Shown: positions 1 through 64,000 of the stretch, in pieces
How the letters are laid out: each line of letters begins with the position of its first letter
Numbering within the stretch: the first letter of the stretch is position 1
Source: a virus
Virus record (IMG/VR): IMGVR_UViG_3300042503_000838
Coordinates: 32,001-96,000 of that record
DNA length: 64,000 nucleotides
Reading direction: 5' to 3' (one strand)
Program-made: the position numbers and the translations under genes
The notes under the pieces: generated by a model
Seen by the model: only the letters and a program-made list of their open reading frames with translations
Databases searched by the model: none
What the model was told of the DNA's origin: nothing

Positions 1-517
1 CAGGATCTTCTATTGTTTGACCTTCCACTAGTTGAAGACGTGAGGTGTAGCCATAAGCTGAGCAAGCCTCATCAACCCAGTGAAGGACACAATCAGTATT
101 GCATTCGTAGAAGTTAAGAAGATCTTTGATATAGCACATATCAATATTTACGAAATCAGAACGATCGTAATTAGAAAGAGCTTCAGGAGCGTCGTTGTAG
201 CGATCAATGAACCACTCGACACAGCTATCGTTTACCCAATCAAACGCATCATCAACAATGAACTTGAGAGTGTCGTACTCACACTGCTCATCTTCAGTGA
301 TGCAGAGGTTTCGGTAGATTTCTTTGGCGTTGTCACTAAGGGAGTTCCATCCAGTGAACAAAGCACCAGGATCAAACCTCATTGCGGATATCTTGGAAAG
401 CCTTTCGTAGCCCCTGCTAAATTGTCCGTCGTGATGCTCACTCCAGAACAAATGGTGAGCAGACACGATGTCAAAACGATCAAAGGTTGCAGGGCTCATC
501 ATTGTCGTCGTCATCAT
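1..517 (-). CDS. Podovirus early-region hypothetical protein, 3'-truncated by the window edge (MMTTTMMSPATFDRFDIVSAHHLFWSEHHDG...)
   Basis: Manual translation: stop-free from ATG at 517 to position 1; acidic, phage-like composition. The listed + ORF 80..529 is its in-register antisense shadow. Confidence 0.6.
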   Translation of the reverse strand, partial: MMTTTMMSPATFDRFDIVSAHHLFWSEHHDGQFSRGYERLSKISAMRFDPGALFTGWNSLSDNAKEIYRNLCITEDEQCEYDTLKFIVDDAFDWVNDSCVEWFIDRYNDAPEALSNYDRSDFVNIDMCYIKDLLNFYECNTDCVLHWVDEACSAYGYTSRLQLVEGQTIEDP

Positions 518-619
518 CGGATTCAGTGAAAGGAAAGAGGGAGTCGGAATCGTATTCAAGCTCCCAGCGTGATAGTTGGTCTTCACACCAGGAGTTGAAC
601 AAATAGAACGCTGGGTTGT

Positions 620-739
620 TCACCTAATTAGAACAACACGTTGAGTACCACTGTGAGTTACTGAGCTATCGCTTGCCTCATCGATTGCCATAAAGACCAG
701 AGCACAAACAGCGAGGGTAGACAGGATAAATTCTTTCAT
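620..739 (-). CDS. Small (39 aa) N-terminally hydrophobic early protein MKEFILSTLAVCALVFMAIDEASDSS...
   Basis: Manual translation; its ATG overlaps the TGA of 739..936 (TGATG coupling). Confidence 0.5.
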   Translation of the reverse strand: MKEFILSTLAVCALVFMAIDEASDSSVTHSGTQRVVLIR

Positions 740-936
740 CAGTACAACTGGCTAACGGTGATCTCGTTGCCCTCTGTATCAACACAAAGGAAACCTAAAG
801 CTGCAATGGTGCCTAGAGCGCTAGGAATCAATGTTTTAGTGCCTGTCAAGCGAAGCAGGAGGATGGCTTCCTGACTTACTGGATAGGCTCTCGTAAGGCC
901 GTAGTGGCTCTCAAGTTTAAAAGTAATTGGTTTCAA
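739..936 (-). CDS. Podovirus first early gene, hypothetical
   Basis: ORF track; first ORF after the non-coding terminal region; coupled to the next ORF. Confidence 0.55.
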   Translation of the reverse strand: MKPITFKLESHYGLTRAYPVSQEAILLLRLTGTKTLIPSALGTIAALGFLCVDTEGNEITVSQLY

Positions 937-1117
937 GGTTTGAAAGGAAAAGGGAAAGCAGCAAGCCCTCTCGGCTCGCTTGACGGAACTATAGACCCTG
1001 ATCAGTGCCAGGTAGGGCTAGAGGCTACTGATCCTGTTGTAATCCGTAACAGTCAGTTCAGAGGCCTCTGGAAGGTCCTGCAGCAGGCCTGCAGAAGCTT
1101 TAAGTGGGGATGGTAGT

Positions 1118-1183
1118 GAAGGCTGTCTGAAGGCTGTCTGAAGGCTGTCTGAAGGCTGTCTGAAGGCTCTCAGAGGGCTCTCA
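1118..1183. repeat. Tandem 11-nt repeat GAAGGCTGTCT x4 perfect plus 2 degenerate units, in the putative genome-terminus region
   Basis: Read directly: units at 1118, 1129, 1140, 1151, then GAAGGCTCTCA and GAGGGCTCTCA. Confidence 0.9.
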
Positions 1184-1572
1184 GAGGGCACCTAGATGTG
1201 GCCAAGCGCGCGCGTGTACATGTGATTAGCCAAACTTATCAATCCCCTTAAAACCCTCTAATTGCCTTATCAATTGCCATCGTTATGCCCCCCTATAACG
1301 GCATCGGCATGTGTTTATAGGCCCTTTAAAGGCCCCCAAGGGGGGTTTGGGGCCGGGGCGATACGCTAACTAGGGCTCAAAAATCTGAAGCAAAACCCTT
1401 TCACCCCATCAAAAATAAAAAAGGAGCCCTTTAGGACCCCCTTAAACCTTTTATCTACCTTCAACTTAAAATCGGGGAGACGTTATCGGACGCCTCCTGA
1501 ACCGAACCCTAAGGCCAACACAACTATAAACCCTTCTGAGAGCCCTTTAGGAGCCCCTAAAAAGCCCTCTAA

Positions 1573-1791
1573 TTACTTCTTCGACCTGTTGTAGCTCTTA
1601 CTGACCACTTGAAGGTTTTTAGAGCTGTTATTACGGGGGTTACCGTCTTTGTGATCTACGTCTTTACCGTTAACGTTGTAACCAGCTTTTACAGCTTTAC
1701 GTCGAGCTTTGTTACGGCTTGATCTGTTTTCTCTTTGTTCTGGTTTGGAGTGGTAATTGTCGTATTCCTTACGGTAGTTACGCTTTGTCAT
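1573..1791 (-). CDS. Small HNH-family endonuclease-like protein
   Basis: Motif DVDHKDGNPRNN...NLQVVSKSYNRS after a basic N-terminus. Confidence 0.7.
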   Translation of the reverse strand: MTKRNYRKEYDNYHSKPEQRENRSSRNKARRKAVKAGYNVNGKDVDHKDGNPRNNSSKNLQVVSKSYNRSKK

Positions 1792-2426
1792 AACCAGTCA
1801 AGAGCTTTACCAATAGTAGGCAACTCTTTACAAAAGATTTGTTTAGCTTCGTTAGCTAGTTGCAAGTGTTCTAGTTGAGTCCCATTTTGAGACCGTAGAT
1901 CAATGTAGTGGATCCAGCTTCTGATTGAACCAGCCATATACATCCTGGTTGGAGTAGCTAGGGGAAGAACTTCACGAGCACACTCTTTAGCTACACCACT
2001 GGATACCATCTCTCGGTACAGATCTTGAGCCTCTTCAAACAGCTGACCAATACGCCTGTAATAGATCTGAGTTTTAGCTGTATCTAGATCATCAATACTG
2101 TTCTGCCTGTTTGTCAGGTCTTGTCTTCTGAGGTGAGGAGCTTTGGCATAACCAATAGCTTCTGTATCTGCGTATCGCTGACTAAATTCTTGAAAGCTGA
2201 AAGACCTATGTCGAAGTATTTGAGCAGAGATAGATCTAGTGGTGTTTATCTCCAGGACCATATGAACCATTTCAAAGGGTGACCAATGCTTATGGTTGAT
2301 CAAGTATTTAATAAGTTTTTCTGATCCTTGGTTATTACTTTGATTACTGGGGTTACTGACCCTAGCCATATAGACCACTAGGTCTTCTGCATCAGGTGTG
2401 ACTGTGATCAGCTTTACCCTGTCCAT
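1788..2426 (-). CDS. thyX: FAD-dependent thymidylate synthase ThyX
   Basis: HKHWSPFEM and the ThyX signature RHRSFSFQEFSQRYA; ARxVLP motif. Confidence 0.95.
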   Translation of the reverse strand: MDRVKLITVTPDAEDLVVYMARVSNPSNQSNNQGSEKLIKYLINHKHWSPFEMVHMVLEINTTRSISAQILRHRSFSFQEFSQRYADTEAIGYAKAPHLRRQDLTNRQNSIDDLDTAKTQIYYRRIGQLFEEAQDLYREMVSSGVAKECAREVLPLATPTRMYMAGSIRSWIHYIDLRSQNGTQLEHLQLANEAKQIFCKELPTIGKALDWL

Positions 2427-2799
2427 CGTTAAAGCCCTTGTAACTGGCTTAAGCAGCTTAGGGCTTTAAGCAGCTGTTTAAAGGCTGTCTAACTGGTCTT
2501 AAATGGGTCTTTTTAAAAGGTCTTTAAGAAAGAGGTCTTAAAGAGGTAACAGCTAAAGACCTCTTTTAAAGAAGACTCTTTAAGTACCTCTTTAAATACC
2601 TTTAAAAGGAGTCTAACTACGCTGTCAAGTACCCCTCTCCAAGAGCGTATCTCTTAAAGGGGGGTCTCTTTGCGTATCACCTAGAGGGGCTTTTACCGTA
2701 AACCCTTCTGAGAGGCCCCCAGAAGACTCTCTAAGGCCCCTTTAAGCCGTTTTAGGTGTCAGGGTAGCCAAAGGGCCTTTTAAAGCCTCCTAGAGTCTT

Positions 2800-4557
2800 C
2801 TAGAGGTCCTCTAGCCAATTAGAGGCTCCTGAGGTGGCGTAGAGGGCTTTTTGAAGGTCTTCAAGGGATCTGGCGTATCCAAGAGCATCAATAGAGAGAC
2901 CACCGTCACCTTGGACAAACTTTCGTTCCAGTTCCCACTGTTCTGCTTCCCTAGCAGCGATAGCTTTTTGTTCTGTAACAGCCATCGACTCAGTAAAATA
3001 CTGAACAGCCATTGCTAAGGCGTCTAAGCGGTCGTCATGCCTGATGCTGTTTTTCTCTTTGGTAATCCTTGTCAGCTGGAAAAACAGTTGATATTGGCTT
3101 CTGACTTCGCCTGGGTAGCACTCTGTGGAGGCAATGTCGTTAGTGATTACGTCAGTGTCAACCATGAGCCGGTGTTGGTTAAGGACAGGCTCAAGGGTGT
3201 CGATAATGCGGAGTTCCTTTTGCTTTGTGTGTCGAACCTCTTCAACAGTGCAGGGGTAAATCGTTCCGAGGTATCGCTTAAGAAGCTCGGAGAACATACC
3301 GAGGCCGAGGTTACTTTCAACAAGTATTTGCTTGACCTTGAACTCTTTAGCGATGAGGGCCAGCTTTTTGAGGTTCGGTTCGCTGTAACCACCCCTAAGG
3401 CCACCACTGGAGAGGAGGAACAAATTACCGTTCAAGTAAGCCACTACTGCGTAGCCAAGCTCGTCACTGCCGCGTCCAGAAGGGTCAACGGCCATGACCA
3501 CCCCGGTGTATTCAAGAAATTCATCCCCTATTTGGGCCGGTTTGTAAAACAGATCACCATGAAGACCGACTGAGGGTAGGTCAAGGGCTTTATCGCCGTT
3601 AGCAAGCCACACGACTTTATTAGGGCCGTTTTCACGGTTTAAACGGAACACACAAAGGTCTCTGAGCTTGAGAGGAAACCGCTCCTCATCACTCAGGCTG
3701 ATGTCCAACAGGAACTGCAGGTTGAACGTTGAACGACCGATAGAGAGCTGACGAGCTTCCAGTTCAGCCCAGTCAAAACGTTCAGGGTCTACAGGGTGTC
3801 CAGCGAGGCCTTTATCAGCTTCTAGATCGGCTTGGATCTTGGGTGCTAGACGGTCACCGTAATAGCTTTTAAGCTTTTTACCGGTTGGATACAGAGCAGG
3901 CCAGATCCTTACGTTGTAACCAGAGACCTCAAGCTTTGCGTAAACACTGTCTTGGGTGTGAGGCGTACCAAGAAACACGATCTCACCACCAGGCTTGATC
4001 ACAGAGTCAAACTCTTTAATGGACTCCCGGAGCTTGTCTCGAATCAGTTGAGTTTCACAGGACTGGGGTGTCTCAACGTCGTCAGCAACGATGAGGTCAG
4101 CACGGGAGCCAGTAATTTGACCAAAGATACCGCTGGAACGTACCGAAGGAGACTGGTCTGGTTTTGCGCCGTAAACGTCAAAAGCAACCTTACTAAACCG
4201 TTGCGTGTCGCTAGGGAAAAGGTCTTTGACCATAAACCAGTTGCGTAACAAGTCATGGCAAAACACGGAGAACGCATCAGCACGGTCTTGAGCTGCAGAG
4301 ATCACCAAGACCTTACAGTTTGGATCCCTACGGAGTCTCCAAAGTACGTAACCAGCTGTCAAAAACGACTTACCACAGCCTCGGTAAGCCATGATGATGC
4401 GACGGCTAGGACCGCTTTGTAGAAAGTCAGCTACTTGGTATTGGACCGGTGTTGGGCTAGGAAGCCGTAGGTAATGCCAAAGGTGAGTAGCAAAGATTGG
4501 AAAACTTTCTACCGCTTCCTGAATAATCTGTTCAGTCTGTTTGCTTTGCCGTGCCAT
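2800..4557 (-). CDS. Terminase large subunit, T7 gp19-like
   Basis: Walker A-like AYRGCGKS, GQITGSRADLIVADDVE, LGTPHT, nuclease VDPSGRGSDE and HDDRLDALA. Confidence 0.95.
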   Translation of the reverse strand: MARQSKQTEQIIQEAVESFPIFATHLWHYLRLPSPTPVQYQVADFLQSGPSRRIIMAYRGCGKSFLTAGYVLWRLRRDPNCKVLVISAAQDRADAFSVFCHDLLRNWFMVKDLFPSDTQRFSKVAFDVYGAKPDQSPSVRSSGIFGQITGSRADLIVADDVETPQSCETQLIRDKLRESIKEFDSVIKPGGEIVFLGTPHTQDSVYAKLEVSGYNVRIWPALYPTGKKLKSYYGDRLAPKIQADLEADKGLAGHPVDPERFDWAELEARQLSIGRSTFNLQFLLDISLSDEERFPLKLRDLCVFRLNRENGPNKVVWLANGDKALDLPSVGLHGDLFYKPAQIGDEFLEYTGVVMAVDPSGRGSDELGYAVVAYLNGNLFLLSSGGLRGGYSEPNLKKLALIAKEFKVKQILVESNLGLGMFSELLKRYLGTIYPCTVEEVRHTKQKELRIIDTLEPVLNQHRLMVDTDVITNDIASTECYPGEVRSQYQLFFQLTRITKEKNSIRHDDRLDALAMAVQYFTESMAVTEQKAIAAREAEQWELERKFVQGDGGLSIDALGYARSLEDLQKALYATSGASNWLEDL

Positions 4558-4786
4558 TGCTATGAGCCCACTTAAAAACTTGGCTCAAGTTATTCTGCAG
4601 CAACAGGTTCATCTTTACGTAAGCAATCAAAAGGTCTTGAAGGGTTTCTTTGCTTACGGTAGGTAGGTCACGCTCAATAGCAGCCACACGAAACTGCTGT
4701 TCAAGCGTCAGTTCTACCTTTGGCCAAGGCGGTAGATCTACACCGCTATTGGGTAAGGATTGGTAAATCTCGTCGAATTGATCCAT
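4532..4786 (-). CDS. nblA: NblA-like phycobilisome degradation adaptor
   Basis: ELTLEQQF...S(K)E.LQDLL two-helix pattern matches the NblA LSLEQQF signature; size fits. Confidence 0.65.
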   Translation of the reverse strand: MDQFDEIYQSLPNSGVDLPPWPKVELTLEQQFRVAAIERDLPTVSKETLQDLLIAYVKMNLLLQNNLSQVFKWAHSNGTAKQTD

Positions 4787-5118
4787 TGGAGGATGGTCTG
4801 CTTACGCTCCTCACAGTAGTAAGGTTTGCGCTGATACCACATCATCCAGTGCTCTGAGCCTTTGTTGTGGTTACAACGCTGACAAGCAGGAACTACGTTT
4901 GTTGATACGTCTTGACCTCCACGGGTCTTGGGTTGAACGTGATCAAGAGTGAGTTCTTCGTGATGCTCACCGCAGTAAGCACACCGGTTGCTAAACGCTT
5001 CTTTGATTGACTGTCTCCATTGACGAACGGCTTCTTTACGCTGCAACGCTTGAAGGTTAGCCATAACATCGTCAGGGCTTAAATAGACAAAACCCCCAGC
5101 AGGCGATCTAGTCACCAT
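4738..5118 (-). CDS. HNH endonuclease
   Basis: CAYCG...LTLDHVQP...GG...NVVPACQRCNHNKG. Confidence 0.85.
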   Translation of the reverse strand: MVTRSPAGGFVYLSPDDVMANLQALQRKEAVRQWRQSIKEAFSNRCAYCGEHHEELTLDHVQPKTRGGQDVSTNVVPACQRCNHNKGSEHWMMWYQRKPYYCEERKQTILQWINSTRFTNPYPIAV

Positions 5119-5158
5119 ACCGGGGGCTCTGCTTGGTACATATAGGAAGTTTTAGTTC

Positions 5159-5431
5159 CTAAGCACCAATATAACTGCGAACCTTCTTGATATCGACATC
5201 TGGAAGCGCAGAAATCATTTCAGAAATAGCAGAGACATCACCACCGTTAAGAGCAGTAATACCTTGGTCCTTCAGGAACTTAATAGCGTTAGCAAGGTCA
5301 GAAGCTTTTACGTCGTCACGATTCAGCTGATCGATCAGTTTAGTAGCCACCAAGCGGTGAAGACTAAACAGATCATCATCCGAAGCTAGACCTTCAGTCT
5401 TATTTAGAGACTTTTTTGGCGAGGCTGCCAT
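5159..5431 (-). CDS. Terminase small subunit, T7 gp18-like (likely start MAASPKK at 5431)
   Basis: KASDLANAIKFLKDQGIT motif; lies upstream of T7-type TerL. Confidence 0.7.
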   Translation of the reverse strand: MAASPKKSLNKTEGLASDDDLFSLHRLVATKLIDQLNRDDVKASDLANAIKFLKDQGITALNGGDVSAISEMISALPDVDIKKVRSYIGA

Positions 5432-5564
5432 AAGCAACACGAAATAGTTTCAACCCCAATTGTACGAGGCTGTTTTGCTTCAACTTAGACACACCAATGA
5501 TTTCAGAAGCTGCAAACGCAGCAAGCCACAAAGCAGCTTGAACTTGAGGATCAGAAAAGTCCAT
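5400..5564 (-). CDS. Holin-like small membrane protein (54 aa, MDFSDPQVQAALWLAAFAASEIIG...KKVSK)
   Basis: Manual translation (missed by ORF track); hydrophobic helix, basic C-terminus, immediately after the endolysin. Confidence 0.55.
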   Translation of the reverse strand: MDFSDPQVQAALWLAAFAASEIIGVSKLKQNSLVQLGLKLFRVAYGSLAKKVSK

Positions 5565-5569
5565 AACAT

Positions 5570-6673
5570 TTACCCAGGTTTCTTAATCAAAATAGCCCAG
5601 CCAGATCCTGGGCCTTCTACTAACCACCTTTTGTTCCAGTTCTTTTTGGAATACGCAACACCTTTTCCTCCTGTGTGGTTGATGTAACCACCGTTGACCA
5701 TATTTGCTTCACCGTTTGGATCGTTCTGAATCCAAGCACCTTCTGTGTACCCAATTACTACAGAATAGTGCCCAGAGCCACCAGGATCGCCTACAGGGCC
5801 CTTGTGGAGCCATCCAGCTACTACGGGCCTACCAGCGTCTAACTCGCCTTGTAGAAGCTCCTGGGTGCCTCTCTGAGTGAAGCTCGCATCAAGCCCTAAA
5901 TGCTTAAGAGTTTTGATTTGTGCTTGAGCGTCTGTTGAATCGCCATACCGCTTCCTAATGGCGTTATATTCATCGTCTGTTTTTACCTTGCCGTAAAACT
6001 CAGCCACCATTGCACAGCTACTAGAGAAACACTCTCGATACCCAGTGCCACTTTTGTTGTCGTTTTGGTACTCGTAAGGTACCTTTAGTATTACTTGTTT
6101 TGCTAATACTTTTGATTTATTAGGATTACGACTAACAAGATTAATAAGTTTGTCAGTATAAGCAGGATCTGTTGCGTATCCCTGTTTAGCTAGTTGTTTA
6201 GCTGCTTCTGTTGCACTGGAGGCGTTGTTGACACCTTTATAACTTTTGTAATCTTTGTACCACCGCTCAACGAGGTATGTAACGCACTCTTTAAGAGAAG
6301 AGAAATTAAGAAACCCGTCCCTAACAGAAATAGGTACTCCATTTACATACTCCGTTGTTTCTACGGACTTACCAGAGCCTTTAAGTCCAAAGTAATTATG
6401 AGTCCCCGATGTGTGTTTACCCCAGTTACTTTCCAAGGCCCACTGAGCTGCTACTAGCTCTGGATACTTAGCCCCCGCTTCCCGCGCTAGCTGCTCTACA
6501 CCGTCCCAAGACCCAGTGCTAGGAATGCTGTTCTTAGGACCAGACCGCCACAAATCAGAAAACTTTGCAATGGTCCCTGGAGGAATCTGATCCTGCAGGA
6601 AGTCCAAAGCAAAGTTTTGATGTTCTTGGTTGTTGTAATACTTAACTACGTCACGAAGAGATACGTCTGTCAT
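5570..6673 (-). CDS. Endolysin: GH73 glucosaminidase domain plus C39 peptidase-like domain
   Basis: AAQWALESNWGK, NYFGLKG, GYATDPAY (GH73); ECFSSSCAM, GHYSVVIGY, NDP (C39-like Cys-His-Asp). Confidence 0.85.
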   Translation of the reverse strand: MTDVSLRDVVKYYNNQEHQNFALDFLQDQIPPGTIAKFSDLWRSGPKNSIPSTGSWDGVEQLAREAGAKYPELVAAQWALESNWGKHTSGTHNYFGLKGSGKSVETTEYVNGVPISVRDGFLNFSSLKECVTYLVERWYKDYKSYKGVNNASSATEAAKQLAKQGYATDPAYTDKLINLVSRNPNKSKVLAKQVILKVPYEYQNDNKSGTGYRECFSSSCAMVAEFYGKVKTDDEYNAIRKRYGDSTDAQAQIKTLKHLGLDASFTQRGTQELLQGELDAGRPVVAGWLHKGPVGDPGGSGHYSVVIGYTEGAWIQNDPNGEANMVNGGYINHTGGKGVAYSKKNWNKRWLVEGPGSGWAILIKKPG

Positions 6674-6905
6674 TTAGTAGGATCCGATCTAGTTTTTCGT
6701 CGATGTGTTGGATCCGTTGGTCAATACGGTCCATCATCGGCATTAGCTCGTCCTTTCTAACAAACTCTTTGTGAATCGTCATCTCCACTTGATCAATACG
6801 ACGGTCCAACTCTGAATGCCGTTTGTGAGACCAAGCAAAAGTACCGCCAGCAAGGCTAGCAAGACCAAGAAAAGTGGACAGGATGAAGGAAGGTTCCATA
6901 ATCAA
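6651..6905 (-). CDS. N-terminal TM plus coiled-coil small protein (lysis-associated candidate)
   Basis: Hydrophobic N-terminus followed by heptad-like helix ending IDEKLDRILL. Confidence 0.55.
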   Translation of the reverse strand: MIMEPSFILSTFLGLASLAGGTFAWSHKRHSELDRRIDQVEMTIHKEFVRKDELMPMMDRIDQRIQHIDEKLDRILLNDRRISS

Positions 6906-7120
6906 ACGCCCCTTAACGTGGCTCTAAGTTTCCTGGCATTTTTAATAATCTCTTGACCACGAGGCGTAGTTTTCAAGGCGTTGTTAAGCTTTTTAAGATC
7001 AGCTGCCCTTTCCTCAGGTGACAGATTTGGTTCGTCGTCAACGGGACCAATCAAAAAGCTAGGACCACCAGCAACTTTGGTGTCCCGTTTCTTCATCCCG
7101 TAACCAGATTTACTTTTCAT
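6902..7120 (-). CDS. Hypothetical small basic protein
   Basis: ORF track; coupled overlaps on both sides. Confidence 0.55.
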   Translation of the reverse strand: MKSKSGYGMKKRDTKVAGGPSFLIGPVDDEPNLSPEERAADLKKLNNALKTTPRGQEIIKNARKLRATLRGV

Positions 7121-7209
7121 TTTTTAGGTACGCAATTGGGAACTGTTTTAGTACCCTTCTTTTTGGTACCAACCATTTCGTAACCTTTCCAGCAGGGTCC
7201 TTTAGCCAT
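7117..7209 (-). CDS. 30-aa peptide MAKGPCWKGYEMVGTKKKGTKTVPNCVPKK
   Basis: Manual translation; fills the gap with TAATG and ATGA couplings; PCWKGY...VPNCV pattern recalled from other phages. Confidence 0.6.
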   Translation of the reverse strand: MAKGPCWKGYEMVGTKKKGTKTVPNCVPKK

Positions 7210-7499
7210 TAGGTAACTCCACGAAGTTTGTAACTTTTTGGTTTTCTATTATCAGCTCCAGGCATTTTATCTTTTGTACCTGGGCCAAAACCACGACGAT
7301 TTTCTGGCGTATTCCAGTGGCGACCTCCGTGCCAATTATGTTGAGCGGGAGAAACGTCACGAGGAAGTTCGTTTAATTTGGCGTCTAAAAAAGTACGGTT
7401 TTTACGCGGTACATCGGAATACAGTCGATCTTCTCTAGCAGGTGAAGAGAAAATTTCAAGCAAGCTTTTACGTTTTTGTTTAGGCATAGTCGTGCTCAC
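7209..7499 (-). CDS. Hypothetical basic protein
   Basis: ORF track; coupled in the late small-gene array. Confidence 0.55.
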   Translation of the reverse strand: MSTTMPKQKRKSLLEIFSSPAREDRLYSDVPRKNRTFLDAKLNELPRDVSPAQHNWHGGRHWNTPENRRGFGPGTKDKMPGADNRKPKSYKLRGVT

Positions 7500-7969
7500 T
7501 TCATTTTGGTGTTGTACTTACGACCACGCCAACTAAATTCTTCACGACCAGTTTTACGGGCCATAGAGAACGCATCATCAAAAGAACCTTTGTCAGCTTT
7601 CATTTGCTGATCACGAAGTTCCAATTGACGACGACCTTTGTTCTCTTCATAAAACCGCTTCTTCATTTCTGGAGTCAGTTCAGCCTTAGCCGTAGGGCGA
7701 GGTTTCATAACTTCAGCAGCGATAGCCAAAGGAACAGACAAACGCGACATAGCTCCCCCACCACCGCCACGACCAACACTAGAGGTCCTAGCAGCTCCTG
7801 AAGGGGTCACAGTGCCAGGCATAGAGGCCCTAGGCAGTCGAGCCGTTTGCATAGGCCTTTCACGACCACTAGGGGTTTTTAGACCTCGACCTCGTTGAGT
7901 AGCTCCTTTACCTTCAGGAGCAAAGCGACCAGCGTTACTGCGAGTCTTACCGCCGCGTTTGATTGGCAT
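7496..7969 (-). CDS. Hypothetical basic protein with C-terminal FDDAFSMARK...FSWRGRKYNT motif
   Basis: ORF track; recurring phage motif. Confidence 0.65.
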   Translation of the reverse strand: MPIKRGGKTRSNAGRFAPEGKGATQRGRGLKTPSGRERPMQTARLPRASMPGTVTPSGAARTSSVGRGGGGGAMSRLSVPLAIAAEVMKPRPTAKAELTPEMKKRFYEENKGRRQLELRDQQMKADKGSFDDAFSMARKTGREEFSWRGRKYNTKMK

Positions 7970-7973
7970 AGTC

Positions 7974-8120
7974 TTACTTGGTTTTGTAACCTTTTTTCAT
8001 TTTGCCACCCTTTTGGATTTGCGGTTTACCAGCAGCTTTAGCCTCCTTAGACCACCGCTTAGCAATTACAGGCTCTTGAGAGTACATATAACGCATCTGC
8101 TTTTCAGATTTAAACGGCAT
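7974..8120 (-). CDS. Small basic protein (likely start MPFKSEKQMRYM at 8120)
   Basis: ORF track 7974..8168; MPFKSEKQ.RY is a common phage peptide start. Confidence 0.6.
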   Translation of the reverse strand: MPFKSEKQMRYMYSQEPVIAKRWSKEAKAAGKPQIQKGGKMKKGYKTK

Positions 8121-8218
8121 AGCTAAAGTAAATAACTCTTTAAAAACATAACAACAAAAACAGCCCAAAGATTACTCCAAGGGCTGCAAATAGAATTTAA
8201 AGTTTTTTACGTTTTTAC

Positions 8219-8613
8219 TCAGCTAGAGCAGTCAGAACGAGAAAACACAAATTCAACAGATGGGGTACCGCCAGTAATAGTTACCAAACGACCTCGAACA
8301 GCTCGAAAAGGTACGTTTTGGATGCTAAACGCAGTTGAACCATTGGCAGTAATTGTAGTGTCACCACCAGCAGGCCCAGGCTTTCGCCGGTCGTGGGGTT
8401 GTGATCGAAGCGGGGCTCGTTCGTCGTCGCCGTCTTGATCAGCCCGTCGCTGCCCACGAACGTACCGCTGCTGGCGCGGGTGAAGGTGATGCGAGGATCA
8501 AGAGTTTTTGTACGGGCAAATTGAAGGTCTAAAGAAGAGGTATTAAAAATACCGCCATTTCTGACGGTAGGAAACACGCTCTCCATTAGACGCTTGGGAG
8601 CAATAATTTTCAT
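8219..8613 (-). pseudogene. Out-of-frame fusion of a tail-fibre N-terminus (…DPRITFTRASSG…EPRFDHNPTTGESLGLLV) with the start-less C-terminus of another structural gene (…AGGDTTITANGSTAFSIQNVPFRAVRGRLVTITGGTPSVEFVF…)
   Basis: The first domain stops abruptly at ~8366 where a second frame with no ATG begins; GC content also changes at that point. Confidence 0.65.
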
Positions 8614-8741
8614 TTACCTTGACCGCGATAAACCTTTTTACCCATCTTAAACTTACTGTTTTTACTTTTACCTTGACTGGTTTGCTTAGGTTTTGGTGGC
8701 AGTTTTACTGGTTTGCCGTTAAGAGTTTTACGGTTAGACAT
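8610..8741 (-). CDS. 43-aa basic peptide ending RGQGK
   Basis: Manual translation; ATGA coupling to 8613; homologous to 18925..19050. Confidence 0.7.
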   Translation of the reverse strand: MSNRKTLNGKPVKLPPKPKQTSQGKSKNSKFKMGKKVYRGQGK

Positions 8742-8759
8742 AATCAATTGCTTAAATAG

Positions 8760-8791
8760 AAAAAGGCAACCAGTTTGAAATGACCGGTTGC
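8760..8791 (-). terminator. Intrinsic terminator after the tail-fibre gene
   Basis: GGCAACC/GGTTGCC stem followed on the minus strand by a T-run. Confidence 0.65.
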
Positions 8792-8809
8792 CCGCCTTAG
8801 CAAGCAGGA

Positions 8810-9904
8810 CTACACGCCCTCAAGGGCTGCAACTTTGGCTTCGATGGTTTCGATCTTGGCGATGGCTTCTTGGAGCGCTTTCACCAACCGTGCCTCTGTT
8901 TTGCTCCAACCAGTAACGGTAAGCATGTCGTCGGTACCCTGGGCAACAGCGTCTGGATATACCTGCTCCATCTCCTGCGCAATAAAACCAATTTGATGAC
9001 CACTACCATCTTTGTAATCAAATTCAACTGGCCTTAAGCTGCAGATATTTTGTAGTTGTGAAGGGATGTCGACGATATTTTCTTTCAACCTGGCATCTGA
9101 AAAACTTCCAAATGCGGCGGCGCCACTACCATTCGCGTTAATTTGCCCGCTGCCACCAGTGCCGTTGTTGATGTAGAAACGCTGGAAGATCTGCGCAGTT
9201 GTGGAGTTGTTGTCAAACTTAGATATAGCAATTCCTTCAAGAATGGCATCGCCGGCTCCGCTTCCAGAGAACAAAGCTATTCGCTGTGATGTTTCAGCAG
9301 GTATATTTGCGGAAACAAACAACTTGCCAGTGCTGATATTTGTGCCTCCAATAAGCAGCGCACCGGTGCTAGTCAACCTCATCCGCTCCGTCGGACTAGC
9401 CGCGCCGTCTGCAGTAGTGGAGAACACTAGGCGGCCTGGCATGTCACCAGATGCGCCAGGGGTGCCGTCTACAAAAGCAACAATGCTTGCTGCTTGATCA
9501 AAGCTCGTGCCATTGGCGCCACTAAAAGAAATAGCTCCAAGTGCATCTCCGCTGGCAACAATTGTGTTCGTTCCTTTCGTTGCAGACTTGGACCGGCCTA
9601 GGACGATGCCAGCCGGGTCGCCAGCGACAGAGGAGTATCTTGTAGCAGTGATATAAGAATCCGCTGAAGTGCCAACAATCTGCAACGCACCGTCTAGGAG
9701 GTTGTTAACGCTAGTAGACGTGCCAACTAAGAGCCTGCCACTGGCATCCGTCCGCCATCTCTCTGTACCACCCGTACTAGCGATAATGACATCACTCCCA
9801 AAGCTGATGCCGGTGTTGGTATCTGTACCCTGCAGAGCTGGTGTAGCAGCTGAACCGTCTACACCGGAGATGCCAGATGTACCGTTGATGTAAAGAGGTG
9901 CCAT
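8810..9904 (-). CDS. Tail fibre with C-terminal intramolecular chaperone (peptidase S74-like); likely start MAPLYING at 9904
   Basis: FSTTADGAASPTERMRL fibre repeat; SDARLKENI...LRPVEFDY...GFIAQE chaperone motif. Confidence 0.85.
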   Translation of the reverse strand: MAPLYINGTSGISGVDGSAATPALQGTDTNTGISFGSDVIIASTGGTERWRTDASGRLLVGTSTSVNNLLDGALQIVGTSADSYITATRYSSVAGDPAGIVLGRSKSATKGTNTIVASGDALGAISFSGANGTSFDQAASIVAFVDGTPGASGDMPGRLVFSTTADGAASPTERMRLTSTGALLIGGTNISTGKLFVSANIPAETSQRIALFSGSGAGDAILEGIAISKFDNNSTTAQIFQRFYINNGTGGSGQINANGSGAAAFGSFSDARLKENIVDIPSQLQNICSLRPVEFDYKDGSGHQIGFIAQEMEQVYPDAVAQGTDDMLTVTGWSKTEARLVKALQEAIAKIETIEAKVAALEGV

Positions 9905-9905
9905 G

Positions 9906-10571
9906 TCAAACAATGCTCCAAGTTGAGCCAGCGGGAACTGTGACAACAGCGCCTGCTTGAATAGTGAGGGGGCCCGCTGAAATAACGTTCTTCCCGGTGC
10001 TGATGGTATAACTCTGAGTAATGGTATTGTCGTGCTCTACTGCCCAACGGTCTGAGCCACCACCCGTAGCACCACCGCCTAGTTGACTCCAAGTACCTTG
10101 ACCGTAACCTTCGTATTGAAGATTAGTGGTGTTGTAACGAATATAACCAGTTGCAACAGGAGAAGGTCGTTGGGCAGTAGTGCCAACAGGAACTTTTAAG
10201 AAACCAGAGCCATTGACGTTAACGCTATCAGGAAAGGTGAAGACACCACTGGTAGCGATAGAAGCAGGGATGATGGTGCCATCACTGGGGCGCCCAATAG
10301 CTTGCATGTCGCCAAAGACGACACAGAAGAAGGTAGTACCAGTAATTGGCGGGGTGGTGAATGTAATCCCAGAGCCAGAGATTGTAAAATCAACCTCTGG
10401 TTCTTGGATAACACCACCCAAGGACAGCATTAAGTTGCGTGCCGTACCAGGTAAAACACCTTGTCCACCTGCTGCCAGGGTAAAGCCACTGGCTGTTCCG
10501 TTAAAACCACCAGAGATTTGGTCGATTTTAATATAACGACCAACTACAGGTTGTTGACCAATGTAGCTCAA
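9906..10571 (-). CDS. Tail fibre / virion structural protein
   Basis: SLGGVIQEP...FTISGSGITF, VPVGTTAQRP..GYIRYNTT..YEGY, and ISTGKNVISAGPLTI..G..VTVP.GSTWSIV motifs typical of cyanophage fibres. Confidence 0.8.
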   Translation of the reverse strand: MSYIGQQPVVGRYIKIDQISGGFNGTASGFTLAAGGQGVLPGTARNLMLSLGGVIQEPEVDFTISGSGITFTTPPITGTTFFCVVFGDMQAIGRPSDGTIIPASIATSGVFTFPDSVNVNGSGFLKVPVGTTAQRPSPVATGYIRYNTTNLQYEGYGQGTWSQLGGGATGGGSDRWAVEHDNTITQSYTISTGKNVISAGPLTIQAGAVVTVPAGSTWSIV

Positions 10572-10602
10572 CTTTACCCTACGCGCTTGTTTCTATTTTA
10601 GA

Positions 10603-10788
10603 TCATTCAGACTTAGCCTCGGCTTCCTCTTCTTGCAGTTGCTTCAAAGCATTGAGTGCACCTTGAAGAGAAAGGGCTTTCTCCTTGGCTGCATTCTGGA
10701 CCTGAAGTGCTTGGTTGTGTTGTTCCACAACTTCTTCCAGTTCCTTGTAGAGGGTATCAATCTTTTCTTGAATCGAGGCCATGGTCAA
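10603..10788 (-). CDS. Small coiled-coil protein
   Basis: ORF track; heptad helix. Confidence 0.6.
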   Translation of the reverse strand: MTMASIQEKIDTLYKELEEVVEQHNQALQVQNAAKEKALSLQGALNALKQLQEEEAEAKSE

Positions 10789-10835
10789 TAAATAAGCTGA
10801 TCAAATTATAGATTAATTATCAGCTCAAGGGGGGT

Positions 10836-11069
10836 TTAAGCAAGCCCAAACAATTCTTTAAGTTCTGCCACAGTCAGCCCAGCAGCTTCAAGTTTCTGCT
10901 CGGTGGTTAGCACGGGAGCCGGTGCAGGCTCAGGGGCAGGCTCGGGCATATTACCAGCCTCGACCCACTCCAGATAGGCCTGGTAGTCGGTGTTGGCAGG
11001 GTCGGGTGGGATGAAGGCGTTGTCGGTGAGGCGGAGGATGCAGTCGGAAGTGGTGAGTTGGTAGGTCAT
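10836..11069 (-). CDS. Tail-fibre-associated small protein (assembly chaperone-like)
   Basis: FIPPDPANTDYQAYLEWVEAGN.PEPA motif, typically found right after fibre genes. Confidence 0.75.
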   Translation of the reverse strand: MTYQLTTSDCILRLTDNAFIPPDPANTDYQAYLEWVEAGNMPEPAPEPAPAPVLTTEQKLEAAGLTVAELKELFGLA

Positions 11070-11072
11070 GGG

Positions 11073-12137
11073 TTACAGCTCGGCGGAGGCGGCAAAAAAG
11101 AAAGCATTGGTATTCGTGAAACTGGCGTAAAACCCAAACGAACCACTTTGTAAATCCGTAAATGTTCCAAGTGTTAGCGTTAGCGAAACTGTTGCCGACG
11201 CACGTTTTGTGACCTTAAACGGTACATGGGCGTAGCTACCGCCGTTAGCAACAGTTTGATTCACGCCGGAATTAGTTTCGTAATATCTCTGACACAACGC
11301 CAGCTCCTGCCCGTAGCTCCTGCGCTCAAAAGGAGTGGCTACTGTGCCCGCTTCGAGTTGCACGCCGGTGATGTAGAAGGTGGCGCCGTTGGTTGCCAAC
11401 AGTGAAGTAACACCACTGAAAGCACCTCGTCCACCTCCACTAGCACCCCATGCATTAGTGGACTGATGCCAGTCAGAGCCAGATCCAATGTTAAATGTCA
11501 GGCGGAGTCCAGTAGTGTTGTCAGTCGCCCATGTCCCAGTGATATCTCCTGGGATAACAATCGTCTTGTACTCCCACGTGTTTGCGGCAGCAATAGAGTA
11601 AGGGGCCGCATAAGACCTTGAGGCAGCATTATTAGCAAGGCCAACGCCAAAAGATCCAGTCAGGGAACTCCTAACCCAGAATGACAACGTAACTGTCTGC
11701 GCAGAAGCCGTGCCCCAACCAAAATCGGCTACATTAAATCCTTCAATGTATTGACTAAAAAACTTGGAGTCTGCTGCTGAAGGGGCGGAGCTTGTTGTAG
11801 TGGTAATAAGCGTTGAATTTGTAAATAGAGCGGGGGATAGCGCTGATCTCTGTGCTGTGAATGCTGATGAACCACCTATGTTCTGAGCAAAAAACCTATC
11901 AAGAAAGTAGAGACTACCATTCCCTACACCTACGGTTACACTCGCCCCAGCGTTCCTTTGATCAATCCGCATATCACCGTTGATAATGCGATTACGGGCA
12001 CCAGCAAGCGGCCCGCCGTTGATGCTGCTAACTGTCGGAGCAATTGGCGACGCTAACTTTTCTGTTGTTACTGCACCATTATTGATGTTGTTGGTATTGA
12101 CATCAAAAGAGCTAGTTGTATTACCAATGTATGGCAT
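11073..12137 (-). CDS. Tail fibre / carbohydrate-binding structural protein
   Basis: GPLAGARNRIINGDMRIDQRN, TLSFWVRSS, GVQLEAGTVATPFERRSYGQELALCQRYY. Confidence 0.8.
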   Translation of the reverse strand: MPYIGNTTSSFDVNTNNINNGAVTTEKLASPIAPTVSSINGGPLAGARNRIINGDMRIDQRNAGASVTVGVGNGSLYFLDRFFAQNIGGSSAFTAQRSALSPALFTNSTLITTTTSSAPSAADSKFFSQYIEGFNVADFGWGTASAQTVTLSFWVRSSLTGSFGVGLANNAASRSYAAPYSIAAANTWEYKTIVIPGDITGTWATDNTTGLRLTFNIGSGSDWHQSTNAWGASGGGRGAFSGVTSLLATNGATFYITGVQLEAGTVATPFERRSYGQELALCQRYYETNSGVNQTVANGGSYAHVPFKVTKRASATVSLTLTLGTFTDLQSGSFGFYASFTNTNAFFFAASAEL

Positions 12138-12139
12138 GA

Positions 12140-12511
12140 TCAGATCGTATTATCTTGAGGGTTCAACATGTACGAAACAGTAACGTCAATGGCGCTACCA
12201 GTGCCAGCATAAGCTCGGATCACGTCTTCTGATTGAATGATAACCTTATTACCGGTCATGAATTCAAGAGAAGACTGGTTTGGTACAGTGCCAGAGGTAA
12301 CGAGCGATCCCGTGGGGGTACCGCCTGACTTAATTAACTGTACAGTAACGTTCTGAGAGTTGGCCGTAGTGTTGGAAGCCAAGATGCTCAAGATAACGCC
12401 ATAGGTGCCAGCGGGTACACCACTTGCGTTTGACGTGCCAGAAATAATTACAGTTGGAGACGCAACTCCACTAGCAATATTGGATCTAACAACAGAAATA
12501 AAACGAGCCAT
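12140..12511 (-). CDS. Small beta-rich virion protein
   Basis: ORF track; K..IQSED.IRAY...IDVTVSY pattern in the tail cluster. Confidence 0.65.
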   Translation of the reverse strand: MARFISVVRSNIASGVASPTVIISGTSNASGVPAGTYGVILSILASNTTANSQNVTVQLIKSGGTPTGSLVTSGTVPNQSSLEFMTGNKVIIQSEDVIRAYAGTGSAIDVTVSYMLNPQDNTI

Positions 12512-12553
12512 TTATTTGCAGTTATCAGTACAGTTTTCTTAATTATAAGGTCT

Positions 12554-14005
12554 TCAACCTAGGGCAATGGCAAACACAATCGCAGCATTGTCTGCATATG
12601 GTTGCGTTGCAACTGTTTGACCACTAAAAGTAAGGCCAGAAGTAAACGCTCCGCTCACACCAGTTAAAGTCTGAAATAAACCAGTGGCTCCAGTAATTGT
12701 GGTGAAGTTGCCGGTAGTAGAGGTAAAGGTGTTACCCGTCAGCGAAATAAATGTACCAATAGTTGCCGCAACTGTATTGCCGCTAACCGTTAAGCCACTA
12801 ACAAGCGTGGTACCAACAACGGTTACACCCGTTAAAGAGGTAAATGCCCCACTGGCGCCTGTGATTGTCGTGCCTGAAACTTGTGCAGTGAATACACCAG
12901 AGACACCGGTAATATTCGTAAACGCTGCATTGGTACCCGTAACGGTTGTACCCGATATGCGGCTGGTAAATACACCGGAAACACCTGTGACACTGGTAGC
13001 TAATACAGTGTCACCAGTTACGGTAGTCCCTGACAAGTTGGTGTAAACACCGGATACGCCAGTAATTACTGCAAAACGACCCGCGTCTCCAGTAATTACA
13101 GCACCTGATAAAACCTGTGAAAATACACCGGAAATACCACTAACAGAACCAAAAGAACCTACGTTACCTGTAACGGTTGCACCCGATACTCGAGTTGTAA
13201 AAGTCCCAGAAACACCAGTAATTGATGTGGCGTTAACAGTTGATCCAGTAATGGATGCACCTGATAACGTACTTGTAAAAACACCCGTTACACCAGTAAC
13301 AGTTGTAAATTGTGCCGTGGTCCCAGTAACAGTTGTTCCTGATAATGTTCCGGTGACTTGTACGCCAGATGCAAATTGAGCAAGACCGGTAACGGTCAAG
13401 CCACTTGCAACGGACAGGTTACCGTTTACGTTCAGGACGGGAGTTACAAGCGTTCCGAAAATACCACTGATACCTTCGACCAAACCACCTGTAATCGTGG
13501 CGCCGCTTAAAAAACTAAACTGTCCAGATGTTGCCTGTAACGTATTACCAGTAATCGTTGCACCCGAAAGACTGGTGCTGAAGTTACCGCTTACAAAATT
13601 TGAAGTGGCACCGGTAACCGTGGTGAATGTACCTGTTACCGAATTGATTGTTGTGGATTGAATTGCCTGACCAGTAATTGTTTGCCCGCTGATCGTGCCA
13701 CTTGTGGTTAAATTGTTTTGAACAATAACGCCACTAAAGGTCGCAAGGCCACCACCTGCAATTGTATTAACAACGGTAGCGCCTGTTACAGTTAAATTCC
13801 CTAGTATCGAGACATTCCCTGTAACAGTGCCACCAGTGGTTGTTATATATTTGGTTGTAAGGTAATCCCTAAAACCAGAAATTGTAATTTTCTTGTTTTT
13901 AAGTGCGGGGTCCACCTCCGCAATGTGGACCATCGTCAGCAGATCCTGCTCAGCTACATCAGCTCCAGCTAAAGCTGGAAGTTCTGTAATACGACGATTT
14001 GCCAC
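12554..14005 (-). CDS. Long Thr/Gly/Ser-rich tail fibre with ~26-aa beta-helix-like repeats
   Basis: MANRRITELP N-terminus; repeats such as SGTTVTGTTAQFTTVTGVTGVFTSTL; AIVFAIALG C-terminus; GTG start with AGGAG SD. Confidence 0.8.
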   Translation of the reverse strand: MANRRITELPALAGADVAEQDLLTMVHIAEVDPALKNKKITISGFRDYLTTKYITTTGGTVTGNVSILGNLTVTGATVVNTIAGGGLATFSGVIVQNNLTTSGTISGQTITGQAIQSTTINSVTGTFTTVTGATSNFVSGNFSTSLSGATITGNTLQATSGQFSFLSGATITGGLVEGISGIFGTLVTPVLNVNGNLSVASGLTVTGLAQFASGVQVTGTLSGTTVTGTTAQFTTVTGVTGVFTSTLSGASITGSTVNATSITGVSGTFTTRVSGATVTGNVGSFGSVSGISGVFSQVLSGAVITGDAGRFAVITGVSGVYTNLSGTTVTGDTVLATSVTGVSGVFTSRISGTTVTGTNAAFTNITGVSGVFTAQVSGTTITGASGAFTSLTGVTVVGTTLVSGLTVSGNTVAATIGTFISLTGNTFTSTTGNFTTITGATGLFQTLTGVSGAFTSGLTFSGQTVATQPYADNAAIVFAIALG

Positions 14006-14032
14006 TGTATACGCACAGGTACTCCTAAATCA

Positions 14033-14038
14033 ATTATA
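14033..14038 (-). promoter_or_regulatory. TATAAT -10 box (example of the gene-by-gene late promoters)
   Basis: 28 nt upstream of the GTG at 14005; the same arrangement recurs before many late genes. Confidence 0.55.
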
Positions 14039-14058
14039 GTTTCTCTGAGCCTAGTAAA

Positions 14059-14376
14059 TTACTTAACCTTGATCTCAAGGCGTGGTAAGAAAGTTGAGGC
14101 AAAGTTCCATGTGGCCTGGACTCCGGTAACAATACCGCACGAGATGAGGAATACCAACAGCAGCTCTGCCACCGTCAAGTTGCGTCGCACATAAACAACC
14201 TGCGGCCTTTGCTGGGGAATAGCAGCTTGTTGTGCCAGGGTTTGCTGGATCGCCAAGTCACGAGCCCTTGTCTTCATCTCTGCCAATTGCTCGGCAGTAA
14301 CCTGACTGGGAATCGGTTGCTGACTGGGAGTTACCTGCTCTTCCATGATGCAAATGCTTTCCCCACACACTAGCAT
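14059..14376 (-). CDS. Hypothetical membrane protein
   Basis: Gln/Pro-rich N-terminus plus TM helix ELLLVFLISCGIVTGV. Confidence 0.65.
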   Translation of the reverse strand: MLVCGESICIMEEQVTPSQQPIPSQVTAEQLAEMKTRARDLAIQQTLAQQAAIPQQRPQVVYVRRNLTVAELLLVFLISCGIVTGVQATWNFASTFLPRLEIKVK

Positions 14377-14397
14377 CTACTTAAAGATTATTGACGT

Positions 14398-14814
14398 ATG
14401 ACCCACGGTATTAGAAAAGGCCTTGAAGACATTGCGTGGGAACTGAAAGGGATTCGAAATATCCTTGCGTCCCTATGGCACAGTCGCTATTCCACTGGAG
14501 AAACAGACATGTTGAATCCAGAGGCATACGCTGATGAATACATTTCTACAGAGGAGTGTGCAAGGCGCCTAAACGTATCTGATCAAACGATTAGGAACTG
14601 GATTACCGTTGGCAAGAAAAATGTGGATAAAGGGTGGGAAGAGGGCATTCATTATATAAACATCGCTCCTGGCGACATGAAAAAACCGGTAATCCGGATT
14701 CCTTGGAACCATCTGATCCAGGCGTTTGCAAAGAATAAAAAAATCGACATTTTGGATCTACGCAAAGACGCACGCTTGTACCAGATCCCTGAACGCTTTA
14801 AGGAGTTTCAGTGA
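14398..14814 (+). CDS. Helix-turn-helix (excisionase/MerR-like) DNA-binding protein
   Basis: YISTEECARRLNVSDQTIRNWI. Confidence 0.75.
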   Translation: MTHGIRKGLEDIAWELKGIRNILASLWHSRYSTGETDMLNPEAYADEYISTEECARRLNVSDQTIRNWITVGKKNVDKGWEEGIHYINIAPGDMKKPVIRIPWNHLIQAFAKNKKIDILDLRKDARLYQIPERFKEFQ

Positions 14815-15272
14815 TGGCCCACCGCTTTGCCAATGTTGACATCAAGAAAGTTACGGTTGCAAACCATGTAGAGGTTTTGCCCGAATCTTTGGTTAATCAG
14901 GTTGCAATCTTCTTGCCTCCCGAGGGCTCATTCGATGACAAGTGTCTAAGAAGGTACCTGGAGATCTTAAAAAACTATGAAGAAGAAGATGAGAATTCAA
15001 ACATGACCCTTGCCAATCGCTTGCGCATGGCATTTAGGGACATGGCTCCAGATACAATTTGCGGTAAATTTCCACTGGCTGAACTGCCTTTGAAACGCAG
15101 GCTTCGTTGTGTGGCTGAATACCTTATCCGTTCAGGAGAATTTGACAAATTACGTGACGAACGGGGTAAGCTGGTAAAAAAACGTGGCATCCTTGGAAAG
15201 CTTGTCGTAATTTACAAGCCTTTGCCCAAGCTTATTGATGCACTTTCTCGCCAAGGATTGATTAAACCATGA
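14811..15272 (+). CDS. Hypothetical protein
   Basis: ORF track; operonic overlap. Confidence 0.7.
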   Translation: MMAHRFANVDIKKVTVANHVEVLPESLVNQVAIFLPPEGSFDDKCLRRYLEILKNYEEEDENSNMTLANRLRMAFRDMAPDTICGKFPLAELPLKRRLRCVAEYLIRSGEFDKLRDERGKLVKKRGILGKLVVIYKPLPKLIDALSRQGLIKP

Positions 15273-15655
15273 ATCGCCGTGAAAAATTAATTGCTTCAGT
15301 CATTGGCCTGGAAGCTGACAATACAAAGGCCAAGATGCTTGATGCCACCATCAAGTTAATTCTTGGTGACTTAGGACAACAGTATTGCAAATTTTGGGAT
15401 ACCGAGGGTCCTGGCGTAATGGTGTTCCAGCCCCAGGACAAATCCCGTTCTATGTTCTTTTTGACCCTCAAGGAAATTCACTCTGCCCAAGAGGAGTGCG
15501 AACGTGAACATGATGGCGACATGGCCGAAAGCTTTAGACGCATTCTCGCAGCTGCACAAAAAATTAACCCATTAGAAAAAGCTGGTTACATCATTAACGA
15601 CAAGGACGGCATGCGTTACTTTGAAGTTGATTACCAGAAAACTGCAGAGAGCTGA
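15269..15655 (+). CDS. Hypothetical protein
   Basis: ORF track; operonic overlap. Confidence 0.7.
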   Translation: MNRREKLIASVIGLEADNTKAKMLDATIKLILGDLGQQYCKFWDTEGPGVMVFQPQDKSRSMFFLTLKEIHSAQEECEREHDGDMAESFRRILAAAQKINPLEKAGYIINDKDGMRYFEVDYQKTAES

Positions 15656-16242
15656 TGGGGAAAACATTCCGCCCTGGCTACACAGAAAACAATGAGCTGA
15701 TCACAAGCCCAGACCTGGTGGCATCAGCACATGCCCTGATGGGTGGCATTGATCTTGATGTAGCAAGCTCCAAGATCGCAAATGAGCATGTACAGGCGAC
15801 ACAATTTTTCACCCCTAGCGACGACGGACTAAATGCCCAGCAATGGCATGGGAATGCATATCTATTCCCTCCCAACGGCACGTATTACTGGGACAAACCA
15901 AATGAACGCTGGAAGTTTACGCGAGGGTCTTCTCCTACTCTTAGGTCTTCACATGCTGTTTGGTTCAAACGCATGTACAACGCCTGGCTCAGTAAAGAAA
16001 TCAAGCAGGGCCTGTATTTTACCAACTGCCCTGACATGATTCGTTACGACCCACGAATCTTTAGTTTTCCTATATGTATCTTGCGGACTGCTCCAAAGCT
16101 GCTAAAGGTCGTTGGTGACGAAGTTAAACAACAATCCACGTGCACTTCACTTGTTGTGTACTTGCCTCCAGTGGACAGCTCTGGTGCTGCCGTAGAAAAG
16201 TTTATTGACTTATACGCCGAAAAAGGTCATATCCTTTCCTAG
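15655..16242 (+). CDS. Phage N6-adenine DNA methyltransferase-like protein with atypical catalytic motif (FPPN instead of NPPY)
   Basis: IDLDVASS...FFTPSDDGL..QWHG.AYLFPP follows the phage Dam-like layout. Confidence 0.6.
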   Translation: MGKTFRPGYTENNELITSPDLVASAHALMGGIDLDVASSKIANEHVQATQFFTPSDDGLNAQQWHGNAYLFPPNGTYYWDKPNERWKFTRGSSPTLRSSHAVWFKRMYNAWLSKEIKQGLYFTNCPDMIRYDPRIFSFPICILRTAPKLLKVVGDEVKQQSTCTSLVVYLPPVDSSGAAVEKFIDLYAEKGHILS

Positions 16243-16263
16243 GTTCCGTATACTGAAGAACGA

Positions 16264-16863
16264 TTGCTGACCATCATGAGCGTCCTTGCTGACTGGGAAA
16301 TCAAACAACTTGCTGAAGAGCATGAAATGATTTCACCTTTTGTTGATCGCCTAATCAGCAAGGAAGATGGCCGTAAGCTTTTGAGCTATGGCCTCAGCTC
16401 TTACGGTTACGACATCCGGCTTTCACCTAAGCAATGCTTAATTTTCGGTAAGATCCAAGCCGGTGACTGTGATCCCAAGGATTTTGATGAAAGCATCTTG
16501 AAGCCCGCCGAGCTACTAGAAGATGAGAAGGGAGAGTATTTCCTTCTCCCTCCTTACGGCTATTGCTTGGGCGTGGCAATGGAGCACATTAAGCTGCCTC
16601 GCGACGTGACCGTAGTAGCCGTTGGCAAATCTACGTATGCACGATCGGGTATCTTGGTAAATATTACGCCTGCAGAAGCTGCTTGGCAGGGTCACCTGAC
16701 ACTTGAGATCAGCAACTGCACCGGTTTGTTCAACCGCATCTACGCCAACGAAGGCATTACGCAGCTTTTGTTTTATCGTGGCGAGCCCTGCGAGACAAGT
16801 TATCAAGATCGCAAGGGTAAGTACCAGAACCAGCCCTATGAGGTTGTGTACAGCCAGGTCTAA
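16264..16863 (+). CDS. dcd: dCTP deaminase
   Basis: SYGLSSYGYDIRL, GKSTYARSG, TPAEAAWQGHLTLEISN, YANEGITQLLF, YQDRKGKYQNQ. Confidence 0.92.
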   Translation: MLTIMSVLADWEIKQLAEEHEMISPFVDRLISKEDGRKLLSYGLSSYGYDIRLSPKQCLIFGKIQAGDCDPKDFDESILKPAELLEDEKGEYFLLPPYGYCLGVAMEHIKLPRDVTVVAVGKSTYARSGILVNITPAEAAWQGHLTLEISNCTGLFNRIYANEGITQLLFYRGEPCETSYQDRKGKYQNQPYEVVYSQV

Positions 16864-17261
16864 ACAAACGGTTTGCCGAACTGTGGCTTAGGCTTACGGG
16901 CGTATCCGGTACTTCCGGAGCGCCCACCCGAATCTCCTAGGCTCGGCAGCACTGTCCCGTTGATAGACGCTTCCGACCGTGGCGTTTTACCTCGGATGCT
17001 CGGCTCATCAATACCAGCACTTTGCCGAAACTTGCCTGCGCTTTTGGCAGCACGCATGTACTTGGCAACACGATTTTGATTGTCGTTTAAGGATTCTGCT
17101 GAACCCCTTTCACTTTCGTCTACACGCCTGAGGTCAGTGTCATAAGCTTGCTCAGGACGCAAGTCTGATACCTCAGCCCCAGAAGTTCCTGATAGCTGGC
17201 GAGGGTCGTAATTAGAGTTAAATAAATCTGCCATAGTATGATTGTAGTAGGAATAAATCAA
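16860..17261 (-). CDS. Hypothetical protein
   Basis: ORF track; likely true start MADLF. Confidence 0.6.
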   Translation of the reverse strand: MIYSYYNHTMADLFNSNYDPRQLSGTSGAEVSDLRPEQAYDTDLRRVDESERGSAESLNDNQNRVAKYMRAAKSAGKFRQSAGIDEPSIRGKTPRSEASINGTVLPSLGDSGGRSGSTGYARKPKPQFGKPFV

Positions 17262-17275
17262 GCCCAGATACTACC

Positions 17276-17617
17276 ATGCATGGAGCCGCTGGTTTTTTAG
17301 ATAGCTTTGTTCAAGACGAACTGCAGTGTCGTTGTCTTGATGAAGATGATTTTGGCGCACCTCTCGCCAACGAAGAAAATGATGTACCCTTAATGGATAT
17401 GTACAACAGAGGGTTAACCTTATGTCAGGACGGAAGGGAACGGACAAACTTGGCACTCGAGGGGGGACGGCCTGGAGCAACGGGCTATATTCCAACAATG
17501 GAACAGGGTCTGGAGATGGGAGCATCACCGAAACCCAAAGCATTAGTGCTGGATCTGGGGAAGCCGAACGAGGAGCTGATGGAACAGTCTCGTCTTCGCC
17601 GTGGTTTGCGCCGATAA
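17276..17617 (+). CDS. Hypothetical protein
   Basis: ORF track; divergent from 17261. Confidence 0.65.
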   Translation: MHGAAGFLDSFVQDELQCRCLDEDDFGAPLANEENDVPLMDMYNRGLTLCQDGRERTNLALEGGRPGATGYIPTMEQGLEMGASPKPKALVLDLGKPNEELMEQSRLRRGLRR

Positions 17618-17916
17618 TTAGCGACTTGACTGAGTGTAAGGATGGTGTTTGCCCAGTTCCCTGGGCAACAAAAGAAACTGCTCCTGTGGTCCAGGAGGAT
17701 CTGGTGAATCATCCTTCACACTACACTGATGGTGGAATTGAATGCATCGATGCCATTGAAGCAGCTTTGACTGCCGAAGAATTTCGTGGTTACTGCAAAG
17801 GCAACAATTTAAAGTACACCTGGCGCGAACGCCACAAAGGCGGTACAGAATCACTGAAGAAAGCCCAGTGGTACCTGGACCGCCTTATTCAACTTGACGA
17901 AACTCAGAAAGGCTGA
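17422..17916 (+). CDS. DUF3310-type (SaV-like) protein with CKDGVCPVPW motif; start uncertain
   Basis: VNHPSHYTDGGIECIDAIEA...YCKGNNLKY.WR..HKGG.ESLKKAQWYL. Confidence 0.8.
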   Translation: MSGRKGTDKLGTRGGTAWSNGLYSNNGTGSGDGSITETQSISAGSGEAERGADGTVSSSPWFAPIISDLTECKDGVCPVPWATKETAPVVQEDLVNHPSHYTDGGIECIDAIEAALTAEEFRGYCKGNNLKYTWRERHKGGTESLKKAQWYLDRLIQLDETQKG

Positions 17917-18218
17917 AGATCGTCTTCTTCCTCGTCCTCGTCGTCGTATATACATGCGGCGGCGAGTTCTGCTAGCTCCAGGTCTGTTGGGATATCAAAA
18001 TCAATCTCAATATTTTCAGACGCCATGATCTCTTTGACCGCATACCACTCCATCAGGCGTTGATGGTAGAGGTTCAACAGGGCTGCGTACAGATCATCCC
18101 ATGTCATTTCTTGAGCAGCAAGCTCAGCTTTGCGCATGGAGAACTGAAGCTCTAAGGGAAGTTCAAATTCCCGTGGTTCAACTGAACGCTCCATTCGGCT
18201 GTTCATGCTTTCTTTCAT
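17904..18218 (-). CDS. nblA: NblA-like protein with acidic C-terminal extension (true start probably 18206 or 18194)
   Basis: ELPLELQFSMRKAELAAQEMTWDDLYAALLNLYHQRLME aligns by eye to NblA LSLEQQF...MS.EQ...L..LY.Q.M; a TAGAAT box at 18221-18226 argues for a downstream start. Confidence 0.6.
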   Translation of the reverse strand: MKESMNSRMERSVEPREFELPLELQFSMRKAELAAQEMTWDDLYAALLNLYHQRLMEWYAVKEIMASENIEIDFDIPTDLELAELAAACIYDDEDEEEDDLQPF

Positions 18219-18229
18219 TTATTCTAAGC

Positions 18230-18913
18230 CTAGCTGCTAAAGACAGAATCGTAGTCCTTTGCAGGATTGTCTAACCATTGGTTGCTGCCACTGCAAAACT
18301 CATTAGCAAATTCAGAAAGGATATAAGGACTGATCCGTTCTTCCAGCTTCCGAATCGCGTTGATTTCATGCTGAGAAGCTGAATAATTCCTAAAAGCGCC
18401 AAGGAGGATTTCACTAGAGGGCCAAGGGTGTTCATCCAGGTCTTCCAGGAACAAATTGATTTCTTCCCTGCGTCGGTCCAGGAGGTTGCCAACGACGTGA
18501 TGGTCGGCATCAAAAATCCATTGGCCCATCTCTTCTGTTGCCGCACAGAAGTCTTCGTTTTCAACGCAGTCAATTACGTGACTGTAAAGGAAAGGCTCCC
18601 AGCCAATCGAATGAATGAACGAAATCAATGCCTGACGCATCACGCTGTCAAGGCCAAGGTTTAATTTATCTAACTGCGTTTCAATAATACTGACTTCATT
18701 GAATAGATATTCCAGTGCTTTTTCCATGGTACAGAACTGCCCACGTCTAACGGCAGATCCATCTGGGTAGAATTGAGTTCCGTATCCAATTGTGTAAGGT
18801 TCTGCGCCCGTAATCGGATCTGGGTAGGCTTTTTCGTTAAAGCCCTCGTACTTGCGGATTAAGTTAATCGCACGAGAAAGATCTGACATGGGAGCAACTA
18901 TTGTTACTCCCAA
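18230..18913 (-). CDS. Phage lysozyme (GH24 muramidase) with C-terminal extension
   Basis: LIRKYEG...AYPD....YTIGYG; L..RRREE motif. Confidence 0.85.
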   Translation of the reverse strand: MGVTIVAPMSDLSRAINLIRKYEGFNEKAYPDPITGAEPYTIGYGTQFYPDGSAVRRGQFCTMEKALEYLFNEVSIIETQLDKLNLGLDSVMRQALISFIHSIGWEPFLYSHVIDCVENEDFCAATEEMGQWIFDADHHVVGNLLDRRREEINLFLEDLDEHPWPSSEILLGAFRNYSASQHEINAIRKLEERISPYILSEFANEFCSGSNQWLDNPAKDYDSVFSS

Positions 18914-18924
18914 TCATACACAAT

Positions 18925-19050
18925 TTACTTACCTTGCCCGCGCATCTTTTTGCGTCCATGGCTAGGCAGTGAGTTCTGCCCCTGACCTTGGCGAGTTTTC
19001 TTGGGTTTGGACTCAGGCTTGAGAGCTAGGCTGGACTTGGGTTTTGCCAC
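18925..19050 (-). CDS. 41-aa basic peptide ending RGQGK (GTG start)
   Basis: Manual translation MAKPKSSLALKPESKPKKTRQGQGQNSLPSHGRKKMRGQGK. Confidence 0.7.
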   Translation of the reverse strand: MAKPKSSLALKPESKPKKTRQGQGQNSLPSHGRKKMRGQGK

Positions 19051-19086
19051 TTGGATTTGAGTGAGGCATTGAAAGCTTAGCGCGTA

Positions 19087-19359
19087 TCACCAGGCTTTGC
19101 ACGACCAGTAACCAGCTGTCAACTTGCTCTTGGGCTCGTCACAGTTGTGTCTTGCGCGAAAATTTTTACGTCGCTCTGGATTGTCTCGTTTAATTTCCAT
19201 ATTGGCATCGCCAAAACGTACAATTTTTTCTTGCCCATTTTCGCACGCCTTTACAACAGATTTTTTACCGCCTTGAATATCGCGACGAGGCTTATTGCAG
19301 GCCATTGAATCTTTATGTAACTTAGAGGCGGAGGCTGCCTTTTTACGCTTGTCTGACAT
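19087..19359 (-). CDS. Conserved phage hypothetical (RRKNFRARHNC...AGYWSCKAW)
   Basis: Recognisable recurring phage motif. Confidence 0.75.
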   Translation of the reverse strand: MSDKRKKAASASKLHKDSMACNKPRRDIQGGKKSVVKACENGQEKIVRFGDANMEIKRDNPERRKNFRARHNCDEPKSKLTAGYWSCKAW

Positions 19360-22025
19360 TAGAGACCCTTAAACATGGATGTGAACTCACCGAGAATCTG
19401 ACTACCTGTTTTGGACTTGTAGTCTTCATCTTCGTCGTCATCTAATCCCAGTTTAAAATAACTATCCATATCGGTATCTCGCGTTGTCTTGGTTCCTTCT
19501 TCAGATGAGGAATCTTCACCAAAGAAGCTTTCAATAGTTCCAAGGGAGGCGAAGGGATCGCTCATGTCTAATCCTTGTATCTTGAGTGCTGAATCAGAGC
19601 CTGCTTTTGTTAGTAACGTTTGCTCAGAGCGGTCTAGATCAGGGAAAAACTTTTCGTAAAATTCATCCTCTGTGCCCTGGTAACCAGCAGACTGAAATGT
19701 TTTATACAGCTCGGTAGATGGTTTTGCCTGCTGATCTTTATAGTCTTCAGGGCGCTCAATGTAAGTCAAGCCAAGTATTTCTTGTGTCGGTTTCTTGCGC
19801 TTTTCATTTAAGTACTTTAGTTCTTCCCTAATTTTTTGTGCGGATCCAGTGCGCAGTGTCTCCGTTACGTACTCTTTAAGCTCATCAATTGTGCCCTTGA
19901 AGTCGGTAATACCGTATCGTTGAAGAACCTCATCCCAAGACTCTTTGTCTGCTGGATCCAGGCCCTTCAGTAATTCGTCGGTAAACTCTTCTGGGGTCAC
20001 AAACTGACCAAAAACAGTGCCTTGTTTCAAAGCTTCTTCTTTAAGAGCCGGAAGAATTTTTGAGTAGATCTCATCTTGTACCTTGCCAGCGTTGAGAATG
20101 TCTTCTGCCCCGTCGTAACCACGTCCCTGGCCCTTGACTTGGAAATGCATACGTGCAAAGGCGTCCTTGTTGTTAAGGTCCACGCCAAAACGATATGCCT
20201 GCTGCGCCCAGTACGCATCGCCCTTCTTGGCAGACTCCCAGTCAGAGGCTACGGTTGCCGCTTGTTCTGTGTAGTTGGAAGTCCTTGCCTTGTCTCCCGT
20301 TGGATTGAAGTAAAAGTCTGAGTTGAAGTAACGATCAGAAGATGCCTTTAACTGGTCCAAGTACATCTGCGCTCTTAAGTTTGCAACTTGATTTGTTGCG
20401 TTTAAGATGTCCTGCGTCTGGAATGGGTTTTGCTCTTCTTGACGCACGTCCAAGTATTCAACAAACTCGTCCATTGAACGCGAGGTGTTGAACCGCGGCG
20501 TCAAGTATTTATCAATAAAATTACGAGCAAAATCTGCTTGTATCTTTACGTTTTCCTTGGCTTCTCCTGCTGTGTAACCAAGCTCCACATCTTGTTCATA
20601 TTTTTTCTTAAGTGTTTCGTCGAACCATTGTTGCCAGTTGTACGTAACGTTGTTCTTTACGCCTGTGATATTTTGCAGGCTTTTCTCCAGGGACTCCTCG
20701 GCTTTGCCTCCTGACATAAAAGAAAGCATGCCACCAACCCCAGAGTCGCCCATGATGCTGTTAGTAAGCTCCTTGTTGATGTCCATGACCTCACTAAAGC
20801 CACCAAATCCTCCCAAAAGACTGAGCATTTGCTCTTTGCCTTTTGCTTTCTTCATTTCCTCAATGGTTGTTTTTAATGCGTCTTGCGTCAACGCCCCAAA
20901 CCGCTTGACATCAACTGTTGCTTTTTCGCCAACAGCTTGATTGATTGCGTCCTCTAATTCCGTTACGCCATAACCAGCATTTACGTTGTATTGCAAACTT
21001 ACTTGCTTGTCTTCTGGACGCTCAGACAACCTAAATAACGCTGTAAATTCATCGGGCTTATCTGGGTTTAGATATTTTTCTTTTGCCTGTTGCGCCCAAT
21101 ATGGATCTCCGTTTTTAGCCTTCTCCCACTCAGTTGCAATTGCTGGAATATTAAGCAGGCGTTGAGTTTGTGAAGTTGTGTCCACGCCCAATTGAAGATT
21201 TCTTACCTGCTGTAAATCCGCATCCGTAGGTTTCTTTTCTGTATACGCAAGAGCAGCAGATGTTTGCTCTGGAGCATTACCCCTTAATCCCGATGCTTTG
21301 CCTTGAGAAGTGTAGTGCTGCAGGTAATAACCATTCTCGCCATATCGTTGCGTGATATCAATATCGTCATTTGCTACTGCAGCTTGCCAGGCAGCTGCAA
21401 CTGCTGGGTTTTGTTGCTTGTAGTACTTAGGGTCAAATTCACCATATTGGGGCTTGGCTCCAAGTGCTGGATTCCATTGTTGTAGTTTTTCTATTTGATA
21501 AAAAGCTTTGTAGTAATTCTCCAGGTTATTTTTTGTTGTTGCATCTAAATCTAACTTGCGAATTTGATCACGCATTTGAACGTAGTCACCGCCTCTTGTT
21601 GTGCTAGCCAAGGAGACAACAGAGTTGTACGCATTATTTTTTTTCTGAGCGGCTGCGTTAAATTCAGCACCTTGTTGATTTAAAGATTGGTTGTATTGGT
21701 TGGTTTGACGAGCTCCCTCCTGCGCTTGTTTTAATGCATTCTCCGCCTCCCAAGGCTGCGGATTAGGTATGCCTGCTGCATTAAGAGCATTGATTACATC
21801 CCAATATCCGCCATCTACATTAACTGTTGCCGTTTTTTTTACCTGGACAGGCACCATGGCGTAGTAAGTCTGTCCTTTGATTGTGTATGGTGTTTGACTT
21901 CTCTCATATGTCCAAACATCTCTTGTAATGGAAACAGTATTTGTCATGGGCCGATTAGTTTGATAATCGGCTTTTTCAGGTACTAAATCCCACTTTTTTC
22001 TGGAGGGGTCATACGAGAGTCCCAT
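19359..22025 (-). CDS. Large (888 aa) putative virion / internal protein with duplicated W..AK.GD.YWAQQA module
   Basis: ORF track; internal repeat seen in the translation. Confidence 0.7.
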   Translation of the reverse strand: MGLSYDPSRKKWDLVPEKADYQTNRPMTNTVSITRDVWTYERSQTPYTIKGQTYYAMVPVQVKKTATVNVDGGYWDVINALNAAGIPNPQPWEAENALKQAQEGARQTNQYNQSLNQQGAEFNAAAQKKNNAYNSVVSLASTTRGGDYVQMRDQIRKLDLDATTKNNLENYYKAFYQIEKLQQWNPALGAKPQYGEFDPKYYKQQNPAVAAAWQAAVANDDIDITQRYGENGYYLQHYTSQGKASGLRGNAPEQTSAALAYTEKKPTDADLQQVRNLQLGVDTTSQTQRLLNIPAIATEWEKAKNGDPYWAQQAKEKYLNPDKPDEFTALFRLSERPEDKQVSLQYNVNAGYGVTELEDAINQAVGEKATVDVKRFGALTQDALKTTIEEMKKAKGKEQMLSLLGGFGGFSEVMDINKELTNSIMGDSGVGGMLSFMSGGKAEESLEKSLQNITGVKNNVTYNWQQWFDETLKKKYEQDVELGYTAGEAKENVKIQADFARNFIDKYLTPRFNTSRSMDEFVEYLDVRQEEQNPFQTQDILNATNQVANLRAQMYLDQLKASSDRYFNSDFYFNPTGDKARTSNYTEQAATVASDWESAKKGDAYWAQQAYRFGVDLNNKDAFARMHFQVKGQGRGYDGAEDILNAGKVQDEIYSKILPALKEEALKQGTVFGQFVTPEEFTDELLKGLDPADKESWDEVLQRYGITDFKGTIDELKEYVTETLRTGSAQKIREELKYLNEKRKKPTQEILGLTYIERPEDYKDQQAKPSTELYKTFQSAGYQGTEDEFYEKFFPDLDRSEQTLLTKAGSDSALKIQGLDMSDPFASLGTIESFFGEDSSSEEGTKTTRDTDMDSYFKLGLDDDEDEDYKSKTGSQILGEFTSMFKGL

Positions 22026-22026
22026 G

Positions 22027-22389
22027 TCAAACAGCTGCCGATAACGTGTCTACCTGATAAACAAAAACATCAATAGGTTCTTGTTTCATCCAGGAGTTGA
22101 TTCTATCCATCTTAGCTTGTGTAAAAAATTCTTGTTTTTCAAACCACTCATTCACCTTGGTACTAGCCTTGGAAGTATTGCACCTGCGACATGCAGGCAC
22201 AAGATTATTTCTATTGCTAGACCCAGACTTAAACCTTGGGATTATGTGGTCCAGGGAAGTGGCAACTTCTTCGCAATAAGCACATCTTGAATCCCAGGCA
22301 TCGTATATAGATTGGCGGTAACGTTTTTTTGCTAGCTTCGGAGTTAATTCAATGAGCAGGGCGAGGGGTTCCTGTTCGCAATTGAACAT
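22027..22389 (-). CDS. HNH endonuclease
   Basis: CAYCEE..TSLDHIIP...G...NNLVPACRRCN. Confidence 0.85.
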   Translation of the reverse strand: MFNCEQEPLALLIELTPKLAKKRYRQSIYDAWDSRCAYCEEVATSLDHIIPRFKSGSSNRNNLVPACRRCNTSKASTKVNEWFEKQEFFTQAKMDRINSWMKQEPIDVFVYQVDTLSAAV

Positions 22390-22524
22390 GCTCTTGTGTA
22401 CTGTTAACCTATTTTAATTTCACCTCACTTTTCGAAGAGAAAATAAAGAGATAAAAACTTTATTAAACCTGTTGACGCCCTCTTGACGGCTGATAAGCTT
22501 GTGACGTAGACAGCTTCTCAAGCC

Positions 22525-22743
22525 ATGGCTAAGCACCCTGGATGGGTCTCCGCGCAACGTGTGGAAGAACTCCTCGGTATTGACCGCAAGACCCTCTTCC
22601 AGTACCGCGACGACGGCACTCTGAAGCTTGGTACACACTACGCTGCTTTTCCTGAGACACGCTCTAGGGATAGCTATCGCTGGAACGTTACCGCTGTTCG
22701 CAAGCAGTTAACAAAAACAAAAGCCCTTGTCATTGCAAGCTAA
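22525..22743 (+). CDS. Small HTH (MerR/excisionase-like) protein
   Basis: WVSAQRVEELLGIDRKTLFQYRDDG.LK.GTHY. Confidence 0.7.
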   Translation: MAKHPGWVSAQRVEELLGIDRKTLFQYRDDGTLKLGTHYAAFPETRSRDSYRWNVTAVRKQLTKTKALVIAS

Positions 22744-22759
22744 GCAAACCAATGATAAC

Positions 22760-22780
22760 AAGCCCCCGAGGGGGCTTTTA
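22760..22780. terminator. Probable bidirectional terminator between convergent genes
   Basis: AAGCCCC-CGAG-GGGGCTTTT. Confidence 0.7.
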
Positions 22781-23011
22781 TTGTGGCAACAAATCTTGTG
22801 AGTATGCCTCCCAGGCGAGTCCTACGGCTTCCATTGAAGACAGTTCGGTTATTTGGTAAGGCAAATAAACAACATCACCTGTCTTGTAAACGGTAGGGGA
22901 CCCTTCGTAAGACACTTCACTAAATCCATACTGGCGACGATCTAGCTCAGCTTGCGAAGCTGGTTTAGTTGAGTCAACAACGTCGCCAAAGTTAATGTTT
23001 GTATCAGTCAT
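22778..23011 (-). CDS. Hypothetical protein
   Basis: ORF track; coupled to the upstream glycosyltransferase. Confidence 0.6.
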   Translation of the reverse strand: MTDTNINFGDVVDSTKPASQAELDRRQYGFSEVSYEGSPTVYKTGDVVYLPYQITELSSMEAVGLAWEAYSQDLLPQ

Positions 23012-24617
23012 CTTTTTTGTATATCAAAAGATTTTGAGTGAACCAACCCATGTGATACCCGTTCTTAATGTATTCTAAAAGAGTGTTTTCTATGTTGAAC
23101 TCCCTCGTCAAGCCTGTGCTGCTAAAAAGATTATCCCAATAGTTTTTTGTTTGGCAATTAATGTGACCGACGCCTCCCTGTCCCGGTGAAGCCGCTGTCC
23201 ATATCAATATGCCGCCAGGTTCCAAAAAGCTTGTCATTGCTTCTACAATTTGCTGATTGCTACTACTGTCAATATGCTCTGCTACCTCCATGCAAAGAAC
23301 AACATCACCAGTATCTTTTACATCAAACAAACTTTGACAAATAAGATTTGGACTTCCATTAACACGAGTGTCCGAGTCATAACCTATTGCATTGACCCCA
23401 AGATCCTGGAAGCAATTGACGTAAGTACCTGGACCGCAGCCAATATCCAAAAGTTTTGTTGGGCGTAGATTATCGGCAATCCATTTTGTTAAACGCTTGG
23501 CAAAAGGAAGTTCTTCATAGTGTAAATGCGTGTAGTTAATCACATCTGTTTCACGTAACTGGTACCAACCTTTCTTGTTAAGGTTGTTGATGTCTTTGAA
23601 TATTTTGTCGTACTTTTTGCCACATGTCTCTAAGCTGTAGCGCATCCTTGCAGTGTTAGCGACTGTAACTCTATTAAGATTTCCTGCATTATGGATAGCA
23701 TCAATCCAGTCTTGTAATGTGTGACAACGAAAACCAGTGACGCCATCGACAATGGTTTCAGTAAATGCTCCATAATCAACAGCAATTAGCGGAGTTCCAC
23801 ACATCATTGCCTCTACTCCGCTACCTGCAAATGGCTCGGTAAAGTTTGTCGGCATCAATGCAGCTCTTGCGTTGCGTAAAAAATCAGAACGTGCTTTGCC
23901 AGTAATAGGTCCACGATATTCAATATTAGGGTGCTCCCAGGGAGTTGGATCACCTTGCCCATGAAGGACAATAGGCCAAGGACTGTAGTTTGCAATTTCT
24001 TTAATTGTATCCATCCCCTTGGCTGAACAAATACGTCCCAAGAAAGCAAGGTATTTTCCTGGTTTGTAGGATGGTTGCCACTCATCTAGGTCAAAGTAGT
24101 TAGGAATAACCCATTCGTAGTTCTTGCCTTGACGTTTTTCTTGACCTTGATGGTAGTGCATCCAAGCGTAGCTTTCAAAGATTCGAAAACTATTTGGCAT
24201 CAATGTAGGATAACCAATGCCTGTTTCTACGTGTTGATGCAAAGGAAACTTGTCCATCAATACTTGATGGGCATGTCCAAACGGATGGCAAATTATGTCT
24301 TCTTTTTGTAAACGTTTACGCAGCTCGACGATAAGACGTTCTTCAAATAGTTGGTGTCCCTTGCTTCCTACTGTGGCGTCATCACCATGAAAGTCAGTAT
24401 CCTTACGGCTTCCATAAAGCTCGCTAAATTCATCCAAGGTCAGGATGGGTACGTGCTCTGTGGCGCCTGCTTCACTTCCTTCATTGCTGTATTCAATTAC
24501 TTCATAACCTTGCGCCTGCATCATACGAGGAAAACGTAAAGCCTTACCTGTAAAAGCACAATGAGAAAATGCAGCTGTTGCTTGGGTATGGAAAATACCA
24601 ACCAAGTGAAGACGCAT
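23004..24617 (-). CDS. GT-B (GT4-like) glycosyltransferase fused to a class I SAM-dependent methyltransferase
   Basis: YLAFLGRI...KG, EPFAGSGVEAMMCGTPLI (GT4 ExF...E motif); LLDIGCGPG and DVVLCMEVAEHI (MTase). Confidence 0.88.
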   Translation of the reverse strand: MRLHLVGIFHTQATAAFSHCAFTGKALRFPRMMQAQGYEVIEYSNEGSEAGATEHVPILTLDEFSELYGSRKDTDFHGDDATVGSKGHQLFEERLIVELRKRLQKEDIICHPFGHAHQVLMDKFPLHQHVETGIGYPTLMPNSFRIFESYAWMHYHQGQEKRQGKNYEWVIPNYFDLDEWQPSYKPGKYLAFLGRICSAKGMDTIKEIANYSPWPIVLHGQGDPTPWEHPNIEYRGPITGKARSDFLRNARAALMPTNFTEPFAGSGVEAMMCGTPLIAVDYGAFTETIVDGVTGFRCHTLQDWIDAIHNAGNLNRVTVANTARMRYSLETCGKKYDKIFKDINNLNKKGWYQLRETDVINYTHLHYEELPFAKRLTKWIADNLRPTKLLDIGCGPGTYVNCFQDLGVNAIGYDSDTRVNGSPNLICQSLFDVKDTGDVVLCMEVAEHIDSSSNQQIVEAMTSFLEPGGILIWTAASPGQGGVGHINCQTKNYWDNLFSSTGLTREFNIENTLLEYIKNGYHMGWFTQNLLIYKKDD

Positions 24618-24681
24618 AGGTTGCTAATCGGTCAACCAAGTATAGCGTTAGACCTTAAAGCTGCATTTGGTTGTTTTGTGC

Positions 24682-24957
24682 TTAGCTATCCACCGCGGCA
24701 GCGTATTCGGGCTGCGCCTTGAGCCAGACGTAGGCGATGGCTAGGGGATTGGTGCCGGGCTGCAGTTCAGCGGTGGGCGCCGTGAAGGTGCGGTCATAGA
24801 CCGGCTGAGCATTGGCGTGCCGTGCCTCAGCGCTGGCGTAATGCGACACCTGCATGAGCATATGCTCCTTGTCACACCGCAGCAGGGTGATGCAGGCGTA
24901 GGTATCGGGCAGCGGGATGCCGATGTTGGTTTCGTTGAGCGAAATAGACAGGGCCAT
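24682..24957 (-). CDS. Small tail-associated hypothetical protein
   Basis: ORF track; AY.WLK.QPEYA.AVD pattern; follows a fibre gene. Confidence 0.65.
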   Translation of the reverse strand: MALSISLNETNIGIPLPDTYACITLLRCDKEHMLMQVSHYASAEARHANAQPVYDRTFTAPTAELQPGTNPLAIAYVWLKAQPEYAAAVDS

Positions 24958-26048
24958 TAGAAGGTCATCTCAGTGGTGTCGATGCGGCAGACCCACCTGA
25001 TCGTGGTGGCCGCTGCACCAGTGACGGTGATGGTGATGCAGCCGATGGCGGTATTTGCTGTGACGGCGACAACCCACGTAGCAGCGCCAGCATCGAAATG
25101 CGTCATGGTGACCGTAGGCGTGCCGACCATCACTGTGGATGCGGCGTTAGCACCACGCTTGATGGCGCCGTTGATGGTCCAGCGGGCTGTGTTGCCGCCG
25201 CCGGTCACGCCAGCAATCACTTCACCAGAGAAGCTGTAGGCGCTGTTATTGGGCAGGGTGACTTGGTTGCTGAAGTTGGCTGCGCTGCTGTTGCTGGCGA
25301 GGACTGTGGCGGTGGCGTCGGTAGTTTGACGGCCAAGGATTAGCAAGGCAGTTTGACTGGCGCCTGAAATCGATGCGACTGGCGAATTGCACGCGGGCAA
25401 TACGTGATTGCCAATGATACTTCGTGTGGTACCGCGGCGTCCACCGGCAATAAAGGAATAAGCTGAGTTTGCTGTATTGGACTCTCCGCCAGCAACAGTA
25501 GCACTTGAGTCACTGGCGGTGTTGCTAACACCTCCTCCAACGACCGAATAGCCGCCACTTGCAATGTTGTTTTGCCCCCCACACACCGTTGCGTGGCCGG
25601 CGGTGGCGCCGTTGGTTTGGCCGCCACCTACGAAGCCGTGACCGCTATTGGCAAAATTGTCTCTGCCTGTAGCAACTCCAGAGTAATCGCCAGAAGCGAC
25701 ATTTAAAAAACCTCCTCCAACGGTGCCCCAGCTGCCACTAGCGCGGTTTCGCTCACCGCCGCCAATGGTTGACGATGGTGCGCTTGCTACGTGGTCGGAA
25801 CTGTTGCGTGACTTCTGCCAATCCGTGGCCCCAGCGCCCCGCTTATTGCCACCCGCCACCGTCCCATCCGGCACCTGCGCCAGCGTTGCGCCTGTGCCCT
25901 TGGCGACCAAGGCGATGTCCGCGTTGGTTGCGCTGATCGTGCCACCGTTGATCTCGGTGACTGGTGTGGTGCTGTTGACGCCATCACTGTCTAGCCGCGC
26001 CAGTAGACGCAGCACCGCAGATGGCCAGCCGATAGGATTCAGGTTCAT
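24957..26048 (-). CDS. Tail fibre / adhesin with Gly-rich 14-aa repeats (N.ASG.YS.VGGG)
   Basis: GGNKRG..ATDWQ..R, repeated N.ASG..S.V.GG units, IRWVCRIDTTEMT C-terminus. Confidence 0.8.
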   Translation of the reverse strand: MNLNPIGWPSAVLRLLARLDSDGVNSTTPVTEINGGTISATNADIALVAKGTGATLAQVPDGTVAGGNKRGAGATDWQKSRNSSDHVASAPSSTIGGGERNRASGSWGTVGGGFLNVASGDYSGVATGRDNFANSGHGFVGGGQTNGATAGHATVCGGQNNIASGGYSVVGGGVSNTASDSSATVAGGESNTANSAYSFIAGGRRGTTRSIIGNHVLPACNSPVASISGASQTALLILGRQTTDATATVLASNSSAANFSNQVTLPNNSAYSFSGEVIAGVTGGGNTARWTINGAIKRGANAASTVMVGTPTVTMTHFDAGAATWVVAVTANTAIGCITITVTGAAATTIRWVCRIDTTEMTF

Positions 26049-26440
26049 GTCAGGTCACCCCCGAACGCTGCAACCCGCACCGTGCCGGTCGTCGGTGCAA
26101 CCGTGATCGTGGCGCCCAGCTTCCATGTCGCGCTTGGTAGCACCAGATCGGTGTAGGCCGTCACCAGGCGGTAGCCCTTGGTGGTGTTGCTACCCGTCAA
26201 AGCGCTAATGGTTACTTGATCGAACAGGTCCCACTGCGTCCCATCGAACAAAAACAGGTTGACCAGTGCCGCCACCGTGGTCGCGGTGCCTTGGACGTTC
26301 ACGCTAAGGATCCGAGTGCCGGCAGATGCGCCAACAAGCAGGTCGCTGATCGTGCCGGTGCCATCGGTGGCGGTGTTCGCTGTGCTCAGCGACAGGCGCC
26401 CGATGCGCGGTGTTGAGATAAAGGCGGGTGATGCAGCCAT
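26045..26440 (-). CDS. Small beta-rich virion protein
   Basis: ORF track; tail cluster context. Confidence 0.65.
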   Translation of the reverse strand: MAASPAFISTPRIGRLSLSTANTATDGTGTISDLLVGASAGTRILSVNVQGTATTVAALVNLFLFDGTQWDLFDQVTISALTGSNTTKGYRLVTAYTDLVLPSATWKLGATITVAPTTGTVRVAAFGGDLT

Positions 26441-26443
26441 AAT

Positions 26444-27376
26444 TTAAATACAAGTAATGTTAAGGAACAGGTTGGCACCAGCTGAACTACCGCCGCCACC
26501 TGCTGGACCTGTGGCGCCAATAGGCCCTGTTGCACCAGTAACACCAACACCAGTAGCACCAGTAGCCCCTGTAATGCCTATTCCCGTAGCACCTGTCGCG
26601 CCGGTAACACCTACACCTGTGGCACCAATAGGTCCAGTAGCCCCCGTAATACCTACTCCTGTTGCGCCAGTAGGACCATCAATACCTGTTGCACCTGTAA
26701 TACCTACACCTGTGGCACCTTGTGAACCCGTGACACCAGTAGCGCCGGTAACACCTACTCCTGTAGCGCCCTGTAGACCTGTGGCGCCAGTAATACCTAT
26801 TCCCGTTGCACCAGTAATGCCTACACCTGTGGCACCTTGTGGACCTGTTGCACCTGTAATGCCTATTCCCGTTGCACCAGTAATGCCTACACCTGTGGCA
26901 CCTGTCGCACCAGTAATACCGACGCCCGTAGCACCAGCGGGACCTGTGACCCCGGTTGGCCCACCAGGATCCCCTTGCGGACCAGTGGCGCCAATCATTG
27001 TATAAACTTTTGCTAGACCACCTATGTCATATACAACCCAATCAGCATTTTCATTGAAAACTAAAGATTCCCCCTGTGCCAGGGAACCTTTCCATAGGGT
27101 AGTAAAACGCGTTCCATCCGTATGGTTAATTGTTAACGTGTTACTTCCTGTAGTTACATCGTTTTTAATAAAAACAGTTCTTACATTTCTTTGTGTTGTG
27201 TTTGCGGAAGGAGGAGGGACAATAGTTGTAGTGGTTGCTAAAGCAATAACGGAATCAAGGCGGCCAGCGGTAACAACCCCGTTATTGTTATCTGCATAAG
27301 ACGCATGCACTTCAATGTTACCAGCTGCACTGGTAATCACCTGCAAAGCATCAAATGTAGAAGTCAGCAGTAACAC
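26444..27376 (-). CDS. Collagen-like (G-X-Y) fibre protein
   Basis: Long GAT/GIT/GPQ triplet run with periodic GV/GI interruptions. Confidence 0.85.
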
Positions 27377-27415
27377 AGATGCGTGGATGCAATACTTTTA
27401 TTTTAATTCAATGTA

Positions 27416-29050
27416 TCAAATTGCGGGCATCTGCCCCAAAGATGGAATGTAGATTGAACCGTTTTTGTCAAACATTTTAAAGCCTTCCATCAGCACAAAA
27501 GTAGACGGAACATTAAACAATTTCTGCATCATTGGCATCATCATGGGTGCTTGGCAGTTATATGGTGGAACATCCATCAGTGACAAAGCATTTCTCGCTA
27601 GTTCTACACTAACTTTTTCTTGGTTTTTTTTATTCTTGTCAACCAACTCTTGCTCCCATTCAACAATGCCTCCGTTCCCAAAAGGAACATCAGAAGGCTC
27701 TGGAGGAAACACGCCCTCTTTAAAGCGCATTGCATATATATGTTTGCAATAACGAAACTCGTCCAAAACAGGTGTCCATGTATCTGTGAGCGATGTCAGC
27801 TCATTGCCTACTGTAGAGTAATCAGCATATGTAACAGGGCCATCAGAGACCGCCCCAGGGAGGGCTGGATCATTTCCACGTAAGTAAACAGAACCAAAAT
27901 CTGTAAAAACACCAGGACTATCTCTTGTTGTACCCAACACTGTTTTTGAATTTGGAGTCACAGTAGGGGGGATGTTGTATTCAGCAGACGGTGAAACAAT
28001 CTCCATCATTCTGTTAACATTTCCTGGCGTCATTGCATTGTTATTGACTAGACCGTCGAGCATTATGATTTCTTTGCGGCCTGGCTTGACTGTGCCGATA
28101 CTATTTCTTGGGAAACAACGTTGATTTGAATTTTTTAAATTCATCATAAACGCATAGCTTCTACGCGTGAAATCTTGACATGAACAGCAATATCTAGTAC
28201 CTGTCATGAAGAACCTACCGATAGCAGGTGGCCTGGTTGCTGGCGTCACAAGTGTGCGATCAGGTGTTGCCTCTACAGAACCACGCTTGCGTAAAGTCAG
28301 GATCCCGTTGAACGGATCAGTTGCAACAAGAACTGCTTGAACGTATCCATAGCGTGTTTGTGTTACTGGATTAATAGTATCTCGCGTAACAGGTATACCG
28401 TTTTGCTCAACAATGCGATCTTCTAAAATTTCGCCATTGATTGCTTTTAAGCCGCCAGGCACCCCTGGAATAGGAACATATAGAGGAGGAGGAAGTGGGT
28501 TTGCCGTGCTCCAGTCTCCTTCTAGCTGGACATACCAATACTCGTCATCTTCTGTTACAGACTTGATAGACGCAACTTTATTTGTAATGAAGAAGTAAGG
28601 ATCAAACCACTGACCAATGTTTTCATAGTTATTGAACTGCATCCCGCTCCAATAGAACGGGTTACTGACTCTTGTGTTTCTTATGTTGTCAAATCTAAGG
28701 CTTCCGGCAACGCGAATACCGGCCCAATGCATTCCAAATTCTTTGTTTACAGTTGGGAAACCTTTAAAAATACCTGGAAGGATAGGAGAGTTTCCTCCTG
28801 TTTGTTGTACGCCTTGTGGCAGTGGAACCTGATAAAGAAAAGGGTATTCGTATGATGTATCCGTTACCGAAGCAGTGGCAAGCTCATATCCACGGCGCCA
28901 ACGCACCCATGAAGATTCCCTGTCCATTGTAGTAATGGAATCAGGGATGCCACCCTCAGAAAACTCAGTAGTAATCGGTTTAATTCTAAAAGGATCTTTA
29001 TCAGCACTAGCCGAAAAAGATCCAAAGTTATCACCTGCTCTGGGAGACAT
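27416..29050 (-). CDS. Hypothetical protein with split SWIM-like Zn motif (CSCQDF...CKH)
   Basis: RYCCSCQDFTRR and FRYCKHIYA are separated by roughly 140 aa. Confidence 0.65.
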   Translation of the reverse strand: MSPRAGDNFGSFSASADKDPFRIKPITTEFSEGGIPDSITTMDRESSWVRWRRGYELATASVTDTSYEYPFLYQVPLPQGVQQTGGNSPILPGIFKGFPTVNKEFGMHWAGIRVAGSLRFDNIRNTRVSNPFYWSGMQFNNYENIGQWFDPYFFITNKVASIKSVTEDDEYWYVQLEGDWSTANPLPPPLYVPIPGVPGGLKAINGEILEDRIVEQNGIPVTRDTINPVTQTRYGYVQAVLVATDPFNGILTLRKRGSVEATPDRTLVTPATRPPAIGRFFMTGTRYCCSCQDFTRRSYAFMMNLKNSNQRCFPRNSIGTVKPGRKEIIMLDGLVNNNAMTPGNVNRMMEIVSPSAEYNIPPTVTPNSKTVLGTTRDSPGVFTDFGSVYLRGNDPALPGAVSDGPVTYADYSTVGNELTSLTDTWTPVLDEFRYCKHIYAMRFKEGVFPPEPSDVPFGNGGIVEWEQELVDKNKKNQEKVSVELARNALSLMDVPPYNCQAPMMMPMMQKLFNVPSTFVLMEGFKMFDKNGSIYIPSLGQMPAI

Positions 29051-29053
29051 GCG

Positions 29054-29839
29054 CTAGAAGAAGCCACCCTGTGCAATAACATGCACACCGGGAATATAGC
29101 CAGAGCTATTGGGGCCATCCGGGAATACACCAACGTACAGACGGTCGCCCCGCTCCAGGTAGATGCCCTTGTTGCGCAGAGGAGCTGTAGTGCCTAAGCC
29201 ATTGGTGTTACCAGCGCTTACATTCGGTACTGCAAGCTGAGGCATCACATCAGAACAATCAATCGTGCCGCTGCCTGCCGGAAGAGTCTTTGCAAAAATA
29301 ATCCTGTAATCACCAGAGCCCGGGATTGGAGTCGTGGTTCCACGCGTCTGGTAAAACACAAAGGTTGCAGCTTGCTGATAACCGTAAGCAACACCGTTGT
29401 AAGCGAAGCCCGATGCAGTGCCACCGGAATAGTTAAGTGCAGTGTTGATTCCAGTGAGAGTGGCTGCTCCTGTGTAGGTGTAATACCCATAGCCACTGAA
29501 GGGTGCGCCACCACCGGTCAAGGAGCCAGTTGCTGTAATTAAAACAAGCTGTCCACTGACAAGTGAGATGGGAGTGCCAGAGGTAGTTGCGTTTACTGTG
29601 TAATCAGGAGAACGGTAGAAATCGTTACGTGTAATGGTGATTGAATCAACGACACCGCCACTGTTATTATCTTCGCTTAATTCGGCGTCCATGTCTACGA
29701 GGATAGACGGTGCCTGACCACCTTGCACAAACAAAGTATTGGTTGCAGCACTACCTACCGTTTGAGTCGTGACTCGCACGGTATCAAATAAAGGGCGATC
29801 AACAAGCAAGGGCTGCTTGTTCGTGGAAGTCGAGCTCAA
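29054..29839 (-). CDS. Putative virion structural protein
   Basis: ORF track; Thr/Gly-rich beta composition in the structural cluster. Confidence 0.65.
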   Translation of the reverse strand: MSSTSTNKQPLLVDRPLFDTVRVTTQTVGSAATNTLFVQGGQAPSILVDMDAELSEDNNSGGVVDSITITRNDFYRSPDYTVNATTSGTPISLVSGQLVLITATGSLTGGGAPFSGYGYYTYTGAATLTGINTALNYSGGTASGFAYNGVAYGYQQAATFVFYQTRGTTTPIPGSGDYRIIFAKTLPAGSGTIDCSDVMPQLAVPNVSAGNTNGLGTTAPLRNKGIYLERGDRLYVGVFPDGPNSSGYIPGVHVIAQGGFF

Positions 29840-29910
29840 TTACCTACTCCTTCAGCCTTGAAAATCCTTGTTAACAGAATTCTAGCTCAAGCAACTTTTA
29901 AGTGCTACAG

Positions 29911-30237
29911 TCAAGAACTTGCCGATGCAGCCAAGTTGTAAGCCTGGTTGAAACCTGTCGGCAAGCGCATTTTGCTTTCAACTAAAGATGTGGGATTATT
30001 TTGCAACGCAAGGAAACGCTGGAACATGCTCCCAGGATCTTTCTGTTCCGACTTGAATTTACTCAAGCGATCAAAGCCAACACTTGTGTATGTTGGCTGA
30101 TCCTTGCCGCTCAGGTCACCGAAAGAATAGGGGAGATCGCCAAAGGATGTGTAGCGTTCTCCCTTAAGCAGCTCAGATACTTCCCCAGGGGTGTAATCTG
30201 AACCTAGATAAGTTTGTCGGTTTTTGAGACTTGTCAT
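29911..30237 (-). CDS. Hypothetical protein
   Basis: ORF track; coupled to the lysozyme gene. Confidence 0.55.
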   Translation of the reverse strand: MTSLKNRQTYLGSDYTPGEVSELLKGERYTSFGDLPYSFGDLSGKDQPTYTSVGFDRLSKFKSEQKDPGSMFQRFLALQNNPTSLVESKMRLPTGFNQAYNLAASASS

Positions 30238-30932
30238 TATTCAAACATCCTCATGGCATCAAGTGGAGTCAAATTATATGGATTTGACGCCTTTAGGAGA
30301 TCTTCCGGAGACATCGTTGCATTCGTGACGCCTGCACTGAGACTGTTCTTGAGAACATACCCAAGCAACGCATCGGCAAGTGAATTGCCTTTCTCTACTG
30401 CTTTTGCAGTTTCCGGTGATGGAGTTGAAGCAGGTGCGGTTGGTTGTACATCCTGACCATAAACTTTCTGTAGTTCAGAAAGCTTTTTGACAGGCTGCCC
30501 GTAATAGCTTCTACCCGTTTCCGTTGGAAGAGATGCCCACTCTGGAGCCAGGGCTGCTGATACACGAGGACTAAACCCTTCTTTTTCAAGGGTAGCCAAG
30601 CCACCAATTGGCATCAGGCGATTACGCATCGCACGTGTTGCCGCGATGTCTTGGTTAGCAGCACTGAAGTCTTGAAGCCCTAAAGCACTGGCATGTGACT
30701 GCCAGCTTGGTGTCAAGAACTGATAAGCACCAGCAGCAGAGCTTGCGTACCCACCGGTGTTAATTACCCTGTCGGGATGACGCTTTAGGTCTGGTGCCAA
30801 GCCACCGCCAAACATGACCCGATAAGAATCGGGACCACCCCTTTCGGTGCCTTCTGCAAAGCGAAGAACTCGCAGTGCATTCTGCACGCTTGGACTTTTG
30901 ACTTTTTGTTCCAGTAGCTGGCGTTCGTTCAT
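30237..30932 (-). CDS. Lambda R-type lysozyme / lytic transglycosylase domain protein
   Basis: LRVLRFAEGT...Y.VMFGG...HP...SSAAGAYQFL..SW...GL.DFS..NQD.AA...EWASLP...YYGQ. Confidence 0.88.
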   Translation of the reverse strand: MNERQLLEQKVKSPSVQNALRVLRFAEGTERGGPDSYRVMFGGGLAPDLKRHPDRVINTGGYASSAAGAYQFLTPSWQSHASALGLQDFSAANQDIAATRAMRNRLMPIGGLATLEKEGFSPRVSAALAPEWASLPTETGRSYYGQPVKKLSELQKVYGQDVQPTAPASTPSPETAKAVEKGNSLADALLGYVLKNSLSAGVTNATMSPEDLLKASNPYNLTPLDAMRMFE

Positions 30933-30942
30933 AATGATGCTC

Positions 30943-31059
30943 TTATTCTCCTACCCAGTTTGAACTTGCTTTGAGACCAGGAATGAATACGGTTTGCAGC
31001 GAAAGGGCCGTAGCCAAATAGGTCAAAGTACGTTTAACAAACTTAGGGCAGAGAATCAT
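30943..31059 (-). CDS. 38-aa signal-peptide-like ORF upstream of the lysozyme (MILCPKFVKRTLTYLATALSLQTVFIPGLKASSNWVGE)
   Basis: Manual translation; basic n-region, hydrophobic h-region, LKA-S. Confidence 0.55.
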   Translation of the reverse strand: MILCPKFVKRTLTYLATALSLQTVFIPGLKASSNWVGE

Positions 31060-31144
31060 GGTTTTAAAGCAACAACACTGGCCCCCGTAGATCAAAGATC
31101 TATGTCCAGTTGGCTGGGCTTACATGCCTTGCAATGCCAGAGAA

Positions 31145-31969
31145 TTACTTTTGAGTAGAAAAGATCGAGTCTTTAAACATTTCAAGAAGCTTTTGGGCTT
31201 CTGCACCCTTGGGATCAAACTTCGGAAGCTCAGACCCTACAGGCTGTAGGCCCGTTGCACCAGCATAAGAAGCACTTGGCATATCAGTGGGCATGCCGAG
31301 GGGAGCACTCTGTAAAGTTTGGCCTTGATTAAACCCTGCATAAGGTGCTGCAGAAGCACCTGCAAAAGAATTTGCAGGTAAAGGTGAGAGACCTAAACCT
31401 TGGGCAACCTTTGCAACACCATACGATTCTGGGGAAACGGGAGGTGTCGTACCAAGGGGGGAGCTGTTATCAAATGGGAAGTTCATGGGAGAGCCCATTT
31501 GACCCACCCCAAGAGTGCGTTGGATTGCATCGTAACCGGCTTGGCCAGGCTTAACTTTTGCTGCAAGTTTGGGATTGGCTTTTGCCCACATCTGCATCCC
31601 CATATCTTCTGCAGATTGCTCAGCGGCAGAACCAGGGCCAGCAGCAACTGCTTCTTTGCGAGCCTTTTCGTAACGCTGAAGTTCTGGGTCTTGTGCGGTC
31701 AGCTGGGCAACGCGAGATGCTTCTTGCTGATACGCACGCTCTGCAGCAGGATTAATGCCTGCACTAGGAATTGGCTTCTGGGCACTGCCGGGAACGTAGC
31801 GACCATACATGCCAGTTTTCTGCGCTTGCTGAGAAGGCTCCGTATAAGGAAGGCGCCCTTTTAACAGCTGACCACCTGCGTAACGCATTTCATTCCCCAA
31901 GCCTGCAAGCAATGGGTTTGTCAAAGGTGCAGGAAAAAACCGATTAAGTAGATCAGACATTAACGCCAA
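31145..31969 (-). CDS. Hypothetical low-complexity protein (possible virion component)
   Basis: ORF track; Pro/Gly/Ala-rich. Confidence 0.65.
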   Translation of the reverse strand: MALMSDLLNRFFPAPLTNPLLAGLGNEMRYAGGQLLKGRLPYTEPSQQAQKTGMYGRYVPGSAQKPIPSAGINPAAERAYQQEASRVAQLTAQDPELQRYEKARKEAVAAGPGSAAEQSAEDMGMQMWAKANPKLAAKVKPGQAGYDAIQRTLGVGQMGSPMNFPFDNSSPLGTTPPVSPESYGVAKVAQGLGLSPLPANSFAGASAAPYAGFNQGQTLQSAPLGMPTDMPSASYAGATGLQPVGSELPKFDPKGAEAQKLLEMFKDSIFSTQK

Positions 31970-32421
31970 ACCTCATGTAAATAAATACGGGTGCCTACGG
32001 AAACATCGGCAGGTCCAGGTAAAGCCTGGATAAATTCTGCGCCAGAGCGTTCGTAGCGATAACGAGCCTGGAACGGATCTTTATAGTTGGGCACATAAAG
32101 AATCTGCGCCAACCTATTGGTTTCGTAGAGATAGATCTCATCCCAAACCTTTAACGCTTCTTTGGCATTGCTGGAGCGAATCGTACGATCCACGTCACCC
32201 GCAATACTTTCGAGACGTGTAGAGGGCGAAGTTGCTACTTCTGTTTTCTTTTCAGCTGTGTCGCAACGACCAAGTTGAATAGAAATTTTATCGTAGAAGT
32301 AAGAGTCCGGAATGGTGTTCATCGCCTCTTCCAGACGAGCGTAGTCACCCGCCGGAACAGATACGGTGAAATACCCCAAATGGTACCTGACTTTGCTTTT
32401 ATCGAAATCCGATAATTGCAC
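31960..32421 (-). CDS. Putative head-completion / adaptor protein (likely GTG start at 32421)
   Basis: QLSDFDKSKVRYHLGY N-terminus; TATAAT at 32444-32449 lies inside the ORF-track extension; position downstream of the capsid gene. Confidence 0.55.
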   Translation of the reverse strand: MQLSDFDKSKVRYHLGYFTVSVPAGDYARLEEAMNTIPDSYFYDKISIQLGRCDTAEKKTEVATSPSTRLESIAGDVDRTIRSSNAKEALKVWDEIYLYETNRLAQILYVPNYKDPFQARYRYERSGAEFIQALPGPADVSVGTRIYLHEVWR

Positions 32422-32460
32422 TTCTACTTCCCTTTGTTCTTCAATTATAAATGCATACAA

Positions 32461-33159
32461 TCACGCAAACTGATCTAAGATGCTTGCATCAATTGTGTAA
32501 CCTTCATATGGATCAAACGTGCTTGCTTTGCGTTTGGTGGCGCCAGTGAGGAGGTCACCTAGTGTCTGTCCTAGTAATTGCTCAGCAAGATTCTGTTTCT
32601 TTTCTTCAGGTTTCTGCTCCACTGAAAATAAAGATTTAAGCATCTCAAGCGCCGCATCACTGGAGGGTGTGCTTGCCGTTGGCTTGGGTGCGGTAGAACG
32701 TGCACCTGCAGCTTGTTGTCCCAGGTCTTTTAAATGACCAACACCAATCTCGTACCGTTGATCAGGCGTAATAAAAGTACCGAGATTGCCGTAGCCCCCT
32801 TGGTTCTGCTTGGGTGCATACGTTCCGCCATCAGAGACGTACTTAAGCTGTGTCCCCTCAGGTCCAGCAAGATCCCAACCTTGGTGAAAAGTAGATGCCC
32901 CTGCCGTTGGCTGAGCCCTTGGTCCATACTTGGAGGTGAGCGTCAAACCAGCAGCGGGATTTAAATCTAATTGTCCTTGTTGATTTGCAGTGATTAAAGG
33001 GATTTCTTTTTCGCCTACACGAAATCCTGTCAAGCGACTCTTGATGGTGCCAGGGTCAATGTACTTGTTAGATGCCAAGTCTTTGACATAGAAGTGCCCA
33101 TGGGGACCAGTCGAGGTCCCAGTGGAACCAATTGTTCCAAAGTAATATTTTTGGCCCAT
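32461..33159 (-). CDS. M23-family peptidase domain protein (circularly permuted motifs)
   Basis: GSTGTSTGPHGHF at the N-terminus, FHQGWDLAG (HxxxD), GGYGNLG...GHL. Confidence 0.78.
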   Translation of the reverse strand: MGQKYYFGTIGSTGTSTGPHGHFYVKDLASNKYIDPGTIKSRLTGFRVGEKEIPLITANQQGQLDLNPAAGLTLTSKYGPRAQPTAGASTFHQGWDLAGPEGTQLKYVSDGGTYAPKQNQGGYGNLGTFITPDQRYEIGVGHLKDLGQQAAGARSTAPKPTASTPSSDAALEMLKSLFSVEQKPEEKKQNLAEQLLGQTLGDLLTGATKRKASTFDPYEGYTIDASILDQFA

Positions 33160-33185
33160 ATCAACTAAGCATTGTATTCATTTTA

Positions 33186-33212
33186 AAATAAAAACCCCTG
33201 GTTTCCCAGGGG
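33186..33212 (-). terminator. Intrinsic terminator
   Basis: Minus strand CCCCTGG-GAAA-CCAGGGG followed by a T-run. Confidence 0.75.
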
Positions 33213-33225
33213 CCTACTTTGTTTA

Positions 33226-33636
33226 TCAAACTCGAATCAGATCAGCCGCAAGAACTGCTCCCCAGTCCACTCTTTTAATCTGTTTGAGTTGCTCCAAGTT
33301 ATTGAATCGCTCACCCGATAAAGACATCTGTAGATCCTTGATTTCTCGGGCAGTTTTAAGACCGATACCCTTGATATGATCAGCGATCATTTGGGCGGTA
33401 GCGGAATTAATATTCAAACGATTATCAGGAGGAAAAGCACGGGGCTCTTCTTTTGCGGCTTTATCTTTTACCTGAAGAGTTTGTACCGTTTTAGTGGCTG
33501 TCTCATCAGGCAGCAACTCGCTTTTGTAGGCGGTGTAAAGGCGTCCGTCCTGGTCTTCAACCATGAACCAATCACCATTATCGAACTCACTTACAACTTT
33601 GACGCGAGCGCCTGTTTTTCTGTGCTGATACAACAT
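33226..33636 (-). CDS. Helix-hairpin-helix (ComEA-like) DNA-binding protein with N-terminal beta domain
   Basis: RLNINSATAQMIA..IKGIGLKTA.EI...F..LEQLKQIKRV. Confidence 0.78.
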   Translation of the reverse strand: MLYQHRKTGARVKVVSEFDNGDWFMVEDQDGRLYTAYKSELLPDETATKTVQTLQVKDKAAKEEPRAFPPDNRLNINSATAQMIADHIKGIGLKTAREIKDLQMSLSGERFNNLEQLKQIKRVDWGAVLAADLIRV

Positions 33637-33676
33637 AAGGACCAGGGAGTTAATCTCTGGTCCTAGTTTACCCTAA

Positions 33677-34480
33677 TCAGCTGACAGTGCGACCGGTCAG
33701 GTAGCCGTCGATGTCTTCGTAACCAGGGGCTTCATCGGGCTGGATGTAGCACACTTCCACAACCAGGTAACCGGTGCGGCCTGCGCTTGCATCACCACTG
33801 GAGATGTAGAAGCCACCGGAAGTGGTGGTGCTGTTGGCGGTTTCCTTAGCAAACACCCGAAGGGTGGTAGCAGCAGTAGCAGCGTAGTTAACAGTACCAG
33901 GAGCAACGCCAGTGGCGCCGGTGATGGTCAGGAAGGGGTTGGTGCCATAACCAGCGGTGCCACCAGCGAAGTAGATTTCGCCAGCCTGGGTGCCGGAAAC
34001 GGTGGAGGTCAGGTTGGCCTGAATAACACCTTCGCCCACGCCAGAAGCGGCGGTGGGGTTGTTGGAGCTCACGCGACCGAACGAGATCACGTTACCGGTA
34101 GCGGCATACACACCAGAGGCCACGCGGCCATCACCCCAGCCAGAGGCCACGGAGATAGCAGTACGGTACACGTAAGCAGGCAGGGTGCTGTTACCAGAGA
34201 TCACCATGCCGGTGATGTCGGTACGGGTGTCGTCATTCCGGTAGGGGGAAGGAACGATCACGCTTGCCGAAGCAACAGGACCAGAGCCAGAGGTAGCAGT
34301 AACTGCTACATAACCACGTTGCTGGAAGTAGCGGTAGCCAGGGAGAGCCAGCACCGAAGTGGGGCCACCATTCGAGCCATCAACGCTGCCAGAATAATCG
34401 GCGTCAATGTTCTTATACCAGCCGTTCAGGGGCTCAGCCCAGTTGCCGGGATAGATTTTCTTAGCGGACAAATAGGTCAT
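33677..34480 (-). CDS. Putative capsid decoration / minor structural protein
   Basis: Directly after the capsid gene; strong C/T-ending codon bias as in highly expressed genes. Confidence 0.6.
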   Translation of the reverse strand: MTYLSAKKIYPGNWAEPLNGWYKNIDADYSGSVDGSNGGPTSVLALPGYRYFQQRGYVAVTATSGSGPVASASVIVPSPYRNDDTRTDITGMVISGNSTLPAYVYRTAISVASGWGDGRVASGVYAATGNVISFGRVSSNNPTAASGVGEGVIQANLTSTVSGTQAGEIYFAGGTAGYGTNPFLTITGATGVAPGTVNYAATAATTLRVFAKETANSTTTSGGFYISSGDASAGRTGYLVVEVCYIQPDEAPGYEDIDGYLTGRTVS

Positions 34481-34514
34481 TTATTTTTCCTGTAGTTTAG
34501 TTATTGTTTATTGA

Positions 34515-35681
34515 TCAGATGGTGCCGTCATCTTGCACATAGCTGAACGCGGTGGTCACAAAGTCCTTGTTCAGGATTTCGAAACCGGCGTACAGTTGCC
34601 AAATTAAGATAATAAAACGGCTGAAGTCATCGTTGTTGTTGATGAGCACCTGAGCGTTCGGGCCACCGATACCCACGCCAATGGCTTGAGGACCGAAGAA
34701 ATAACCCTGGGCCACTTCCTTGGAAGCGTAGGTACCACCGGTGCCGTTGAAAGAAGTGTTGATGCTCTTGGTCGGGAAGTTGGTCGACTCGAAGAACTTG
34801 ACACCTTCAAACTGCACGCCGGTAGGCATGACAGGTTCACCGGCCAGGAAGTAAGCTTGACCAGCCTGGGGACCTTGGAAGAAGCTGGCGTTGTTAGGCA
34901 TCATGGGGTTGCCCATGTACATGCCTTGGCCAGGATTACCAGCGTAACGAGCGATCTCACGGAAGTCGGGATCACGACGCAGGTGCATCATGAAGGTAGG
35001 ATCGCAGATGCAGCGATACAGACCATCAGCGTAAGTAGGAACGTTGCGCTTGCGCAGGTCCTTAACAACGGTCAGCAGGTCGGTACGCACCTGGAACTGT
35101 TGAACTTCGTTGTCGTACTCGGTAGAGGTGTAGGCAATACGGCCAGAAGCGTCCTTGACCTTGCCACCGGGGAAGTAGTAACCACCTTGGGTAGTGCCAG
35201 CAGCACCGTTAGCTTCAGCTTTGGCGAGTTCATCAATGAACACGCGGTCGCGCCAACGACGGTAGTCATCCAGCAGCGTCAGGCTACCGATGGACTGGTG
35301 GAACATGTTGAGGTTGCCAGTGTCCAGCAGCAGGCGCTGAGCAGTGACCAGGGTCTCACGGGCAATCTTGAAGGTCGAAGGCTGGGTAGGATCACCCGGG
35401 TCTGCAGGACCGGTGTATTCCTTAAGCACCACCAGGACTTTCTCCTTGGTGATGTTACGGCTGTTAGCGGTACCGATGGTTTGGTCGGCAATACGCTCAC
35501 GGCTGTCCTTAGTACCAGGGGTACCCCAGAACTTATAGCGGTCTAACTGAACGGTTTGACCGGGTTGGCGGGTGAAGTCGTGGACAACCACAGGCTCCAC
35601 TGCCATCTCGGCAATGTAGGCAGGGTGGGGACGGTAAAGTTCCGCACCAAGGATCTTTGGAAAGTCGGTATCAAGAAACAC
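34515..35681 (-). CDS. Major capsid protein
   Basis: 388 aa, downstream of portal and scaffold, strongest codon bias; HK97-like C-terminal pattern (FFGPQAIGVG...DFSR...IWQLYAGFEIL). Confidence 0.85.
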   Translation of the reverse strand: MFLDTDFPKILGAELYRPHPAYIAEMAVEPVVVHDFTRQPGQTVQLDRYKFWGTPGTKDSRERIADQTIGTANSRNITKEKVLVVLKEYTGPADPGDPTQPSTFKIARETLVTAQRLLLDTGNLNMFHQSIGSLTLLDDYRRWRDRVFIDELAKAEANGAAGTTQGGYYFPGGKVKDASGRIAYTSTEYDNEVQQFQVRTDLLTVVKDLRKRNVPTYADGLYRCICDPTFMMHLRRDPDFREIARYAGNPGQGMYMGNPMMPNNASFFQGPQAGQAYFLAGEPVMPTGVQFEGVKFFESTNFPTKSINTSFNGTGGTYASKEVAQGYFFGPQAIGVGIGGPNAQVLINNNDDFSRFIILIWQLYAGFEILNKDFVTTAFSYVQDDGTI

Positions 35682-35787
35682 TTTGTTTTATCCTCCAATA
35701 TCGCAGGAAGTGTTTTATCGGGTAAAAGATTCAGACATCAGTGTGTCTTATCTAACACAAATTTTAGCAGTTGGTAATTTAAAAAAA

Positions 35788-36369
35788 TTACATGTACTGC
35801 ATTGTAGGCGTTTTGTAACGCGCACCAGCGGAATTGCTGGAACCATAGGACTCAGGATCAACTGGCCCGCTTTGCTGGAAACCGGGTACACCCATAGATG
35901 CAGGGATGGCACCAAGTGCAACACCACCTAAACCAGCAATGGCCCCACCAGCAGGAACTAGACCGGCAGCAAGGCCACCACTAATATTCCGTTGTACGTT
36001 CTGGGTGGGGAAAGGAAGTGCAGCTGACATCCCAGCGACAGGATTACCAAAAAGACGCGTGTCTACTGCATCTACGACATCAGCAGCAACATTAGCTGCT
36101 CCACGACGCAATCCTTTTTCCGGAAGATCACGTGCAACATCGCCAAGTTTATTGCCTAGTTTAGTTGTTTGCTTTTGTGCTGCAGCAACCAAAGCTGGAT
36201 TGTATTTACCAGCGAGGGCACGTGCTCCGAGTAAACCAGCCGCCCCACCCAATGCGCCGGCACCAGCAGCAAGAGCAGTAGTGCCGGGATCTTCGCCTTG
36301 AGAAAGGGCGTACCCACCCGTGGCTAAGCCAGCTGCAGCAGGTACACCTAATTTAAGGAGTGGACGCAT
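35788..36369 (-). CDS. Gly/Ala-rich hypothetical protein
   Basis: ORF track. Confidence 0.65.
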   Translation of the reverse strand: MRPLLKLGVPAAAGLATGGYALSQGEDPGTTALAAGAGALGGAAGLLGARALAGKYNPALVAAAQKQTTKLGNKLGDVARDLPEKGLRRGAANVAADVVDAVDTRLFGNPVAGMSAALPFPTQNVQRNISGGLAAGLVPAGGAIAGLGGVALGAIPASMGVPGFQQSGPVDPESYGSSNSAGARYKTPTMQYM

Positions 36370-36373
36370 CGCC

Positions 36374-37348
36374 TCACTCCATCACAAACAGTTTGTTTGC
36401 AACAACTTGAGGCTGAGCCTGGTTCAGGAGACGCCAAGCATTCTGGGGATCACGGGCCATTTGCTCACCGAAAGAACCCCAGAAGTTTTCAGGAGCTTGG
36501 GGAGCGGCAGCAGCAGGAGGTGCAGGGAACTGACCAAGTTGGGGTTGTTCCAGGGCCTGGGTCGGATACCCACGAGTCTCTAATTGAGCTTCGTTTTCGT
36601 ACACAGGATACGGACCTTCGGGACCAAAAAACTTCAGCGTGTAATCGCTGAGCACATCGGGGTTGGTCAGGATCTCGTTGTACGCCAGGTTTTCCTGGTG
36701 CTCGTTGACCGCAAAGTTAGCGTAACCGGTCAGTGCATCAGCGGCGCGGTTTCCCCACGCGACGGCGCTGTCCAGCATCCCTTCCAGATTCAGGGCGTAG
36801 TTGTTCAGCAGAGCCGGAGCTTCCACCCCGTACGCGTCGATTACCATCCGGCTTTCCTGGCTCAGCCCCAGGTAATCCGCGATCTCCGCCAAGGACGGAC
36901 TGGAGGAGGTTTGGGAATAGTTGGGCGAGGATTCCTGGCTGAGATACGAGGTCGGCGCTACCGATTGTTGCGTATTGGGGCCGCTGATCTGGCCGTAATT
37001 GGCTGGGGTATACGCTGTCGGCGCCTGCGAGGGTGCTCCCTGGAACGGGGATTGAACTGGAGCGCTCAGCAGGTTCACCACCTTGTTGAACGCCGATTCC
37101 CATGGGTTCCCCGTCGATTCCGCCGGTTGGGATTGGGGGGCGTACTGCGTAGGGGCTGATTGGTAGCTGGGGATCGCCTGAGGTACCGCTTGGGGGTAGC
37201 TGGTACCCACCTGATAAGCCACTGGAGCCGCCTGGTAGCTGGCCGGAGTTGCCTGAGGAGCCGGAGCTGCCATCACGTAACTGCTCGGAGCGACGGCCGC
37301 TGGTGCTTGGCTCGTCTGTGGGATCGATTGGACGGTAGCGTCCTGCAT
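36374..37348 (-). CDS. Putative capsid scaffolding protein
   Basis: AAGGAG SD before the ATG; Pro/Ala/Gln-rich with a helical core; lies between portal and capsid genes. Confidence 0.7.
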   Translation of the reverse strand: MQDATVQSIPQTSQAPAAVAPSSYVMAAPAPQATPASYQAAPVAYQVGTSYPQAVPQAIPSYQSAPTQYAPQSQPAESTGNPWESAFNKVVNLLSAPVQSPFQGAPSQAPTAYTPANYGQISGPNTQQSVAPTSYLSQESSPNYSQTSSSPSLAEIADYLGLSQESRMVIDAYGVEAPALLNNYALNLEGMLDSAVAWGNRAADALTGYANFAVNEHQENLAYNEILTNPDVLSDYTLKFFGPEGPYPVYENEAQLETRGYPTQALEQPQLGQFPAPPAAAAPQAPENFWGSFGEQMARDPQNAWRLLNQAQPQVVANKLFVME

Positions 37349-39098
37349 AACTCATCTCCTTTTGTAGAGCTTCTAAAGTGCGATACAGATATGGAGTTAA
37401 ATCCAATCGTGGATCTGCAGCCATCGGTAAGTCCGGTGATTGCGGATGGGGGGTCTGCATCATTCCACCCACCAGGCGAGCAAATTGAGAGTAAGCACCC
37501 TGCAATTCATTCACCATCCTGAACGGGAAACCTGATAGCATCCCGGCCCTTTCTTCATCCGTCTTAGACGGGAAGAGGTACTTCAGTGCTTCAATGCTAT
37601 CAACACCTAATTCTTGCAGATTTCGAACAACAATGGAGTTGTTCAGTACATCTTGCGTGGAATCTTCATATACAGGTCCCAACCAACGCCACTGCATTGT
37701 GACATCACCATCTGGAATCAACCCAAGTACACCAGGGGGGATCTGCTGAGTCTTCAAGCAAGCCATCATCAATTGCTTGACCTGATCCTCGAATGCACTC
37801 ATTGCATCGTTGTAAGCAGCAATGTCTGCGTCAGATGCAGTTTCAGGTAGTTCCAGGGGTTTCTCTAGTCCTGCCGCTGCCGCCAACGTCTCTCGGAACA
37901 AGCGTTCTTCCTGGTAAATAATGAGTTCCAGGCAACGGCACACACCATAGGTGTAAATGGCGTTTGCTTTTTTCTTCGATGTTGCGGAAACACGTCCAAA
38001 CAAGGACTTGTACTCTGTTGCGGTAACACCTGCAGAAATAGAAAGCTCGTCAACGCCACCTAAGGCAGTGCGTATTTCTTCTCGATACTGACGCGCAAAA
38101 GAATTCTGGTCACCAGTGATGGCATCTGGGACAATGTAACCAACTCGGTCATTGGGTTCCAAGTTTGCAATCACCCTTGGCACACGGATCTGACCGTCAA
38201 CACCACGGGAGATAGGATCTGCCTTGAACCGAGACTGGCTCATTGCACCCATGCCAGCAAAGCCTGAGTTGGCTGCGATAGAAGGACGCTGTACAGATAC
38301 ATCCCCACCAGCTTCCATCAGGTCCGTCTTGGGACGAGACGAAAGAAGGGTTGGGTTACCAAAGAACTGCACGTTCTTCCGCATGGTGCGGACCATCTCA
38401 TCATGCGTGCAGATGTGGTTGGCTAACGCTTCAAACTCACCAACACCTTCAGTCGAGAAGCCTTTGGGATTATTGAAGATTTCAACGCAGGGAATAAATC
38501 CAAGCGTATTTTTAAACGTTTTAGTTTTACCTGGATTCGCTTGATAAACAGTATCAAAAGAAAGTTCGCCTTCCGAATGAGTCTCCTCAATTGTTCGACG
38601 TTTGATTGAAAGGCGAATGTAGCGTTTTGCTCCGCCTTGTCCCATATAAGCAGGGCCTGTCAGGTTGTTGCTGGCAATATCCTGCTGGAAGCCAAGACCC
38701 TGGCGGACCTTGTAGCTATAGATGATTACAACTTCGTCAAGCTCGCCGTCAATGTTGTAGAAAGAACGATATTCGTGACGCCTGAAATAATAGAGGCGAT
38801 AGTTGTTTTGCGTGGGCCGGATATAAAAGATACCCTGGCCATCACACATGAAATAGTCCCAGATTGAATCCAGGCGTGTGTCAATTTGATTGTATTTGAC
38901 TACGCGATCAATAAAGTCTTTGCGTTGATTACCGAAGTTATCTTGTGCAGGGAAAAACTCAACACCTTGGCGGATGCCAAAGAGCTTCATCTGTGCAAGG
39001 TGTGACGCTACGATGCCCGTATCAATAGACGCGCCGCCGTCTTTATCGAGATACGAGTCGACAATTTCTTTAAGGCGTGATTTAGCGTCTACGGCCAT
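36738..39098 (-). CDS. Portal protein with ~200-aa C-terminal extension overlapping the scaffold gene
   Basis: Follows TerL; portal-like features (FIPCVEIFN, GVGEF, TALGGVDE..AGV, ELGVDS.EAL..LFP). Confidence 0.8.
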   Translation of the reverse strand: MAVDAKSRLKEIVDSYLDKDGGASIDTGIVASHLAQMKLFGIRQGVEFFPAQDNFGNQRKDFIDRVVKYNQIDTRLDSIWDYFMCDGQGIFYIRPTQNNYRLYYFRRHEYRSFYNIDGELDEVVIIYSYKVRQGLGFQQDIASNNLTGPAYMGQGGAKRYIRLSIKRRTIEETHSEGELSFDTVYQANPGKTKTFKNTLGFIPCVEIFNNPKGFSTEGVGEFEALANHICTHDEMVRTMRKNVQFFGNPTLLSSRPKTDLMEAGGDVSVQRPSIAANSGFAGMGAMSQSRFKADPISRGVDGQIRVPRVIANLEPNDRVGYIVPDAITGDQNSFARQYREEIRTALGGVDELSISAGVTATEYKSLFGRVSATSKKKANAIYTYGVCRCLELIIYQEERLFRETLAAAAGLEKPLELPETASDADIAAYNDAMSAFEDQVKQLMMACLKTQQIPPGVLGLIPDGDVTMQWRWLGPVYEDSTQDVLNNSIVVRNLQELGVDSIEALKYLFPSKTDEERAGMLSGFPFRMVNELQGAYSQFARLVGGMMQTPHPQSPDLPMAADPRLDLTPYLYRTLEALQKEMSYAGRYRPIDPTDEPSTSGRRSEQLRDGSSGSSGNSGQLPGGSSGLSGGYQLPPSGTSGDPQLPISPYAVRPPIPTGGIDGEPMGIGVQQGGEPAERSSSIPVPGSTLAGADSVYPSQLRPDQRPQYATIGSADLVSQPGILAQLFPNLLQSVLGGDRGLPGAEPGKPDGNRRVRGGSSGSAEQLRPESGRDAGQRRRVGKPRR

Positions 39099-39137
39099 TA
39101 ACTATTTACCCCTTGTTCTGTTAATACTAACAATAAA

Positions 39138-39482
39138 TCAGACAACTGTCTTGCCAATAAAACCTTGGGGGAGCTGCCCACCAGGGAAGAAGGCAGCATT
39201 ACCCATGGGGACACCCCCTTGGAACCCACCCATGGCAAGTGGAAGTTGGGGGCCTGCACCAGGCATGATGCCACGCCGCTTGAGTTCTTCGTTTAGCTGT
39301 TGATTTTGTTGCGTGCCGCCCTCGTAAAGACGCTTGAGCTGTTCGCCAGAACGGCCACCTAATGCACCTGCGCCCTTATTGATGTCAAAGCTGGGGGAAC
39401 CAGCGACCAAATCGTTTGCATTCCCAACCCCGGCCATATTGCCTGCGGGAAAACCGTAATCGCCATTATAGTAACGAATCAT
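39138..39482 (-). CDS. Gly-rich hypothetical protein
   Basis: ORF track. Confidence 0.6.
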   Translation of the reverse strand: MIRYYNGDYGFPAGNMAGVGNANDLVAGSPSFDINKGAGALGGRSGEQLKRLYEGGTQQNQQLNEELKRRGIMPGAGPQLPLAMGGFQGGVPMGNAAFFPGGQLPQGFIGKTVV

Positions 39483-39665
39483 TTAATCCTCCAGTACTTC
39501 GTAGCCTGCTATGTCATTCAGTCTACTCAATACAATTCCATTTCCTTTTAAATTCCACTCGAGAATATCACCCTCTTCCCAGCCAAGTTCTTCTGTTATC
39601 TCCTCCGGAAACGAAATGAAAATATCTCCGTTCTCATCTTCTTGAACTTCAAGGATGTAGCTCAT
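39483..39665 (-). CDS. AbrB/MazE-fold small DNA-binding protein
   Basis: EVQEDENGDIFISFPEEITEELGWEEGDILEW. Confidence 0.75.
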   Translation of the reverse strand: MSYILEVQEDENGDIFISFPEEITEELGWEEGDILEWNLKGNGIVLSRLNDIAGYEVLED

Positions 39666-39955
39666 TTTGCCAAAAGCTTTTCCATAAGCTTATCAAGCTT
39701 AATATTGATCTGCTTAAAGTTGTCATGCATTTCTTGGATCTCCCTGAGGAAGTCCACTTTTAAAACGTATTCAAGCGGCATGCGATTGACTTGATTTTCA
39801 AGAGAAGTCACTTTATTCTCTTGTGTTATCAACATGTCATGTAATTGTTTCATGCGCTCATACGAGCGGCCTAATATTTTATTTGCGACCCAAGACCCCC
39901 CTGTAAGTGCGGAAATTACCGCTGTCAAACCAAGGGCTAAGTACTCTGGTCCCAC
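39662..39955 (-). CDS. N-terminal TM plus coiled-coil protein (similar architecture to 6651..6905)
   Basis: Hydrophobic N-terminus; YV.K.DF...I..KLDKL. Confidence 0.65.
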   Translation of the reverse strand: MGPEYLALGLTAVISALTGGSWVANKILGRSYERMKQLHDMLITQENKVTSLENQVNRMPLEYVLKVDFLREIQEMHDNFKQINIKLDKLMEKLLAK

Positions 39956-40027
39956 GACTGCAAATGCTTTTTTATTGATTCTAATTCTTAGTAATCAAGA
40001 TGAAGCTGCCCCTTGCGTGCAAGTCCG

Positions 40028-40474
40028 TTAACAAGCCAAACCAACTTTATTTAAGCGTTGCTCGTACGTTTTTATGCGATGGCAATTGGCGCATAATACT
40101 TGGCATTTTTTTATTTCTTCTTTTAATGCCTCAATATTGGTTGTATGCATTTTGGCGATATCGCGTGATTTGGTAACAGGGTCTAAATGATCAAAATCAA
40201 GGGCAGCATGATGATCCTTGTATCCACATTTTTCGCAACCACGTTTTAATTTTTCATTTTTAATAATTTTTGCATTACGTTTTTGTGCTCTTTTTGCGGC
40301 ATCGCGACAGCTAGTCTCTCTTTTTGCCCATGCCTCCGGACTGAGCCAATTCATCTGAAATGTTCCGTCTTTATTGATTCTTGATTTACGTCTATATCCC
40401 AAAAAAATCCGTCCGTCAAGACCGACTTCACCATACTTCCAGGGTTTATTTGTTTCAGGATTGACACGTTCCAT
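40028..40474 (-). CDS. HNH homing endonuclease
   Basis: GCEKCGY...ALDFDHLDP..K...EEIKKCQVLCANCHRIKT. Confidence 0.85.
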   Translation of the reverse strand: MERVNPETNKPWKYGEVGLDGRIFLGYRRKSRINKDGTFQMNWLSPEAWAKRETSCRDAAKRAQKRNAKIIKNEKLKRGCEKCGYKDHHAALDFDHLDPVTKSRDIAKMHTTNIEALKEEIKKCQVLCANCHRIKTYEQRLNKVGLAC

Positions 40475-42000
40475 TAATAATCAAGGTGTAGTTGGCCTTT
40501 GCGGGCGAGGCCATTGACTAACCATACTAACGCGTCGACCGTGTCATCGTGACTACTGACACCAAAGTTTGTCAGTTCTTCAAACATGTTTGTGAAGTTA
40601 CGGTAACGATTGAAGATAATCTTACGATCCTCGAACATGCCAATAATGCCACGGAAACGAGCCAATTTATCTGCTCTAAATCCCTTAACTGGATGCCACA
40701 GTAAGTTGTAAAGACCTTCGTTGCTTAGGCAGACTCTCTTGAAGTCCGCCTCCAGGGACGCTTGGTACTGGACTGCTTCCGACCAAATGTCGCAAGTTGA
40801 ATAAGTCGGAAAGTAATTCCCGTTATCATCGCGACCAAGAATAGACCAATCATTGAGTAGCTCTTTCATTGCGTCAAGTTTTTCCAGGTTGCCCATTACG
40901 CGAATGCGGCGATAATCAATGATGTGTATACGATCATCAACACGACCACCTAGCACCATTACGGTGTAGTCATTCTTTTCCTTGATGCCTGCGGATAGGT
41001 CGACACCAATGCCAAGAGCGTCAAATTCAGTTGAGATTTCAGCTTTAACAATTAGCTCTGGTGCCAGGGAGAGCTCGTTCTGTCTAATAACTTGATTCAT
41101 GTATTGGAACGAAAAGGCAATTGGCGCCTGCCTTTTCTTTTCCTTTAGGTAATCAAGGGACCACATCTCAGGCCAATAGGACTCTTCGTCTCCGGTGACG
41201 GGATCATTTTGAATTGCAGAGAGAACAATCTGCGTCCAGTTGTTTTGTTCGTTGAATGTGGTTGCGTGAATGTCATCATGTCGGAAGCGAGTTCCAAGGC
41301 AGATGGCCCGTCCACCTTCAAACATGGTTGGTGCAATCACTGCGTTCCAGTTCTCCTGCATCATTTTTCTGATGTCAGGGTTTGCGATATCCGCCGAACT
41401 TTTAATGGCGTCATCAATGCAAACCAGATGACTACGCTTGGAGGTCACCGAACCTTTGAGGCCTGCAGCGCAGAGCGTGAACTGTTCGTCACCCGTGGTC
41501 TCAATACCAGCAAAGCGATGGTCAATTGACCAGTACTCATTACTGGTTACGTTCTTGAGAAGACGTACCTTTGGAAATACTTCTTGGTAACGCTTGCTCT
41601 CAATGATACGTTTGATTGTTGCCGACTTAGAACGAGCAATGTCAACCGTATACGACAGATAAAGAATCTGAAGGGGCATCTTGGCTGTGGTATGCACGCC
41701 AATTGCCCATGCAGTGAACAACCCCAAGCTTGTGGACTTGGCGCTACCCCTGGGCGCCAATAAGTCAATATTGGGGCCAGCAACTTTAATCAGGCAGTTA
41801 CTATCTTCCCCTGTAACGAAATGACGATGCCATTCCTTATGGTGCTTCGCAGGAGGTTTATCGGCTACATACTCACAAAAAAAGCTGAAATCTTCTCGCG
41901 CTAACGCAAGAGAATCTTCGTTTTTTGGTTTTCTAAGTTGTTGGTTCTTAGCTGCTGCCTTTGCGTTTCGCCTGTGTGTTAAGTGAAGATACGAAGGCAC
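40474..42000 (-). CDS. Terminase large subunit (Terminase_6-like; unrelated to the T7-type TerL)
   Basis: LAPRGSAKST Walker A, VCIDDAIK Walker B, LGTRFRHDDI, GVDLS...DYTV, HDDTVDALVW. Confidence 0.93.
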   Translation of the reverse strand: MPSYLHLTHRRNAKAAAKNQQLRKPKNEDSLALAREDFSFFCEYVADKPPAKHHKEWHRHFVTGEDSNCLIKVAGPNIDLLAPRGSAKSTSLGLFTAWAIGVHTTAKMPLQILYLSYTVDIARSKSATIKRIIESKRYQEVFPKVRLLKNVTSNEYWSIDHRFAGIETTGDEQFTLCAAGLKGSVTSKRSHLVCIDDAIKSSADIANPDIRKMMQENWNAVIAPTMFEGGRAICLGTRFRHDDIHATTFNEQNNWTQIVLSAIQNDPVTGDEESYWPEMWSLDYLKEKKRQAPIAFSFQYMNQVIRQNELSLAPELIVKAEISTEFDALGIGVDLSAGIKEKNDYTVMVLGGRVDDRIHIIDYRRIRVMGNLEKLDAMKELLNDWSILGRDDNGNYFPTYSTCDIWSEAVQYQASLEADFKRVCLSNEGLYNLLWHPVKGFRADKLARFRGIIGMFEDRKIIFNRYRNFTNMFEELTNFGVSSHDDTVDALVWLVNGLARKGQLHLDY

Positions 42001-42032
42001 GACTAGTATTTAACGTATCTTTAAATACTACC

Positions 42033-42197
42033 CTATTTTTTTTCTTTCTGCTTTCGCTTTTCGTCCTGGTACTTACGCGCTTTATCTAAAGCAGCCTTGC
42101 GTTTTTCCTTGTCTGACATCTCAGACCCATCTTGGTTCTTTGCTTCTTTTTTCTTGAGGTATTCAAGAAACTGAGGAGGCATCTTACCTTTTGCCAT
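42033..42197 (-). CDS. 54-aa Lys-rich peptide MAKGKMPPQFLEYLKKKEAK...
   Basis: Manual translation; TGATG coupling. Confidence 0.65.
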   Translation of the reverse strand: MAKGKMPPQFLEYLKKKEAKNQDGSEMSDKEKRKAALDKARKYQDEKRKQKEKK

Positions 42198-42499
42198 CAG
42201 CGCATACCTTGACGAATACGAGCAATCATCTGCTGGTAGGCAGGAGATCCTTCAGCTTCTCCTTCAAGAGTACGCATTGCGCGGCCGGGACCAAAAGAAA
42301 TTCCCGGTGGTGTTCCACGGGTTAAGCCTTCTGATACTGCTGCGCTACCGGAGATATCCCCTTCTTCCGTCATGGGGCTACCCATGGGTGCAGGAGCCGT
42401 TGACAGTGCCTGACGACGACGGCTGACACCTTCGCTAGCCATCTGCTGCTGTTGGCGAGCCCTGCCGGCAAGCTGGGTATTATTTGCGTTTGCGCCCAT
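42197..42499 (-). CDS. Hypothetical protein
   Basis: ORF track. Confidence 0.6.
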   Translation of the reverse strand: MGANANNTQLAGRARQQQQMASEGVSRRRQALSTAPAPMGSPMTEEGDISGSAAVSEGLTRGTPPGISFGPGRAMRTLEGEAEGSPAYQQMIARIRQGMR

Positions 42500-42535
42500 G
42501 CCTGGTAACTGGATTTAAACCTATCTTAGTACGGA

Positions 42536-43192
42536 CTATTCTTCTAGTTGCATGCGAGACCACACGCTCATTGACGCTTCTTCCAGGGGGATCTCAATTG
42601 GATCATCTTTGAAAATCGAGAGGAGTTCTCGAATAGCACGATCTGCACCAGCCATCAAGAGGCCCTTGCGATCTTTATTGGAGGTATAAGTTTCTACTTG
42701 TGCAATTGTGCCACGTAATTCTTTTTGCATGGATGCAAGACGTGCCACGCCTGCATCACGCTTGACGAGACCCTGCTCTACATCTTCGCGTAACTTACGC
42801 ATATCCTCTTGCATCTCATCGATTTCGTACAAGAGTTTTTTACGGTGGTCTGGCTTGACGTAACGGTCCTTAATCCAGAGCTCACACGGAATTGCACTAC
42901 CTTTGTATCCAAGGAATCTTGAATACAGATAGATTTCAATTGTTGAGTAGTTATCGGATGCAAAAGAGAGAAATGATTCTTGAGTAGAAGCGTCTAAGTT
43001 ATCTACCCAAGCGTCAAATATCTCAATATCGATAAGCTCGCTGGGCCTGGTTGTAGTCTCGCTCTTCGTCCCTCTGCTTGAACTGCTGACCTTGTTCGGC
43101 GGAAGTGCGCTGCTCGGTTGCGCCTTTACCGATTGTTTCACGTTCTTGTTCACCAGCAGTCTCCATTTTTTTCTTAGAGAATTCGTAAGCAA
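42536..43192 (-). CDS. Helical hypothetical protein, terminase small subunit candidate; start unresolved
   Basis: Coiled-coil rich, upstream of TerL; no ATG near the apparent domain start at ~43040. Confidence 0.5.
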   Translation of the reverse strand: MLTNSLRKKWRLLVNKNVKQSVKAQPSSALPPNKVSSSSRGTKSETTTRPSELIDIEIFDAWVDNLDASTQESFLSFASDNYSTIEIYLYSRFLGYKGSAIPCELWIKDRYVKPDHRKKLLYEIDEMQEDMRKLREDVEQGLVKRDAGVARLASMQKELRGTIAQVETYTSNKDRKGLLMAGADRAIRELLSIFKDDPIEIPLEEASMSVWSRMQLEE

Positions 43193-43280
43193 CGCCAGCA
43201 GCTTGACGATATTTATCTAGATCAAACCAGTCGTCTTCACTTGACTGGCCAACCGGAACATCGGCAAAGCTGCTGGTCAT
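43023..43280 (-). CDS. Small acidic/helical protein (DDWFDLDKY)
   Basis: ORF track. Confidence 0.65.
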   Translation of the reverse strand: MTSSFADVPVGQSSEDDWFDLDKYRQAAGVAYEFSKKKMETAGEQERETIGKGATEQRTSAEQGQQFKQRDEERDYNQAQRAYRY

Positions 43281-43305
43281 GGCTTATAAAGTCTACGAGA
43301 AAAAA

Positions 43306-43482
43306 TCAGAAGTTGCTCATCATACTGGCAAGACCTTGGGCATAAATATCCCGACGGCTTTCCAGAGATTTTTGACGCTGTTGACGACCCTTGGAACCCT
43401 CTAAGCGCTGGAGCAGCTGCTCGAACTTATTAATATCAAAGTAGTCGTCAGAGTCGGCTTGACCAGTAGGAGTAGAAGCCAT
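43306..43482 (-). CDS. 58-aa paralog of 43023..43280 (MASTPTGQADSDDYFDINKFEQ...)
   Basis: Manual translation; TATAAT 25 nt upstream. Confidence 0.65.
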   Translation of the reverse strand: MASTPTGQADSDDYFDINKFEQLLQRLEGSKGRQQRQKSLESRRDIYAQGLASMMSNF

Positions 43483-43522
43483 ACATTTAAATCATTAACT
43501 GTTTTAATTATACCCGATACAT

Positions 43523-44422
43523 TTACGAGAAATTAAATGCACCAACCAATTGTTTGTAAATGTCGCCCTGTGCGCTAATCTTCGCTAACTGCTTAGTGCC
43601 TTCATTTTTAAGGGTCTGGGTTTCTTTATCAATCTCACCCTGAAGGTTGGTTAGGCCAGCACTATACAGGTACTGGCGAGTATCCCTGAGATTTTGCTGC
43701 TGTTCTTCAATTTCGGCGGGTGTTCCAGTGAAGCTACTGCCGAAGTCAGGGGTTGTTACCTTGGTACGGCCAGCTAAATCACCGCCGTATTTAGGCAGCA
43801 AGTTCTGTGCAAAAGTAAATGCACGCTTGCCGGTACGCTCACCTTTTTCGTCGGTAGTTTGCTTACCGAACATAGTGTCGTAGTAATTATCTAAGTAACT
43901 CTGGTTGAACTTCTTTTGATACTCGGAACCTTTTTGAACAGACTCCTTAAGATCATTGATATCACGGTAATAACCTTGGTTGAACCGTGATAAAGCAGTG
44001 CTTTTCTCTTCTTCTGTAGCTTGGCGGCCAAGAAGTTCTTCATAGGTGGCGCCAATACCGGTCTGTAGTTGGCCGGGACGCACCTCTTTCTGGTAGATGT
44101 CCGACAGTGAAGAAACATCCGCTTCAGGCGGCGTTAAGTCGTATTTAGCAGCGTAATCCCTTAGGCGAGATGCAGCGTCTTGATAACTAAGCAGGCCAGA
44201 CCTAAGCTCGGATTCAGCTCCAGCCTTTAAGCCCGCATAACCTGCAGCACCTGCCGCTTTACGTGCATCGGCCTCGCGTTTAGCCTCAGCTCTTTCAGCT
44301 GCCGCACGCTGTTCAGCTGCCGATTCACGCTCCTGCTGATACTTTAAATAATTCGCAAAAGTATCATCCTTCTGGACTTGAGGAGGTTGATAATTTACGT
44401 TAGTTCCGCGTCCGCCACCCAT
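43523..44422 (-). CDS. Putative internal virion / ejection protein
   Basis: Helical Ala/Gln-rich protein in the pre-terminase cluster (inference). Confidence 0.6.
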   Translation of the reverse strand: MGGGRGTNVNYQPPQVQKDDTFANYLKYQQERESAAEQRAAAERAEAKREADARKAAGAAGYAGLKAGAESELRSGLLSYQDAASRLRDYAAKYDLTPPEADVSSLSDIYQKEVRPGQLQTGIGATYEELLGRQATEEEKSTALSRFNQGYYRDINDLKESVQKGSEYQKKFNQSYLDNYYDTMFGKQTTDEKGERTGKRAFTFAQNLLPKYGGDLAGRTKVTTPDFGSSFTGTPAEIEEQQQNLRDTRQYLYSAGLTNLQGEIDKETQTLKNEGTKQLAKISAQGDIYKQLVGAFNFS

Positions 44423-44437
44423 AGTTCAGTACCCTGA

Positions 44438-44935
44438 TTAAATAACCATAGAGCTAACATTTGTCGGAGCTTTACGCCCAAACATTGCAGCCATTGGCGC
44501 TTCTGCCAGCGCTTGCCCTCTCTTCATAGCTAAAAGATTTTCAAACCGTTGGGCCTGTTGCCTTTCCGGGCTGATAGCAGCAGATCTTTCTCGCCTTGAA
44601 GCCTCTGAACCATAGCCAAAGGCCAGGTCAGCCAGTCGGCCACCAAGCTCGGATTCACGTGCTTCTTTTTGACGACCAAACGCCAGATCTTCAGCAGTCT
44701 GTCCAAATACCCTGGCACCCAAGCTTTCGCCCAGCTGACCGTACATGCCCTCCCTGCTGAGCATTGCATTGGTTTCCAGTGCAGAGTTCTGTGCACGAAG
44801 CTGGGCTTCAAGCCCAGAGCGCATAATGTCTTGCTGCCGACGCTGACCAGCGATCTGAAAAGGAAGGCCAATAAGCCCTAGGCCGGCCGACGCAAGAGGT
44901 CCGCCAGCCCCTGACCAAAAATCTGATGCAGCCAT
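44438..44935 (-). CDS. Putative internal virion protein with Gly-rich hydrophobic N-terminus
   Basis: ORF track; composition. Confidence 0.6.
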   Translation of the reverse strand: MAASDFWSGAGGPLASAGLGLIGLPFQIAGQRRQQDIMRSGLEAQLRAQNSALETNAMLSREGMYGQLGESLGARVFGQTAEDLAFGRQKEARESELGGRLADLAFGYGSEASRRERSAAISPERQQAQRFENLLAMKRGQALAEAPMAAMFGRKAPTNVSSMVI

Positions 44936-44974
44936 ACGTTCGACCTATTATTGTTTTTATTTTAATACAGGTAT

Positions 44975-45481
44975 TCAGCCACGCCCAAAATATTGGGTGC
45001 TAGGTGCAGCACTGCCAACTGGTTGAATGGTACGTTGAGGGAACGTGCGATAGGTCTCGGAAACAATTGCAGGAATGTTTCCGTAAGTACCAAGCATTAA
45101 TTGCAGGTCCCCGGCGCCGCCAAATGCACTGGCAATTTTATCTGGCAGCTTGTTAATTTGATTGTACATGGAAGCAATGCCCAGGCTTTCTTTGCCTAGC
45201 AGCTGCCTTTCCTTTGCTTGGCGCAACTGACGGGCTTCTTCTTCGGCTCGTTCTAACGTGTTGGCTGCTCTGTCTTCTCTTCGTGCCTGGGTCAGATAGT
45301 TTGTAAGTGTTGCTAGGTCTGACTGAGGGCCCTCGGGAGCAGGGAAGCCCCCTGGAGTGGCTCCACTACCTGGCGTAAATGCCATATTAATACCAGGGCT
45401 TGAAAGATCTACTCCCTTGTCCCAGCCAAACTTGGCGGCGCCCTTCGTGATATTAGGAGGAACTGTTAGTGCCATGATCAA
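44975..45481 (-). CDS. Hypothetical (putative internal virion) protein
   Basis: ORF track. Confidence 0.6.
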   Translation of the reverse strand: MIMALTVPPNITKGAAKFGWDKGVDLSSPGINMAFTPGSGATPGGFPAPEGPQSDLATLTNYLTQARREDRAANTLERAEEEARQLRQAKERQLLGKESLGIASMYNQINKLPDKIASAFGGAGDLQLMLGTYGNIPAIVSETYRTFPQRTIQPVGSAAPSTQYFGRG

Positions 45482-46485
45482 CCAAAGCTGATGGACGGAG
45501 CGGAGAGAGTTGCGTTTGCATACGGATTATTTGCAATCATGGTACGCAGGGTGGCACCCGCTTCTGCTTGTGCACCACCAGCTAACTTGAACATGCCTGC
45601 TTGACGACCAAGGTTTTGGTAGATTGCACCTTGACTTGCTTGAAGCTGCTGAGCAGCAATTAAGTTCTGGCGACGTTCGTGATCAGCGATGGGCAGAAGA
45701 CCCTTTTGTAATTCAATTTGCTTGTTAAGAGCGTAATCCGTAATCTCTTTCGTTTTGGCGATATCGTAATTACCCATCGTCTGTGCTTCTTTCAGACGGT
45801 TGGCAAGATCGCGTTCAAATTGGTTTTGCTCAAGACCAGCCTGGTTCAAGGCAATACTTGTACCAGGGACGTACATCGGCGTGCCGCCTACAGGAGCATT
45901 AGCACCTGCTTCTACTTTGCCCGTTGCTGCTTTAACTGCACCTGCTGTTGCTTGTTGAGCTGCACCACCAACCAGGCCAGGAATTAAGAAGCGAGCAGCG
46001 AGACCAGCTGCTTTTGCTGCGGGAGGGCCAGCCATCAAACCTTTTGTTAACGCAGTGGTTGCTGCGTTTGCACCCATGCCTGCAAGCACGCCAACAGGAG
46101 CACTGACCGCAGCGCCAAGGGGATCACCGGAAAGCAGCGTACCTACTGCACCAAGAGCCGCGCCCGATTTACCACCGGCTGCGCCACGATAAGCACCTGC
46201 CTGGTTCTTGAACATACCACCAGGCTTCAACAGTTCTTCCCTCGCAGACTGCGCAGTTTGGCCAGCCCTGCCTAAAAGATCTTTTCCTTTTTCCTTAAGG
46301 CTTGCCATATGAGCCTGAAAGGCATCAGGTTCAGCAGTTTGGGGTGTAAATTGCGGAGCTTGTTGAGCTTGCGTTTGCGCAAATTTTAAAACACGTTGAC
46401 CAGTAGCAGGGTCTACCGTGTAGTCAATTGGAACACGTTTTCCTGTAGCTGGATCTACCGTGTACCCCAATGCTTCAGTGGCCAT
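45478..46485 (-). CDS. Putative ejection / DNA-transfer protein with Gly/Ala hydrophobic core
   Basis: Duplicated YTVDPATG N-terminus; GxxxG-rich segment; coiled coil. Confidence 0.6.
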   Translation of the reverse strand: MATEALGYTVDPATGKRVPIDYTVDPATGQRVLKFAQTQAQQAPQFTPQTAEPDAFQAHMASLKEKGKDLLGRAGQTAQSAREELLKPGGMFKNQAGAYRGAAGGKSGAALGAVGTLLSGDPLGAAVSAPVGVLAGMGANAATTALTKGLMAGPPAAKAAGLAARFLIPGLVGGAAQQATAGAVKAATGKVEAGANAPVGGTPMYVPGTSIALNQAGLEQNQFERDLANRLKEAQTMGNYDIAKTKEITDYALNKQIELQKGLLPIADHERRQNLIAAQQLQASQGAIYQNLGRQAGMFKLAGGAQAEAGATLRTMIANNPYANATLSAPSISFG

Positions 46486-46528
46486 TACTATATTTACCTT
46501 TATTTTTAAATTCTATCAGTACCTTAGT

Positions 46529-47515
46529 TTAAGACATTGGCAGCTGTGTATCTAACTGTTTTGCTGCTAATGCCTGGTTTGTTAACACGCCAAGGATGGC
46601 TCCACCTGACGCACCTGCCAAGCCACCGATAACACCACGGCGACCTTGCTGTTTAGGTTGGATTGCAGTGTCAATATCAGTGGCTTTGGCTCCAGGGATT
46701 AGGTTCAGTTGTTGCGCCTGTGGGGGCCGTGGTGCAGTAGCTAAACCAATACGTGCCCCAGCGATGCCACCAGCCAACGTTGTTACCGTTGGAATGCTTA
46801 CGGGATAACCAAAGACACGTGCCTCGGGAACACCCTCTAAGTTCTCACTTGTCGCCTTGACGGATCCAAGGAGGGCTGGTTCGTTATACAAGAAATTCAG
46901 GTAGTTTGCATAACGCCCCTTGGTAAGGCTTGGGATTTCTTCTTTTGCTTTTTCGTATGCAAGGGGACGACCCTGCCGGCCCTGCATGAAACGCTCAAAA
47001 ACTTCTGTGGCTGGATCTAACGATTGCGTTGGATCCTCTGGATCTGGCCGATTTTGCTTGTAGCCTTTTGGCCGCCCCAGCTCTGCAATATTGGTGGGGT
47101 CGTATGCACCGCTCAAAGCAAAAGCAGGAGTTACAACGGAACCAATAATGGCTGCTGATGTGTAACGCGGCAATTCACGTTTGGGATCAATTATTTTGGC
47201 GGCTGCTTTATCAGCCATTGCAATGGGATGGTTTACAGCCCACCATAGGTTTCTTGTTTCCTGGTTGATGATATCTCCTGCTACACGTGCAGTGTATGCA
47301 CCAAGAAAAGCACCGGGTGTTTCCCTAGCTGAAATACCAGTCTCTTTGAGGCTCTGCTTGAATTGTTTATCTCTTAACGTGCTAGGAGCGTACTTACCGC
47401 CTTCCATGGCCGTTTGACGCATGACCTCGAGGCCAACATCTAAACCACCCTTGAAACCCTTAACGTTCAGGGAAGGGCCGCCTTTTTGTCCGATGTAAGA
47501 AGGAAGGGTAGCCAT
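46529..47515 (-). CDS. Hypothetical protein with GxxxG-rich segments
   Basis: ORF track. Confidence 0.65.
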   Translation of the reverse strand: MATLPSYIGQKGGPSLNVKGFKGGLDVGLEVMRQTAMEGGKYAPSTLRDKQFKQSLKETGISARETPGAFLGAYTARVAGDIINQETRNLWWAVNHPIAMADKAAAKIIDPKRELPRYTSAAIIGSVVTPAFALSGAYDPTNIAELGRPKGYKQNRPDPEDPTQSLDPATEVFERFMQGRQGRPLAYEKAKEEIPSLTKGRYANYLNFLYNEPALLGSVKATSENLEGVPEARVFGYPVSIPTVTTLAGGIAGARIGLATAPRPPQAQQLNLIPGAKATDIDTAIQPKQQGRRGVIGGLAGASGGAILGVLTNQALAAKQLDTQLPMS

Positions 47516-48075
47516 TAGCCTGCGCTCTGTAACATTGCAAGAGTTTCAGGGGGAAGCGTTACGCCTGGGTAATGGAACGTATGCTCTAAACCTTGCATTT
47601 GGAATTGGGTGCCAGGAGATAAAGCCTGTTGTTGGAGGCGGTTAATATCCTGGCGTTGGGTAGCCTGCTGATAAATTTGCTGTTCTTGAGATATGTTTGT
47701 CGGTTCCACGGGATTTTGATTGTTGTACAGCGCACCTCCGGTGGCTACATCAACGAGTGGCATCGATGCCAAGGATGCGCCAAGGTTCAAGGCTGACTCT
47801 GGCCCAGAAGGCATGTAGGGCAGTTCCTTGGTGATTGTCTTACCCCCCTTGGTGACGATAGTTGCAGTGCCCGCTGGAGTACCAGGGAACATCTTCCGTG
47901 CTGCACCAACAACCGGATAGTTAAGCAGGAAATCCCCTGCGGCGTATGCAAGACCGGCCACAGGACCTTGCGTCAGTGTGCCGACACCAAAGTTAAGTGC
48001 CGCCCCAGGGAGAGCTGCCTTAGCCGCCTGGCGAGACGTTTGACTTGTTATTAGTTTACCTAATGCACCTAACAT
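47515..48075 (-). CDS. Hypothetical protein with hydrophobic Gly/Ala segments
   Basis: ORF track. Confidence 0.65.
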   Translation of the reverse strand: MLGALGKLITSQTSRQAAKAALPGAALNFGVGTLTQGPVAGLAYAAGDFLLNYPVVGAARKMFPGTPAGTATIVTKGGKTITKELPYMPSGPESALNLGASLASMPLVDVATGGALYNNQNPVEPTNISQEQQIYQQATQRQDINRLQQQALSPGTQFQMQGLEHTFHYPGVTLPPETLAMLQSAG

Positions 48076-48094
48076 TGCTCTTGCGCCTATTGTT

Positions 48095-48769
48095 CTATGT
48101 TACTCGTGGTTTTCCTTCTGTTTTACCAGGGGAAGCATTTGTTTCAACACTATTTTCATTTGCTGTAGTTTCTCCTTCCTCTTCTTCTTTCTTTACGGGC
48201 ATTGACTTGACTACACCTTTGCGATCCAGGAGCTGTGCAATGGACGGCTTGTCTTCCACTTCATTTTCCGCACGCTTTTCAGCCATGGCCATGATGTAGC
48301 CATTGGGATCCGGATTCCTCATGCGAGGCATGGGATTCTTAGCGATCTTACCAGGATTCAGTGTGGGGCTGAGCTTGTATGCTTCGATCCACTCTGGCTT
48401 GAAGTCGGGTTGATCTTGTGGACGTTGAGAGGTACGCGCCCTCCCTTCTTCAAAGTCGTAATCATTGGGACGGTTGAAACGACCAAGTCCTTCAAATAAT
48501 TCGTACTCAGGTGTTACCTCTTCATTTGCATCGAAGAACGGCGCATTGCCTACGAAGTTCAGTGATGGGTTAAGGGTTTGTTTGCGGGTCATCCCGCGCT
48601 TGAGCAAGTCAGCAGACTCAAATCTCGATGGGTTCCAGGGATAGTCACCTGTCTCCGGTTTAGAGCGGAACAGCTCATCAAAATCAAGACGCTTTGTGAT
48701 CTGCCCCTGTCTGTTGAAAGGGTTTTGGATGTACCGTCCAAGGTCAAGGCGAGGATCTTGCGCCATCAA
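48095..48769 (-). CDS. Hypothetical protein
   Basis: ORF track. Confidence 0.65.
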   Translation of the reverse strand: MMAQDPRLDLGRYIQNPFNRQGQITKRLDFDELFRSKPETGDYPWNPSRFESADLLKRGMTRKQTLNPSLNFVGNAPFFDANEEVTPEYELFEGLGRFNRPNDYDFEEGRARTSQRPQDQPDFKPEWIEAYKLSPTLNPGKIAKNPMPRMRNPDPNGYIMAMAEKRAENEVEDKPSIAQLLDRKGVVKSMPVKKEEEEGETTANENSVETNASPGKTEGKPRVT

Positions 48770-48993
48770 TCGTTAGCTGCTTTTGTTTTCTTTTTGTTAT
48801 GTAAGCCTACAAGGGTCTTGCGTAAGTTTGCTTGCTTCACTGTTTTCTCGTCGTACTTATCAGGGTTGGAAAGTACGTTCTCTTGTAGCTGGGCGGAGGA
48901 GATGCCCTTCTTCTTTGCCTTAGCTGTAAAGGCGCCTTCCTTGATGTCGGCACCTTGGATCCACTTTTTATCTTTCTTTTTTTCTTTAGTCAT
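48766..48993 (-). CDS. Small basic protein (KKWIQGADIKEGAFT)
   Basis: Recurring KKWIQ phage peptide pattern. Confidence 0.65.
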   Translation of the reverse strand: MTKEKKKDKKWIQGADIKEGAFTAKAKKKGISSAQLQENVLSNPDKYDEKTVKQANLRKTLVGLHNKKKTKAAND

Positions 48994-48995
48994 GA

Positions 48996-51923
48996 TTAGT
49001 TTTTACGGCTTCCACGGCGGCGTCCTGCTTGAGCTTGTAATTGTTGCATTACTGCTCCAAGATTAGATACCTCTGGTTCGTAGTATTCTACCGTTTCTAC
49101 ATTGACCGGAGACGTGGCAGAGGGTAAGTTTACCTCTAGCTGCTCCGGAGAATATTGGTAGTTACCAGATAGAACACGATTTACGGGACCCATTGCAGGG
49201 GCGGCTGGACCAGTGTAAGGATTTTGCGTACGCGCAAAAGAACCGATGTTCATAGTAGAAACACGCTCGGTGCCTACCTTTTGTCCTGTCAACGGATTGC
49301 GAACAGGAACGGCACGCATACCTACACCAGATTGGGGTGTAGACATTTGAGAACGTAAGGCAGACATCTGAGCACCCGTAGGGGTGCTACTCATACCAAG
49401 CATTGCCTCTGGTGCAACACCACTGCGCATGCCTTCTTGCATAACTTTACGCTGAGAGGCAGTATCAATGCGAGGCGCGTAGTATGCAACGTTTTCACCG
49501 TCATAGTCATCGCTAATGGTCATGGGGTCGATGCCGCCTTCGCCACGAACTTGGTAACGTCCGGGGATAGGGCCAGAGGTGCCTTCGGTTTCGTAAATGG
49601 GATAACCCCCTTTATTGAAACCTTTAACAACTTTTTTACCTTCGGGTGACAACTTGATGGGTTCGCCGTAAATGGGAGTGTCTTTCTCTGTTTTAAGCAA
49701 GCCCATTACAAAAGCATTGGCCTCTGTCGGGTAATAAGTATTACCAGTGGTTTGGCTGACTTGCGGCTTGAGAAGGGGAAGATCAATCCCTTCTTGATTC
49801 ATTAGATAATCATCAACAGATTTAATGATGAAGCCTTGGTAGTCATAAGATTCACCAATATCGGCCAAGGTTTTACCTTGCGCCAGACCAATTTTTAATG
49901 CATCGGGATTTTTTTCGCGTAAGTAAGCGGCCTTGGCGCTTGGGTTATTGAAATAATCTGATTGTGCTTGTGCTGCAACATTTTGAATCGTGGCACGATC
50001 CAAAGATACAGGCTCTGGTTGTGAACTTTTGAGTGTAGTCCAACCAACTTGTTGATCATTTTGTGCCAGGGGGGTACGCCTGATGCCGATTAATGGCGCC
50101 TCTCCGGTGATAATGCGTGCTGTCGTTGGTTTATAAGGACGACGGATGTTAGTTCCACGGATGGTCTCACCATATATCACGGATGGCGACCAATTGGCAA
50201 CGGGTTGAGTTGTAATTTTGTCAGGTACAACATCTACGGCAGTTTCAAAACCACCAATCAATTTATTAGTGCCGACATTAATATCAGCCGTTTCGATCCC
50301 CATTCCACCTTTGTAGCCAACATCTTGCATGCGTAAAAGTTGGCCAAAAGATTTGGTGGGGTCTGGAGAAGCAACGTTGAGGCCTGTGGTCTGAATGCCT
50401 TCTGCAGTGCGGCGCAGGGGTAACACAACGTCAGCCGAACGTAACTGACGCTCGGATCCAGGGGCAGCCCCCGTTGCTTGTTGGATTACACCTGGAATCT
50501 GCGTTGTTCCTTTATTGGTGCGTTCACGGAAGGATTCAGTTTCAATCAATAGATTCCCAACGCCTTCTGTATCGCCATAATCAGTGCCCATCTCGCGATT
50601 GGCAGTCATTACCTCGGTTGGGTCGATATCGTAATCGTCGATTTCTTGATAGTAATTACCTGTGTTGGGGTCATAAGTAAAACCAGCTTGTTCAAGTTTT
50701 TCTTTTTGACCTAGTTGTTTGAGATCAGCCGTTTCTGCATAAGTCAGCCCTCTTCCACCAACACCAGCGGTTTGTAGTTCTTCCATGGGGGCTTCCGTCA
50801 TAGAAGCGCGTGCGCCACCGGCAATCTCCATCGTCGGGTTACTGCTGACAGCGCCGCCACGAATCTTAGGTGTAGTCCCAAGAAACTCACGAATCTGCTC
50901 GCGGGGTACAGCAGGATTCAAGATCTGATCACGGATCTCCCGTGGATAAGATGCAGCTGCCATCGTACGCTCAAGAACTTCTTGAGGAGTAAAACGACCA
51001 CGAGGCGTAGCAGAATCAGAGACCGTGCTCAGATCTAAAGCACGGCCTGCACTTAAACCTGCTTTAGTTGAAACAGTGCCAATTTTGGCGCCACGCATTG
51101 CACGGGCTTGTTGTGGGGACAGTTCCAGCTCACCGGTTAAGTCTGAAACACTACGTCCGCCTCTTTCATAACGAGCACCGTAGTACTGCTGGGCTTGACG
51201 GCCCATCTCCTCAAGCTGTTCTTCCAGTTCCCATACGTTACCCGTGACTGCTGCACGTGTTGTTTCTTGAGGAAAGTTTTTAACCTGTTTGACAACAGCA
51301 TCGATTCTTTCAACGCGATCTGCATCGCGACTAAAACTAGCAAAGTCATTAGCGTTAACGTCACGTTGCTCTGGAATAACAACGCCTCTATTAACAACTT
51401 GATCCAGGCCTGGGTCTGTTGCTTCAACCTGCTGCTTAACAACCGAAGGGCGCTGCTCAACTTGCACAGAAGTTAAGTCTTCGGCTGGTAATACAGCACC
51501 TTTGCTTTCCAGGAAGGAACGGGGCGTGAACTGGGGGGCAGCAGGTGCTTGCGTTGGTGTTTGAGGTGCAGGCGGCTTGGAGGGTGCAGGCACATCTTCG
51601 GAACGCCCTAAATCACGCACCAAACGCTGCGCAGGGCCTCCATATTCTTTAGGTGAGGGGGCTACAGCTGTTTTTGCGGGCGCTTTCCGTAAAGCACGGG
51701 TAAGTCCGTACGCACCACCGGCGAGACCGGCTGCGGCGGCACCAATACCTAGCAAATTGGTGAGGTTAAACCCACCTTCTTGCTCCTGTTGGGGAGCTTT
51801 GAGCTGATTACGGCGGAATTCAAGTACTTCAGGGGCCATTTCGGCCCGTTCCCTGGGATCTTCTGGGACTGGGGCTCCAGTGGCACGGCTGTATGCGTAA
51901 AAATCAGCTGGGGAAAGTGCCAT
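48996..51923 (-). CDS. Large (975 aa) low-complexity hypothetical protein, possible internal virion protein
   Basis: ORF track; MALSPADFYAYSRATG N-terminus; TAGAAT 35 nt upstream. Confidence 0.7.
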   Translation of the reverse strand: MALSPADFYAYSRATGAPVPEDPRERAEMAPEVLEFRRNQLKAPQQEQEGGFNLTNLLGIGAAAAGLAGGAYGLTRALRKAPAKTAVAPSPKEYGGPAQRLVRDLGRSEDVPAPSKPPAPQTPTQAPAAPQFTPRSFLESKGAVLPAEDLTSVQVEQRPSVVKQQVEATDPGLDQVVNRGVVIPEQRDVNANDFASFSRDADRVERIDAVVKQVKNFPQETTRAAVTGNVWELEEQLEEMGRQAQQYYGARYERGGRSVSDLTGELELSPQQARAMRGAKIGTVSTKAGLSAGRALDLSTVSDSATPRGRFTPQEVLERTMAAASYPREIRDQILNPAVPREQIREFLGTTPKIRGGAVSSNPTMEIAGGARASMTEAPMEELQTAGVGGRGLTYAETADLKQLGQKEKLEQAGFTYDPNTGNYYQEIDDYDIDPTEVMTANREMGTDYGDTEGVGNLLIETESFRERTNKGTTQIPGVIQQATGAAPGSERQLRSADVVLPLRRTAEGIQTTGLNVASPDPTKSFGQLLRMQDVGYKGGMGIETADINVGTNKLIGGFETAVDVVPDKITTQPVANWSPSVIYGETIRGTNIRRPYKPTTARIITGEAPLIGIRRTPLAQNDQQVGWTTLKSSQPEPVSLDRATIQNVAAQAQSDYFNNPSAKAAYLREKNPDALKIGLAQGKTLADIGESYDYQGFIIKSVDDYLMNQEGIDLPLLKPQVSQTTGNTYYPTEANAFVMGLLKTEKDTPIYGEPIKLSPEGKKVVKGFNKGGYPIYETEGTSGPIPGRYQVRGEGGIDPMTISDDYDGENVAYYAPRIDTASQRKVMQEGMRSGVAPEAMLGMSSTPTGAQMSALRSQMSTPQSGVGMRAVPVRNPLTGQKVGTERVSTMNIGSFARTQNPYTGPAAPAMGPVNRVLSGNYQYSPEQLEVNLPSATSPVNVETVEYYEPEVSNLGAVMQQLQAQAGRRRGSRKN

Positions 51924-52026
51924 GAGCTGTTATTACTTGTGTCTTTTATCTTTTGTCATTCTATTGTTTACAAATCTCGGACGTAGTGACGCTATATTTA
52001 AAGAATAACTTTAATTCGCACCAGGG

Positions 52027-52239
52027 ATGGACGCTGGTAAACGGCAAAAACGAGTTGAAGGTCTCGAAGCCATCAAAGATAAGGCCTTGTCACTTGCACG
52101 TGAAGGCCGCGACTCTTTCGAGGTACGTGATTTTGTAACCGAAGCCAAAAAAGAGCTTGCATATGAGCTTCCCGACGAGAAAGCCTTCACAAAAGCGATG
52201 AACGCAACGCTGGCATATAAGCGGCAAAAAGGGAATTAG
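52027..52239 (+). CDS. Hypothetical protein
   Basis: ORF track; divergent from the late block; followed by a terminator. Confidence 0.65.
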   Translation: MDAGKRQKRVEGLEAIKDKALSLAREGRDSFEVRDFVTEAKKELAYELPDEKAFTKAMNATLAYKRQKGN

Positions 52240-52263
52240 AAATTTTTTAAAACTTTGAAATCA

Positions 52264-52290
52264 CCGGGGCTAAACACCCCGGCTTTTTTG
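52264..52290 (+). terminator. Intrinsic terminator
   Basis: CCGGGG-CTAAACA-CCCCGG-CTTTTTT. Confidence 0.8.
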
Positions 52291-52513
52291 TGTAAAAATT
52301 TGGGGTAGACGGGTATTTTACGTACACAAATCAAAGTTTACTTCAAAGTAAGGCCCCTATATAGGTCAAAATAGGAAACAAAATTTCCTGACGCTTCTCA
52401 CAACACCCAACCTAAGTGAAATGTGGGAAGAAAAAAAAGAATGGCGGGTAGGTAGATAAGTATATCGGGGGCTGCGCATCCGTACCACGCAGGATACCAC
52501 CGCATTCAATTCA

Positions 52514-52816
52514 ATGGCTAGTGTTATTGCAACAATCAGCGAGCAAGAGCTTGATTATCGCATCGAGCAAGCAGCATTTGCGCTATTTGAAGGTAAGCGA
52601 GTCAAGCTAAGAGCAGGTTTATTCCGCGCGAGTGGAATTACACCGAAGCAACTAATGGATCAATTACTCCAGACCTTGTATTGCCAAGAGCTAGAGATGA
52701 TCCAGAGTGAGTATGGCGTCGCGTGTGAGTATATCGAGCCACGACAGTGGCGAGTAATGATTACACGAAAGCCTGAAGATTATAGCTTCGTTGTACAAGC
52801 AACCTGCATTGGTTGA
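52514..52816 (+). CDS. First early-region hypothetical protein
   Basis: ORF track. Confidence 0.6.
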   Translation: MASVIATISEQELDYRIEQAAFALFEGKRVKLRAGLFRASGITPKQLMDQLLQTLYCQELEMIQSEYGVACEYIEPRQWRVMITRKPEDYSFVVQATCIG

Positions 52817-52828
52817 CGGTTACATCTT

Positions 52829-52850
52829 CCCCTGGGCAACCAGGGGTTTA
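52829..52850 (+). terminator. GNRA-capped hairpin / terminator
   Basis: CCCCTGG-GCAA-CCAGGGG-TTTA. Confidence 0.65.
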
Positions 52851-53006
52851 TATAGCCCTCAATGTGTGTAAATCAACACAATTCCGTACTATTTCATCGC
52901 GCATATGGGGCGCCGGCATCTTAGCACACCTGTGTTCATATAGAACAGTTGGCTAATGTCCACCGGATATTATGTGCATATCCCGACGTGAAAGGTCGGG
53001 ATTAAA

Positions 53007-53032
53007 ACGTCAAGCTGGACGTTAAACGTAGC
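53007..53032 (+). ncRNA. Pseudoknot motif copy 1 (weaker; preceded by hairpin TCCCGAC/GTCGGGA at 52981-53001)
   Basis: ACGTC-AAGCTG-GACGT-TAAAC-GTAGC; loop GCTG pairs with TAGC. Confidence 0.45.
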
Positions 53033-53057
53033 ATTGACTCTTTACTAACTCAACAAC

Positions 53058-53246
53058 ATGACCTCATTCAAGAACTGGGCCACATCCGTCTGTGTTGCAG
53101 CAATCATCATCGGCATCGGCACGCAAGTAATGATGCACCAACTAGATCAAGCAACTGCACAGCAATGTGCTAATCACGACTGGCCCAAGCAAGCACACGA
53201 CATCCACATGGATTGGTGTGCGGCTAACAATTATTCAACCAACTGA
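53058..53246 (+). CDS. Small membrane-anchored early protein
   Basis: ORF track; TM helix; QQCA.HDWP...H..WC motif. Confidence 0.7.
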   Translation: MTSFKNWATSVCVAAIIIGIGTQVMMHQLDQATAQQCANHDWPKQAHDIHMDWCAANNYSTN

Positions 53247-53294
53247 GTACCAGGTGTGATGCCAGGGGATCGAATCCCCTACTCAGTATTGCCA
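53242..53294 (+). ncRNA. tRNA-like mini-element (7-bp acceptor stem plus T-arm, no anticodon arm)
   Basis: ACTGAGT-[15 nt]-AGGGG-ATCGAAT-CCCCT-ACTCAGT-ATTGCCA. Confidence 0.55.
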
Positions 53295-53325
53295 TCCACT
53301 GAAGGTGGCTATAACTCAACTCAAC

Positions 53326-53535
53326 ATGACTGCACTCAACCTACGTAAGAACACTGCTCAGTTCCTATTGAGCACTGCTCAGTCTCTATTGAGCACAGCA
53401 TCTTTTATTGAGCAAGCCAAGGTTCCCAACAAGGAAGATATTGGCGAAAAGCTGAACGAGTATAGAACTCGGGCTGCGGCACTTATGATGCCGAACGACA
53501 TGGCATTCGTTATCACACCTAAGACTGAAGCCTGA
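53326..53535 (+). CDS. Hypothetical early protein (start MTALNLRK)
   Basis: ORF track 53305..53535; ATG with C/A-rich leader at 53326. Confidence 0.65.
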   Translation: MTALNLRKNTAQFLLSTAQSLLSTASFIEQAKVPNKEDIGEKLNEYRTRAAALMMPNDMAFVITPKTEA

Positions 53536-53593
53536 CTCCTGCACTAAGGGCCTATGGGCCTTTTCTGCAGGACTCAACATCCTGTCATCAAAC
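53532..53593 (+). repeat. Intergenic structured repeat A, copy 1
   Basis: CTGACTCCTGCACTAAGGGCCTATGGGCCTTTTCTGCAGGACTCAACATCCTGTCATCAAAC; similar to 54031-54091. Confidence 0.9.
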
Positions 53594-53610
53594 CTACCGA
53601 GCTCAACTCA

Positions 53611-53832
53611 ATGCTCTGCTACTATCCACACGAAGGTGCCACCGAACGCATCACTTGGCATGGTGGGGAATCAACCATGCTTCACTACCAGGTGCAAGTA
53701 GATGACTACAAGGGAGATCCTGATTGGATCGAGCGTGAATCTCAGACATTCATGGGAGGAATGCCTTGTGGCACCAAGGAACTACTAGCTGCAATGTCTG
53801 ATTACTACCAAAGCATCGTTCAACCTTACTGA
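53611..53832 (+). CDS. Hypothetical early protein (start MLCYYPHEG)
   Basis: The ORF-track start at 53554 lies inside repeat A; ATG at 53611 has the typical leader. Confidence 0.6.
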   Translation: MLCYYPHEGATERITWHGGESTMLHYQVQVDDYKGDPDWIERESQTFMGGMPCGTKELLAAMSDYYQSIVQPY

Positions 53833-53833
53833 C

Positions 53834-54034
53834 ATGAACAACAACTACTTCACAAACGCTGTGCTTGCCCTCGTTATGGGCGCAGGAGCAGGCATGCTGC
53901 TATCTGCTGGAGCACAGCAACTACTCAACAAGCACTACGTCAAGACATGCCCAGCAAAGCCAGGGCATCAACTCATATACATGCGTAGCTTTCTAGGCGA
54001 TGCATACTATTGCTTAGATAAGCGCACACTCTGA
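53834..54034 (+). CDS. Small membrane-anchored early protein with C-x-C motifs
   Basis: ORF track; TM helix. Confidence 0.65.
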   Translation: MNNNYFTNAVLALVMGAGAGMLLSAGAQQLLNKHYVKTCPAKPGHQLIYMRSFLGDAYYCLDKRTL

Positions 54035-54091
54035 CTCTTGCACTAAGGGGCTTCGGCCCTTTACTGCAGGACTCAATATCCTGCATCAAAC
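54031..54091 (+). repeat. Intergenic structured repeat A, copy 2
   Basis: CTGACTCTTGCACTAAGGGGCTTCGGCCCTTTACTGCAGGACTCAATATCCTGCATCAAAC; C-UUCG-G tetraloop. Confidence 0.9.
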
Positions 54092-54108
54092 TTGTAGCTC
54101 AACACCAC

Positions 54109-54306
54109 ATGAAACACACAGTTCGTTTGGAACCAGGGCGATTTATCCACCTTGATTCTTACTATGCGTCTCATGAGACACGCCTTAGTAAGATCTGCGT
54201 GGTAGCCCTGACACTAACCATTGCCGCACTCACTGCAGGTGCAGTGATCGGCATGGATATCACAAACCCAACTCCTACTCAACACCATGACAACACTCAG
54301 CGCTAA
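54109..54306 (+). CDS. Small membrane protein
   Basis: ORF track; TM helix. Confidence 0.6.
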   Translation: MKHTVRLEPGRFIHLDSYYASHETRLSKICVVALTLTIAALTAGAVIGMDITNPTPTQHHDNTQR

Positions 54307-54625
54307 CATCAAACTTATCGAAGATCGCATCCAGGAACTCTGTGATGCACTACAAGATCACTTTTACAAACAGTACCAACGTGTCTGCACATATGAAATT
54401 GTGCGAGGCGTTAAGTACTACAAGATCATCCACGTCTGCAACCCTGGCTGTGAACGTGAAGGCAGGTCAGTCCATGCATTTGTCGCAAGGCAAACAGGGA
54501 CTGTATACAAGCCTGCCTCATGGAAAGCACCAGCGAAACATGCCAGGTACCAGCTACTAGATGACGGATCATTTGCTAGGTGCCTAGAAAAAGCAGACTG
54601 GGCTGGAGCGTACCTCTACCTGTAG
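54287..54625 (+). CDS. Conserved cyanophage hypothetical (KYYKII...SVHAFV...G.VYKPASWKAPAKHARY)
   Basis: Recognisable recurring phage motif. Confidence 0.75.
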   Translation: MTTLSANIKLIEDRIQELCDALQDHFYKQYQRVCTYEIVRGVKYYKIIHVCNPGCEREGRSVHAFVARQTGTVYKPASWKAPAKHARYQLLDDGSFARCLEKADWAGAYLYL

Positions 54626-54672
54626 TCACACCACAGGTAGCGTACCACCCTCGCATCACACTACATGCGTTG

Positions 54673-54701
54673 TTGCATAGCTAGCAACCAGCATGTAACC
54701 T
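54673..54701 (+). promoter_or_regulatory. Sigma70-type early promoter inside nested inverted repeats
   Basis: TTGCAT-N17-TAACCT with TG extension; TACATGC/GCATGTA and GTTGC/GCAAC repeats. Confidence 0.65.
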
Positions 54702-54723
54702 AACTCAGCACCAACCCAACTCC

Positions 54724-54939
54724 ATGGAACTCCTCAATCAATTTGATGTTGCTAACCCTGATCACGTCTCAGTGATTACCAGGGATGGCAAGGTTATTAT
54801 CTCCATCCGCAAGGATGGGACAGATGTAACTATTGGTATTCCCCATGGGTCTAGCAACAACATCTTTAACACAACCCCCCGGCCCCCTCTACAACAGCCA
54901 GCACCACAGATAAAGGCTGTTAAGGAGGTAAGGCCTTAG
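54724..54939 (+). CDS. Hypothetical protein
   Basis: ORF track. Confidence 0.6.
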   Translation: MELLNQFDVANPDHVSVITRDGKVIISIRKDGTDVTIGIPHGSSNNIFNTTPRPPLQQPAPQIKAVKEVRP

Positions 54940-55002
54940 TTGTTTTCTTGATAAACAACGGTTATTAGGATTCCAAGTAACTGAACTCACCCCAACACTC
55001 CA

Positions 55003-55377
55003 ATGAAATCACGCATCTCTGTCCTTAAAGAAGACCAGATCTGGGCACTGCGTTGCAAAGGATATCGCTACGACTTGATCGCTAGCATTGTCAACTGCAG
55101 CCCAGTATCTATGACACAGGTACTCCGACGGGTAAGGCAACGTCCTCCCGTCAAGGAAGACCCAATCAAACGTGGCCGTTACCGTGGCTTCCTAAGTGAT
55201 GCCCAGGTAAATGACATTCGTAACCGTGCCAAGTACAAGGAACCCATTGGGTTTATTGCCAGGGCTTACGACATGACACCAGAGGCCATCTATGCAATCG
55301 TCAGCTACAGGACCTATAAGGAACCCTGCAAAGATGATGTATTTATCCCACGCTTTGCTAACAGACTCATGAGGTAG
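55003..55377 (+). CDS. Tandem HTH DNA-binding protein
   Basis: IWALRCKGYRYDLIASIVNCS and LSDAQVNDIR...IARAYDMTPEAIYAI. Confidence 0.65.
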   Translation: MKSRISVLKEDQIWALRCKGYRYDLIASIVNCSPVSMTQVLRRVRQRPPVKEDPIKRGRYRGFLSDAQVNDIRNRAKYKEPIGFIARAYDMTPEAIYAIVSYRTYKEPCKDDVFIPRFANRLMR

Positions 55378-55393
55378 TACATAAGTATTATCA

Positions 55394-55414
55394 ATCACCC
55401 CACAATGGGGTGAT
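55394..55414. other. Perfect 8-bp hairpin preceding pseudoknot copy 2
   Basis: ATCACCCC-ACAAT-GGGGTGAT. Confidence 0.6.
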
Positions 55415-55421
55415 CCTACTC

Positions 55422-55450
55422 ACGTCCTGAGTAAGACGTTAAACTGCTCA
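55422..55450 (+). ncRNA. Pseudoknot motif copy 2
   Basis: ACGTC-CTGAGTAA-GACGT-TAAAC-TGCTCA; TGAGTA pairs with TGCTCA (one G-U). Confidence 0.65.
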
Positions 55451-55472
55451 CCGTTCCATCTCAACTCAGACC

Positions 55473-55616
55473 ATGATTGAACTTGATCAGAACTACAACG
55501 CTGACTTGCTTGATGCTATGGCAGACATTGCCTACGAGCAGGAGCAAGCCATGTTTGAATCCAATCAAGAAGAATGGATTCTAGTTGAACATCCACTTAC
55601 TTACCAAGGTGACTAA
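55473..55616 (+). CDS. 47-aa acidic peptide MIELDQNYNADLLDAMADIAYEQEQ...
   Basis: Manual translation; follows pseudoknot copy 2. Confidence 0.6.
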   Translation: MIELDQNYNADLLDAMADIAYEQEQAMFESNQEEWILVEHPLTYQGD

Positions 55617-55618
55617 CC

Positions 55619-56077
55619 ATGGCCAAATCAATTCAACGCACTGAAGTGTGGGATGAAGACCCAATCATTCTCTTCATCACACTCATCTCAATCTCAATCA
55701 CACTCATAGGAGATCTCATCTCATGTCTCTTCAACCTGAACAACTGCTCATCGCAGACGCTTTCGGCTACGAACCCTGTGGTCCAGACGAAGCTTCAGAA
55801 CAGTACCAAGCCTACGCAGACTTCCAAGACGCACCCAAAGGCGCCATCGCCTGCACTGGTAACGTCTACCGAAACAAGCGTGGAACCCTCCGTTGCTACT
55901 GGATCCCAACCGGTGGCAACTACTCAGCCCAGGACAAAGAAGATCTCGAAGGATGGTACGACGTCCCAACCAACGAAGAGATCGAGGAGTACACATTCGA
56001 CAGCTGCTGCCTCACTCCCTGTGGAGACGAAGTCGAACCCGATCATTCCGACAGCTGGCTTAGGATTCTCGGCTTGA
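55619..56077 (+). CDS. Membrane-anchored ORF overlapping 55723..56082 out of frame
   Basis: ORF track; start 2 nt after the upstream stop; TM helix. Confidence 0.45.
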   Translation: MAKSIQRTEVWDEDPIILFITLISISITLIGDLISCLFNLNNCSSQTLSATNPVVQTKLQNSTKPTQTSKTHPKAPSPALVTSTETSVEPSVATGSQPVATTQPRTKKISKDGTTSQPTKRSRSTHSTAAASLPVETKSNPIIPTAGLGFSA

Positions 56078-56082
56078 TCTAA
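55723..56082 (+). CDS. Conserved-looking hypothetical (…CLTPCGDEVEPDHSDSWLRILGLI)
   Basis: ORF track; acidic phage-like composition. Confidence 0.7.
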   Translation: MSLQPEQLLIADAFGYEPCGPDEASEQYQAYADFQDAPKGAIACTGNVYRNKRGTLRCYWIPTGGNYSAQDKEDLEGWYDVPTNEEIEEYTFDSCCLTPCGDEVEPDHSDSWLRILGLI

Positions 56083-56117
56083 CCTACATCACATAACACT
56101 AGCGTTATGCTGACATG

Positions 56118-56135
56118 CGCTATTCGCGAATAGCG
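56118..56135. promoter_or_regulatory. Perfect 18-bp palindrome CGCTATTCGCGAATAGCG
   Basis: Read directly; intergenic. Confidence 0.6.
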
Positions 56136-56148
56136 AACAGTAAGTACC

Positions 56149-56178
56149 AGGGTATTGCCAGATAACTACTGGCCTACC
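56149..56178 (+). repeat. 30-nt direct repeat B, copy 1
   Basis: AGGGTATTGCCAGATAACTACTGGCCTACC, identical to 56420-56449. Confidence 0.95.
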
Positions 56179-56204
56179 TATCTAAACTCAAAGCGATTAA
56201 CACA

Positions 56205-56411
56205 ATGCCACAAAGAATTTTTGTTTTCAAAACCACTGAAGTTACTTCAGATGGCAGACCTTATCTTCTAGCTATACCAGAAGATAAGATAACTGAACTG
56301 CGTACAACTTATGGCAGCGATAACATCTATGCAATTGTTAACGGCACGAAAGTCAATTGTTCCTTTGAGCGATTGATCAAAGAACTAGGTACGCCTCACA
56401 ACTGTTTTTAA
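56205..56411 (+). CDS. Hypothetical protein bracketed by repeat B
   Basis: ORF track. Confidence 0.65.
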   Translation: MPQRIFVFKTTEVTSDGRPYLLAIPEDKITELRTTYGSDNIYAIVNGTKVNCSFERLIKELGTPHNCF

Positions 56412-56419
56412 ACTCATCA

Positions 56420-56449
56420 AGGGTATTGCCAGATAACTACTGGCCTACC
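56420..56449 (+). repeat. 30-nt direct repeat B, copy 2
   Basis: Exact copy of 56149-56178. Confidence 0.95.
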
Positions 56450-56545
56450 CCCTGCACCCCTGCAAGAAGTACCAGAGGTGCACCCTTAATCTATTAGGGA
56501 ATACCTCTGTACTACACACCATTCATTCACTTACCAACCCAAGAC

Positions 56546-56833
56546 ATGACACCTACCTACCGTCAACCCAAACTTAATGAGTACCACAAACTCACAGATA
56601 TTCTTGAAGAACTACAAGCAATGTCTCAACGTGAGAGCAAGAGGCATGAAATAGATCAACACCTGACTCCATCCATGCTTGCTCTACTGGATAACGAGAT
56701 CATTCCCATACTTGAGAATGAACTGGAATGGGAACCATCAGATGCAGACCTTAGCTGTGATGGTGAACCGCCCCTGACTGCTGATGAAATGCACACTGCA
56801 GCATGGCGTCAGCACCAGGAACTGCATAGCTAA
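56546..56833 (+). CDS. Hypothetical protein (…GEPPLTADEMHTAAWRQHQELHS)
   Basis: ORF track. Confidence 0.7.
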   Translation: MTPTYRQPKLNEYHKLTDILEELQAMSQRESKRHEIDQHLTPSMLALLDNEIIPILENELEWEPSDADLSCDGEPPLTADEMHTAAWRQHQELHS

Positions 56834-56891
56834 CAGCCCTACCGCAACATTAAGGAATCATTAAGACCACTGGTCATGGCTTGCTGCCACC

Positions 56892-56900
56892 TGGTAGACT
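56892..56900 (+). promoter_or_regulatory. Extended -10 box TGG-TAGACT within a 10-bp inverted repeat (56871-56911)
   Basis: TGGTCATGGC/GCCGTGACCA flank the box; 38 nt upstream of ATG 56939. Confidence 0.45.
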
Positions 56901-56938
56901 TGCCGTGACCACACTCAGATCTCACTTGACACCACACC

Positions 56939-57142
56939 ATGTCCGACAGCATTCGCATCCCAGACTCAATTGATCTTCAGCGTCTACAAGCTATGCAGCT
57001 TGTAGCCAAGATGAAAGAATCAGCTGATAAACATGGGGTTGGTTTCATTGGGGGCTTCATTGCCCCCAATGGAGAGAAATTCATCATGACAAATATGGAT
57101 GATGAAGATACCCAAGCATTACTACCTGACAATTTGAAATGA
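56939..57142 (+). CDS. Conserved cyanophage hypothetical protein
   Basis: ORF track; DLQRLQAMQLVAKMK...GFIGGF. Confidence 0.7.
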   Translation: MSDSIRIPDSIDLQRLQAMQLVAKMKESADKHGVGFIGGFIAPNGEKFIMTNMDDEDTQALLPDNLK

Positions 57143-57219
57143 CAACCATTGAATTCTTGATTCTATTTGGAATTCTTGTTTGCTTTTCCTTGTTACTTAA
57201 CTATTTGATTTATGGATAA
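57139..57219 (+). CDS. 26-aa hydrophobic peptide MTTIEFLILFGILVCFSLLLNYLIYG
   Basis: Manual translation; ATGA coupling. Confidence 0.45.
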   Translation: MTTIEFLILFGILVCFSLLLNYLIYG

Positions 57220-57508
57220 ACACAAAGCAATGATCGATGAGATCATTGACAAATTCAACTTTGAACGAGTGCACATTGCTATGACAGCACTTGACTGGCA
57301 ATGGGCAACCACAGCAGGTAATGGATATGCAATACCAACACTAACCAAACTCAAAGCAATGGCACGTACTTTGTTACGTGAATCCTTTAATGAAACACAA
57401 GTTAGCAGTGGTGGTTTTGTAGCCACTTACCATCCCAAGGACGAACTTACCTCTGAGTATTTTGACTTGAAGTTTGTACTCCATCACGCAGATTCTTACG
57501 ATGACTAA
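57212..57508 (+). CDS. Hypothetical protein (IDEIIDKFNFERVHIAMTALDWQW)
   Basis: ORF track. Confidence 0.7.
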   Translation: MDKHKAMIDEIIDKFNFERVHIAMTALDWQWATTAGNGYAIPTLTKLKAMARTLLRESFNETQVSSGGFVATYHPKDELTSEYFDLKFVLHHADSYDD

Positions 57509-57851
57509 CCAACAACATCCCATTATTCCGCCACAAGATCTACGCAACAAGTGGCTTGATGAGGCGCCAAGTACCAGTGTGTACGACTATCTCATTGACA
57601 GCGCAGCACAATGGGGTGCCGACACGGAGCTAGAAGCCTGTTGTGAGTGGCTTGTAGCACACCAATGGCTTTCGGCATCTGGCGCATGTCTTTTAAATCT
57701 TCGTACTGACCGTCGTCCCAGGCCTCTTAGCCTGAAGGAACAGGCGTTAGCAGTACTTGAAGAAGAACCTGAAGATGCTAAAGAACTTATTGTGTTTGAC
57801 ACAGATCAAGTTAATCTCATCCGCCGCGCACTCGAGGCGTTACCTGAATGA
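57474..57851 (+). CDS. Cyanophage hypothetical, HPI.PP...AAQWG.D.ELEACCEW family (likely start 57501)
   Basis: Paralog of 62107..62439. Confidence 0.7.
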   Translation: MYSITQILTMTNQQHPIIPPQDLRNKWLDEAPSTSVYDYLIDSAAQWGADTELEACCEWLVAHQWLSASGACLLNLRTDRRPRPLSLKEQALAVLEEEPEDAKELIVFDTDQVNLIRRALEALPE

Positions 57852-58045
57852 CTGACAAATCACCCATCAACTTTGATAAGACCATCGCTGGGTTTAACAT
57901 AACCGAGCATGGTATTAAATCATTCACCAAATCAATTCAACTTGGTCCGTTCCAGATTACACTTAACGCTAGAGAATCTGGTGTACGTGGATCTATTTCA
58001 TTGCCTGGCACAGGCTTGAGCAAACGAAACATACGTTTGCTCTGA
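57848..58045 (+). CDS. DUF4236-like protein
   Basis: FTKSIQLGPFQITLN...GVRGSISLPGTGLS. Confidence 0.65.
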   Translation: MTDKSPINFDKTIAGFNITEHGIKSFTKSIQLGPFQITLNARESGVRGSISLPGTGLSKRNIRLL

Positions 58046-58059
58046 TCCAAGGACCTGGG

Positions 58060-58296
58060 ATGTCCTTAAACTCATCCAGTCCAACTCAACCTCATCTCAT
58101 GAACTCGACCGAACTCCACGCCATGATTGCCCGCATGGACAGCTATGGCGGCTCATTCGTATCCTCAATAGCACAAGCACTACGCTTTGCTGATCCAAAG
58201 AATCGGCAGCGTTTGCTTGATGCATTCCCTGATCTTGTCCAGAAGTATGGACCTCAAGGTCAGTTTGCCCAAGCCAAACAACTCACACAGGTGTAA
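58060..58296 (+). CDS. Conserved phage hypothetical (YGGSFVSSIAQALRFADPKNRQRLLDAFPDL)
   Basis: Recognisable recurring motif. Confidence 0.7.
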   Translation: MSLNSSSPTQPHLMNSTELHAMIARMDSYGGSFVSSIAQALRFADPKNRQRLLDAFPDLVQKYGPQGQFAQAKQLTQV

Positions 58297-58299
58297 CCC

Positions 58300-58548
58300 A
58301 TGCAAGTCCTAGCAATCGAAGACACATTCATTGACGGCAACGATGTCACAGTTACAGCAGTGGTTGACGAAATGCGTCTCATTCGCAAGTCGACTTACCT
58401 CGACCCTGATGAGTACGCTCCTGCACTATGCAGAACAAGCTTCGAACTGGATGAGGGAGAACAAATCCCTCTTGACGAAGATGGCTTCTGCGATTATCTT
58501 GCTTTGCTCAACCCTGACTGGGAATTACTCCCAGTAGATAACGACTGA
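58300..58548 (+). CDS. Acidic cyanophage hypothetical protein
   Basis: ORF track. Confidence 0.7.
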   Translation: MQVLAIEDTFIDGNDVTVTAVVDEMRLIRKSTYLDPDEYAPALCRTSFELDEGEQIPLDEDGFCDYLALLNPDWELLPVDND

Positions 58549-58555
58549 CATCACA

Positions 58556-58583
58556 CGTCCTGGACATGACGCTAAACTGTCCA
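58556..58583 (+). ncRNA. Pseudoknot motif copy 3
   Basis: CGTC-CTGGACAT-GACG-CTAAAC-TGTCCA; TGGACA pairs perfectly with TGTCCA. Confidence 0.65.
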
Positions 58584-58611
58584 CTCACTCCGAACCTACT
58601 CCGAACTTATC

Positions 58612-60354
58612 ATGCAGTTTCAATTACCCTCGAACCTTCAAACAGAACTCCTGGCTTACGATCCCAAGCTCAAGCAGCTTCAACGTGAGCAGAATCCTAT
58701 ATCAACCAAAGCTAAAGCTAAGTTTCCACTTGGTGCAGTCTTTGATCTGATACCTGCTGATGTTGTTACACCTACAAAGCTTGAGCAAGTAATAACAGAT
58801 CTCAATGCCAGGGGTGTAGCACATCGCCATACTCAGTTTACCAAGGTAACAGATATTGCTACACCAAGAGCACGCACTATTACCTATGCCATCATCTATC
58901 ACTATGAGAAGGTGTGGTATGCAGCATGGCTACCACCCAAAGGACAAGAGAATGATTATGTATATGGCTATGCATATGCATACAAGAATCTTGATTCAGT
59001 ACGCAAATCTATTCCAAGTTCGTTGCTTCAAAACAATAGTACAACTCCAGTTGAATATGTTAAGTACGGACGCAGTGAGTTCTGTGTTGTACGCCAGAAC
59101 TTAACCAAGGAAGATATTGCCAACGGCAATACAACTCATTGGTGGTGCCCTTGCTACGTATCATACGGCAAAGGCGGTAATATCAGGACAGCTATATCCG
59201 CATTTGAATCTGCACTTAGCCAAACCATTCCCAAGTGGGATGACTCACGTAAATTCTTTGATCGTATTGTCACCAATAATTGGGCTACAATTCTTGGATT
59301 AAAACGTTGCAGTAAGTATTGGAATACTTTTGCAGATCCAGAGCAAGCTATGCGTGATGCAATTCCATCTGCAGATTTGTTTTACGGAATAGCTGATACA
59401 TACAAGAAGGATAATAATGATTATCACAGCCAAGTATATTGCATTGCTCATCGCGTACTGCATATAGTTGGTACACCATTCTTCCGCAAGTGGATTCAAT
59501 CGCAATGCGATGAAGCCATTGCAATGTTTAATAACCCTGAGAACAATCTATTCTGCAAGATAACTCAACCTTGGAATCGTATTGAAAAACTAGTGCAGGC
59601 TATTGATTACGTTAATAATATTTGGCCGGACTGCCCTGTTGATTTCTATCAGAACCATATTGAATATCTAATTGGCACACGACTTGATCGTTACGTAGGT
59701 GAAAAGGCAAAGACTTGGTTGTGCACACATATGCAACCAGCTTCCTTCTTTCATATCCTCAAGAAAAACTACGAAGATCAGATCAATGATAAATCCAGTA
59801 GCTTGTCTTACTACACAAGCACTGAGATAGGCAAGCTTACATTCTATTTAACTGAATGGAATGACTCACTATCAATGCTTGATGATGTGCTCAACAATGA
59901 CATGACCATTGATCCGCCAAGGCGTTGGCGCCTGACTGAGTTCCATGATCATGTGCAAGCAGAAGCATGGAAGATCAAGCATCCAAACGCTAGCCTGCCC
60001 CAGGATCTATTCCCCTCACCTGTCAAGGTTGAAGTGGGTGATGAACGCTGGTCATTCTTCCAGCCTCATGACACACATCAATTGTCAGCATGGGGCCAGG
60101 CCGTACGTAATTGCGTCGGCAATGCCAGTGAGTATGCCACTGGTGTACGCAAGAAGAAACATTTCATTGTGCTCTGTATGGTTGACGGCAAACCTCAGTT
60201 CACTGTCCAACTCAAAGTTGAGATGGGCATGATGAGCGTTAGCCAGATCGTTGGTACATCCAACCAGCGGTTGACGCAAGAGCAGAAGGATTCCTACACA
60301 GAAGCCTTTGGCAAAGCGTTGAAACTTCAAGCAGATGCGCTAGAGTCTGTCTAG
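58612..60354 (+). CDS. PcfJ-like domain protein
   Basis: C-terminal EFHDH...LPQDL...P....QL..WGQAVRNCVG..Y...FIV...GKPQFTVQL. Confidence 0.75.
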   Translation: MQFQLPSNLQTELLAYDPKLKQLQREQNPISTKAKAKFPLGAVFDLIPADVVTPTKLEQVITDLNARGVAHRHTQFTKVTDIATPRARTITYAIIYHYEKVWYAAWLPPKGQENDYVYGYAYAYKNLDSVRKSIPSSLLQNNSTTPVEYVKYGRSEFCVVRQNLTKEDIANGNTTHWWCPCYVSYGKGGNIRTAISAFESALSQTIPKWDDSRKFFDRIVTNNWATILGLKRCSKYWNTFADPEQAMRDAIPSADLFYGIADTYKKDNNDYHSQVYCIAHRVLHIVGTPFFRKWIQSQCDEAIAMFNNPENNLFCKITQPWNRIEKLVQAIDYVNNIWPDCPVDFYQNHIEYLIGTRLDRYVGEKAKTWLCTHMQPASFFHILKKNYEDQINDKSSSLSYYTSTEIGKLTFYLTEWNDSLSMLDDVLNNDMTIDPPRRWRLTEFHDHVQAEAWKIKHPNASLPQDLFPSPVKVEVGDERWSFFQPHDTHQLSAWGQAVRNCVGNASEYATGVRKKKHFIVLCMVDGKPQFTVQLKVEMGMMSVSQIVGTSNQRLTQEQKDSYTEAFGKALKLQADALESV

Positions 60355-60405
60355 CGCGCACAGGCTTGCCAGTCGTAGCCTCGATACTAGGGCTGGCATT
60401 CATCT

Positions 60406-60630
60406 ATGACTGAGTACACCGACGACCAACTCCTAGCACAAGCACTCGCCAACATTGGTGAATACATACATACTCATGGCACACCTGATTATGTATTGAT
60501 TGATGAGCAGGATCCTCGCAATGAGGATGACTACGACACATGGAGCTATGGCACTGAGCCATTGCCACATGATCACACTTGGCAGCACACATCAATTGAT
60601 GTGAGTGTAAGTCCAAGTGAGCCCGAGTAG
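60406..60630 (+). CDS. Acidic hypothetical protein
   Basis: ORF track; its stop codon lies inside the tRNA 5' end. Confidence 0.65.
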   Translation: MTEYTDDQLLAQALANIGEYIHTHGTPDYVLIDEQDPRNEDDYDTWSYGTEPLPHDHTWQHTSIDVSVSPSEPE

Positions 60631-60697
60631 CCCAGCGGTAGTAGGCAAGCGACTTAAAATCGCTACAGCGTGAGTTCGAATCTCACCTCGGGTACCA
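60621..60697 (+). tRNA. trnL: tRNA-Leu(UAA) with encoded CCA and a short variable loop
   Basis: GCCCGAG/CTCGGGT acceptor, AGCGA-CTTAAAA-TCGCT anticodon arm, GTGAG-TTCGAAT-CTCAC T-arm, A73-CCA. Confidence 0.9.
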
Positions 60698-60720
60698 ACC
60701 TTTCATTCAACTCAAACACA

Positions 60721-61083
60721 ATGAACATCTTTGCCTGCTTCAAGCACATCGTCCCTGAGTTCCATGCGTACTCAGATCATGACAAGCGCTACAACATTGG
60801 CGCCACCTGGACCGCTCAGGATGGCCTGCAAGACTTCCATAACCTAGAGCTTCGCTACGTACACAACTCAGAGCGGCTGGCTCTCCAGGGGGATCCTCAG
60901 CCTGATGGGAGCTGGAAATACGTGGAGCCCAATGGCAATGTCCACACCATCAGCGCAGAACGTGCCAAGCACTTCATGGATCAGACCCATGCTCATGCCA
61001 CCATCATGTGCGACATGTTGGAAAAGTTAAGATCCTCTGGTGTGATGGGTGATGCACTAGACACCAGCGCTGAACCCGTCTAG
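60721..61083 (+). CDS. Hypothetical protein (start MNIFACFK)
   Basis: The ORF-track start at 60670 lies inside the tRNA. Confidence 0.7.
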   Translation: MNIFACFKHIVPEFHAYSDHDKRYNIGATWTAQDGLQDFHNLELRYVHNSERLALQGDPQPDGSWKYVEPNGNVHTISAERAKHFMDQTHAHATIMCDMLEKLRSSGVMGDALDTSAEPV

Positions 61084-61086
61084 TAT
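61058..61086 (+). promoter_or_regulatory. Sigma70-type promoter
   Basis: TAGACA-N17-TAGTAT, with CTAGAC/GTCTAG inverted repeat. Confidence 0.55.
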
Positions 61087-61102
61087 TCATGCGGAATGTT
61101 CG

Positions 61103-61127
61103 GACCCCGGCGCAAGTCGGGGTCTTT
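61103..61127 (+). terminator. GNRA-capped 9-bp hairpin with short U-tract
   Basis: GACCCCGGC-GCAA-GTCGGGGTC-TTT. Confidence 0.6.
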
Positions 61128-61131
61128 CTCT

Positions 61132-61473
61132 ATGAACCAACCTAATCTCATTAATCTTGATCTCGTTGATGAAGTAGTCTCCCGTGTTCCAAGTTGGACA
61201 TGGGCTGCAGTGCGTGACTCACTGGTAGCAAACCTAGTTGATGCCATGCCTGGTGCAGTGGTTGAACAACTTACTGGTGACTATGACAACTTTGATCGAG
61301 CAGAAGAAATCCTATTGGACTACTACAACCCAACTGAACGCAACCGTGATTTAATTATTGATGCATTCAAGATACTAGGTGATGAAAACACTCTGTATAT
61401 TCTTGATGCATTGCAATTGGATAAGGTTGCTGAACCACAAGACAATGCACCTTGCTCTATTGATACACAATGA
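61132..61473 (+). CDS. Hypothetical protein (start MNQPNLI)
   Basis: ORF track 61096..61473. Confidence 0.65.
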   Translation: MNQPNLINLDLVDEVVSRVPSWTWAAVRDSLVANLVDAMPGAVVEQLTGDYDNFDRAEEILLDYYNPTERNRDLIIDAFKILGDENTLYILDALQLDKVAEPQDNAPCSIDTQ

Positions 61474-61808
61474 GATGTCAATCATGTGACAGCAAGAACA
61501 CACGTGTTACCTGCACTGACCACAGCGAAACATTTAGTAAACGCTACTGCCGCTGTCTCGACTGCGGCTTTAAGTTTCGTACTATTGAGCGTTATGAACA
61601 TTACCGCCGTGGTCCCAAGAAGGGTGGTAAGCTTGCGGATACACAAGGATCCAACAATGGATTCTCTGTGTTGACTGAGCAGAACATCTTGGACATTCGC
61701 AAGTTGAAACGAGAGGGCAAAACTAATTTTGCAATCTCTGTTATCTACGGCATCAACCGTGGGCATGTTTCACGTATTGTCAACCGCAAAGTCTGGACTC
61801 ACATCTGA
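61470..61808 (+). CDS. NrdR-like Zn ribbon fused to an HTH
   Basis: MRCQSC...TRV...RYCRCLDCGFKFRTIE; LTEQNILDIRKL...IS.IYGI.RGHVSRIV. Confidence 0.7.
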   Translation: MRCQSCDSKNTRVTCTDHSETFSKRYCRCLDCGFKFRTIERYEHYRRGPKKGGKLADTQGSNNGFSVLTEQNILDIRKLKREGKTNFAISVIYGINRGHVSRIVNRKVWTHI

Positions 61809-62110
61809 TGACAACCAAAGCTCAATTCATCTATCAAGTTGGCGACCGTGTTGCCGAACGACCCAAGACTCATGGCTTGATTGCAATCAGGCAAGAGGTT
61901 AAGGATCGTATTGCTCAGTACCGCAACCAGCGGTACGGCACTGTAATTGAAGTGGTCACCAAGCAATTGAAGAGTAAGCGCACCATGAAGATGTTGCGTG
62001 TTCAATGGGATCACCTCAAGACACCAACGGAACATGCGCAATGTCGCATCTGTCCTGTTGAAGTATTCCCTCAACTCATGGATCAAACCTGTGCATTACT
62101 TGGAGAATGA
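61808..62110 (+). CDS. SH3/KOW-like hypothetical protein
   Basis: YQVGDRVAERP...YGTVIEV...VQWD. Confidence 0.65.
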   Translation: MTTKAQFIYQVGDRVAERPKTHGLIAIRQEVKDRIAQYRNQRYGTVIEVVTKQLKSKRTMKMLRVQWDHLKTPTEHAQCRICPVEVFPQLMDQTCALLGE

Positions 62111-62439
62111 CAATGACTAATCATCCCATCACCCCACCTCGCGAACTTATGGAGCAGTGGGCCTCGGAAAAATGCTACGACGAACGCGACTGGCTTTATG
62201 AATTTCATATTGCCACACGCGCTGCCCAGTGGGGTAGCGACCAGGAGCTGGAGGCTTGCTGCGAGTGGGTGGAAGATTACGCAGAGTGCGGTAATTCGCT
62301 TCGCCTCGCCCGCCGCCCCAAGTCGCCGAGCTTGAACAGTATTGCGATGCAGATGCTGGGGACGATTGAGCGCGATGGCCACTACATCCCTGAGATCACT
62401 GACACCATCCGCCGCGCCCTAGAGGCCCTCGATGACTGA
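62107..62439 (+). CDS. Paralog of 57474..57851
   Basis: HPITPP...AAQWGSDQELEACCEW...RRP...SL...IRRALEAL. Confidence 0.7.
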   Translation: MTMTNHPITPPRELMEQWASEKCYDERDWLYEFHIATRAAQWGSDQELEACCEWVEDYAECGNSLRLARRPKSPSLNSIAMQMLGTIERDGHYIPEITDTIRRALEALDD

Positions 62440-62920
62440 CCCCACCCCCACCGACTGGCGAGCGCTGTGCGCTGAGCTGCTGGAGATTGCAGAGATGTAC
62501 TCCGATGGCGGTCCGGATTACGCTTTATTTGAGCGAGTACTTGCTCGTGCCCGCGCCGCCCTGGCCCAGCCCGAGCCGCAGGGGCCGACGGATGAAGAGC
62601 TGCACGACCTGTGGGATCAGGAAGGCCCTGAGGCTGACTTCCAAGAGTGCCGCCGCTTTGCCCGCGCTGTCCTTACCCGCTGGGGCCGCCCCGCCATCGA
62701 GCCGGTGCCGGAACAGACTGACTTAATTCTTAGGTCTATCAGAAAGAACACACCGCGTTACAGAATGTCTGTCATTGTTAGTACATATGACAGCGCAATT
62801 GACGCCAGGATGCATGTTATCTGGTCTGCTCTTGATCTAAACAAAGAAATCCTTGAGTCAGTTTCAATTCCCGAACAACTTCCACCACTGGGCGCTGCCG
62901 GTGCCACAGCAGGAGGCTGA
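62432..62920 (+). CDS. Cyanophage hypothetical (TDWRALCAELL...ARAALAQPEPQGPTDEEL)
   Basis: ORF track; GC-rich modular segment. Confidence 0.7.
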   Translation: MTDPTPTDWRALCAELLEIAEMYSDGGPDYALFERVLARARAALAQPEPQGPTDEELHDLWDQEGPEADFQECRRFARAVLTRWGRPAIEPVPEQTDLILRSIRKNTPRYRMSVIVSTYDSAIDARMHVIWSALDLNKEILESVSIPEQLPPLGAAGATAGG

Positions 62921-63139
62921 GTGATGGCTGACCTCTCCCCCGCCGCGCAGGTGGTGCTGGACGCTGCCGATGCGTTTAGCTGTCCTGGTCCAGATGACTG
63001 TCTCAACGATGTTTCAAAGGTTGTTGCCGCCGCTCTTCGCGCTGCTGTTGAGATCTACTCCGAAGAAGGAAACGGTGAAGGGCCTCAGTGGTTTCTCGTT
63101 ATCGCCGCTGAACTAGAAAACATCCAGCCGCTGAGCTAA
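62921..63139 (+). CDS. Cyanophage hypothetical (LSPAAQ.VLDAA)
   Basis: ORF track. Confidence 0.65.
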   Translation: MMADLSPAAQVVLDAADAFSCPGPDDCLNDVSKVVAAALRAAVEIYSEEGNGEGPQWFLVIAAELENIQPLS

Positions 63140-63148
63140 AAAACACCC

Positions 63149-63442
63149 ATGGCTAAAGTCAGTTACCTCACCAGGAAGATGTCTGATAAAGACTTCTATC
63201 TGTCCCAGGCATCAAGGCCACGGCCAGTCAATGCATTTAGCAAATACCGTGGCGTAAGTAAAGGCAACAAAGGTATGTATCGTGCCGTGTTGACTTTCAA
63301 AGGTAAGCGTTATTACCTTGGCAACTATGAAGATGAACTAGATGCAGCACGTGCCTATAACAAGGCAGCGCTTGCAATCATTGGTGACTATGCTTTAATC
63401 AATGAACTATCAGAAGAATCCAACGCAATTAAACAACAATGA
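63149..63442 (+). CDS. Stand-alone AP2-domain DNA-binding protein
   Basis: SKYRGVS...YRA.L...GKRYYLG.YEDELDAARAYNKAA...G.YA.IN. Confidence 0.85.
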   Translation: MAKVSYLTRKMSDKDFYLSQASRPRPVNAFSKYRGVSKGNKGMYRAVLTFKGKRYYLGNYEDELDAARAYNKAALAIIGDYALINELSEESNAIKQQ

Positions 63443-63678
63443 ACCCAGGAGAACAACGTTGCCCCAAATGCCACGGTATCATGCGTCTTGTTATGCAAGA
63501 GCAGACGTATAACAAACGTGCTAAACGTAAACGTCATGAATGCTACGAATGCAAACACAGGAGTACAAGTTACGCAGTGAGCGATGAATTCTTTCAGCAG
63601 TTAATTGCTGCACATGATATTGTGCAGCGGCTTCAAGGATTTTACTTTGACCATTGCGATCCATTGGAAGATGACTGA
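63439..63678 (+). CDS. Zn-ribbon protein
   Basis: CPKC...KRKRHECYEC.HRSTSY. Confidence 0.7.
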   Translation: MNPGEQRCPKCHGIMRLVMQEQTYNKRAKRKRHECYECKHRSTSYAVSDEFFQQLIAAHDIVQRLQGFYFDHCDPLEDD

Positions 63679-63820
63679 CCCAAAAGAGAGGCTGTGTTCT
63701 CAGCAGATTGAAAAACTAATTGAAGACTACAAAGAACCAGGGAAAGCTAGGCAGTTCCTTATGGATGCCGGGATCATTGATGCGGATGGTAACTTAATGC
63801 CACCGTACCAACCTATTTGA
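63671..63820 (+). CDS. Small hypothetical protein (KARQFLMDAGIIDADGNL.PPY)
   Basis: ORF track 63605..63820; in-frame ATG at 63671. Confidence 0.6.
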   Translation: MTDPKERLCSQQIEKLIEDYKEPGKARQFLMDAGIIDADGNLMPPYQPI

Positions 63821-63822
63821 AT

Positions 63823-64000
63823 ATGGATTACTCCGTTAAGCAAATAGCTATTGAATCATGGGAAGCACTTGCTCTTGGCGGTTTAGATACACGGGAGTAC
63901 GTACATGCAATGCTGTACATCCGCAACGCCTTGGAGTTTGTTCCAGATGATTTGATGAGTGAGGTGGTGGATGGTGAGTACTCTCGCGTACTGACCTACC
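63823..64000 (+). CDS. Hypothetical protein, truncated by the window edge
   Basis: Manual translation is open from ATG 63823 to the end. Confidence 0.5.
   Translation, partial: MDYSVKQIAIESWEALALGGLDTREYVHAMLYIRNALEFVPDDLMSEVVDGEYSRVLTY

Follow-up and report, generated by a model that had tools for sequence, protein, structure and literature searches.

Conserved RNA folds at the gene junctions of an S-EIV1-related cyanophage and their possible role as intercistronic punctuation

RESULTS

The window analysed here, a 64,000-nt stretch of DNA (positions 32,001 to 96,000 of the IMG/VR virus record IMGVR_UViG_3300042503_000838), is the early/replication arm of a lake cyanophage related to Synechococcus phage S-EIV1. 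Its segment 52514-61473 carries 24 small ORFs on the + strand, and protein homologs were found in related loci for 21 of them. When the 15 intergenic gaps were folded and compared with dinucleotide shuffles, 12 gave z-scores between -2.3 and -6.1, in line with the original prediction that nearly every gap holds a structure, and the elements lay at or near the places it had proposed. The gaps lacking a strong score were 54940-55002, 57143-57211 and 58549-58611, the last of which contains a pseudoknot, a fold that nested folding is unable to score. The elements were 90-100% identical among relatives, whereas the proteins encoded there shared merely ~40-70% identity; a 580-aa protein, for example, showed 37-48% identity, against 90-100% over 20-47 nt for the elements.

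Compensatory changes supported two families of elements, a pseudoknot (PK) and a stop-codon hairpin (HP2), and conservation extended to a tRNA-like Y element, a near-invariant 11-bp hairpin and a tRNA-Leu overlapping the upstream stop (Table 1). Covariation in homologs, proposed earlier as a check, was detected for PK, HP2 and the Y element, and this comparison of sequences supports reading the elements as genuine RNA structures specific to one strand. The labels first given to them could not be mapped one to one, even though the elements themselves are present. Scanning of the window against Rfam (E <= 5) returned no entry for any of them except the tRNA.

Table 1. RNA elements and associated features, in coordinates of the window
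Feature	Position	Strand	Remarks
Terminator-like GC hairpin with U-run	52829..52846	+	Terminator scan; 3' of first + strand gene, 52514-52816
Degenerate PK-like element	53008..53033	+	Stem 1 and UUAAAC loop kept; stem 2 ~3 bp
tRNA-like Y element with second hairpin (53291-53309)	53242..53309	+	Fold z -2.3
HP2 copy 1 (53-nt repeat, 53532-53584)	53533..53584	+	Fold z -4.1; model R2, 82 bits
HP2 copy 2 (53-nt repeat, 54031-54083)	54032..54085	+	Fold z -6.1; model R2, 82.7 bits
Hairpin in gap 54626-54723	54662..54697	+	Fold z -2.6
9-bp hairpin directly 5' of PK 55423-55450	55394..55414	+	Gap z -3.2
Canonical H-type PK	55423..55450	+	22 nt before ATG 55473; model R1, 46.7 bits; covariation
Repeat A copy 1 (hairpin)	56149..56178	+	Left joint of 271-bp gene cassette
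Repeat A copy 2	56420..56449	+	Right joint of 271-bp cassette
Long hairpin	56468..56513	+	Gap z -4.0
Long hairpin	56871..56911	+	Gap z -2.8
Canonical H-type PK	58556..58583	+	Model R1, 47.7 bits
Example of G-poor, SD-less, unpaired leader	58584..58611	+	Such a leader follows every element
11-bp hairpin, 8-nt loop	60367..60398	+	Ends 7-9 nt before ATG 60406
tRNA-Leu(UAA), CCA encoded	60621..60697	+	RF00005 covariance model, 59.3 bits; ARAGORN call
Terminator-like hairpin, U-rich tail	61102..61125	+	Terminator scan; fold z -3.3

The sequences between the folds and the start codons agreed with the predicted unstructured, C/A-rich leaders devoid of Shine-Dalgarno (SD) sites. The ~20-30 nt preceding the ATG were unpaired in each gap fold, the 25-nt stretches before 29 starts on the + strand contained 13% G and 34% C, and SD-like words occurred in 4 of these 29 leaders. 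The leaders following PKs had 4.7% G and no SD motifs.

PK is a 28-nt H-type pseudoknot of the form CGUC-C-N6-U-GACG-UUAAAC-N6, in which both stems covary across 113 distinct copies. In stem 2, each of three pairs had undergone 23-48 double changes and was unpaired in 3-5 cells, and one pair of stem 1, a stem left out of the search model, was CG in 99 copies, UA in 8 and GC in 4, and was never unpaired. Many of the pairs are U-G, thus the structure is strand-specific. Three pseudoknots had been predicted in the window, two of which proved canonical, while the third (53008-53033) is degenerate and gave no match with model R1; the same degenerate variant occurs in four related loci (L016, L019, L020 and L021). 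The end of PK was located 19-22 nt before the ATG in 86 of 110 copies. Of 49 copies, 19 had stem 1 exactly 5 nt past the upstream stop and 11 had it 6-8 nt past; with credible ORFs the distance was never below 5 nt, and the same lower bound was found in unrelated phages. All three stop codons were used at PK-proximal stops, and half of the copies were not near a stop. A stop 5-8 nt before stem 1, as seen in 30 of the 49 copies, is a spacing reminiscent of recoding pseudoknots. Frameshifting or readthrough was rejected, as no extended frame was present. At the copy 58556-58583 the TGA (58546-58548) is 7 nt away on the 5' side and the ATG of the 580-aa PcfJ-like gene 28 nt away on the 3' side, and the frame of that TGA is closed again by a stop within the PK (58567-58569).

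At least seven gene families are preceded by PK, among them those of SSB, PcfJ-like, GP88 and DUF5895 proteins and the 256-aa, 65-aa and 47-aa genes. An orthologous copy stands before the 580-aa PcfJ-like gene in nearly all relatives; in the locus L262 a copy ends 21 nt before the SSB ATG (L262 3498), and S-EIV1 has one before its annotated SSB gene. The element was also found in phage-like contigs from Saccharibacteria, Firmicutes, Bacteroidales and others. Outside the clade it occurred 6-12 nt after the stops of convergent genes in at least six independent cases, its distance to the next start ranged from 3 to 87 nt, and ordinary SD sites followed. No CCA-like tail was found after PK.

Pistol ribozymes (RF02679) combine a pseudoknot with three stems, P1-P3, and cleave at a G-U site (PMC4604425). 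It could be supposed that PK is a minimal or split self-cleaving relative of pistol that itself cuts the transcript. Its layout (a 4-bp hairpin, a loop that pairs downstream to form the pseudoknot, an A-rich linker) corresponds to that of the 5' half of the Rfam consensus, its loop and stem 1 hardly vary from one bacterial phylum to another, a true pistol lies ~220 nt upstream of two tandem PKs in L140, and both elements are common in phage DNA. PK, however, is only 28 nt long and has just the P1-like stem and the loop pairing, without P2, P3 or the G-U cleavage strand; the sequence downstream of it is unstructured and variable. RF02679 had no match in the window (E <= 5), and in L140 the model recognized the pistol but not the two nearby PKs. 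We consider self-cleavage by PK very unlikely.

At the base of HP2 usually lies the stop codon of the upstream gene: in 32 of 38 cases (43 copies in the set) the UGA forms its basal pairs. A conserved lower stem and a variable top follow, then a YCCUGY segment. The stem consists of 3+7+7 bp with 1x1 and 2x2 interruptions, some copies having longer tops. In the alignment 95% of cells were paired, 14 of 17 pairs showed double changes, and U-G pairs make this element strand-specific as well. The third segment, conserved in nearly all copies, permits an alternative pairing, which suggests that HP2 may act as a switch.

The GC hairpins with short U-runs found within many HP2 copies, the U-runs that follow some PKs of Firmicutes-type contigs, and the 7-bp inverted repeat made up of the HP2 3' arm, loop and third segment, a possible operator, could be explained if the hairpins were terminators and their flanks DNA-level promoters or operators, with one transcription unit per micro-gene, as in the promoter-stem-loop (PeSL) cassettes of T4-type phages. 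Sites resembling true terminators do exist at both ends of the region, and these two (52829-52846 and 61102-61125) were the only ones that combined a GC hairpin with an immediate U-tract; after HP2 or PK no conserved U-tract was detected in this clade. Sigma-70-like sites were not enriched (13 against 16.9 expected with a simple E. coli-type consensus), covarying positions are unexpected within a promoter, the U-G pairs tie PK and HP2 to one strand, and the large ORFs tested included no phage RNA polymerase. Such transcriptional cassettes therefore appear quite unlikely.

The predicted tRNA that overlaps a stop was confirmed as tRNA-Leu. The TAG of the upstream ORF (60628-60630) coincides with its positions 8-10 and the next ATG follows 23 nt past the CCA. 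Eighteen related loci retain the tRNA, and there the upstream ORF likewise overlaps it, extending 10-18 nt into the tRNA, and 18-25 nt separate it from the next ATG. Wedged between the ORFs, it has no room for a terminator of its own. Because of this arrangement maturation must sever any read-through transcript, thus cutting at this junction is nearly forced. Since the ORF enters the tRNA, the cut would also remove the stop codon of that ORF.

The predicted tRNA mimic (53242-53287) was substantiated in part. Its fold is tRNA-like, made up of a small arm, a T-like arm of 5-7 bp and an acceptor-like stem of 7 bp in which the TGA stop 53244-53246 lies. The pairs of the element are conserved: six homologs showed double changes in 7 of 21 pairs. 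It was rejected as a tRNA, as it has only the acceptor-like and T-like arms and obtained neither an ARAGORN call nor an Rfam match at E <= 5.

The remaining hairpins differed in their distribution. The one at 60367-60398 was nearly invariant across 17 relatives, and in this phage one of its A-U pairs has become G-C by compensatory change. The first 46 nt of the gap after 52514-52816 were 91-100% identical in L013-L016 and L021, while no homolog of the hairpin at 54662-54697 was found in related loci. Repeat A and the two long hairpins, all recovered as predicted, had no counterpart beyond this phage and L002, its closest relative. The two copies of repeat A are identical at 30 of 30 positions; L002 (93% identical) has a single copy and lacks the 68-aa ORF 56205-56411, the difference being an exact 271-bp indel. 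Gene content between elements is patchy among relatives, as had been anticipated for genes lying between repeats. The exact indel at repeat A and the multiple same-orientation copies flanking variable genes raise the possibility that the repeats are mainly joints for recombination or mobile DNA without any role as RNA. This interpretation is disfavoured and seems extremely improbable, because pairing has been preserved by compensatory and wobble changes in hundreds of copies despite drift, and because the elements keep fixed distances from stop and start codons.

DISCUSSION

Starting from the observed structures, their spacing and conservation, and the one cassette indel, we tentatively favour a model, about which we remain somewhat less than evenly confident, in which the gaps hold cis-acting RNA punctuation that marks and protects mRNA ends, the transcript being cut beside the folds. 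A polycistronic early/replication transcript would be made by the host polymerase. Its junctions share a common build, with a stop inside or just before a stable fold (PK, HP2, the tRNA-like element or the real tRNA), then ~20-30 nt of unpaired leader, poor in G and without SD sites, and the AUG. Cutting beside the folds, which is close to unavoidable at tRNA-Leu and is an inference at the other elements, would leave each cistron with a folded end resisting exonucleases and with a single-stranded leader for SD-independent initiation. PK may be placed where neither the terminating nor the initiating ribosome must unwind it, since the stop is separated from its first pair by no fewer than 5 nt and its last pair from the AUG by 19-22 nt. 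The PKs that follow convergent genes outside the clade also speak for this model, as does the patchy gene content among relatives. Of the earlier interpretation, the RNA structures and the variable gene content are supported; cutting by host RNases P, Z, E or III would be a putative step. Near-identical copies might double as crossover points by which small gene cassettes are added or removed.

Several observations count against this model. Cutting 5' of the tRNA or the tRNA-like element strips the upstream ORF of its stop codon. If PK were just a stable cap, there would be no obvious need for a loop and stem 1 so nearly invariant across phyla; the third segment of HP2 is suggestive of a switch, and PK lacks a CCA-like tail. 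The type of element also tracks the downstream gene family, PK preceding replication genes and HP2 small early genes, a pattern more readily accounted for by regulation of gene classes than by generic protection of ends, although common ancestry with synteny could produce it too.

The same match between element and gene family, together with the tight PK-to-AUG spacing, is what would be expected if the folds were translational devices that control or insulate initiation on the SD-less leaders without any cleavage. A protein or the 30S subunit could then use PK as an operator or docking site and so govern a replication-gene regulon, and a ribosome terminating upstream could flip HP2, whose freed 3' arm would pair with the downstream YCCUGY; the third segment seen in nearly all HP2 copies is consistent with this. 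PK is retained at the SSB and 580-aa genes even where the upstream neighbour differs among relatives, and its position before SSB and an unstructured leader recalls T4 gene 32. On the other hand, the variable distance to the start, the ordinary SD sites and the convergent genes ended by PK outside the clade do not fit, the AUG is covered in neither state of HP2, and no partner protein was identified. We regard this alternative as possible but doubtful.

At least four of the conserved RNA structures are new to Rfam, one of them spread in phages of many bacterial phyla, and the order stop, fold, ~20-nt leader and AUG provides a regular design for dozens of SD-less genes on one transcript. A more ambitious proposal, which we find rather unlikely, is that PK belongs to a hitherto unrecognized class of phage RNA modules that spans phyla and has a direct molecular activity, being either a ribosome-interacting insulator or docking element that lies exactly between the terminating and initiating footprints and replaces the SD contact, or a minimal pistol-related self-cleaver, and that with the HP2 switch it forms a two-class RNA code ordering early/replication expression in S-EIV1-like cyanophages. 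Since S-EIV1 and its host are in culture, cyanobacterial initiation and mRNA-end formation are directly testable. Being compact, PK might find use as a portable insulator or stabiliser between cistrons, and the elements also mark sites at which the phages acquire and lose small genes.

In the early region of T7, RNase III processing sites R0.3-R1.3 lie between the early genes of one long transcript. HP2 has the form of such sites, an irregular intercistronic hairpin of about two helical turns (~17 bp) with a 2x2 internal loop. The likeness is in the predicted fold; HP2 has no sequence likeness to them, carries the stop in its stem, possesses a third pairing segment and belongs to a phage with a cyanobacterial host. 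The motifs had been judged unlike either T7 RNase III sites or PeSLs, which holds insofar as neither a sequence match nor, the tRNA aside, an Rfam entry was found. The PeSL is a sigma-70-like promoter with a terminator stem-loop in T4-type phages (PMC2839356, PMC4122927). The systems are alike in having small variable genes with short conserved motifs at their flanks, and in that the motifs bound the indels seen when close relatives are compared, as repeat A bounds the indel relative to L002; they differ in that the motifs described here are covarying RNA folds with no promoter signal.

On the gene 32 mRNA of T4 and T2, the operator of the phage SSB message is a pseudoknot followed by an unstructured leader. 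PK similarly forms the 5' edge of an unstructured SSB leader in L262 (3441-3486) and S-EIV1; it differs in its unrelated sequence, in the at least seven families downstream of it and in following genes in unrelated phages. An SSB-specific, autogenous operator of this type was rejected, as the same PK precedes the six other gene families named above as well.

Mitochondrial transcripts are cut at tRNA punctuation marks, and RNase P cleaves bacterial operon mRNAs. Here, too, ORFs adjoin a real tRNA or a tRNA-like top half without any spacer, so tRNA maturation would cut the mRNA; the differences are that the upstream ORF reaches 10-18 nt into the tRNA and that only one junction of the window has a true tRNA. 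CA-rich leaders that act independently of SD sites are exemplified by TMV omega and by CA multimers in E. coli. The C/A-rich, SD-less and apparently unstructured sequences before the starts resemble these, and are distinguished by their fixed length after a fold and by a recurrent ACUCAAC-like word.

Genomic setting of the elements

The source record, an IMG/VR virus, is 125,842 bp long, and the window spans its bases 32001–96000; minus-strand structural genes extend to 51923 of the window and small plus-strand genes begin at 52514. Protein searches identified Synechococcus phage S-EIV1 as a relative: a 786-aa structural protein shares 77% identity with its S-EIV1 counterpart, the PcfJ-like 580-aa protein (58612–60354) shows 43.5% identity to an S-EIV1 protein, and the layout of small genes followed by the 580-aa gene and then by ThyX, DNA polymerase A, and SSB is shared. 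Beyond the downstream end of the window, genes for GP88-like, DNA polymerase A, SSB, DUF5895, and primase-helicase proteins lie on the same strand. The region had no megablast match in the GenBank phage collection. The likeness to S-EIV1 and the gene layout place the elements in the early and early-replication arm of a cyanophage of the S-EIV1 type. A conserved GGGGCUGCG...CGCAGGAU hairpin in the 5′ region of the first plus-strand gene (52462–52513), which has a counterpart in S-EIV1 (locus L026, ~3660–3725), may mark the 5′ terminus of the early transcript. The window also contains two distinct large-terminase genes (2800–4557 and 40474–42000; PHROG 38, E 5e-107 and 2e-76), consistent with an assembly error that merged two phage genomes into the ~126-kb record.

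Structured gaps between the small genes

Protein homologs were found in related loci for 21 of the 24 ORFs tested, thus these ORFs are genes. The original prediction held that structured RNA elements separate the early micro-genes, and this was borne out, as 12 of the 15 gaps had folds more stable than those of their dinucleotide shuffles (z −2.3 to −6.1), and the final 20–30 nt upstream of the ATG were unpaired in each gap fold. Leaders of the 29 plus-strand genes contain 13% G and 34% C (22% and 25% region-wide) and SD-like words in only 4 cases; those of the opposite-strand late genes are A-rich, with SD-like words commoner. The motif ACTCAAC is clustered here, with seven copies in one 5-kb bin versus 0–2 in most other bins. 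In the 24 related loci retrieved via the 580-aa protein, short BLAST detected gap stretches of 20–47 nt at 90–100% identity where the 580-aa protein itself was only 37–48% identical; such conservation is opposite to that expected for neutral spacers.

Two same-strand ORFs, 55619–56077 and 55723–56082, overlap by ~355 nt in different frames, and tblastn matched each in 12–13 related loci; frameshifting or overprinting of a gene could account for this, or the matches could be confined to the non-overlapping N-terminus. ORF 53326–53535 carries a 21-nt tandem duplication (86% identity) at 53349–53390.

Structure and position of the pseudoknot

The 28-nt pseudoknot reads, in order, CGUC, C, a 6-nt arm, U, GACG, UUAAAC, and the complementary 6-nt arm. 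In an initial set of 48 distinct copies, three pairs of stem 2 showed 13–16 double changes. A wider search with a covariance model encoding stem 2 only yielded 113 distinct copies from 39 sources, in which these numbers rose to 23–48 double changes at three pairs, with numerous U-G pairs. Stem 1, which was absent from the model, covaried as well: one pair was CG in 99 copies, UA in 8, GC in 4, and UG in 1, with none unpaired, and a second was UA in 108 and AU in 3. Covariation in both stems, with the U-G pairs, supports both helices of an H-type pseudoknot, and does so for the sense strand alone. No variation occurs in the C of loop 1, the A that closes stem 2, the AAA of loop 3, or several letters of stem 1, and the terminal C of loop 3 is nearly invariant (107/113 copies). 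A tRNA-like CCA tail is absent downstream of the pseudoknot.

Pseudoknots of the phage genome (window coordinates unless L262, further sequence of the same genome, is named)
Feature	Position	Strand or source	Basis
Canonical pseudoknot	55423–55450	+	Covariance-model search
Canonical pseudoknot	58556–58583	+	Covariance-model search
Pseudoknot, stem 1 GGUC/GACC	L262 94–139	Same genome	Covariance-model search
Pseudoknot before SSB	L262 3441–3486	Same genome	Covariance-model search
Pseudoknot	L262 7295–7340	Same genome	Covariance-model search
Degenerate pseudoknot variant	53008–53033	+	Stem 1 and loop kept; stem 2 only ~3 bp

The strand-specific covariation speaks against PeSL-like transcription units, as do the missing U-tracts and a promoter scan that revealed no enrichment of promoter-like sites; this explanation is improbable. 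For the same reason of strand specificity, and since no RNA polymerase was found among the large ORFs tested, the pseudoknot is unlikely to be a promoter of a phage RNA polymerase.

Of 110 distinct copies, 86 have the last pseudoknot pair 19–22 nt before the ATG and 9 have it 28 nt before, and the leader between contains 4.7% G. On the other side, among 49 copies, the upstream stop codon precedes stem 1 by exactly 5 nt in 19 and by 6–8 nt in 11, and it is never closer than 5 nt where the upstream ORF exceeds 30 codons. In the ribosomal mRNA channel, pairs ~11–12 nt or more from the P-site codon need not open, and the exit side of the ribosome ends ~15–18 nt upstream of the start. We infer that the pseudoknot fits exactly between the terminating and the initiating ribosome and is meant to remain folded. 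A readthrough or frameshift pseudoknot was dismissed on two grounds: the frame meets another stop within the pseudoknot, and half of the copies have no stop nearby. An operator for SSB only was ruled out since many gene families are preceded by the pseudoknot.

The stop-codon hairpin

The two copies of the 53-nt repeat (53532–53584 and 54031–54083) fold as long hairpins (z −4.1 and −6.1), and a model built on five copies retrieved 43 distinct ones. In these, 95% of cells were paired, with double changes at 14 of 17 pairs, as against 34–44% paired when the partners were slid, the alignment being fitted to the model so that pair counts are biased towards structure. The covariance-model alignment was used because MAFFT with RNAalifold misaligned the variable hairpin tops and recovered only a small alternative hairpin; the lower stem (UCCUGCA with UGCAGGA) is retained beneath tops that differ wholly among copies. 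Together with the 113 pseudoknots, these 43 hairpins display the covariation in homologs expected under the original prediction.

The stop codon (UGA or UAA) of an upstream ORF at least 40 codons long supplies the first paired triplet in 32 of 38 copies, and 25–37 nt separate the hairpin end from the next ATG. Nearly all copies are followed by a third segment, YCCUGY, able to pair with the 3′ arm. Given this segment and the stop within the stem, a ribosome on the stop would release the 3′ arm into the small alternative hairpin, and the element would then act as a switch.

The tRNA-Leu and other elements

The only Rfam (gathering and E-value scans) or ARAGORN match was a tRNA-Leu(UAA) with encoded CCA (60621–60697), which 18 loci carry at this junction. 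Across the window and the related loci L005, L007, L011, L013, and L016, the junction is occupied by either of two types, one of 76–79 nt and one that has a long variable arm and measures 86 nt. Among the 14 loci inspected, most have an upstream ORF that ends within the tRNA, at offset 9 or 17; the distance from the CCA to the next ATG is 18–25 nt in 12 of 13 loci, and the 14 nt preceding the tRNA are conserved among relatives. Since the tRNA lies between genes and overlaps the upstream ORF, read-through transcripts would have to be cut, unless the tRNA is useless. By this arrangement a cut seems nearly forced, and it would leave a downstream mRNA with a ~20-nt leader, which matches the leader length following the pseudoknot.

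The tRNA-like Y element (53242–53287), which neither ARAGORN nor Rfam recognises as a tRNA, consists of a 7-bp stem holding the TGA stop, together with one small arm and one 5–7-bp arm abutting the 3′ strand; its homologs (n = 6) showed double changes at 7 of 21 pairs. The hairpin at 60367–60398, which ends 7–9 nt before the ATG, is near-invariant, including its loop, in 17 relatives. Repeat A and the two long hairpins were restricted to this phage and its closest relative, L002.

Cassettes and gene association

The genes between the repeats were also predicted to vary among close relatives, and they do. L002, 93% identical in the 580-aa protein, has a single repeat A and lacks exactly 271 bp, comprising one repeat A, the leader, and the 68-aa ORF. 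Homologs were patchy: several genes had them in only 0–5 of 22 loci and others in 15–21, some loci covering only part of the region. The 580-aa gene retains its pseudoknot with seven or more different gene families upstream, and SSB does so with eight or more. This asymmetry between a kept pseudoknot and a changing upstream neighbour is weak evidence, because short upstream ORFs cluster poorly.

Element type tracks the downstream family: PcfJ-like, SSB, DUF5895, 256-aa, and a few small genes are preceded by the pseudoknot, families of 60–133 aa by the stop-codon hairpin, and only one family has both. This specificity, like the third segment of the hairpin, favours the main alternative, a translational device or operator working without cleavage, which we regard as rather unlikely. 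We tentatively prefer, at somewhat less than an even chance, that the elements serve as RNA punctuation: the folds beside each stop codon would define and protect RNA ends and hold the SD-less leader open, and the transcript would be cut, which is nearly forced at tRNA-Leu and which we infer at the other junctions.

The pseudoknot beyond the cyanophage clade

In pattern scans, IMG/VR yielded over 115 matching stretches and GTDB genomes over 120, a scale at which the pattern alone is expected to match by chance. With the 7-nt gap, however, at least 5 bp of stem 2 were present in 105 of 119 viral and 39 of 60 genome matches, versus a roughly estimated chance rate of ~2%. The genome contigs bearing the pseudoknot were titled Saccharibacteria, Selenomonadaceae, Lachnospiraceae, Ruminococcus, Bacteroidales, Zixibacteria, and others, and adjoining gene families include SSB, capsid scaffold, GP88, UDG, and HNH. 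Outside the clade, ordinary SD sites lie 3–87 nt downstream, the lower bound of ~5 nt from the stop is also kept, and U-runs follow some copies. In at least six independent cases the pseudoknot is located 6–12 nt past the last gene of a convergent pair, and in one at the head of a divergent unit. The varied start distances and kept stop spacing indicate that the constant feature across phages is a position just past the stop codon, and that the fixed AUG distance is peculiar to this clade.

Tandem pseudoknots also occur outside the clade (contigs L165, 1375–1430, L126, and L140), one of those in L165 having a compensated stem 1 (GGUC/GACC) and the loop AUAAAC. A near-identical unit of pseudoknot, hairpin, SD, and 203-aa gene, with 53 nt from pseudoknot to start, was found in L028, L043, L049, ~15 other viral contigs, and the Ruminococcus contig L153. 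The unrelated viral contig L140 carries a true Pistol ribozyme (RF02679, 41.3 bits; 6968–7029) ~220 nt upstream of its two tandem pseudoknots (7253–7322).

That the phage pseudoknot is itself a ribozyme is highly improbable: P2, P3, and the cleavage strand, the defining parts of pistol (PMC4604425), are absent from it, and the Rfam Pistol model gives no match. Only a resemblance to pistol's 5′ half suggests the idea; the Rfam Pistol consensus comprises a 4-bp hairpin, a loop pairing downstream, and an AUAAAUA linker.

Follow-up and report, generated by a model that had tools for sequence, protein, structure and literature searches.

A compact RNA pseudoknot occurs three times in the window (the whole 64-kb stretch of DNA that we analysed), and comparison with many further copies confirms that it is a sense-strand RNA structure under selection, in which the stem and linker are fixed while the loop and its 3' partner covary. 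The fold is of the H-type and spans 26-28 bases; its first stem (S1) is formed by CGUC and GACG, and in its second stem (S2) loop bases pair with the 5-6 nt that follow UUAAAC. The copies lie at 53008-53033, 55423-55450 and 58556-58583, all on the (+) strand. No further match to CGTC-N6-8-GACG-Y-TAAAC was found on either strand of the window, and 100 dinucleotide shuffles of the window gave 0 matches, for a chance expectation of 0. The original prediction had placed copies at these three sites, but its total of three is too low, since the 125.8-kb record holds three extra copies just beyond the window, at window-equivalent positions 64102 (a heptaloop variant), 67449 and 71303.

In copy 2 (48.3 bits with the covariance model), S1 pairs CGUC 55423-55426 with GACG 55435-55438 and S2 pairs UGAGUA 55428-55433 with UGCUCA 55445-55450 (6 bp including one G·U), leaving C55427 as L1, A55434 as L2 and UUAAAC 55439-55444 as L3. 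A near-identical orthologous copy is found in a relative, L007. Copy 3 (49.4 bits) pairs CGUC 58556-58559 with GACG 58568-58571 in S1 and UGGACA 58561-58566 with UGUCCA 58578-58583 in S2 (6 bp), with C58560 as L1, U58567 as L2 and CUAAAC 58572-58577 as L3. Copy 1 is a divergent variant (21.2 bits, E 0.018) that departs from the others in its 6-nt loop, its 4-bp S2 and the G that replaces U after AAAC. Its S1 pairs 53008-53011 with 53018-53021 and can be extended by A53007:U53022, its S2 pairs GCUG 53014-53017 with UAGC 53029-53032 (one G·U), and its L3 runs from 53022 to 53028. The loop/tail complementarity first read from the DNA (TGAGTA/TGCTCA, TGGACA/TGTCCA, GCTG/TAGC) is thus present in each copy.

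Compensatory base changes in a selected H-type pseudoknot, proposed at first from three copies only, are borne out far beyond these by an alignment of 116 copies. In this alignment 94.8% of cells are paired, and both-sided changes are seen in five of the six S2 pairs as well as in the first S1 pair. None of 500 shuffles attained the observed values, and control alignments in which the sequences were slid were only 18-50% paired. Where the first S1 pair is other than C:G, it is paired in 80 copies and unpaired in 25, against 49 paired expected. The same PcfJ-like gene is preceded by 26 orthologous copies carrying 10 loop/tail combinations, mostly complementary. Moreover, G·U combinations far outnumber A·C ones (126 vs 9), an excess indicating that the structure forms in RNA of the sense strand.

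Exact-pattern scans detected the motif at more than 115 IMG/VR loci and at about 70 bacterial loci; overall it is carried between genes by hundreds of DNA phages besides this one and by some bacteria. The source phage is a lake cyanophage, and its cultured relative S-EIV1 has six copies, each ahead of orthologous genes. Other knot-bearing phages and mobile elements have hosts among cyanobacteria, Firmicutes, Saccharibacteria, Chloroflexi and other groups. A location upstream of early genes, as initially suggested, is therefore too narrow a description: the knot is not private to such genes, being spread over phages and mobile elements of many phyla and preceding tRNAs and ribozymes as well. 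A scan against Rfam, proposed together with the original prediction, matched the motif to no existing family, pistol included.

The knot is placed between cistrons. A same-strand ORF of at least 40 codons begins no more than 150 nt downstream of 86 of 97 copies, compared with 60 of 97 when the opposite strand serves as control. Between the upstream stop codon and the knot there is a wall at 5 nt: the distance is exactly 5 in 64 of 168 cases and shorter in only 7. Such a wall would be expected if the fold has to be kept intact or if a terminating ribosome cannot unwind it. Distances from the knot to the ATG cluster at 19-22 and 25-28 nt, with leaders that lack a Shine-Dalgarno sequence, and in Shine-Dalgarno-using phages the ATG lies 50-150 nt from the knot. 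Taken together, the 36-nt stretches behind the knots have a G fraction of 0.12 and a median MFE of -1.1 kcal/mol, vs -4.1 kcal/mol in random windows.

The copies of the window fit into this arrangement, with an ATG 24, 22 and 28 nt past the last paired base of copies 1, 2 and 3, in agreement with the spacing first reported. The leaders, all on the (+) strand, G-poor and without a Shine-Dalgarno sequence, extend over 53034-53057 (this one unstructured), 55451-55472 and 58584-58611, up to the ATGs at 53058, 55473 and 58612. These open (+)-strand ORFs of 62 aa (53058-53246, no family match), 47 aa (55473-55616, followed by a 152-aa ORF at 55619-56077) and 580 aa (58612-60354, with a PcfJ-like C-terminal domain). 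In S-EIV1 the orthologue of the last (36999-38756) also has a knot upstream. On the other side of copy 3, a (+)-strand ORF (58300-58548) ends with a TGA stop (58546-58548) 7 nt before the knot.

At other loci the knot stands before RNAs rather than protein genes. The 5' ends of tRNA genes lie 2-10 nt after it, and type III hammerheads and a DUF2800 RNA are directly preceded by it. Hammerhead ribozymes are associated with it in loci L173 and L136, and one type III hammerhead starts 3 nt past the matched 24-nt pattern, at about the end of the 28-nt knot. These contexts suggest a general RNA-level role and argue against a gene-specific switch.

The original prediction did not recognise a named motif, but the knot resembles coremin (xrRNA-C) and its published Watson-Crick pseudoknot form, xrRNA-WCC (PMC10321173). 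As far as the letters go, the phage core GUC-C…A-N-GAC-GUUAAACU is nearly letter-for-letter the coremin Xrn1-resistant RNA of plant RNA viruses, 5'-GUCCGAAGACGUUAAACUAC-3', which is carried by BNYVV, cucumoviruses and many other eukaryotic RNA viruses (PMC6546385, PMC10520033). Coremin mechanically stops the 5'→3' exonuclease Xrn1 as well as scanning ribosomes; its resistance is directional, from the 5' side, its As and CU are essential for stalling Xrn1, and its RNAs are stable in published assays, with no self-cleavage (PMC6546385, PMC10520033). The two elements share the hp1 stem GUC/GAC, closed by a pyrimidine-purine pair and optionally lengthened by a fourth one, the C that is first and the A that is penultimate in the loop, the identical spacer GUUAAACU, and the occurrence of tandem copies. 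The natural or tolerated coremin variants U13C and U14A recur in phage copies, and larger loops of 6-8 nt are tolerated.

The differences are also clear. The phage loop is of 8 nt and has U or C at its second position, where YGAD/YGNNAD has G, and the nucleotides after ...AAACU make 5-6 Watson-Crick pairs with the loop in place of the fixed 'AC'. Coremin resides in 3' UTRs of RNA genomes, whereas the phage knot, for which nuclease resistance is predicted, is intercistronic in dsDNA phages and bacterial mobile elements. The phage knot also lacks hp2, the downstream hairpin described as 'strictly necessary' for Xrn1 resistance in both coremin types (PMC10321173): an hp2-like hairpin is not enriched after the knot (43% of knots vs 43% of random windows, and 14% of the knots that are closely followed by an ORF start). 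In xrRNA-WCC, as in the phage knot, nucleotides of the hp1 loop form antiparallel pairs with the spacer immediately behind AAA(C), in an H-type fold with a 1-nt L1. However, its S2 has 3 bp from a 4-nt loop with G at L1, whereas the phage S2 has 5-6 bp, is shifted by one position (C22 unpaired) and has C as L1. Selection for frameshift stimulation in E. coli yielded the Watson-Crick coremin variants, and hp2 is dispensable for this strong activity (PMC10321173). Canonical hexaloop coremin (YGNNAD + GUUAAACUA) is itself found at no fewer than 110 IMG/VR loci, among them phage contigs of 20-60 kb and cultured Enterococcus phages, and at one locus (L083) it stands in tandem with the Watson-Crick type.

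The explanation we tentatively favour is that the phage knot, folding on its own, acts as a 5'→3' roadblock at cistron boundaries and so shields the RNA downstream. According to this model, each copy would be transcribed within a polycistronic phage mRNA and would fold unaided through its 4-bp S1, 5-6-bp S2 and 1-nt L1, with the A-rich L3 (UUAAAC) probably in the S1 minor groove, and the invariant letters would serve the RNA's own tertiary fold rather than protein recognition. Decay machinery arriving from an upstream 5' end would halt just before S1, the blocked enzyme being RNase J in hosts that carry it, or perhaps a 5'-end-tethered RNase E. Behind the knot, the leader and its gene (at other loci a tRNA, a ribozyme or a leader RNA) would then persist as a stable, processed transcript. 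Nuclease resistance, the enzyme that is halted and any change in mRNA half-life are inferred. Among the roles put forward with the original prediction, it is the coremin match that favours the nuclease roadblock; since the element is scattered ahead of unrelated genes, it is unlikely to be a metabolite-binding switch or to mimic an antitoxin.

The proposed role, a protein-independent mechanical 5'→3' exonuclease block, is that of the flavivirus and tombusvirid/polerovirus xrRNAs, and a flaviviral xrRNA blocks bacterial RNase J1 in vitro (PMC5760640). Their folds are unrelated and larger (a three-way junction, or a stem-loop with a 9-bp pseudoknot forming a ring), with no sequence similarity. 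The cyanobacterial control has RNase J, as do 6-7 of 10 motif-linked genomes, but these counts do not discriminate: 3 of 10 motif-linked MAGs show none, and the enzyme is present in 8-10 of 14 control genomes, according to the threshold chosen.

Several features were counted against a roadblock. These are the absence of hp2, the U/C at loop position 2 and the C that ends the loop in ~19% of copies; cleavage by a following hammerhead or tRNA processing, which detaches the knot from the downstream RNA; and the frequent position of the knot behind a terminator-like hairpin with a U-run in Firmicutes-type phages, where its transcription is hard to account for.

It is rather unlikely that the knot is instead directed at ribosomes, as an obstacle or docking site where two cistrons meet. 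In that role it might keep ribosomes from sliding on after termination, from re-initiating or from reading through out of the upstream ORF. In cyanophage leaders, which lack a Shine-Dalgarno sequence, it might alternatively hold a ribosome on standby, or position it, at a fixed distance from the next start codon, and the knot-to-ATG modes would suit this. By general ribosome geometry, the 5-nt wall would set the first S1 pair at the mRNA entry/helicase site of a ribosome that has the stop codon in its A site. The block of scanning ribosomes by coremin and the hp2-independent frameshift stimulation in E. coli (PMC10321173) point the same way. Luteovirus-type (BWYV/PLRV) frameshifting pseudoknots are likewise compact and H-type, their L1 being short and their G-C-rich S1 overlain by an A-rich L3, and the coremin authors liken coremin to this architecture (PMC10321173). 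The phage knots, however, follow stop codons rather than lying within overlapping frames, and none of 168 stop codons has a slippery heptamer ahead of it, so that programmed frameshifting is out. Furthermore, there is no start codon nearby where the knot precedes tRNA genes, hammerheads or the DUF2800 RNA, the ATG is distant in Shine-Dalgarno-using phages, and the 5-nt and ~20-nt modes may only mirror genome compaction around an undisturbable fold.

An operator through which a conserved host or phage RNA-binding protein would act in trans on every knot-bearing message, making these a regulon of translation or stability like those of T4 RegA or gene 32, is improbable. The extreme conservation of single-stranded and stem letters, the several copies per genome before unrelated genes and the fixed start-codon distance in the cyanophage group would agree with it, but the same core works protein-free in eukaryotic RNA viruses and the knot precedes tRNAs and ribozymes too. 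It also spans many phyla, and no protein gene common to its contexts was noticed in an informal look.

We give still less credit to a 3'-end protector of the upstream message, which a cut just downstream would leave 3'-terminal and which would block 3'→5' exonucleases. A hammerhead, RNase P acting on a tRNA or an endonuclease that attacks the unstructured leader could make this cut. The knot is indeed tied to the upstream stop codon, and a hammerhead that starts near its end would leave a 3' tail of only a few nt, with tRNA 5' ends similarly close. Against this, a terminator-like hairpin is already upstream in many Firmicutes-type contexts, coremin resists from the 5' side, and the triplex-reinforced stem would be the 5' one, as in barriers to 5'→3' enzymes.

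In the pistol ribozyme, a 5' hairpin whose loop engages in a pseudoknot is followed by a UUAAA-type linker. The knot recalls this 5' part and is associated with hammerheads, but a minimal self-cleaving ribozyme or a pistol remnant or relative is very improbable, as 15 scanned copies match neither pistol nor another ribozyme in Rfam even at E≤10, the G-poor downstream sequence cannot form P2/P3 or a cleavage-site strand (the rest of pistol being absent, as originally stated), and coremin RNAs do not self-cleave. The fallback reading of TAAAC(T) as no more than a -10 box, or of the element as a hairpin promoter for a phage RNA polymerase, is hardly credible either: TAAACT fits TAnnnT, Rfam hammerhead and DUF2800 matches begin near the start site expected ~7 nt after it and terminator-like hairpins often precede it, but this DNA-level reading is contradicted by the covariation, which double-stranded promoters do not need, by the G·U/A·C asymmetry, by the identical core working as RNA in RNA viruses, and by a promoter scan at background with no -35-like or upstream -10-like conservation.

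Copies 1 and 2 are preceded by stable (+)-strand hairpins, in keeping with the initial description of two such copies. The first (52980-53002, 8 bp) ends 5 nt upstream of copy 1 and may be the 3'-end or terminator-type hairpin of the upstream unit; the region 52975-53036 folds with -20.6 kcal/mol (z -3.65). The second (55394-55414, 9 bp) ends 8 nt upstream of copy 2 (-19.4 kcal/mol and z -3.67 for 55390-55452), and its shape is kept in the relatives L007, L013, L028 and L098.

The pattern CGTC-N6-8-GACG-Y-TAAAC matches the window at 53008, 55423 and 58556, each time on the plus strand, with no further match elsewhere within the window and none in 100 dinucleotide-preserving shuffles. This bears out the three copies of an RNA pseudoknot in the original prediction (copies 1 to 3, at 53008-53033, 55423-55450 and 58556-58583), and the loop-to-tail complementarities described there are correct (TGAGTA/TGCTCA, TGGACA/TGTCCA and GCTG/TAGC). 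The closeness to a start codon was likewise found, with 24, 22 and 28 nt between the last paired base and the ATG in copies 1, 2 and 3, as were the strong hairpins said to precede two of them (52980-53002 ahead of copy 1 and 55394-55414 ahead of copy 2, z about -3.7). Copy 1, thought to be a shorter variant, is indeed divergent, scoring 21 bits against a covariance model that gives 48-49 bits for copies 2 and 3. In the 125,842-bp IMG/VR virus record from which the window is taken (bases 32001-96000), the same model places two more strong copies past the window end, at record positions 99449 and 103303 on the same strand; relaxing the pattern adds a heptaloop variant at 96102, also co-oriented. 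In copy 2, the loop UGAGUA is perfectly complementary to UACUCA just 5' of the knot (55416-55421) as well; the alternative hairpin (55416-55433) competes with the pseudoknot, appears in the MFE fold, and is common to the near-identical locus L007 and absent from more distant relatives.

The element is a real, widespread and covarying RNA pseudoknot. Its consensus, C-GUC-C-U-RRR-Y-A-N-GAC-G-Y-UAAAC-U-G-YYY-A, describes an H-type fold in which a 5' stem (S1) and a loop-to-tail helix (S2) are joined by loops of 1 nt (L1), 1 nt (L2) and 6 nt (L3, A-rich). In 116 aligned copies, 94.8% of the cells are paired (91.3% in S2 alone) and five of the six S2 pairs show double-sided changes, as expected of the selected, covarying pseudoknot that had been proposed; none of 500 shuffles reached this pairing, and slid controls gave only 18-50%. 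For the positions left free by the search pattern we used 177 unique copies, where pair 8:26 is A:U 87 times and G:C 70 times, and pair 9:25 is G:C in 117 copies, A:U in 30, U:A in 6 and C:G in 4. The same copies hold 126 G·U pairs and 9 A·C, and the structure therefore forms in the sense strand, that is, in RNA. A separate IMG/VR scan for outer S1 pairs other than C:G yielded, among the matches listed, 80 paired and 25 unpaired copies against 49 paired expected. Compensation is visible even ahead of a single orthologous gene: in 26 phages, the knot before the PcfJ-like gene (a 580-aa ORF at 58612-60354 on the plus strand, behind copy 3) carries 10 different loop/tail combinations, most of them complementary.

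A cultured relative bears the same element. In a 786-aa structural protein, the window phage shares 77% identity with the freshwater cyanophage S-EIV1 (KJ410740, host Synechococcus), which was reached by protein search, megablast of the knot region against INPHARED phages having given no match. S-EIV1 has six knot copies, all co-oriented with replication-module genes, and they precede orthologues of the knot-bearing genes of the window, namely the PcfJ-like protein, SSB and a small protein beginning MFE. The outer S1 pair is changed from C:G to U:A in three of these copies, one of them ahead of the PcfJ-like gene, and to A:U in another. Beyond this group, an exact scan with CGTCCT-N6-GACG-Y-TAAACTG found at least 115 IMG/VR loci with at least 141 copies (up to six per locus among the matches listed) and 77 loci in bacterial genomes, of which about 35 could be chance by rough arithmetic. 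Most of the bacterial-genome copies are nevertheless real, since 68 of 85 have at least four contiguous S2 pairs; chance matches, such as a conserved coding sequence in Cytophagales that has no S2 pairing, make up about a fifth. Three bacterial matches (L122, L130 and L154, in Bradymonadales, an unclassified MAG and Calditrichia) are apparently CRISPR spacers acquired from phage knot regions, because repeated, CRISPR-repeat-like sequences flank the motif on both sides. Tandem knots occur in loci L168, L128 and L083, including S1 variants GGUC/GACC with AUAAAC as L3.

The knot is intercistronic. In 86 of 97 copies, the 150 nt that follow contain the start of a same-strand ORF of 40 codons or more, compared with 60 of 97 in the opposite-strand control, and the ATG most often lies 19-22 nt from the knot, with a second peak at 25-28 nt. 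On the other side, we took the 168 copies in which an upstream ORF ends no more than 15 nt away: 64 have exactly 5 nt between the stop codon and the first S1 base, 72 have 6-10 nt and only 7 have less than 5 nt, and the sequences of these spacers are diverse. If the ribosome holds the stop codon in its A site, its mRNA entry channel would take up five more nucleotides; the wall at 5 nt thus suggests that the knot is set as close as it can be without being unwound. No -10-like signal was seen 5' of the knot, only stop codons, so the knot of the cyanophage group lies inside polycistronic RNA. As for a -1 programmed frameshift signal, which calls for a slippery heptamer (X XXY YYZ) 5-9 nt upstream of the knot, such a heptamer immediately precedes the stop codon in none of the 168 copies.

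What follows the knot need not be a protein-coding gene. At the nine loci checked it stands 2-10 nt ahead of tRNA genes, and in L147 the matched 24-nt pattern ends 4 nt ahead of a DUF2800 RNA. In L173, a Firmicutes contig, it directly precedes a type III hammerhead four times, the Rfam match starting 3 nt past the 24-nt pattern (minus strand, 2089-2176 and 3071-3158, the other two units lying near 5095 and 5646); the order at these four successive gene junctions is stop codon, 6 nt, knot, hammerhead, hairpin, Shine-Dalgarno sequence (SD) and gene. In a Saccharibacteria locus resembling a conjugative element, the knot comes 7 nt after a stop codon. A DUF3768 gene adjoining a Replic_Relax gene lies behind the knot of a Saccharibacteria mobile element (L118, 5114-5446), and these two families, like the PcfJ-like one of the window (58612-60354), typically occur in the early-entry or leading regions of conjugative elements. 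Five Firmicutes-type loci (L034, L163, L174, L188 and L193) share a second conserved stretch, …GCGUGUCUGGGC-N-AGGUCAGAUGUGC…, about 30-70 nt past the knot and just before the SD, for which Rfam gave no identification in L163, L174, L188 and L193. The window itself encodes a tRNA-Leu (anticodon taa; 60621-60697, plus strand) about 270 nt 3' of the PcfJ-like gene, and, in contrast to the tRNAs of several other phages, it is not preceded by a knot.

Rfam 15, pistol and all riboswitch families included, has no match on the motif, either at gathering scores or at E≤10, in the window region and in loci holding 12 copies. The original reading of a selected H-type pseudoknot holds, but the fold, not recognised there as a named motif, does resemble one: the invariant letters lead to coremin (xrRNA-C), an Xrn1-resistant RNA of plant viruses, and there is a likeness to its Watson-Crick variant, xrRNA-WCC, as well. 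Coremin consists of 5'-GUCCGAAGACGUUAAACUAC-3', which includes its first hairpin (hp1), and of a second hairpin (hp2) downstream; it makes Xrn1 stop about 1 nt ahead of hp1, halts scanning ribosomes and stimulates -1 frameshifting (PMC6546385, PMC10520033). The phage knot shares with it a GUC/GAC stem with a Y-R closing pair, a C as first and an A as penultimate loop nucleotide, and the spacer GUUAAACU. Where coremin has an hp1 of 3-5 bp with a GUC/GAC core, the pairs G2-C15, U3-A14 and C4-G13 do not vary across 115 distinct rows, and the outer pair 1:16 covaries (C:G, U:A, A:U, G:C) and is sometimes mismatched, as coremin tolerates. Of the coremin spacer G-U-U-A-A-A-C-U, AAAC is invariant and the next U nearly so in our alignment A1, an invariance partly fixed by the search pattern; among the covariance-model matches in the phage's own record and S-EIV1, the only variants are Y17, U18A and one C22G. 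The positions essential in coremin (AAA, C and U) are thus the invariant ones of the phage knot, and its tolerated natural variants U13C and U14A correspond to the phage variants Y17 and GACGUAAAAC (in S-EIV1 and at record position 103303).

The differences are equally clear. The loops of the window copies, of 8 (or 6) nt and of the form C-U-R-R-R-Y-A-N, depart from the coremin consensus YGAD/YGNNAD: the first Y and the penultimate A fit, but position 2 has U or C in place of G, and 33 of 177 copies end the loop with C. In addition, hp2 is "strictly necessary" for Xrn1 resistance in both published coremin types, and hairpins within 8 nt 3' of the phage knot are not enriched (43%, compared with 43% of random windows); where an ORF starts close by, as in the window, an hp2-like hairpin is rare (14%), and the window leaders after the knots are G-poor and unstructured. 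In xrRNA-WCC (Dilweg et al. 2023, PMC10321173), the loop pairs antiparallel with the end of the spacer; such Watson-Crick variants were selected in E. coli and keep their frameshift-stimulating strength without hp2. The phage knot resembles them in its antiparallel Watson-Crick S2, formed between the hp1 loop and the nucleotides after AAA(C), and in its 1-nt L1, but its register is shifted by one nucleotide and its S2 is longer than in the published examples. Judged from sequence, we regard the phage knot as a variant resembling coremin in an unexpected host range and not as a coremin member, because hp2 is absent and the loop misfits YG(NN)AD at position 2. The missing hp2 weakens the case for Xrn1 resistance like that of coremin more than the case for a mechanically strong knot, since the Watson-Crick variants selected in E. 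coli retain their strength without it. The CASP16 xrRNA is of a different class. A full-text search for the invariant motif letters returned only the coremin papers and chance primer matches, and in the literature searched we found no paper joining "coremin motif" and "phage", none linking coremin to phages or bacteria, and nothing relevant on xrRNA, RNase J and phage together.

We tentatively propose, at somewhat less than even probability, that the knot is a 5'->3' roadblock that would protect the RNA lying 3' of it against decay that depends on a 5' end. Of the two stems it is the 5' one that is reinforced, which would be the design of a barrier to 5'->3' machines, and an unrelated viral xrRNA blocks bacterial RNase J1 (PMC5760640). 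RNase J scores over the cut-off in 6 of 10 motif-linked genomes and is probable in a seventh, about the same rate as in controls (8 to 10 of 14, depending on threshold); it was undetected in the other three, all MAGs (Bacteroidetes, Deltaproteobacteria and Calditrichia). A wider proposal, to which we give a lower chance, is that of a prokaryotic exoribonuclease-resistant RNA, a class not reported in the literature searched, which would share its tertiary core with the coremin of eukaryotic viruses by descent or convergence and would serve dsDNA phages and conjugative elements across many phyla in dividing polycistronic messages into units proof against nucleases.

Among the alternatives, a role directed at the ribosome fits the spacing after stop codons and the action of coremin on ribosomes, but we consider it unlikely: the knot precedes any kind of downstream RNA unit, which favours a general barrier over a switch or a translation element. 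An operator, in which the conserved letters would be read by a bacterial or phage protein, is less probable again; most likely these letters build a self-contained tertiary fold, as the identical core is at work in RNA viruses of plants and fungi. Protection of 3' ends would suit L173, where each upstream message would end in the knot once the hammerhead had cleaved itself, yet with the 5' stem as the reinforced one it is slightly more doubtful still. Riboswitch readings (preQ1-I-like and guanidine-III-like) were dropped because there is no Rfam match and copies are scattered ahead of unrelated genes, tRNAs and ribozymes. A ribozyme is very improbable: neither the window region nor the loci with 12 copies match the pistol ribozyme (RF02679), whose 5' half the knot had been said to recall, even at E≤10, and the downstream sequence cannot form the rest of pistol (P2, P3 and the cleavage-site strand), which had rightly been called absent. 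No better can be said of a DNA-level promoter, for which we required -35 and -10 hexamers at 16-18 nt spacing and which needs no internal complementarity: no sigma-70-type site overlaps the copies, promoter and terminator scans stay at shuffle level, there is no positional T/A signal upstream save the stop codons, and the copies covary.

If the knot does block bacterial decay enzymes, exoribonuclease-resistant RNAs, of which the literature searched holds no report in DNA phages or bacterial mobile elements, would extend from eukaryotic RNA viruses to both. Synthetic biology in bacteria and cyanobacteria would gain a 28-nt portable stabiliser or insulator. For solving the coremin fold, the phage copies would offer hundreds of natural covarying sequences, of a kind missing from work on coremin. 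The knot accounts for a recurrent "mystery repeat" of phage early and replication regions, and it is a conserved target that CRISPR spacers apparently already sample. Cultured systems exist in S-EIV1 on Synechococcus, with the knot type of the window, and in the Enterococcus phages SEsuP-1 and Efs 1-1-1, which carry the canonical hexaloop coremin.

This hexaloop form (YGNNAD + GUUAAACUA) was found in at least 110 IMG/VR loci, many of them on phage or prophage contigs of 20-60 kb; the tetraloop form is found chiefly on short contigs, whose lengths would suit RNA viruses. Both kinds of knot meet in L083, where 11 nt separate a Watson-Crick-type knot from the YGNNAD hexaloop coremin that comes after it. 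The window also holds two different large-terminase genes, at 2800-4557 and 40474-42000, both on the minus strand (585 and 508 aa). In five loci (L294, L313, L324, L318 and L315), the hexaloop type lies 2-3 nt after an apparent tRNA 3' end (GGTTCGATTCC...) and is followed by a terminator-like hairpin; by eye, this context suggests the end of a prophage that has integrated into a tRNA gene, and the motif there could become a small stable RNA after tRNA 3' processing.
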